Source: Octopus bimaculoides
Lineage: Eukaryota
Assembly: GCF_001194135.2 (NCBI RefSeq)
Contig: NC_068986.1
Span: 88,631,157 to 88,676,666 of the forward strand
Direction: 5' to 3'
DNA: 45,510 nucleotides
A model generated the notes under the pieces. The model was not told where the DNA came from. It did no database searches and worked only from the letters and a program-made list of their open reading frames with translations. A program made the position numbers and the translations under genes. Below, in pieces: positions 1 to 45,510 of the stretch (the first letter of the stretch is position 1; every line of letters begins with the position of its first letter).

Positions 1-814
1 CAAAGTGAAATTGTAAGGTGCCGTACGAGTGGAAATATATATGAAAGAACGTTTTAAAATGCAATTTTAAAGATGTTTATTCACTTGACCGGTTTCACTT
101 TTGTAGAAAAAGATTGTCAAAAGTAAAATGTAAAGCTTTGTATGAGCTTTGTTGTGTTAAGTACTGGTTATAACAAAAGTGTTAAGATACAGATATACAT
201 TAAAAACAGTTTACAAGAAAGTATTCAAGAAAGTCATCAGAACGGGACTCCAAAAGTATTTTGTGTTCAATAAAAATCATGACTGACTAGTCTTTCTGAC
301 ATTTTGTCATGTGTCAGACAGACAAGTCATTCATTCCTCTACAATTTTTTCTTTCTCCCTCTCCCTTCTTTCTCTCTCTCGTTGCTCACACGTAACCATC
401 GGCCATCCTTCTTTTTATCAAGTGACCATCTTTCTGTTCCTGCTCGGACGTCTAAACAACTGGACATTTTTTCTCCCACTTCTATCCTTTCTCTTAAAAG
501 AAAATGTCTCTCAACTTTCACTATTCATCTTTCATTCCGGTCTAACGAATGCTTGAAATGAGGAGTAGATAGACAGCCGACAAATGACGAAGTATCCTTT
601 TTTTGTGTTCACTTGTCCTGTTTTCCATTTTTCTCGTTGTTTACTCGTTTCTGTCCTGTAATTACTGTCTACATCTTGTATCTATCTCCCGTGTGTATGC
701 TATTTTCACCGTTGGTGACGTCCTGTACTCATATATTGATGTACATATATATATATATAATATTTATTTATTTAATTGAACACGAAGCATCCATTCCAAG
801 GAAGTTTATCGTCA

Positions 815-935
815 TCTATATATACATATATATATATATGTATGTGTGTGTGTGTGTGTGTGTGTGTATAGAGAGAGAGTGTGAGAGTGAGAGGGAGAGG
901 GAGAGGGAGAGAGAGAGAAAGAAAGAGAGAGAAAG
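815..935. repeat. Compound (TA)n-(TG)n-(GA)n microsatellite
   Basis: Directly visible. Confidence 0.95.
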
Positions 936-1822
936 AAGATCGGTATGGCTGTTATGCTTTTCATGAAGAAATACAATCTGAGTGATATGGTGTTTTACTG
1001 TTCACTGGCAAAATGAAGTAGAAAGCAGATTTTGAATCGACATAAACAGTGAACAAAACGACACGGTATCAAGGTATTGCCTGGTAAGGCGAAAAGATAT
1101 TGACGATTCGGGCAATATGTTCTTTGTCAAGGTTCATATATAATGAAAAAGGCAAAGGAATGAATTGAAGAAATTTTGCATGTGTCATATGCGGTGTGTC
1201 CGAAGCCGTTTTAGTTTATGACATAAGTCAGAAATATATGGTACAAGATGAAGCATAATAAATGCTGAACTTAGACGTGGTAGTTGAAGTATCGTAAGAG
1301 CAGAGGTTTGTGTAATGTAAAAAGTCATAATGGGGGACTTCAAATCACAGCAAAACACTGCGCGTAAGTAAAATACTGTAAAAATATAGTTCAAGATTAA
1401 TCGATTTTCCTCCCCATCTTTTCTCTTTCTCTTTCTCTCTCTCCCTCCCACTCTCCCCTCTCTCTCTACTTCTCTATATGTGCACGTGCAAGCATACATG
1501 CACACGCACATACGCATACACACACATAAACACACACACGCTCACGCATACACACACTCAAACACACACACACACACACACACAAACATATATACATATA
1601 TACAATACGCACGCGATTTATATGCACGCATTTTTGTATGTACATGTGAATACATGTACACATAAAGATCACGTCTTATACAGTTTGATCTTTACATAAA
1701 TTAGACTCTACTTATACTATAGAGTCAACCCGCCCGCCATCAGTAAATGTTCCGCTGGCATTCTTAAACTTGCTTTTAAAATATTAACCTTATTGTAACA
1801 TTTACACACGCGCACACACACA

Positions 1823-1863
<41 letters not shown>

Positions 1864-2047
1864 ATAGATAGACAGATACATACTCATACATATATATGTG
1901 TATCTGTATATATATATATACATACATGTGTACATGCATACATATACGTGTATATATATATATATATATATATTGACAAACAATGATTCATTTCATTGTT
2001 ACTCGGATATTCTCACGCACATTAGTATATATATATATATATATATA

Positions 2048-3273
2048 TTGGGTCATCCCATAAATAACGCGGGATTTTTATACTTCCTTTATGTTTCAAA
2101 ATTAAGAAAAGTTCTAATTTAATCTACAATGCTCGTTCATTTTCTGCAATGCTCTTCGATCTATCTGGTAGATTTACAAGGCCTCACTTTCAAAATTCAC
2201 TTCTCCATGACGAAAAACATTTCCCCCAGTACTGTTCTGACTTTGTCAACAGAATTAAGAAATTTTCCGTCCATATGATTTTGATGACCACGGACTAAAT
2301 GATAATCAGATGAGGCATTGCTTCCCATTTAAACTGCTCCCGTCTTTGGGATGTCATCCCCGCTGTGTGTGGCCAAGCATTATCCTGATGGAAGAACAAC
2401 TTTCATCTTGTAACCAAAGATGGTTGTTTTTCTTCTAGCGCTCATTTAAGTCGCTCAAGTTACTCGCAGTAGATCTCCTTTGTTATCGTTTGGATGGATT
2501 TAACAGTTCAAAGTGGACTAAACATTTCATATCTCACCAAACAGATAACAGCACCTTACGTGGGTGAAGACCTTCCTTAGCCTGAGATGCCGGTGTTTCT
2601 CCTTTCCCTACTCACTGTCTTCGGCGCTTGACATTTTATAGAGAACCCATTTCTCATCACCAGTCACTATTCGGTCAAAAAAGGTTCATTCGTGAGATGT
2701 GACAGCAAAGAGGAGCATACATTTACTTTTTGCCCTTGATTAGAATCGAAAAGTTTGTGAGGAACCCATTGACCCAGTTTACTGACTTTTCCGATGGCAC
2801 GCATGTGTGGATGAATGGTTGAATGATTAAACCTAAGCTTAGTTACTCAACAGTTACGATGAGATTTTGTTCCATCAGAGTTTCAGGATGTCCTCATCGA
2901 GCTCTACTGATCTTCAAGGACAAGGCTAGTCTTCCGGCTCGGAATTTCTGTAACCACTGTTGACACTGGCTTACGCTTATTGTTCAGTTCTCATATACTA
3001 CATTAATATTCCTCGAACTTTACGTTGTGTTCTTGCCTTTATGGAACTCATAAGGTAAAATATGTTGAATATGCTCCTTTGTCACTTCCAACATAGCTTT
3101 GAAAAAATAGCTGTTAGAATAGAACTGCACTCTTCAAAACTTGCTCTAAGAATAAAAACAAGGTAAAATTAGTTCTTGCCTTTATAGCAAGTTGGTGCAG
3201 GTATTTTATCCTGTCCTCTCCAAATTTTAGTTCATGCAATTGAAAATGTCGCATTATTTATTACATGACGCAA
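2048..3273 (-). mobile_element. Near full-length decayed mariner DNA transposon with both TIRs and TA target sites
   Basis: Left end TA|ttgggtcatcccataaataacgcggga; right end is the reverse complement of TA|ttgcgtcatgtaataaataatgcgaca; 1226 bp; transposase remnants on the minus strand. Confidence 0.9.
2119..3094 (-). pseudogene. Mariner transposase pseudogene (many stops and frameshifts)
   Basis: Minus-strand segments MLEVTKEHIQHILPYEFHKGKN, DRIVTGDEKWVLY, HPRKVLLSVW, HQDNAWPHTA and SDYHL are typical mariner motifs. Confidence 0.9.
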
Positions 3274-3413
3274 TACATACATACATACATACAAACATAT
3301 ATATATATAATATATATANNNNNNNNNNNNNNNNNNNNNNNNNNNNNNNNNNNNNNNNNNNNNNNNNNNNNNNNNNNNNNNNNNNNNNNNNNNNNNNNNN
3401 NNNNNNNNNNNNN

Positions 3414-3444
<31 letters not shown>

Positions 3445-4149
3445 GCTTGGGTTGTTTGAGCCAATATTACGAATAATATTGAGAGATTTAATATCCGAGG
3501 GGCTTTATAACACAGCCTCGTGTGTTAATGTGATCGGATTTTCTTGTAGATTCACTCAAAACTACTGTTCTCTTTTTTACGTTACCGTAGTGCATGAGTT
3601 GAAGAGCCTTTTGTATTTGTTGCGTACATGGGAATATGTGGCTCTATGTCCAGTTACACCTTAAATTTCTTGGATTTGTTTACAGGGAGAAGTTTCATGA
3701 AAAGTGCAAATTAAACCACGTTAGTTTTCTCTACTTGGTTCTATCCTCTTCCATATTGCAGACTAATTAACAAAAAACATTAATTATTGTCCGTATCTAC
3801 CATAAACAAATAAAACGCCTTCTCATTATTTCACAAGTGTCAAATCCAAAACTGCTTTCTGCAAAATAAGCAAAGAATATGATTCCACACAGTACTACAA
3901 TAAGTGAGACGGGAGGAGACAAGGGAACCTTTACCTGAACACTGAATCTGCAAGAAATAGCAGTCAAATTTCGATCAATTCACATGCAACCTTATAAAAA
4001 TAGCATGAATACATGAAGAATCATGTTGTTTGGAATTCACAGTTCTTGAGATAAAAATGAATGTAGCTTCTATAATTTTTGACATTGGTCAACAAGATTT
4101 GGACTAATTTCGGATTAAATGGTAGCAACAATCACCTGGCAGTAACACT

Positions 4150-4390
4150 GACTTCAAATTTTGACACACGGACAACGGCTCCATTGTTCACCGGGTACTT
4201 ATTTTATCGACCCCGAAAAATGATTAGCAGCATTTCGTTTGTATTTATGGACTGAGTTCAAATTCGACTTTGCCCTTCATCCTCACAAAGGTGATAAACT
4301 AGGAAGCAGTTGAGCACTGGGATCGATGTAATCGATTTACCCACTGCCAGAAATTGCTGACCTTCTGTTACAATTTGAAATCAATATTGT
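4150..4390. mobile_element. SINE fragments (gagttcaaatt / actttgcctttcatcc family), one minus and one plus piece abutting
   Basis: Shares motifs with copies at 31389 and 33881; the tail motif ggtacttattttatcgaccccg is present in reverse. Confidence 0.6.
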
Positions 4391-4894
4391 ATGGTTTTGA
4401 GTATTATTAAAATGTTTATGCATTATTATATCACACGTCTTTATGATATCAAGCAAAACTTTGAATGAAAATGTTTTCAGATTTACATATTTTAGTCACT
4501 GTTGCTGCTGCTGCTGCTGCAGAGATTTGTTGACGTTCCTCTAATTATTGTTTTTAACCCCAGACCATATCAATAAAAAAGAAGTTCGACAGTCATTATG
4601 ATATTAGATACAGTATATCGGAGTTCGATACGAATGAAAATTGTCACATTTCGAAAGAGCATAGTACATTGAATTTGAGAGATATGTTGCTGCTATTTCT
4701 GGCAGTTTCATTCATCGCACAAAAGCTCCTCAGTTGGCTGGCCAGTTTTTGTTGTTAGTTATTGTGTTGTTCTGGACTAATGCAACAATTTGAACTGTTT
4801 ACTCTCAGTTCTTTGTTTGATCGGATGTTTGACTTTATCCAGTCTCTTCCGTTGAAATATTAAGTCAATCCAGAGGAGTCACACAGTATATCAC

Positions 4895-4972
4895 ACATGC
4901 ACACACACACACACACACACTCACACACACAAACACACACAAACACACACGCAGACACATTCACACACAAGC

Positions 4973-5042
<70 letters not shown>

Positions 5043-5045
5043 AAA
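4895..5045. repeat. (CA)n microsatellite
   Basis: Directly visible. Confidence 0.95.
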
Positions 5046-5121
5046 CACTCACGCACGTGTTCGTGTCTGCATGTGTCTATGTTTGTATACATACACATAC
5101 ATATAAATATATATATGATCC

Positions 5122-5308
5122 AACTACCACTTTTTCAAGCATCTCAACAACTTCCTACGTGAGAAATGCTTCCAAAAACCAAGACGATGCCAAACACACC
5201 TTCAACGACTACATCGAATCTAGAACGTAGGATTTTTACGCTACTGGCATAAATAAACTTGTTGCGTGTTGACAAAGTGTATTGATTCTGATGGTGTTTA
5301 ATTTCGAT
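5122..5308 (+). mobile_element. 3' fragment of a mariner transposase
   Basis: With frame corrections reads YHFFKHLNNFLREKCFQ...DFYATGINKLV...KCIDSDG, a typical mariner C-terminus; no TIR pair seen. Confidence 0.8.
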
Positions 5309-5350
5309 TAATAGTTTTGCTTGAGCCGAGGTCGGCCAGCTATATATATA

Positions 5351-5391
<41 letters not shown>

Positions 5392-6344
5392 NNNNNNNNN
5401 NNNNNNNNNNNNNNNNNNNNNNNNNNNNNNNNNNNNNNNNNNNNNNNNNNNNNNNNNNNNNNNNNNNNNNNNNNNNNNNNNNNNNNNNNNNNNNNNNNNN
5501 NNNNNNNNNNNNNNNNNNNNNNNNNNNNNNNNNNNNNNNNNNNNNNNNNNNNNNNNNNNNNNNNNNNNNNNNNNNNNNNNNNNNNNNNNNNNNNNNNNNN
5601 NNNNNNNNNNNNNNNNNNNNNNNNNNNNNNNNNNNNNNNNNNNNNNNNNNNNNNNNNNNNNNNNNNNNNNNNNNNNNNNNNNNNNNNNNNNNNNNNNNNN
5701 NNNNNNNNNNNNNNNNNNNNNNNNNNNNNNNNNNNNNNNNNNNNNNNNNNNNNNNNNNNNNNNNNNNNNNNNNNNNNNNNNNNNNNNNNNNNNNNNNNNN
5801 NNNNNNNNNNNNNNNNNNNNNNNNNNNNNNNNNNNNNNNNNNNNNNNNNNNNNNNNNNNNNNNNNNNNNNNNNNNNNNNNNNNNNNNNNNNNNNNNNNNN
5901 NNNNNNNNNNNNNNNNNNNNNNNNNNNNNNNNNNNNNNNNNNNNNNNNNNNNNNNNNNNNNNNNNNNNNNNNNNNNNNNNNNNNNNNNNNNNNNNNNNNN
6001 NNNNNNNNNNNNNNNNNNNNNNNNNNNNNNNNNNNNNNNNNNNNNNNNNNNNNNNNNNNNNNNNNNNNNNNNNNNNNNNNNNNNNNNNNNNNNNNNNNNN
6101 NNNNNNNNNNNNNNNNNNNNNNNNNNNNNNNNNNNNNNNNNNNNNNNNNNNNNNNNNNNNNNNNNNNNNNNNNNNNNNNNNNNNNNNNNNNNNNNNNNNN
6201 NNNNNNNNNNNNNNNNNNNNNNNNNNNNNNNNNNNNNNNNNNNNNNNNNNNNNNNNNNNNNNNNNNNNNNNNNNNNNNNNNNNNNNNNNNNNNNNNNNNN
6301 NNNNNNNNNNNNNNNNNNNNNNNNNNNNNNNNNNNNNNNNNNNN
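5392..6344. other. Largest of 13 assembly N-gaps. Others: 3319-3413, 12310-12637, 14628-14856, 15755-16386, 18298-18307, 20224-20755, 24078-24619, 25401-26054, 26681-27116, 31860-31997, 38613-38829, 42058-42179
   Basis: N runs, nearly all flanked by microsatellites. Confidence 0.99.
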
Positions 6345-6389
<45 letters not shown>

Positions 6390-6547
6390 CAGAGATATAC
6401 ACATACACACTCAGGCACCTATAAAATGCTCTAGAAAGTCCACCCGTCTAGAATGGTTGTTTTTTGCACAAAATTACTAATATAGCTTAAATAGTATTAA
6501 TCAGGTGCGCTACCGTTACAACGGTTTATAGTGCGTGGATATGAGTG

Positions 6548-6594
<47 letters not shown>
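6548..6594. repeat. (TAGA)n tetranucleotide repeat
   Basis: Directly visible. Confidence 0.95.
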
Positions 6595-7024
6595 GTATAA
6601 TGGTGATCAATGGCATACGTGAAACTCTGAGTAGCAAAAGAATAACTAGATTCCAATTCTGTATTGAGTACATTTCCTCTGTCTTGTATGCTCAAATACA
6701 CACACACACACACATCCGCACATATTTTATATGTTATTATATGTGTATATATATGTATGTATATATGTATATATACTTCATGTTGTATGTCATGTTAAAG
6801 ACCATTACTATTTCATATATACATATATATATACTTATATATATATATGTATATGTGTATATGTAAAAGCAGAGAGGGGAAATTGAACACTACTGTAAAA
6901 ATGTGATGGAATATAGACAAGACAGGAATAGTGAACAGGGTGAGTGTATGAGGAGAGAGAAATATCTTCAGAGACAAGAGAATGAATATATTTTCGTCCT
7001 ACGTAAGAAATATTTCTGAACAGA

Positions 7025-7040
7025 CAGCGCCATCTGTTGG
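7025..7040 (-). promoter_or_regulatory. Candidate CTCF motif CCAACAGATGGCGCTG
   Basis: 13/14 match to CCASYAGRKGGCRS in otherwise AT-rich DNA; motif match only. Confidence 0.35.
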
Positions 7041-7482
7041 TGTCGATTGTTAAGTCATGTCAGATGTCAAGTGTAATTTTCTCCGTCACAGATCAAAGGT
7101 ACTCTGCTTGTAAGAAGTCCTAATTAGCATCAGTCATGCTTTATATAACATTTACCTTCGGCTTCGGAAATAGGGTCTAAGATTGTATGCAATGTAAATG
7201 GTGCGTGGGAGGGCGAACAAAAAAAACAGAAAAGATTAGTGAGATTGAGTGAAAGTGAGAGAGATGGAGAGAGAGAAGGGGTGAATGAGAAAAAGAAGGT
7301 CAGATATTTTGTTGCGGATACATAGGTTGTATGCAAAGGGATAATTTTGAAAGGCCGTATAAATACATGCATGTACACACACAAGCATACGCGCTCTCAT
7401 ACTTACACGTACACACACATCTGTATATGCGGTGGGTGTATCCATGCATATGTATATATATATATATGTATATATATATATG

Positions 7483-7635
7483 CTGGTGTGTTTACTTCCA
7501 CGTCACTTAGCAGTTCGGCAAAAGAACCGATAGAATAAGTACTAGGCTTACAAAGAATAAGTCCTGGGGTCGATTTACTCGACTAAAGGCGGTGTTCCAG
7601 CATGGCCGCAGTCAAATGACTAAAACAAGTAAAGA

Positions 7636-7637
<2 letters not shown>
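7483..7637 (+). mobile_element. SINE 3' module (...ggcggtgttccagcatggccgcagtcaaatgac...) with all CpGs intact
   Basis: Homologous to copies at 29540, 38290, 38855, 39548, 41640 and 41846 in this window. Confidence 0.85.
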
Positions 7638-7679
<42 letters not shown>

Positions 7680-8321
7680 TATAAGTTTAAATATATATAT
7701 ATATATATTATTTATAAGTTTAAATATATATACGTATATTTGTATCTCTGTGTGTATGCACCTATGTATGTGTGTGTATGTATGTATGTATGTGTGTGTA
7801 TGCTTTTATGCATGTATAAGGATTTGCAAGAAACGTTTTCGTTTTCTCCATTGTAATACCAGGCCCTGATACACTAGCGACGCCATTAAAATTATGCCTT
7901 TCTATCAACATGAATGCCACGGGACAGCTACAACTGCACGCAAGCAGTTGCATTATCAAATACCAGTATTCTTGGAGAACTACGTTGCGTCGAAACAATT
8001 GTAGCGAATAATAAACAAATGTCCAATCGTACAACTTCTTCTTGACTCCAATTTCTTCAATTTTATATTCATACACGGCGAATGCCCAAATTCAAATTCG
8101 GAAATATGTAATAATATTACCGATACTACTGGACTGTTCTGATGGTGGACGAACTCTACAATGTACTCTATCACTATCACGTTCCTAATGGTATATAACA
8201 TAATTATATATATACAAATTTTAATATTATAAGCATAATTATAATTAGGGTTCAGCAAAAATTGCTTCGCCACATACAGAAATTTAGAAATAGCAATTAA
8301 ATACTATTCCCCTACCATAAT

Positions 8322-8696
8322 AGAAGAAGAAGAAGAAGAAGAAGAAGAAGAAGAAGAAGAAGAAGAAGAAGAAGAAGAAGAAGGAAGAGGAGGGGGAGAA
8401 GAAGAAGAAGAAGAAGAAGAAGAAGAAGAAGAAGAAGAAGAAGGAAGAGGAGGGGGAGGAGAAGAAGAAGAAGAAGAAGAAGAAGAAGGAAGAGGAGGGG
8501 GAGAAGAAGAAGAAGAAGAAGAAGGAGGAGGAGGAGGTGGAGGAGGAGGGGGAGAAGAAGAAGAAGAAGAAGAAGAAGGAGGTGGAGGAGGAGGAGGAGA
8601 AGAAGAAGAAGAAGAAGAAGAAGAAGAAGAAGAAGAAGAAGAAGAAGAAGGAGGAGGAGGAGGAGGAGAAGAAGAAGAAGATGAAGAAGAAGAAGA
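8322..8696. repeat. (GAA)n/(GGA)n polypurine tract
   Basis: 375 bp with only three pyrimidines (T at 8538, 8583, 8682). Confidence 0.97.
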
Positions 8697-9957
8697 TATA
8701 TATATATATATGCTATTGGGGGAATGTTAAAATGGAATTGTGTTTTGTGTAAAGATCAAATACAGGTTACCCCAATCCTTTTTTCTTTTTTTCACTATAA
8801 AGATCAGTTTTGATGAATATTCCGATTCCCTTTTCTGCAAGTTAGGAACCAGCTTCTATATGCAATGTAATCGGTGGAGGTGCAGGAACTTCCTCATATT
8901 CATAAATAAGTACCCGAAATAAATTTATATGCAAAGGTTATTTTGCTTAAGTGTGATTGATTTTACCAACTATCTATCGTTAGCGAAAGAGAAAGTAGAT
9001 CCTATTCCTGAAGATTAAAGAGTCGGTAGATCTTTTTCCCTGAGGATTGAAAGAAAGAAATTTGTTTAATGAAAATATGATGGTTAAGGCGATTTCCAAT
9101 ACAAAATTTTAATTTTGGACTGTACTTTACCATAGAAGGACTACATTAATGATATCGATGAACTCTTAATAAATTTAATTTGAATTCATACAGATTCACC
9201 AGACTAATGTGTTTTCATTCATTTATTACCAAAAAAGCTGATATGTACTTTTACTGTATAAAGAATATAGAAGCATGCATCTTATAGCACATAATGAGAT
9301 TAAAATTAATTATAATTATCTTAACCAAATGAATATTTTGGATTTCAATTCAAAAACTAAATAATCGAGATGCATGATAACGTGAACGTTGGATGTTATC
9401 AAGCTGATATCATTCAATAGTATGTTCATTAATGATATCTTTGGAACTCTTAAAGTTATTGGCATACAATTAAGCAGCATTTACAAAATATTGTTGTTTC
9501 TTATGTTTGTGCAACAGTTGTGTTTTTATGGATTACTATATTAATCTGTATTAATGCAGGCATTAGAAATTGCCCGTTAATGCCAACATCTCTCCTAATA
9601 ATGAGCAATGTCGAATCTATCGCAAGAAAATATTTTTAACACATCTCAATTTTAAGCTTAGTTCCATGAAATTTAGTGAAATCAATGCATGAAGATTTCA
9701 GCGTGTTTTTTAAAAAATTAGTAAATATGAGCATAGCAAAGTGAAAGGATGGGAAATGTGGAGCTGCAGATCATGAATAAATTTCGTGCATACAAATGTA
9801 GAAATAGGAACCCAGTAGATATATGGGCAGTTGGATTTAGCTAAAAGTACATATCCTACACTAAAAAAATTACTTATCCTATAGCAAGATTTCTTTCGGA
9901 AAAACCTTAATGTTGTAAGAGTTGATCAGAGAGAACATCATTACCTAAATATTCATA

Positions 9958-10942
9958 TTAGGTTGTTCCGAAAATAATAGCAGCTCTAAGTGTTGTGTTT
10001 TGAAATGCAATTTTATCATAGTATTTTAATATTTTAGGTGAATTTCGACATACTTAATAATTGATGTGTGCTCTTTAATAATTTTCTACTTATTTCAGAC
10101 GCAAAACATTCTTGAAGCAAAGGCGCCGTTAATTATGTACATGAAAAAAAAAAAAGGACCATTGCTTACTTTTCTTGCATGAGTTCAAGCTTGGGTACAA
10201 TGCCTCCGCATGAGCTCAATGAAAATTTCGGCGTTTTGAAATGTGCTCGATGCTCTTACTGTGAAACACCAATGATTGTTTCCTTGACCGAATAGCCACT
10301 TGTGAGGAAAAGTGGATCCTTTATGATTACCGTAACAGATCAGGTCAATGGCTCGATCGCGATGAGACCCCAAACATTTTCCAAAGTTGCATCAGCAAAC
10401 GATTATTGATGACTGCCTGGTGGTCTGCAATTGGTGTTGTCCATTACAGTTTTCTGGAAGCCAATCACAACATTACAGCAGAGGTTTACTGCAATCAATT
10501 CGCTGAAATCCATGCTCTCTTGCAAAAAATGAGACCTGCGTTGGTGAATCGGCGTGGCCCAATTCTGCTCCACGATAATGCAAAGCCACATGTTGCAAGA
10601 ATGACACTGCAGAAACTCACAGACTTGGGATACGAGACTTTACCACATCCTCCATATTCTCCTGATCTTTCACTCAATGACTATCATTTTTTAAGCATTT
10701 AAACACGTTTTTACGTGATAAAACTTTCAGGTCCAAACCAGAGGTGACATCAGCTTTCAAAGATTTCTAAGCATCAAAGCCAATAAGCTTTTATCAACGA
10801 GGTATAAATAATCTCGTTGATCGATGGCAGAGATACATAGATGTTCACGGTTCATACTTTGACAAATCAAAACATTTCTATTGTTAATTTTTCCAGAATA
10901 AAATTGTTTCCGAAATCGGCCATTATTTTCGGAACAACCTAA
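9958..10942 (+). mobile_element. Internally deleted mariner element with intact TIRs
   Basis: TA|ttaggttgttccgaaaataatagc at the left end and gccattattttcggaacaacctaa|TA at the right end (23/24 identical inverted repeats); 985 bp. Confidence 0.95.
10141..10863 (+). pseudogene. Mariner DD34D transposase pseudogene
   Basis: Motifs FLDRIATCEEKWILYD, WWSAIGVVHY and LLHDNAKPH...HPPYSPDLSLNDYHF with 34 residues between the last two Asp. First Asp is replaced by Glu; frameshift after DYHF; in-frame TAA near 10768. Confidence 0.92.
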
Positions 10943-11367
10943 TACAATGCAAGCATGCTACAAGAGTGTAGAGGATGATGGAAGACAGCTGACTATTGTT
11001 GGATGCTATAGCGAACAATTCAGACCGTTTTCTTTTTTTTTTATATTCACGACAATATAAAAAATTAATATAATGTATATTGTTCGATGATATTTTATTG
11101 ATAAAAATTTGGTTAGTATTATTTATATATAAATTTATGAAGTGTTTGTAGTTTGTTTTGGTTCAAGCAATAAATATATTTCGTACGGAATGTTAATTAA
11201 TACACCATAATGTTAATTAATGCACTTTAACGTAAGAAGAAATAGGAACGGCTTTATTTCTAATACTAGAAGACGTTAGTTTGGAATCACCTTCCAGAAC
11301 GCATTCAAAATAGATGAATTTCATAACAGCTGAAAATAATACTTGTTGACCAATGCCAACATTATCA

Positions 11368-11412
<45 letters not shown>
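11368..11412. repeat. (TCG)15 microsatellite
   Basis: Directly visible; uninterrupted CpG-containing repeat. Confidence 0.95.
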
Positions 11413-11413
<1 letters not shown>

Positions 11414-26680: not shown

Positions 26681-27156
26681 NNNNNNNNNNNNNNNNNNNN
26701 NNNNNNNNNNNNNNNNNNNNNNNNNNNNNNNNNNNNNNNNNNNNNNNNNNNNNNNNNNNNNNNNNNNNNNNNNNNNNNNNNNNNNNNNNNNNNNNNNNNN
26801 NNNNNNNNNNNNNNNNNNNNNNNNNNNNNNNNNNNNNNNNNNNNNNNNNNNNNNNNNNNNNNNNNNNNNNNNNNNNNNNNNNNNNNNNNNNNNNNNNNNN
26901 NNNNNNNNNNNNNNNNNNNNNNNNNNNNNNNNNNNNNNNNNNNNNNNNNNNNNNNNNNNNNNNNNNNNNNNNNNNNNNNNNNNNNNNNNNNNNNNNNNNN
27001 NNNNNNNNNNNNNNNNNNNNNNNNNNNNNNNNNNNNNNNNNNNNNNNNNNNNNNNNNNNNNNNNNNNNNNNNNNNNNNNNNNNNNNNNNNNNNNNNNNNN
27101 NNNNNNNNNNNNNNNNAAGTACATACCTATATTTATATGTATACATACAAGCATAT

Positions 27157-27440
27157 ATGGGTACAGGGTATCAAAAAACCGTTAAACACAATGAGAAAAG
27201 AATACATAAAAACGAAAACATAGAAAACGAACTTGTTTTCGAACAACGAAAAAACAAACAAACAGGGAAACGAGACATGCGACATAAAGAGTATGCCCCT
27301 TCGTCAGTTGTCCCTGTTTCATCTACTCCGCGTTTCGAAGGTAAGGACAATACGCGACTTCCTTGAAACAGTCCTTCCCGCAAAGCAAATTAAATAAAAT
27401 TTCGGATTTTTTGCGGAGAGTGAAAGTGTTAACAAAAACA
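27157..27440 (-). mobile_element. Interspersed repeat, possibly a Penelope-like terminal repeat
   Basis: CpG-rich block with minus-strand cgaaacgcg and ctgacga motifs reminiscent of PLE termini; family assignment is from recall only. Confidence 0.4.
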
Positions 27441-28109
27441 GGACAGTAAGAACAAAACAGTAAAAACAAATGGTGAGGGCTGTTGAGCCAGGACGATAGA
27501 AAAATTATTATGAACGCTAGGTTATATATATATATTTATATAATATAATTAAAATATGTGAATGATAATCTATTATTTTCTAAAACATTAACTTTTACTT
27601 TACAGTATTAACATGGCAGAAGAGTATGCAGAATTTATAGTTCTTTTATGGAAATTTATATTTTCTTTAATATTTTTTCGATGATGCGAATGTCATTCTT
27701 CGATCAAGCGAATGACCTGCATTCATGCACCTACGTATGTTTGTTTGTCTGTCTATCTGCCTGTCTGTTTGTCTGTATGTGTGTAGTGTAAGTATGTATG
27801 TATGGTCAAGTATACATATTTATACATGAAGCTATATCCATATATGTTCATGCATATCACATTTGTGTGTGTACAACACACACACACACAAACACACACA
27901 CATACACACACAAACACACACACAAGCACACACACAAACACAAACACACACATATGTATATCGAGAGAGCGTAAATATGTACACATATATATATTTTACA
28001 CATTCAAACGTAGGTACCTTTGTATACATGTATGTATGTTTATACACATCTTGGACAGAGAACGAATTTATATTGGGGAGATATTATAGTATGTCTTTGT
28101 GTTTCAATG

Positions 28110-28205
28110 TCCTATATGACTGCATGGTTAAAAAGTTTATTTTGCAGTCACATTGTTCTTTCTGGGTTCTAAGCCATTGCATGGCACCTTGGGCAAGTGT
28201 CTTCC
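28110..28205 (+). mobile_element. SINE 5' (tRNA-like) fragment, CpG-decayed
   Basis: gcatggcaccttgggcaagtgtcttc matches the head module seen at 42205-42354 (minus) and 42405 (plus). Confidence 0.6.
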
Positions 28206-28430
28206 TCCAAAGATGTACTTGCTAAATCTCACTAGGTGAGTAATGATGCAGAGATTGAAGAAATTGATTAAATTGATGACAGTACATCTTTTACTAATGG
28301 AATTTGTCGTTTATACCAAGTCAAAAAAATTAGTTAATAGTATATATGTTCCTTTTTAAGCAGTTTTGTATTAAATACAGTTTGATATCTTTTTTATTTC
28401 TTAATTCCCCTTTCTTTTCTATGTTTTTAG

Positions 28431-28465
28431 GCCCGTTTAGATATTCCTTTTGGAACTCATCATTC
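28431..28465 (+). CDS. TDP1: TDP1 coding exon, first detectable (ARLDIPFGTHH-S); contains catalytic His of the first HxK motif
   Basis: Pyrimidine tract tttcttttctatgtttttag acceptor and gtgagt donor; 35 bp, phase 0 to 2; matches human TDP1 AKLDIAFGTHHT (H263 equivalent CAT at 28461-28463). Confidence 0.95.
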
Positions 28466-28539
28466 GTGAGTATAATTAGTATTAATGAGCATTAATTAAT
28501 CTGTTCTTGTTTTTTTTTATTGTTATTATTGTCAACTAC

Positions 28540-28940
28540 AGGTTAGATCTTATTGAACAAGATTTATATGAAAAGCATTCCAATCATGATCATTTTGTCA
28601 TATTTGTAGACGCAATATGCTTAGGACCACATTATCAAATGTGTCCCTTTTAATTTTACAAAGGTAGTAGGTGTGATTTGAAGGAGAATTATCTACCTGC
28701 TATTTCTAGCAAAACGAATGCTTGCATGGGATCTGGCTCATTGCCCTGTTATTGTGGTTGTTCTTGAACCACAGGTCAGTCCTTATCAAGCAAACTTATC
28801 TATGATCTAAGGTTTTCCAGCTATGGCCATCCAATCTTATTTCCAAACACTGCATATGGGACCACATTATTCAGTATGTCCTTTTTATTTCTTAAAACAA
28901 TGGAATATTATTTGATGGAGATTTAACTGCTATTTCTCAC
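28540..28940 (+). repeat. Two tandem decayed copies of an interspersed repeat (ggaccacatta ... ctgctatttct)
   Basis: Motifs ggaccacattat and ctgctatttct recur about 230 bp apart; related pieces at 23298 and 44700-44790. Confidence 0.6.
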
Positions 28941-29384
28941 AAACATATACAGAATCTCTATTTAGTGAGGTGAGGTGAATGTATCATACAATGTAAATTG
29001 GAATATTGCCATGTTCCACACTTTAAGTATTTTACTGTCCTGCAAACTAACCAAATGCCAGTAACATGTCTTGATTGAAAGTTGTTTTGAAAATATTCTC
29101 CTATAAACTACCATACAAGGAAATAACATCCCTGTTGTCTTAAGATAACTTCAATAAAGAGAATTCTTATGCAAGCAATATTTTGAACCAGTTATAACCA
29201 GTATTTATACATCATATCAAATAACAATATTTAGATTTTCACATAATCAATCCCACTGCATCTCACCTTAGGCACATGTCTTTTACTGTAATCTCAGCAT
29301 AACCAATATCTTGTGGGTAAACTTGGTTGATGGAAAGTGTGTGGAAGTCTCATACATACATACATACATGCATGCATCTATACA

Positions 29385-29420
<36 letters not shown>

Positions 29421-29539
29421 TAGATGCATACATATGTACATACATTATACATACACATGAACATACATGCATACATATGTAGATGCGTACGTAGATAGAT
29501 AGATACATACATACATACATACATATGTATGTTTTTTGT

Positions 29540-29712
29540 GTTTGCTCCACACTTGACAACCAGTGTTGGTTTGCTTACATCCTCATAATCTAGCAGTTCA
29601 GCAAAAGTGACCAGCAGAATAAGTACCAGACTTAAAAATAAGTACTGGTGTTAAGTTCTTGTTTCAGTCGTTGGTCACAGTTCAATGATCAAAACAAGTA
29701 AAAGATAAAAGA
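29540..29712 (+). mobile_element. SINE 3' module, CpG-decayed
   Basis: Homologous to 7483-7637; preceded by a TA/CA microsatellite. Confidence 0.75.
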
Positions 29713-29931
29713 AGATATATGTTCTGTGTGTGTAAATGTGTTATGTGTATATACACACAAACCTTTCTGTATGTTTGTATAAAATGTCTTCTTTGATATT
29801 GGTTATTTTTTTAATACAGATTTAAGAGGATCTTGTGAATATTATTTATATAAACGATATTGAGTTTGTGAATAATGTTATGTTTCATAACTCTTTAGTA
29901 TAGTTTCTTAATTTTTTTTCTTCTTATATAG

Positions 29932-30024
29932 AAAGATGATGTTTCTTCTCTATGACAATGGTATGAGGGTTGTTATTCACACTGCTAACCTTATTCCTGG
30001 AGATTGGTACCAGAAGACTCAGGG
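29932..30024 (+). CDS. TDP1: TDP1 exon ([31 protein letters not shown])
   Basis: AG/GT flanks, 93 bp, phase 2-2; matches human [31 protein letters not shown]; K265 and N283 equivalents at 29933 and 29987. Confidence 0.97.
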
Positions 30025-31151
30025 GTATATATTTCTTCATAATATTTTTATGTAGGATTCCTTCTAACTTATTCTGATTTATAATAATACATTTACAGTA
30101 TTCTTGCATTTCTTCTTTTTCTTTTTACCACTTGTCACTTTCCTGAATTTTATGTCCATTTGTTCATGCATCATCATCATCATCCTTATTATTGTTGTTG
30201 TTGTTGGCATGTCATGACATTTTTTTGAGTTCCGTGAGTAGTTGTCGTTTTGTTGTGACAAATTTGTTGAACTCCTGTTTTCAATGTTGAATTCAGTTTC
30301 TGGGAAAGCTGCCCTCCTGGGAGCTAGTTTTTGTTGGAAAAAAAGCCCTCTTTAGAGAGTTAAATATGCGCTTTTTCTTTTTGAAAAATTACTTAGAAAA
30401 TTTTTGCAGAAAAAACATTGTCGACTGAATGAGGGAGTAAGAGCAAAAGGTTGAACAGCCAGTTCAACGATGACTTCCCCGCCTTCATCACCACTATTCT
30501 TCCTGCACATGAAAAGGAGGAAGAGAGGAAAGAAAGCAGGAGAGAAAGAATGACACTGTCACCACTACTACCAACATGAACAACAACAGCAACAAGCCAA
30601 GCGCCAATGGTTTCACCTTGGCAGTGAAACAAATTAAACAAGAAATTAATTTAACTTTAAATGAAATTAAAAATGCAAAAGGACTATGAAGGAAGGAAGG
30701 AAATAATGTCTTCCTAAACACCCCTCAAAATTTGATAAAGGGAAGTAACTGAAAAACTGTCACAGGATTTTAAATATAAAGAAGAAAAGGGTGGAACAAG
30801 CAATTCAACAACAATTGGAAATCGCACTGAAACCAATTTGGAACAAAAAGATATATAACAAGAGGAAAGTGCTTTGGCACTGTGGAGGTGCGTTTTGCAA
30901 TGGATTTGTGGCCCTGTATTCATCATCATTATTACAAGGGTGTTGGATTAGCAGATTAAGCTCTATTAGATCTACCATTAAAGAAACAGCACACTCCATG
31001 CAACAAACTGTCATACAATTGCTTTCCATCCGGTTGAGGTTAATAAAATAAAGGACCAGTCATGTACTTAGCTTGATGTAATTGACTGACCTCTTCTCCC
31101 AAATTGCTGGCCTCATTCTTAAATTAAAAACAGTTATTATTATCATTACTC

Positions 31152-31352
31152 AGGTGGTGGATTGGCAGAATCATTAGAGCATTAGATTGTATTCCTTGCC
31201 ATATTTGTTCCAGCTTTTTATGTTCTGAGTTCAAATTTGCTATCCTGTAGCAATCAATAAAATACAGAACCATTCTAAGTGCTAGTGTTGGTGCCATTGA
31301 CTAACTCCTTCTTTTGAAATTACTGGTCTTGTGCCTAAGTTAGAAACAATTG
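31152..31352 (+). mobile_element. SINE, internally deleted
   Basis: ggcagaatcattag, gttctgagttcaaatt and ggtcttgtgcctaagttagaaac motifs shared with the 31389 copy. Confidence 0.65.
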
Positions 31353-31388
31353 TTATTACGATTTATTATTATTCATATATTTTATGAA

Positions 31389-31607
31389 AGTGGTGAGCTG
31401 GTAGAATTATTAGCATGCTGGGAAAAATGCTTAGCATTTCATCCATCTTTATGTATGTTCTGAGTTCAAATTCCACCAAAGTCGACTTTGCCTTTCATCC
31501 TTTCAGGGTAAGTAAAATAAGTACCAGTTGAGCACTGAGGTCGATGTAATCAACTTACCCCCTCTCCCAAAATCGATGGCCATGTGCCAAAATTTGAAAC
31601 CATTATT
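31389..31607 (+). mobile_element. Full-length SINE ending 25 nt before a TDP1 acceptor
   Basis: Colinear with the copy at 33881-34097. Confidence 0.85.
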
Positions 31608-31632
31608 AATATATTTCATGTTTCCTGCTTAG

Positions 31633-31803
31633 GGTTTGGGTCAGTCCATTATTTCCAAAGCTCCGTGGTGGCGCCAACAAGAATGATGGACAGTCACCAA
31701 CAGCTTTCAAGAGAGACCTTATTCAGTATGTTGCTGCATATCGCAATCCCAGTCTGGCTACATGGGAGAAACATCTTCTAGAACATGACATGTCTAGTGC
31801 CAA
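31633..31803 (+). CDS. TDP1: TDP1 exon (VWVSPLFPKLRGGANKNDGQSPTAFKRDLIQYVAAYRNPSLATWEKHLLEHDMSSA-K)
   Basis: cttag acceptor, gtaagt donor, 171 bp, phase 2-2; aligns to human IWLSPLYP...SPTHFKADLISYLMAY...W...HDLS. Confidence 0.95.
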
Positions 31804-31997
31804 GTAAGTTGGAAATTCAGTTTTTTTATAGTTTTCTCCTTTTTTTTGCATGCACGTGTNNNNNNNNNNNNNNNNNNNNNNNNNNNNNNNNNNNNNNNNN
31901 NNNNNNNNNNNNNNNNNNNNNNNNNNNNNNNNNNNNNNNNNNNNNNNNNNNNNNNNNNNNNNNNNNNNNNNNNNNNNNNNNNNNNNNNNNNNNNNNN

Positions 31998-32066
<69 letters not shown>

Positions 32067-32734
32067 CTTGACATCATGTGTTAATTGTGGATAAATGTCA
32101 ATGTCACACAAGCAGTGTTGTTCAGTTGCAGTCTTCTGGCCAACATGCTGTTCATGTCTGAAAGACTAGAAGAGATGTTACCTTACTTAGGAACTTGAAG
32201 TTTGGCAACAGGAAGAGCATCTTGCCATAGAAAATCTACTTCATCAAATTTCATCTGTCTCATGCAAAGAAAGAAAAGTGGACCAATTCCTCTTTGACTA
32301 GTGGAAAAATGGCAGGAAGAAGGTGGAAGTCTTTTCTAAATGTTTGTCACAGGGGGTTCAATCTACTAAAGTCACTCAAGGTGGTGTTAAATGGGCCAAT
32401 AGATTAGCTCTATAAGCTCTATAGCCATTCAAGAACAAGCGCACTCCATCCAACAAGCTTCAGCACAATTTCCATCTGTTCTTTTTCACTCACATGGTTT
32501 GGGTTGACATAAGTCTATGGTAGAAGATAATTTACTCAGGATGCTGTGCAGTGAGATTGAACTCAGAATCACTTGAATGCAAAGTGAACTTCTTAACTAC
32601 ATGGCCATGATTGTACCCTTATTGATTCATTACAATGTCATACACCTGTAAAGGTCCCAGACTCTACACTTCCCTTTCTGACAGTATCCCCATAATTCTG
32701 TGAGTTATTTTTGTATTTTTGTTTTCCTTTGTAG

Positions 32735-32813
32735 AGTATATTTAATTGCTTCTGTACCTGGCAGACATTCAATGCTCCAGAAAAACGCTTGGGGTCATCT
32801 GAAGTTAAGAAAG
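32735..32813 (+). CDS. TDP1: TDP1 exon ([26 protein letters not shown])
   Basis: ttttcctttgtag acceptor, gtatga donor, 79 bp, phase 2 to 0; matches human VYLIGSTPGR...WGHFRLKK. Confidence 0.97.
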
Positions 32814-33880
32814 GTATGAGGATTAATAATAAGATTTAATGTTAAATATGATGATGATATTTGCATATTTTTATTATAGACTCAGTCGAGTACCAGACTA
32901 CTCAACACTAATTAACTTACAGTGCAACACTTCAGAAAACAATTAAAATATAGGGCACAGGATCAATCTTAATTTCTTTTCTTTCTTACAAAAGAAAAAT
33001 CTGACTGAAAATAATTATTCTATGGAAAAAAAAAATTATTAATTTAAGCGGTCAGCAAATATGGGAGACAACTCTGTACATATCTAGGCTCACGACCAAC
33101 TTCAACTATTTTTTTCCTTGCTACATAATTATTTGTAGGTAGTTTTTGTTTTTAAATGTTCCTTGACTTAATATGTTAATACTAATCTTGCTATCATTTT
33201 CATGTGGATAGTGTTTTTGAGTACTTTATTTTTTAAAACAATTCTAGTATTCTATGATCAACCAGTGTATATCATTACAGTGGTTCTGACAAATACTAAC
33301 AACTTCCCTGTCAACTATATTAGAGATTATTTTGCCACCTTCCCATTCTTTATTCATGAGAAGACAAAATCGAATTTGCATGCATGTAATACTTCTTTCT
33401 TCACCATGATGTTGGACAGGCTTGAAATGTTTAAAATGACCTAATTTAATTAAACACAGCAATTTATTCCTTTTGCAATTTTCACAATTTCCCCTACCAA
33501 GGAAGCCTGCACCTCCATCAGAGATACTGTGTTATCTTACATCTGCTTAGTGATCCACCTATCACTACTTCATCTAGTACAGGGAAGTCTATAATCTGCC
33601 AATGGTGGTTATGTTGTCAGAAACATGCCTGGAATTGTCAGCTGTATTCAACAAAAGAATTACAAATAAACATATTAGTTGATGAGCATTGATTGAATCA
33701 CTAGATTATCAGGTAAAATACCTTGCACTATTTTGTTGAGTTCAAATTCCTGAGTTCAAATTCCACCAAGGTCAATTTTGCCTTTCATCTTTCTGTGGTT
33801 AATCAAATAAACACCTGTTAAATATTAAGGTTGAAAATCCTATTTGAGTCACGTTTACCTTTTATCATTTGGAGTTTGAA

Positions 33881-34097
33881 AGGTCGTGAGCTGGGAGTAT
33901 CATTAGCATGCCGGGAAAAATGCTTAGCAGCATTTCGTTTATCTTTATCTTCTGAGTTCAAACTCCATCAAGGTCAACTTTGCTTTTCATCCTTTCAGGT
34001 TCAATAAAATAGTACCAGTTAAGCACTGGGTTTGATGTAATTGACTTATCCACTTCTCTGAAATTGCTGGCCATGTGCCGAAATTTAAAACCATTAT
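33881..34097 (+). mobile_element. Full-length SINE
   Basis: Colinear with 31389-31607. Confidence 0.85.
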
Positions 34098-34496
34098 TTG
34101 ATGTTTGATAAAATAAGTACTAGCGTAGAGCCAGAAATCCTATCAGGGCCCAAATCCTGCTGAGGTCACCATTGCTTTCCATCATATGGAGTTGGATAAA
34201 ATAATTTTCTGATCAAATACTAGAGCTGAAAATCTTGCAATGCCAGAAATCAGTATTATCATTTTTTCATAAAACAAAATTATTTCCTATTAACTTTTTA
34301 ATGTTCCTTGCATTAAATATCTTTTCTAAACTAATACAATGTCTTGCTTGAAGCAAAGGAATGGCAGGTGTCGTAGTTGGTGATGCAGCTACCTTGTTCC
34401 GATTCCAGCTGTGAACTTATTTCTTTTTGTTTGAAACTGAAGTTTATGATACCTAATATTATTTATTGATGTTTTTGTTTTTTTCTTTTTTCTCAG

Positions 34497-34679
34497 ATTT
34501 TATTAGAAAATGGTCCTGATAAACTAGAAGTTGGTTCTTGGCCTGTTGTTTGTCAGTTCTCTAGTATTGGTTCACTCGGGCCTACTGCAGATAAATGGTT
34601 GTGTGGAGAATTTCACCAGAGTTTGGCTGCCTGTCGTGCCAGTATATATTCCACATTGACACCTGATAAACTGAAATTG
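34497..34679 (+). CDS. TDP1: TDP1 exon (ILLENGPDKLEVGSWPVVCQFSSIGSLGPTADKWLCGEFHQSLAACRASIYSTLTPDKLKL)
   Basis: Long pyrimidine tract plus cag, gtgagc donor, 183 bp, phase 0-0; matches human SWPVVGQFSSVGSLG...KWLCSEF. Confidence 0.97.
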
Positions 34680-36299
34680 GTGAGCAAATATTTGACATAT
34701 TTATTTTTTTACAGTGTTTGTGTGTGTGTATGTGTTGTATGGAATGTATGTTGTGGTATTAATGTTTTGTGCCTGTGTGTGTTTATTACACTGTGTTGAG
34801 TGTATTATGTTTGCATATATATTGTGTGCATGTTTTATCTCTTAGTCAGAAGCAAAGGACTGTGCACATGACACCTGACAGGATCTCCAAGGCTGGTAGG
34901 AAGGAGGAAGGAAGCTACCCTTAAACTGTAAATTTGGCTTGTATGCTCGCAACAGAGTAAACCCTGTTAAAGGTACCAAGAGAGCAGATGATGGTATTAG
35001 ACTGGGAAACAGATTAAGACTATCACTCAAGGTTTAAATTCAGAATGCAAAATGCCTGAACAAGTGCCACAAGGCTCATGTCTGGTGCTCTAATGTTTCC
35101 ATGAGTTCATCACCTTAGACTGAATTTATTAACCCCAGAAAGATGAAAGGCAAAGTTTGCCTTGGCAGAATTTGAACTTACAACACAAAAAGCTGGAATA
35201 AATATTTTAAGGCATTTCCTTCAATATGCTAACGAGTCTGCTAATTCACCACCTGTGTTGTGTACTACCTGTGTTATATTCACTGTGTTTGCGTTGTTAG
35301 TGTTTGTAGTACATGTGTGTGTATGTGCTGCATTGTTTGTGTATTTGTGTGTTGGGTGTGAGAATGGTGTGTGCGTGTGTTGCATTCACTGTGTTGGGTT
35401 TATGAAAGATGTGTACATGTATGTTTATGAGTATATGAATATAGAAAGATGACATACTCTTCAACAAAGATATGGCATTGAATGCAAATCTTTCACTCAA
35501 TTAGTCGTACACCAGGCTAAGATTTGCTGTAAACTAACACCCCAAATCATTGCAAATTAACATTTAATTTTCTAATCTAATTTAATGTATTTCATCCTCA
35601 AAGTTTATCCAGAGTAATCTCCCTTGATAATCATAATCCTTCAGAATTTCAAGTAATCGGTTTCAACTTCAGTCTCGTCAGTGTTTGTTTCAAAGTAATC
35701 TCCCATGACAATCCCCACCCTCGCTCCTATAATCTTTAATCTAATTTATTTCATGTTGAAAGTCTAGTCAGTGTATTTTTTTTCAGACTTGGCCTCATTT
35801 GATAATTACCTGACATTCAGTTTCTATTGGCGTTAATCTATGTAGGATATGGTATGTGTAGGAGAAGCGGATTTTGATGTTTCAAGCAAAGCCTTTCAGT
35901 GGAGCAAAACAGGAATAAATCTAAGAATTAGCACTGTGCAAAATTAATTTGCTCTGTGTCACCGTAAAGATAAATATAATTATTGTATATTCAAGGAACA
36001 AAAATGAAATACAGCTTAATTCGTCTTTCCTATGGGATATGAACTTATCTTAGTTTATGAACTTTAAGAAGTTTTACTAATACAAACTACCATTAATTTC
36101 TTTGGACTTTAGATTTGATTCTTTAATCTTTGTTTATGCAAATTTTATCTACTTAACACCTCCTACGTATGCAAGCATGTTTGTGCGTCTGTATGTATGT
36201 ATATATCTATCTATGTATGTATGTGGGTATTTTGAAAATACCTCATGGAGTGATGGCTGTGTCCTGCATAGGTACAGGTTGCCCTTTGGCAAGGTATAG

Positions 36300-36500
36300 C
36301 ACCCATTCAGCCACCCTTCCAAGGATATGGTAAAGCCATGGAACTGCAGCATGGTGGATTGTGAAGAGGTAGTGGAGGAGTTCAACTGGGTCAATGGTGC
36401 TTCTTATACTGATGGTGAGCAGAGGAATTCTAGAAGATCAACGGTCAGGATCACCAAGTTCTATGAAGAGAGTAACAGCGACACATCCATAAGAGTGGTG
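36300..36500 (+). mobile_element. Possible decayed RTE-type LINE reverse-transcriptase fragment
   Basis: GC-richer island; EVVEEFN resembles the EVVDEFxYLGS segment of RTE reverse transcriptases; heavily frameshifted. Confidence 0.35.
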
Positions 36501-36894
36501 TCCATGGTTGTATAATCAGCTAATGAAAGATTTACTATGACTCAAGCTCTCAATTCAAATTCATAATAATGGAATTGGATGGCGACAGTCATGAGAATCC
36601 CCAAAAAGCAAAAAAAAAAAAAAAAAAATGTGTAAATTTCAAATAATATTATCTCTGATAACATAACATAATGGGAACATACAATTAGTGCTTAGAGGAC
36701 TTTCTGCCTAAGCTCTAACTTGAACTGCAACTAAAACTGGGATATTAAAGCTGCCTAATGAAGATTGGCTAAAGGCAGTGTTTCAGTTGAGCAAGTATGT
36801 GAATAATAGAATAAAAGAATAAACAAGCAAACAACGGAAATCAAGTCAGATTATGACATTTATATAATTAAACATTGACACAAAATGAGGGTGG

Positions 36895-37597
36895 AATAAG
36901 GCAGAATGTTAAACTGAAAGCATATTTTAATATAGATGTGCATAAGGAGGATTAAAAAGGATTTCTAACCGGCTTTCATTGCATGGCAAATTTTCAAGAA
37001 GAGAGAAAATGAAAATAATGTTTTTTACAAAAATATAAAAAATATATAAAAAAAATAAATATACCACAACATTATATTGTCTTTGAGTTTTTAAAGTTCA
37101 ATGGTAATCCATATAGATAATTGTTAGATAGATTAGGATGCATGGAATTAAGAATGGTGTTGTGTTTAATAAAGCCTGAGAGTTTATGTGTTAAACAGGA
37201 AGTGTGTGTAAGGGAAGACAATTCTGGCATGAGATCTCATATAGTGATAATTCAGTATAAAACCCACAGAATTGCCTTCCCTTACAGACACTTCCTGTTT
37301 TGACACAAACTTTCAGGCTTTATTAAACACAACACCATTCTTAATTCCATGCATCCTAATCTATCTAACAATTATCTATATGGATTACCATTGAACTTTA
37401 AAAACTCAAAGACAATATAATGTTGTGGTATACTTATTTTTTTATATATTTTTTATATTTTTGTAAAAAAACATTATTTTCATTTTCCCTCTTCTTGAAA
37501 ATTTGCCATGCAATGAAAACCGGTTAGAAATCCTTTTTAATCCTCCTTATGCACATCTATATTAAAATATGCTTTCAGTTTAGCATTCTGCCTTATT
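36895..37597. repeat. Long near-perfect inverted repeat (foldback): about 332 bp arms and a 40 bp spacer
   Basis: 36895-37226 is the reverse complement of 37267-37597, with about 10 substitutions and about 3 indels by hand alignment (about 96%). Confidence 0.97.
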
Positions 37598-37618
37598 ATT
37601 ATTATTATTTTTTATTTT

Positions 37619-37659
<41 letters not shown>

Positions 37660-37660
<1 letters not shown>

Positions 37661-38198
37661 TAAAATTCAGATAAGTTATCATTATCTATAAAAATAATGA
37701 TAAAGTGGCCAGCAAAGATAATCCAAATATGCAAAATATATAATAAAAAGTCAGGATACAATATGCACCGGTTTGCTTGAAAGAGGAGTTAAAACCCTCT
37801 AAGACCACACATCTCTCACTATATATAAATATGCATGGAGAATATAGCAAATACATTTCTCCAAAACAGTCCTCCCACTTGCAAAATACAAATAGGAGCA
37901 TAGATATCCTAGTATCATTTGATTTTGCTTCTTGTATCAAACCAACACTTAAAGCTCATCAGCTAGGCTTATTATGTAAACTATTTCAAAAAACGTATTT
38001 GCCCTCCCGTGTGTGTTGTTCATTTGAAGGCTCCATGACTTCCAAATGAACATTAGTGAGCAAGTATAAAGTTAAAATTCAAATAAGTTATAAAAATAAT
38101 GATAAAGTGGCCAGCAAATGTAATCCAAATATGCAAAATATATAAAAAGAAGTCAGAGTACAATATGCACCTGTTTGCTTGAAAGAGGAGTTAAAACC
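37660..38198 (+). repeat. Direct duplication of about 130 bp (37660-37796 and 38072-38198)
   Basis: Shared ataaaaataatgataaagtggccagcaaa...caatatgcacc.gtttgcttgaaagaggagttaaaacc. Confidence 0.9.

Positions 38199-45510: not shown

What the first reader, a model, noticed from the sequence alone, without database searches (positions are those of the whole stretch)
27750..28430. Sharp CpG boundary at about 28.07 kb, just before the TDP1 exons
Hand counts of CG left of the boundary: about 15 in 1-600, 12 in 26161-26580 and about 22 in 27180-27720. Right of it: 1 in 28621-29340 and about 3 in 32161-32940. Paired repeat copies show the same thing. The SINE tail at 7483 keeps 7 CpGs while its homologues at 29540, 38855 and 41640 have them as TpG/CpA, and gcgaccgcgtag (about 23318) corresponds to gtgtccatatag (about 44776). 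A (TCG)15 run survives at 11368. This is the footprint expected from long-term germline gene-body methylation on the right, which is established for invertebrate housekeeping genes, with unmethylated DNA on the left. The switch occurs over a few hundred bp inside a contig (no N between 27117 and 31859), next to a CA/TA microsatellite.
Basis: partly seen in the sequence, partly recalled or inferred. Interest (0 to 1): 0.75.

Follow-up and report, generated by a model that had tools for sequence, protein, structure and literature searches.

The report
CpG step at a synteny break
The sharp drop in CpG content is real and carries the mutational footprint of germline DNA methylation over the TDP1 gene, but it falls exactly where this Octopus bimaculoides sequence stops matching two sister-species genomes, so the boundary is probably a false assembly join, not a natural edge of the gene.

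Summary
CpG o/e is 0.83 in 1-27748 and 0.24 in 27749-45510 at equal GC. There is one change point (27734/27749, LLR 117; 0 of 1000 block shuffles reach it).

The cause of the contrast is domain-specific CpG→TpG/CpA decay. At equal non-CpG divergence, repeat copies keep 74% of ancestral CpGs in CpG-rich flanks and 25% in CpG-poor flanks.

The first TDP1 exon after the step encodes residue 582 of a 939-aa protein, so it is not the start of the gene.

The window is O. bimaculoides (0 of 261 mismatches to its TDP1 models). [quoted passage not shown] Nothing to the left is orthologous. In those species the next upstream exon lies 3.3-3.8 kb away and there is no CpG step.

The junction consists of a repeat, microsatellites and a SINE fragment, 0.6 kb from a gap. 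Both O. bimaculoides TDP1 models are 5'-truncated although the exons are under strong constraint (dN/dS 0.07).

A misjoin is most likely (about 0.6). A real lineage-specific rearrangement is the main rival (about 0.27). The underlying phenomenon is already known.

The parts
1..27734 (.). CpG-replete block (o/e 0.83; 0.86 after masking). It is rich in TEs and microsatellites and contains 10 N gaps. No TDP1 exon is present and it is not orthologous to the TDP1 loci of O. sinensis or O. vulgaris.
2218..3052 (-). Very old mariner-type transposase relic: at least 8 in-frame stops and about 27-30% aa identity to intact transposases. Its surroundings are still CpG-rich (0.75).
7480..7640 (+). SINE copy that keeps 7 of 7 ancestral CpGs at 5.8-7.0% non-CpG divergence.
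10151..10863 (+). Mariner relic (Pfam Transposase_1, E = 1.6e-18) with stops, a frameshift and an internal deletion. CpG o/e is 0.86. It is 85% identical in DNA to an O. sinensis copy (L002).
26681..27116 (.). Assembly gap (436 N), 0.6 kb left of the step.
27117..27734 (.). Last CpG-rich piece (23 CpGs, o/e 1.4). Its 27119-27437 part is a dispersed-repeat copy, 69% identical to L003 52412-52730.
27738..28050 (.). Compound imperfect microsatellite block: (TGTC)n and (TGTA)n at 27738-27804, (AC)38 at 27876-27952, then TA/TG-rich sequence. The compositional switch occurs across it, and the maximum-likelihood change point (27734/27749) is at its left edge.
28051..28325 (.). CpG-poor stretch (2 CpGs) that is not orthologous to the sister species. 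It contains an old SINE head fragment (28114-28212, about 70% identical to many copies) and ends in an A7 run.
28326..45510 (+). CpG-depleted domain (o/e 0.24), collinear at 85-94% identity with O. vulgaris L004 63450-83571 and O. sinensis L003 64179-80110. It contains TDP1 introns, with their embedded decayed repeats, and the TDP1 exons.
28431..28465 (+). TDP1 exon encoding ARLDIPFGTHH(S), the start of HKD motif 1. It corresponds to residues 582-593 of O. sinensis TDP1 X2 (939 aa).
29932..30024 (+). TDP1 exon ([31 protein letters not shown]).
31633..31803 (+). TDP1 exon.
32735..32813 (+). TDP1 exon.
34497..34679 (+). TDP1 exon.
44046..44161 (+). TDP1 exon.
45075..45182 (+). TDP1 exon carrying HKD motif 2 (PHIKTY). 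The gene continues beyond the window.

Best explanation
Two pieces of DNA with different germline-methylation histories abut at a microsatellite.

The right piece (from about 28.05-28.33 kb on) is the 3' two-thirds of the Octopus bimaculoides TDP1 gene. Its exons, introns and embedded repeats have been CpG-methylated in the germline since before the split from O. vulgaris and O. sinensis. They have lost about three-quarters of their CpGs to TpG/CpA by 5mC deamination.

The left piece (27.7 kb or more) is old, TE- and microsatellite-rich DNA that has stayed unmethylated and keeps its CpGs.

The left piece does not belong at this position in TDP1. In two independent long-read chromosome assemblies the next upstream TDP1 exon lies 3.3-3.8 kb away and the intron is CpG-depleted throughout.

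The step is therefore a junction of unrelated sequence, not the natural 5' edge of gene-body methylation. Most probably it is a false join across the repeat/microsatellite/SINE stretch 27117-28325 in the highly fragmented short-read O. bimaculoides assembly.

Shown: the step, its mutational nature, the gene anatomy, the loss of synteny, the absence of a step in the sister species, and the truncated gene models. Inferred: that methylation (not measured here) is the cause, and that the junction is an assembly error and not a real rearrangement.
For: Mutational footprint:
- Left-versus-right repeat alignments show 42 sites with CG on the left and TG/CA on the right, against 2 the other way (redundant counts).
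- Over 30 repeat copies of 4 families from the window and octopus loci L001 and L002, retention of ancestral CpGs follows the flanking CpG o/e (Spearman 0.69, p = 2.5e-5). Retention is 95/129 in CpG-rich flanks and 32/126 in CpG-poor flanks, at mean non-CpG divergence of 0.132 and 0.144.
- A right-side SINE copy with only 3.6-4.2% non-CpG divergence has lost 7 of 7 CpGs. The left copy, at 5.8-7.0% divergence, has lost none.
- The left side holds a very degenerate mariner relic and is still CpG-rich, so it is old and not young.

Ancestral methylation of the right side:
- Strictly orthologous blocks have o/e 0.22-0.24 in the window and 0.25-0.27 in the sister species. Losses continue in both lineages, at 7.1% overall divergence.

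Gene anatomy:
- Seven AG/GT exons give a 261-aa ORF equal to residues 582-842 of O. sinensis TDP1 (98% identical).
- Residues 1-581 have no real match in the window.
- A TDP1 profile that detects the 12-aa HKD-1 exon finds nothing upstream of it.

Species:
- 0 of 261 mismatches to both O. bimaculoides TDP1 models, against 4 for O. sinensis and O. vulgaris.

Synteny:
- Collinearity with L003 and L004 starts at 28326-28329.
- Everything to the left matches only multi-copy repeats in non-collinear order.
- The sister intron is 3349 bp (L004) or 3808 bp (L003).
- There is no CpG step at the orthologous point: 0.58 against 0.45, and 0.52 against 0.44.
- Lineage-specific blocks elsewhere in the locus reach at most 1.9-3.8 kb.

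Assembly context:
- The junction is 0.6 kb from a gap and made of a repeat copy, microsatellites and a SINE fragment.
- The O. bimaculoides assembly has 713,915 contigs (PMC10700109).
- Its TDP1 models are 375 and 392 aa, against 939-977 aa in the sister species. The two models use different, non-conserved 5' exons, and the current model spans 337 kb.
- dN/dS of the window's exons is 0.07-0.08, so the gene must be intact in the animal.
Against: - No reads, mate pairs or optical/Hi-C data could be examined, so a false join is inferred and not shown.
- The junction carries no N, and it apparently survived the Hi-C/Chicago re-scaffolding into the v2 assembly. The 337-kb gene range of the v2 model suggests this.
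- The orthology break (28326) and the CpG switch (27734-28050) are 0.3-0.6 kb apart. The stretch 28213-28325 is not a recognised repeat in my roughly 300-kb sample. A simple 'switch inside one shared repeat' is therefore not demonstrated.
- Natural domain edges in gap-free assemblies are about as sharp, so sharpness itself does not argue for an artefact.
- Methylation was not measured here.
Confidence: 0.6

Rival explanations
1. The junction is real. In the O. bimaculoides lineage a large block (28 kb or more, possibly about 300 kb) of unmethylated, TE-rich DNA was inserted or translocated into the TDP1 intron just upstream of the HKD-1 exon, or the O. vulgaris/O. sinensis lineage deleted it. 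The step is then a true edge between a methylated and an unmethylated domain inside a transcribed gene.
For: - The sequence is continuous (no N) across the junction.
- The v2 gene model spans 337 kb on one strand with no other gene listed inside it, which fits a large gene-free block upstream of the exon.
- Many rearrangements separate these species (PMC10700109).
- Macchi et al. describe 6,545 O. bimaculoides transcripts with an unmethylated first third and a methylated 3' part, class MP 3 (PMC9476566).
- Natural edges are equally sharp.
Against: - The block is 7-15 times larger than any other lineage-specific block in the locus.
- It contains TE relics far older than the species split, so it cannot have built up in place.
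- Repeats that sit in the methylated part lose CpGs quickly, about 40% per lineage since the split. An inserted block would therefore have to be very recent or to resist methylation while being transcribed.
- Neither gene model finds the conserved 5' exons, including a 1.3-kb exon, anywhere in splicing reach, although the gene is under strong constraint.
Confidence: 0.27
2. One reading: the step is the natural, ancestral 5' edge of TDP1 gene-body methylation, with ordinary unmethylated intergenic or promoter-side DNA on the left.
For: - The right side is a housekeeping-type DNA-repair gene and is depleted through both exons and introns.
- Gene-body methylation with unmethylated flanks is the octopus norm (PMC9476566).
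- The sister loci show such edges beyond the 3' end of TDP1, at L004 103509 and L003 99143.
Against: - The first exon right of the step is codon 582 of 939.
- In both sister species the gene extends a further roughly 50 kb upstream and is CpG-depleted there too, with no step at the orthologous point.
- The left block is not orthologous to anything within the sister loci, including 10 kb of flank on each side.
Confidence: 0.05
3. No methylation is involved. The contrast reflects repeat age or composition, or a regional mutation bias.
For: - The left side is richer in microsatellites and gaps.
- Some other dinucleotides also differ slightly: CC/GG 0.9 against 1.1, TA 0.88 against 0.79.
Against: - GC and GpC are equal on both sides.
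- The deficit is specific to CpG and is matched by TpG/CpA at homologous sites.
- Retention follows the domain at equal non-CpG divergence.
- Old relics on the left keep their CpGs.
Confidence: 0.03

Closest known systems
Mosaic (gene-body) methylation domains of invertebrates, as mapped in Ciona intestinalis sperm (Suzuki et al.; PMC3827831)
   Same: - Domains are essentially fully methylated or fully unmethylated, with sharp boundaries.
- Methylated domains lie over the transcription units of broadly expressed genes.
- The pattern is the same in germline and soma, so it leaves a CpG-depletion footprint.
   Different: In this window the left edge does not coincide with an end of the transcription unit. 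It lies in mid-gene at a point where synteny with sister species is lost.
Octopus bimaculoides methylome (Macchi, Edsinger & Sadler 2022; PMC9476566), including class 'MP 3' genes
   Same: - Same species.
- Methylation there is binary, tissue-invariant, enriched in exons and introns of a subset of genes, and low on intergenic DNA and TEs.
- MP 3 genes have an unmethylated 5' third and a methylated 3' part. The old 392-aa TDP1 model, whose 5' exons are at about 1330 and 26368 in the window, would probably look like that.
   Different: For TDP1 the 'unmethylated 5' third' is not TDP1 sequence in the sister species. This case suggests that some MP 3 calls could come from gene models that cross assembly errors. 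That is an inference and was not tested.
Chimeric joins in short-read assemblies, detected as compositional or synteny discontinuities
   Same: - The junction lies in repeats and microsatellites next to a gap.
- Collinearity with independent assemblies is lost there.
- Gene models are truncated at the junction.
- A compositional statistic changes abruptly.
   Different: No read-level evidence was available, and the junction carries no N.
Vertebrate CpG islands and CpG-island shores
   Same: Unmethylated DNA retains its CpGs next to methylated, depleted DNA.
   Different: The CpG-replete block here is 27.7 kb or more, AT-rich (GC 0.34) and full of TE relics. It is not a 0.5-2 kb GC-rich promoter element.

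Membership tests
Invertebrate methylated/unmethylated domain mosaic (CpG-depletion footprint) | Step or bimodality in CpG o/e at constant G+C, specific to CpG | tested here: met
   CpG o/e is 0.83-0.86 against 0.24, with GC 0.34-0.36 and GpC about 1 on both sides.
Invertebrate methylated/unmethylated domain mosaic (CpG-depletion footprint) | The deficit arises by CpG to TpG/CpA transitions, faster than background and independent of sequence age | tested here: met
   Ratio of 42:2 in left-versus-right alignments. Retention is 74% against 25% at equal non-CpG divergence. TG and CA are mixed at the same columns. About 40% of CpGs are lost per lineage at 7% divergence.
Invertebrate methylated/unmethylated domain mosaic (CpG-depletion footprint) | The depleted domain coincides with a transcription unit, with its edges near the gene ends | tested here: not met
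   Met in the sister species, where the 3' edges lie about 4-5 kb past the last exon. In the window the left edge lies before codon 582 of 939.
Invertebrate methylated/unmethylated domain mosaic (CpG-depletion footprint) | 5-methylcytosine present in germline DNA on the depleted side and absent on the other side | not testable with these tools
   No methylation data could be queried. The supplements of PMC9476566 do not name TDP1.
MP 3-type octopus genes (unmethylated 5' third, methylated 3' part) | Both parts belong to one bona fide transcription unit | tested here: inconclusive
   The left block carries no conserved TDP1 exon and is absent from the sister-species gene. Only the old model's non-conserved 5' exons lie in it.
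Assembly misjoin | Collinearity with independent assemblies is lost at the junction | tested here: met
   Collinearity with O. vulgaris (ONT-based) and O. sinensis starts at 28326-28329. There is none to the left.
Assembly misjoin | The junction lies in repetitive sequence and/or next to a gap | tested here: met
   Gap at 26681-27116, repeat copy at 27119-27437, microsatellites at 27523-27547 and 27738-27952 and beyond, and a SINE head at 28114-28212. The stretch 28213-28325 is not a recognised repeat.
Assembly misjoin | Gene models are broken at the junction although the gene is functional | tested here: met
   The models are 375 and 392 aa against 939-977 aa in the sister species, and the current model spans 337 kb. 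dN/dS is 0.07-0.08.
Assembly misjoin | No long reads or read pairs span the junction | not testable with these tools
   No read data were available. Exact look-ups of ORF products across the junction found nothing in the collection.
CpG island / promoter | A short (0.5-2 kb), G+C-rich, CpG-replete element at a transcription start | tested here: not met
   The replete block is 27.7 kb or more at GC 0.34, with TE relics and no other change point.

The most novel reading that the evidence does not exclude
The junction is real and recent. A block of tens to hundreds of kb of unmethylated DNA now sits inside an intron of an actively transcribed, constitutively gene-body-methylated gene in O. bimaculoides, and it has stayed unmethylated right up to a microsatellite. 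That would be a natural experiment showing that transcription through DNA is not sufficient for gene-body methylation in a cephalopod, and that a domain edge can be held within a few hundred bp inside a transcription unit.
Probability: 0.2. Interest if true: 0.55.

Novelty: already known. Interest (0 to 1): 0.22.

Why it matters
As biology it is ordinary. CpG-depleted, germline-methylated gene bodies next to CpG-replete unmethylated DNA, with sharp edges, are established for invertebrates and for this species.

The useful points are practical.

1. A CpG o/e change point located, to within a few hundred bp, a place where the O. bimaculoides reference stops agreeing with two better assemblies and where the TDP1 gene model loses 581 codons. 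In mosaic-methylated genomes a mid-gene CpG step is therefore a cheap flag for misjoins or structural variants.

2. Methylation-pattern classes built on such gene models, such as 'unmethylated 5' third', may include artefacts of this kind.

If the junction turned out to be real, it would bear on how gene-body methylation is targeted.

Tried and rejected
- A 43-aa exon peptide was too short for the word-indexed protein search.
- That tool appears to list only proteins up to about 1.75 times the query length. This hid the full-length octopus TDP1. It was recovered later through the representative search and the cluster listing.
- Strand skews (GC, AT, TG/CA) were too noisy to show whether the left side is transcribed with TDP1.
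- A search of the supplements of PMC9476566 for TDP1, to read off its methylation class, found nothing.
- Exact look-ups of ten ORF products, seven of them from 27.1-28.2 kb at the junction, aimed at reaching independent contigs. None is in the collection.
- Locus look-ups for P0241 and P0384 found no record. The O. bimaculoides TDP1 locus was found, but no DNA was returned because the gene range is 337 kb.
- I looked for a young SINE with target-site duplications at the break. The element is only an old head fragment about 70% identical to other copies, so no insertion signature could be read.
- 'Young insertion on the left' was rejected as the cause of CpG richness, because the left contains very degenerate mariner relics.
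- 'Sharpness implies artefact' was rejected, because natural edges in gap-free assemblies are about as sharp.

Full report
**1. The observation**

The window has 13 N gaps, ten of them left of 27117. In 1-kb windows CpG o/e is 0.50-1.83 on the left and 0.08-0.41 on the right. G+C is about 0.34-0.35 and GpC o/e about 1 on both sides.

A binomial change-point model on P(G|C) puts a single step between C27734 and C27749. P(G|C) is 0.151 on the left and 0.042 on the right, with a log-likelihood gain of 117. The 2-lnL support interval is 27705-27860 and the 3-lnL interval is 27694-28123. Shuffling 500-bp blocks never approaches this value: the mean maximum LLR is 11.6, the highest is 44.3, and 0 of 1000 shuffles reach 117. 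Recursive segmentation finds no second change point. Masking 7.3 kb of tandem repeats leaves the contrast at 0.86 against 0.24, with GC 0.358 on both sides and TpG and CpA modestly higher on the right.

One supporting claim, the 23318/44775 pairing, is not better than chance.

**2. What causes the contrast**

Seven columns are inferred ancestral CpGs. The left copy keeps 7 of 7 at 5.8-7.0% non-CpG divergence. The six right copies keep 0-2, and they show TG in some copies and CA in others at the same column, which means independent deamination on either strand. The least diverged right copy (3.6-4.2%) has lost all seven.

All left-versus-right repeat alignments give 42 sites with CG on the left and TG/CA on the right, against 2 the other way. 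These counts are redundant.

I added copies from two unrelated octopus loci: L001 (O. bimaculoides) and L002 (O. sinensis), fetched through mariner proteins. Over 30 copies of four families, CpG retention follows the flanking CpG o/e (Spearman 0.69, p = 2.5e-5). Retention is 95/129 in CpG-rich flanks and 32/126 in CpG-poor flanks, at nearly equal non-CpG divergence of 0.132 and 0.144. So the difference is a domain-specific CpG mutation rate and not an age effect.

The left side is not young either. It holds three mariner relics, one of them (2218-3052, minus strand) with at least 8 stops and about 27-30% amino-acid identity to intact transposases, in DNA that still has CpG o/e 0.75.

This is the footprint expected from germline 5mC on the right and its long-term absence on the left. 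It agrees with what is published. In O. bimaculoides, methylation is binary, tissue-invariant, enriched in exons and introns of a subset of genes, and low on intergenic DNA and TEs (PMC9476566). In Ciona sperm, domains are about 100% or 0% methylated with sharp boundaries (PMC3827831). Methylation itself was not measured here.

**3. Gene anatomy**

TDP1 exons lie on the + strand. Seven exons with canonical AG/GT sites join into a 261-aa open frame with both HKD motifs. Their coordinates are 28431-28465, 29932-30024, 31633-31803, 32735-32813, 34497-34679, 44046-44161 and 45075-45182.

A profile of TDP1 catalytic domains detects even the 12-aa first exon (E = 0.03), but it finds nothing for the 60 conserved residues that precede it, anywhere in the window.

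The exhaustive representative search returned a 939-aa protein that is 98% identical to the window peptide. The cluster listing names it O. sinensis TDP1 isoform X2. The window's exons are its residues 582-842. Residues 1-581 give only low-complexity matches and no informative exact 6-mer.

The step is therefore not 'just before the TDP1 exons' in the sense of the start of the gene. It precedes codon 582.

**4. Species and gene models**

The window peptide has 0 of 261 mismatches to both O. bimaculoides TDP1 models and 4 to O. sinensis and O. vulgaris, so the window is O. bimaculoides. Shared repeat families agree with this.

The O. bimaculoides models are only 375 and 392 aa, against 939-977 aa in O. 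sinensis and 941 aa in O. vulgaris. The older model takes two non-conserved 5' exons from the window's left side, at about 1330 and 26366-26433; both have canonical splice sites. The current model uses a different 5' exon that is not in the window, and it spans 337 kb.

The window's exons are under strong purifying selection (pN/pS 0.07-0.08 against either sister species). The animal must therefore have an intact TDP1.

**5.

I obtained the TDP1 loci of O. sinensis (L003, 105 kb) and O. vulgaris (L004, 108 kb), both free of N.

The window's right side is collinear with both at 85-94% identity, starting at 28326-28329 (↔ L004 63450, L003 64179) and running to the window's end. Left of that point nothing is collinear. 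All matches are multi-copy dispersed repeats in scrambled order, even when the sister species' last 20 kb upstream is searched sensitively against the whole window.

In the sister species the exon ending '...KFPNVSLCQ' lies 3349 bp (L004) or 3808 bp (L003) upstream of the HKD-1 exon. In the window there is no such exon within 28.4 kb.

Elsewhere in the locus, lineage-specific blocks reach at most 1.9 kb (against O. vulgaris) or 3.8 kb (against O. sinensis).

The sister species show no CpG step at the orthologous point. The 8 kb to the left and the 8 kb to the right have o/e 0.58 and 0.45 in L004, and 0.52 and 0.44 in L003. [quoted passage not shown]

Strictly orthologous blocks are equally depleted in all three species: 0.22-0.24 in the window and 0.25-0.27 in the sister species. 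CpG losses continue on both lineages at 7.1% overall divergence. So methylation of this part of TDP1 predates the split, which is dated at about 34 My (PMC10700109).

**6. The junction itself**

From left to right it consists of:
- an N gap (26681-27116);
- a CpG-rich 0.6-kb piece whose first half is a dispersed-repeat copy (27119-27437, 69% identical to L003 52412-52730);
- TA, TGTC/TGTA and (AC)38 microsatellites (27523-27547 and 27738-27952, extending to about 28050);
- a CpG-poor but non-orthologous 275 bp (28051-28325) with an old SINE head fragment and an A7 run;
- the orthologous TDP1 intron, 105 bp before the exon.

The compositional switch happens across the microsatellite block. The piece 27117-27740 has 23 CpGs (P = 1e-11 at the right-hand rate), and 28051-28325 has 2 (P = 0.047 at the left-hand rate).

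**7. Interpretation**

The mechanism behind the contrast (methylation-driven CpG decay on the right, none on the left) is well supported.

The boundary coincides with the point where the O. bimaculoides sequence ceases to be TDP1 as judged by two independent assemblies. I consider a false join the most likely explanation (about 0.6). The O. bimaculoides reference is a short-read assembly with 713,915 contigs (PMC10700109). The junction is entirely repetitive and next to a gap. The foreign block is an order of magnitude larger than any other lineage-specific block nearby, and it contains relics far older than the species split. Two successive annotations failed to find the conserved 5' exons of a gene that is clearly under constraint.

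The main rival (about 0.27) is a real lineage-specific structural change, with a true methylation edge inside the transcription unit. Several points keep it open: the sequence is N-free across the junction, it appears to persist in the Hi-C-scaffolded version, real rearrangements between these species are common, and natural edges are equally sharp.

A non-methylation cause is very unlikely (about 0.03).

**8. Novelty**

The phenomenon is known. The specific boundary is probably artefactual. Its practical value is as a flag for misjoins or structural variants, and as a caution for methylation classes derived from gene models in this assembly.

Noticed in passing
L003 and L004, collinear with window 28326-45510: The sister species carry about a dozen precise blocks of 330-500 bp at points where the window has no extra sequence. 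The unaligned sister sequence has GC 0.44 and CpG o/e 0.60-0.68, against 0.25-0.27 in the aligned parts. Either a young TE family is active in the O. vulgaris/O. sinensis lineage, or repeats were dropped by the short-read O. bimaculoides assembly.
   Followed up: partly
L004 55763-57410; L002 6368-7276; window 31387-31571, 33879-34068, 4215-4358: One repeat family that is dispersed in the window forms tandem arrays with a period of about 184 bp in an O. vulgaris TDP1 intron and in an unrelated O. sinensis locus. The L004 array sits in a locally CpG-richer stretch (0.73-0.87) inside the otherwise depleted gene.
   Followed up: partly
Proteins P0241, P0381, P0379 compared with P0383, P0384: Octopus TDP1 is unusually long (939-977 aa). 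It has a Ser/Asp-rich N-terminal region of about 400 aa and a CCHH zinc-finger-like stretch (CRFGTACTRKNPTHWEDFEHH) before the catalytic domain. The O. bimaculoides reference models (375 and 392 aa) lack all of this.
   Followed up: partly
window 1330-1364 and 26366-26433 (+): These are the two 5' 'exons' of the old O. bimaculoides TDP1-like model XP_014785642.1. Both have canonical splice sites but no counterpart in the sister-species loci, so they are probably annotation fill-ins.
   Followed up: yes
L002 15166-15505 (O. sinensis): There is another sharp CpG step (o/e about 0.8 falling to 0.3-0.5) about 0.4 kb outside a DEAD_2/Helicase_C_2 gene. Locus L001 (O. bimaculoides) also alternates between 0.1-0.25 and 0.7-0.8. 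Such steps are common in octopus genomes.
   Followed up: partly
window 18621-19919; 8320-8700; 16500-16800; 11368-11412: The left side has extreme low-complexity blocks: an (AAT)n-like array at GC 0.19 with internal direct repeats, long trinucleotide runs that read as poly-Ser/Pro or poly-Asp in translation, and the (TCG)15 run.
   Followed up: no
window 2218-3052 (-), 5119-5263 (+), 10151-10863 (+): Three mariner/Tc1-type transposase relics of very different ages lie within 9 kb. The nearest named relatives are annotated 'SETMAR-like' in O. sinensis.
   Followed up: yes
tool behaviour: the search for homologous proteins listed no hit longer than about 1.75 times the query length (422 aa for a 241-aa query, 254 aa for a 145-aa query). 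Partial-gene queries therefore miss full-length orthologues.
   Followed up: yes
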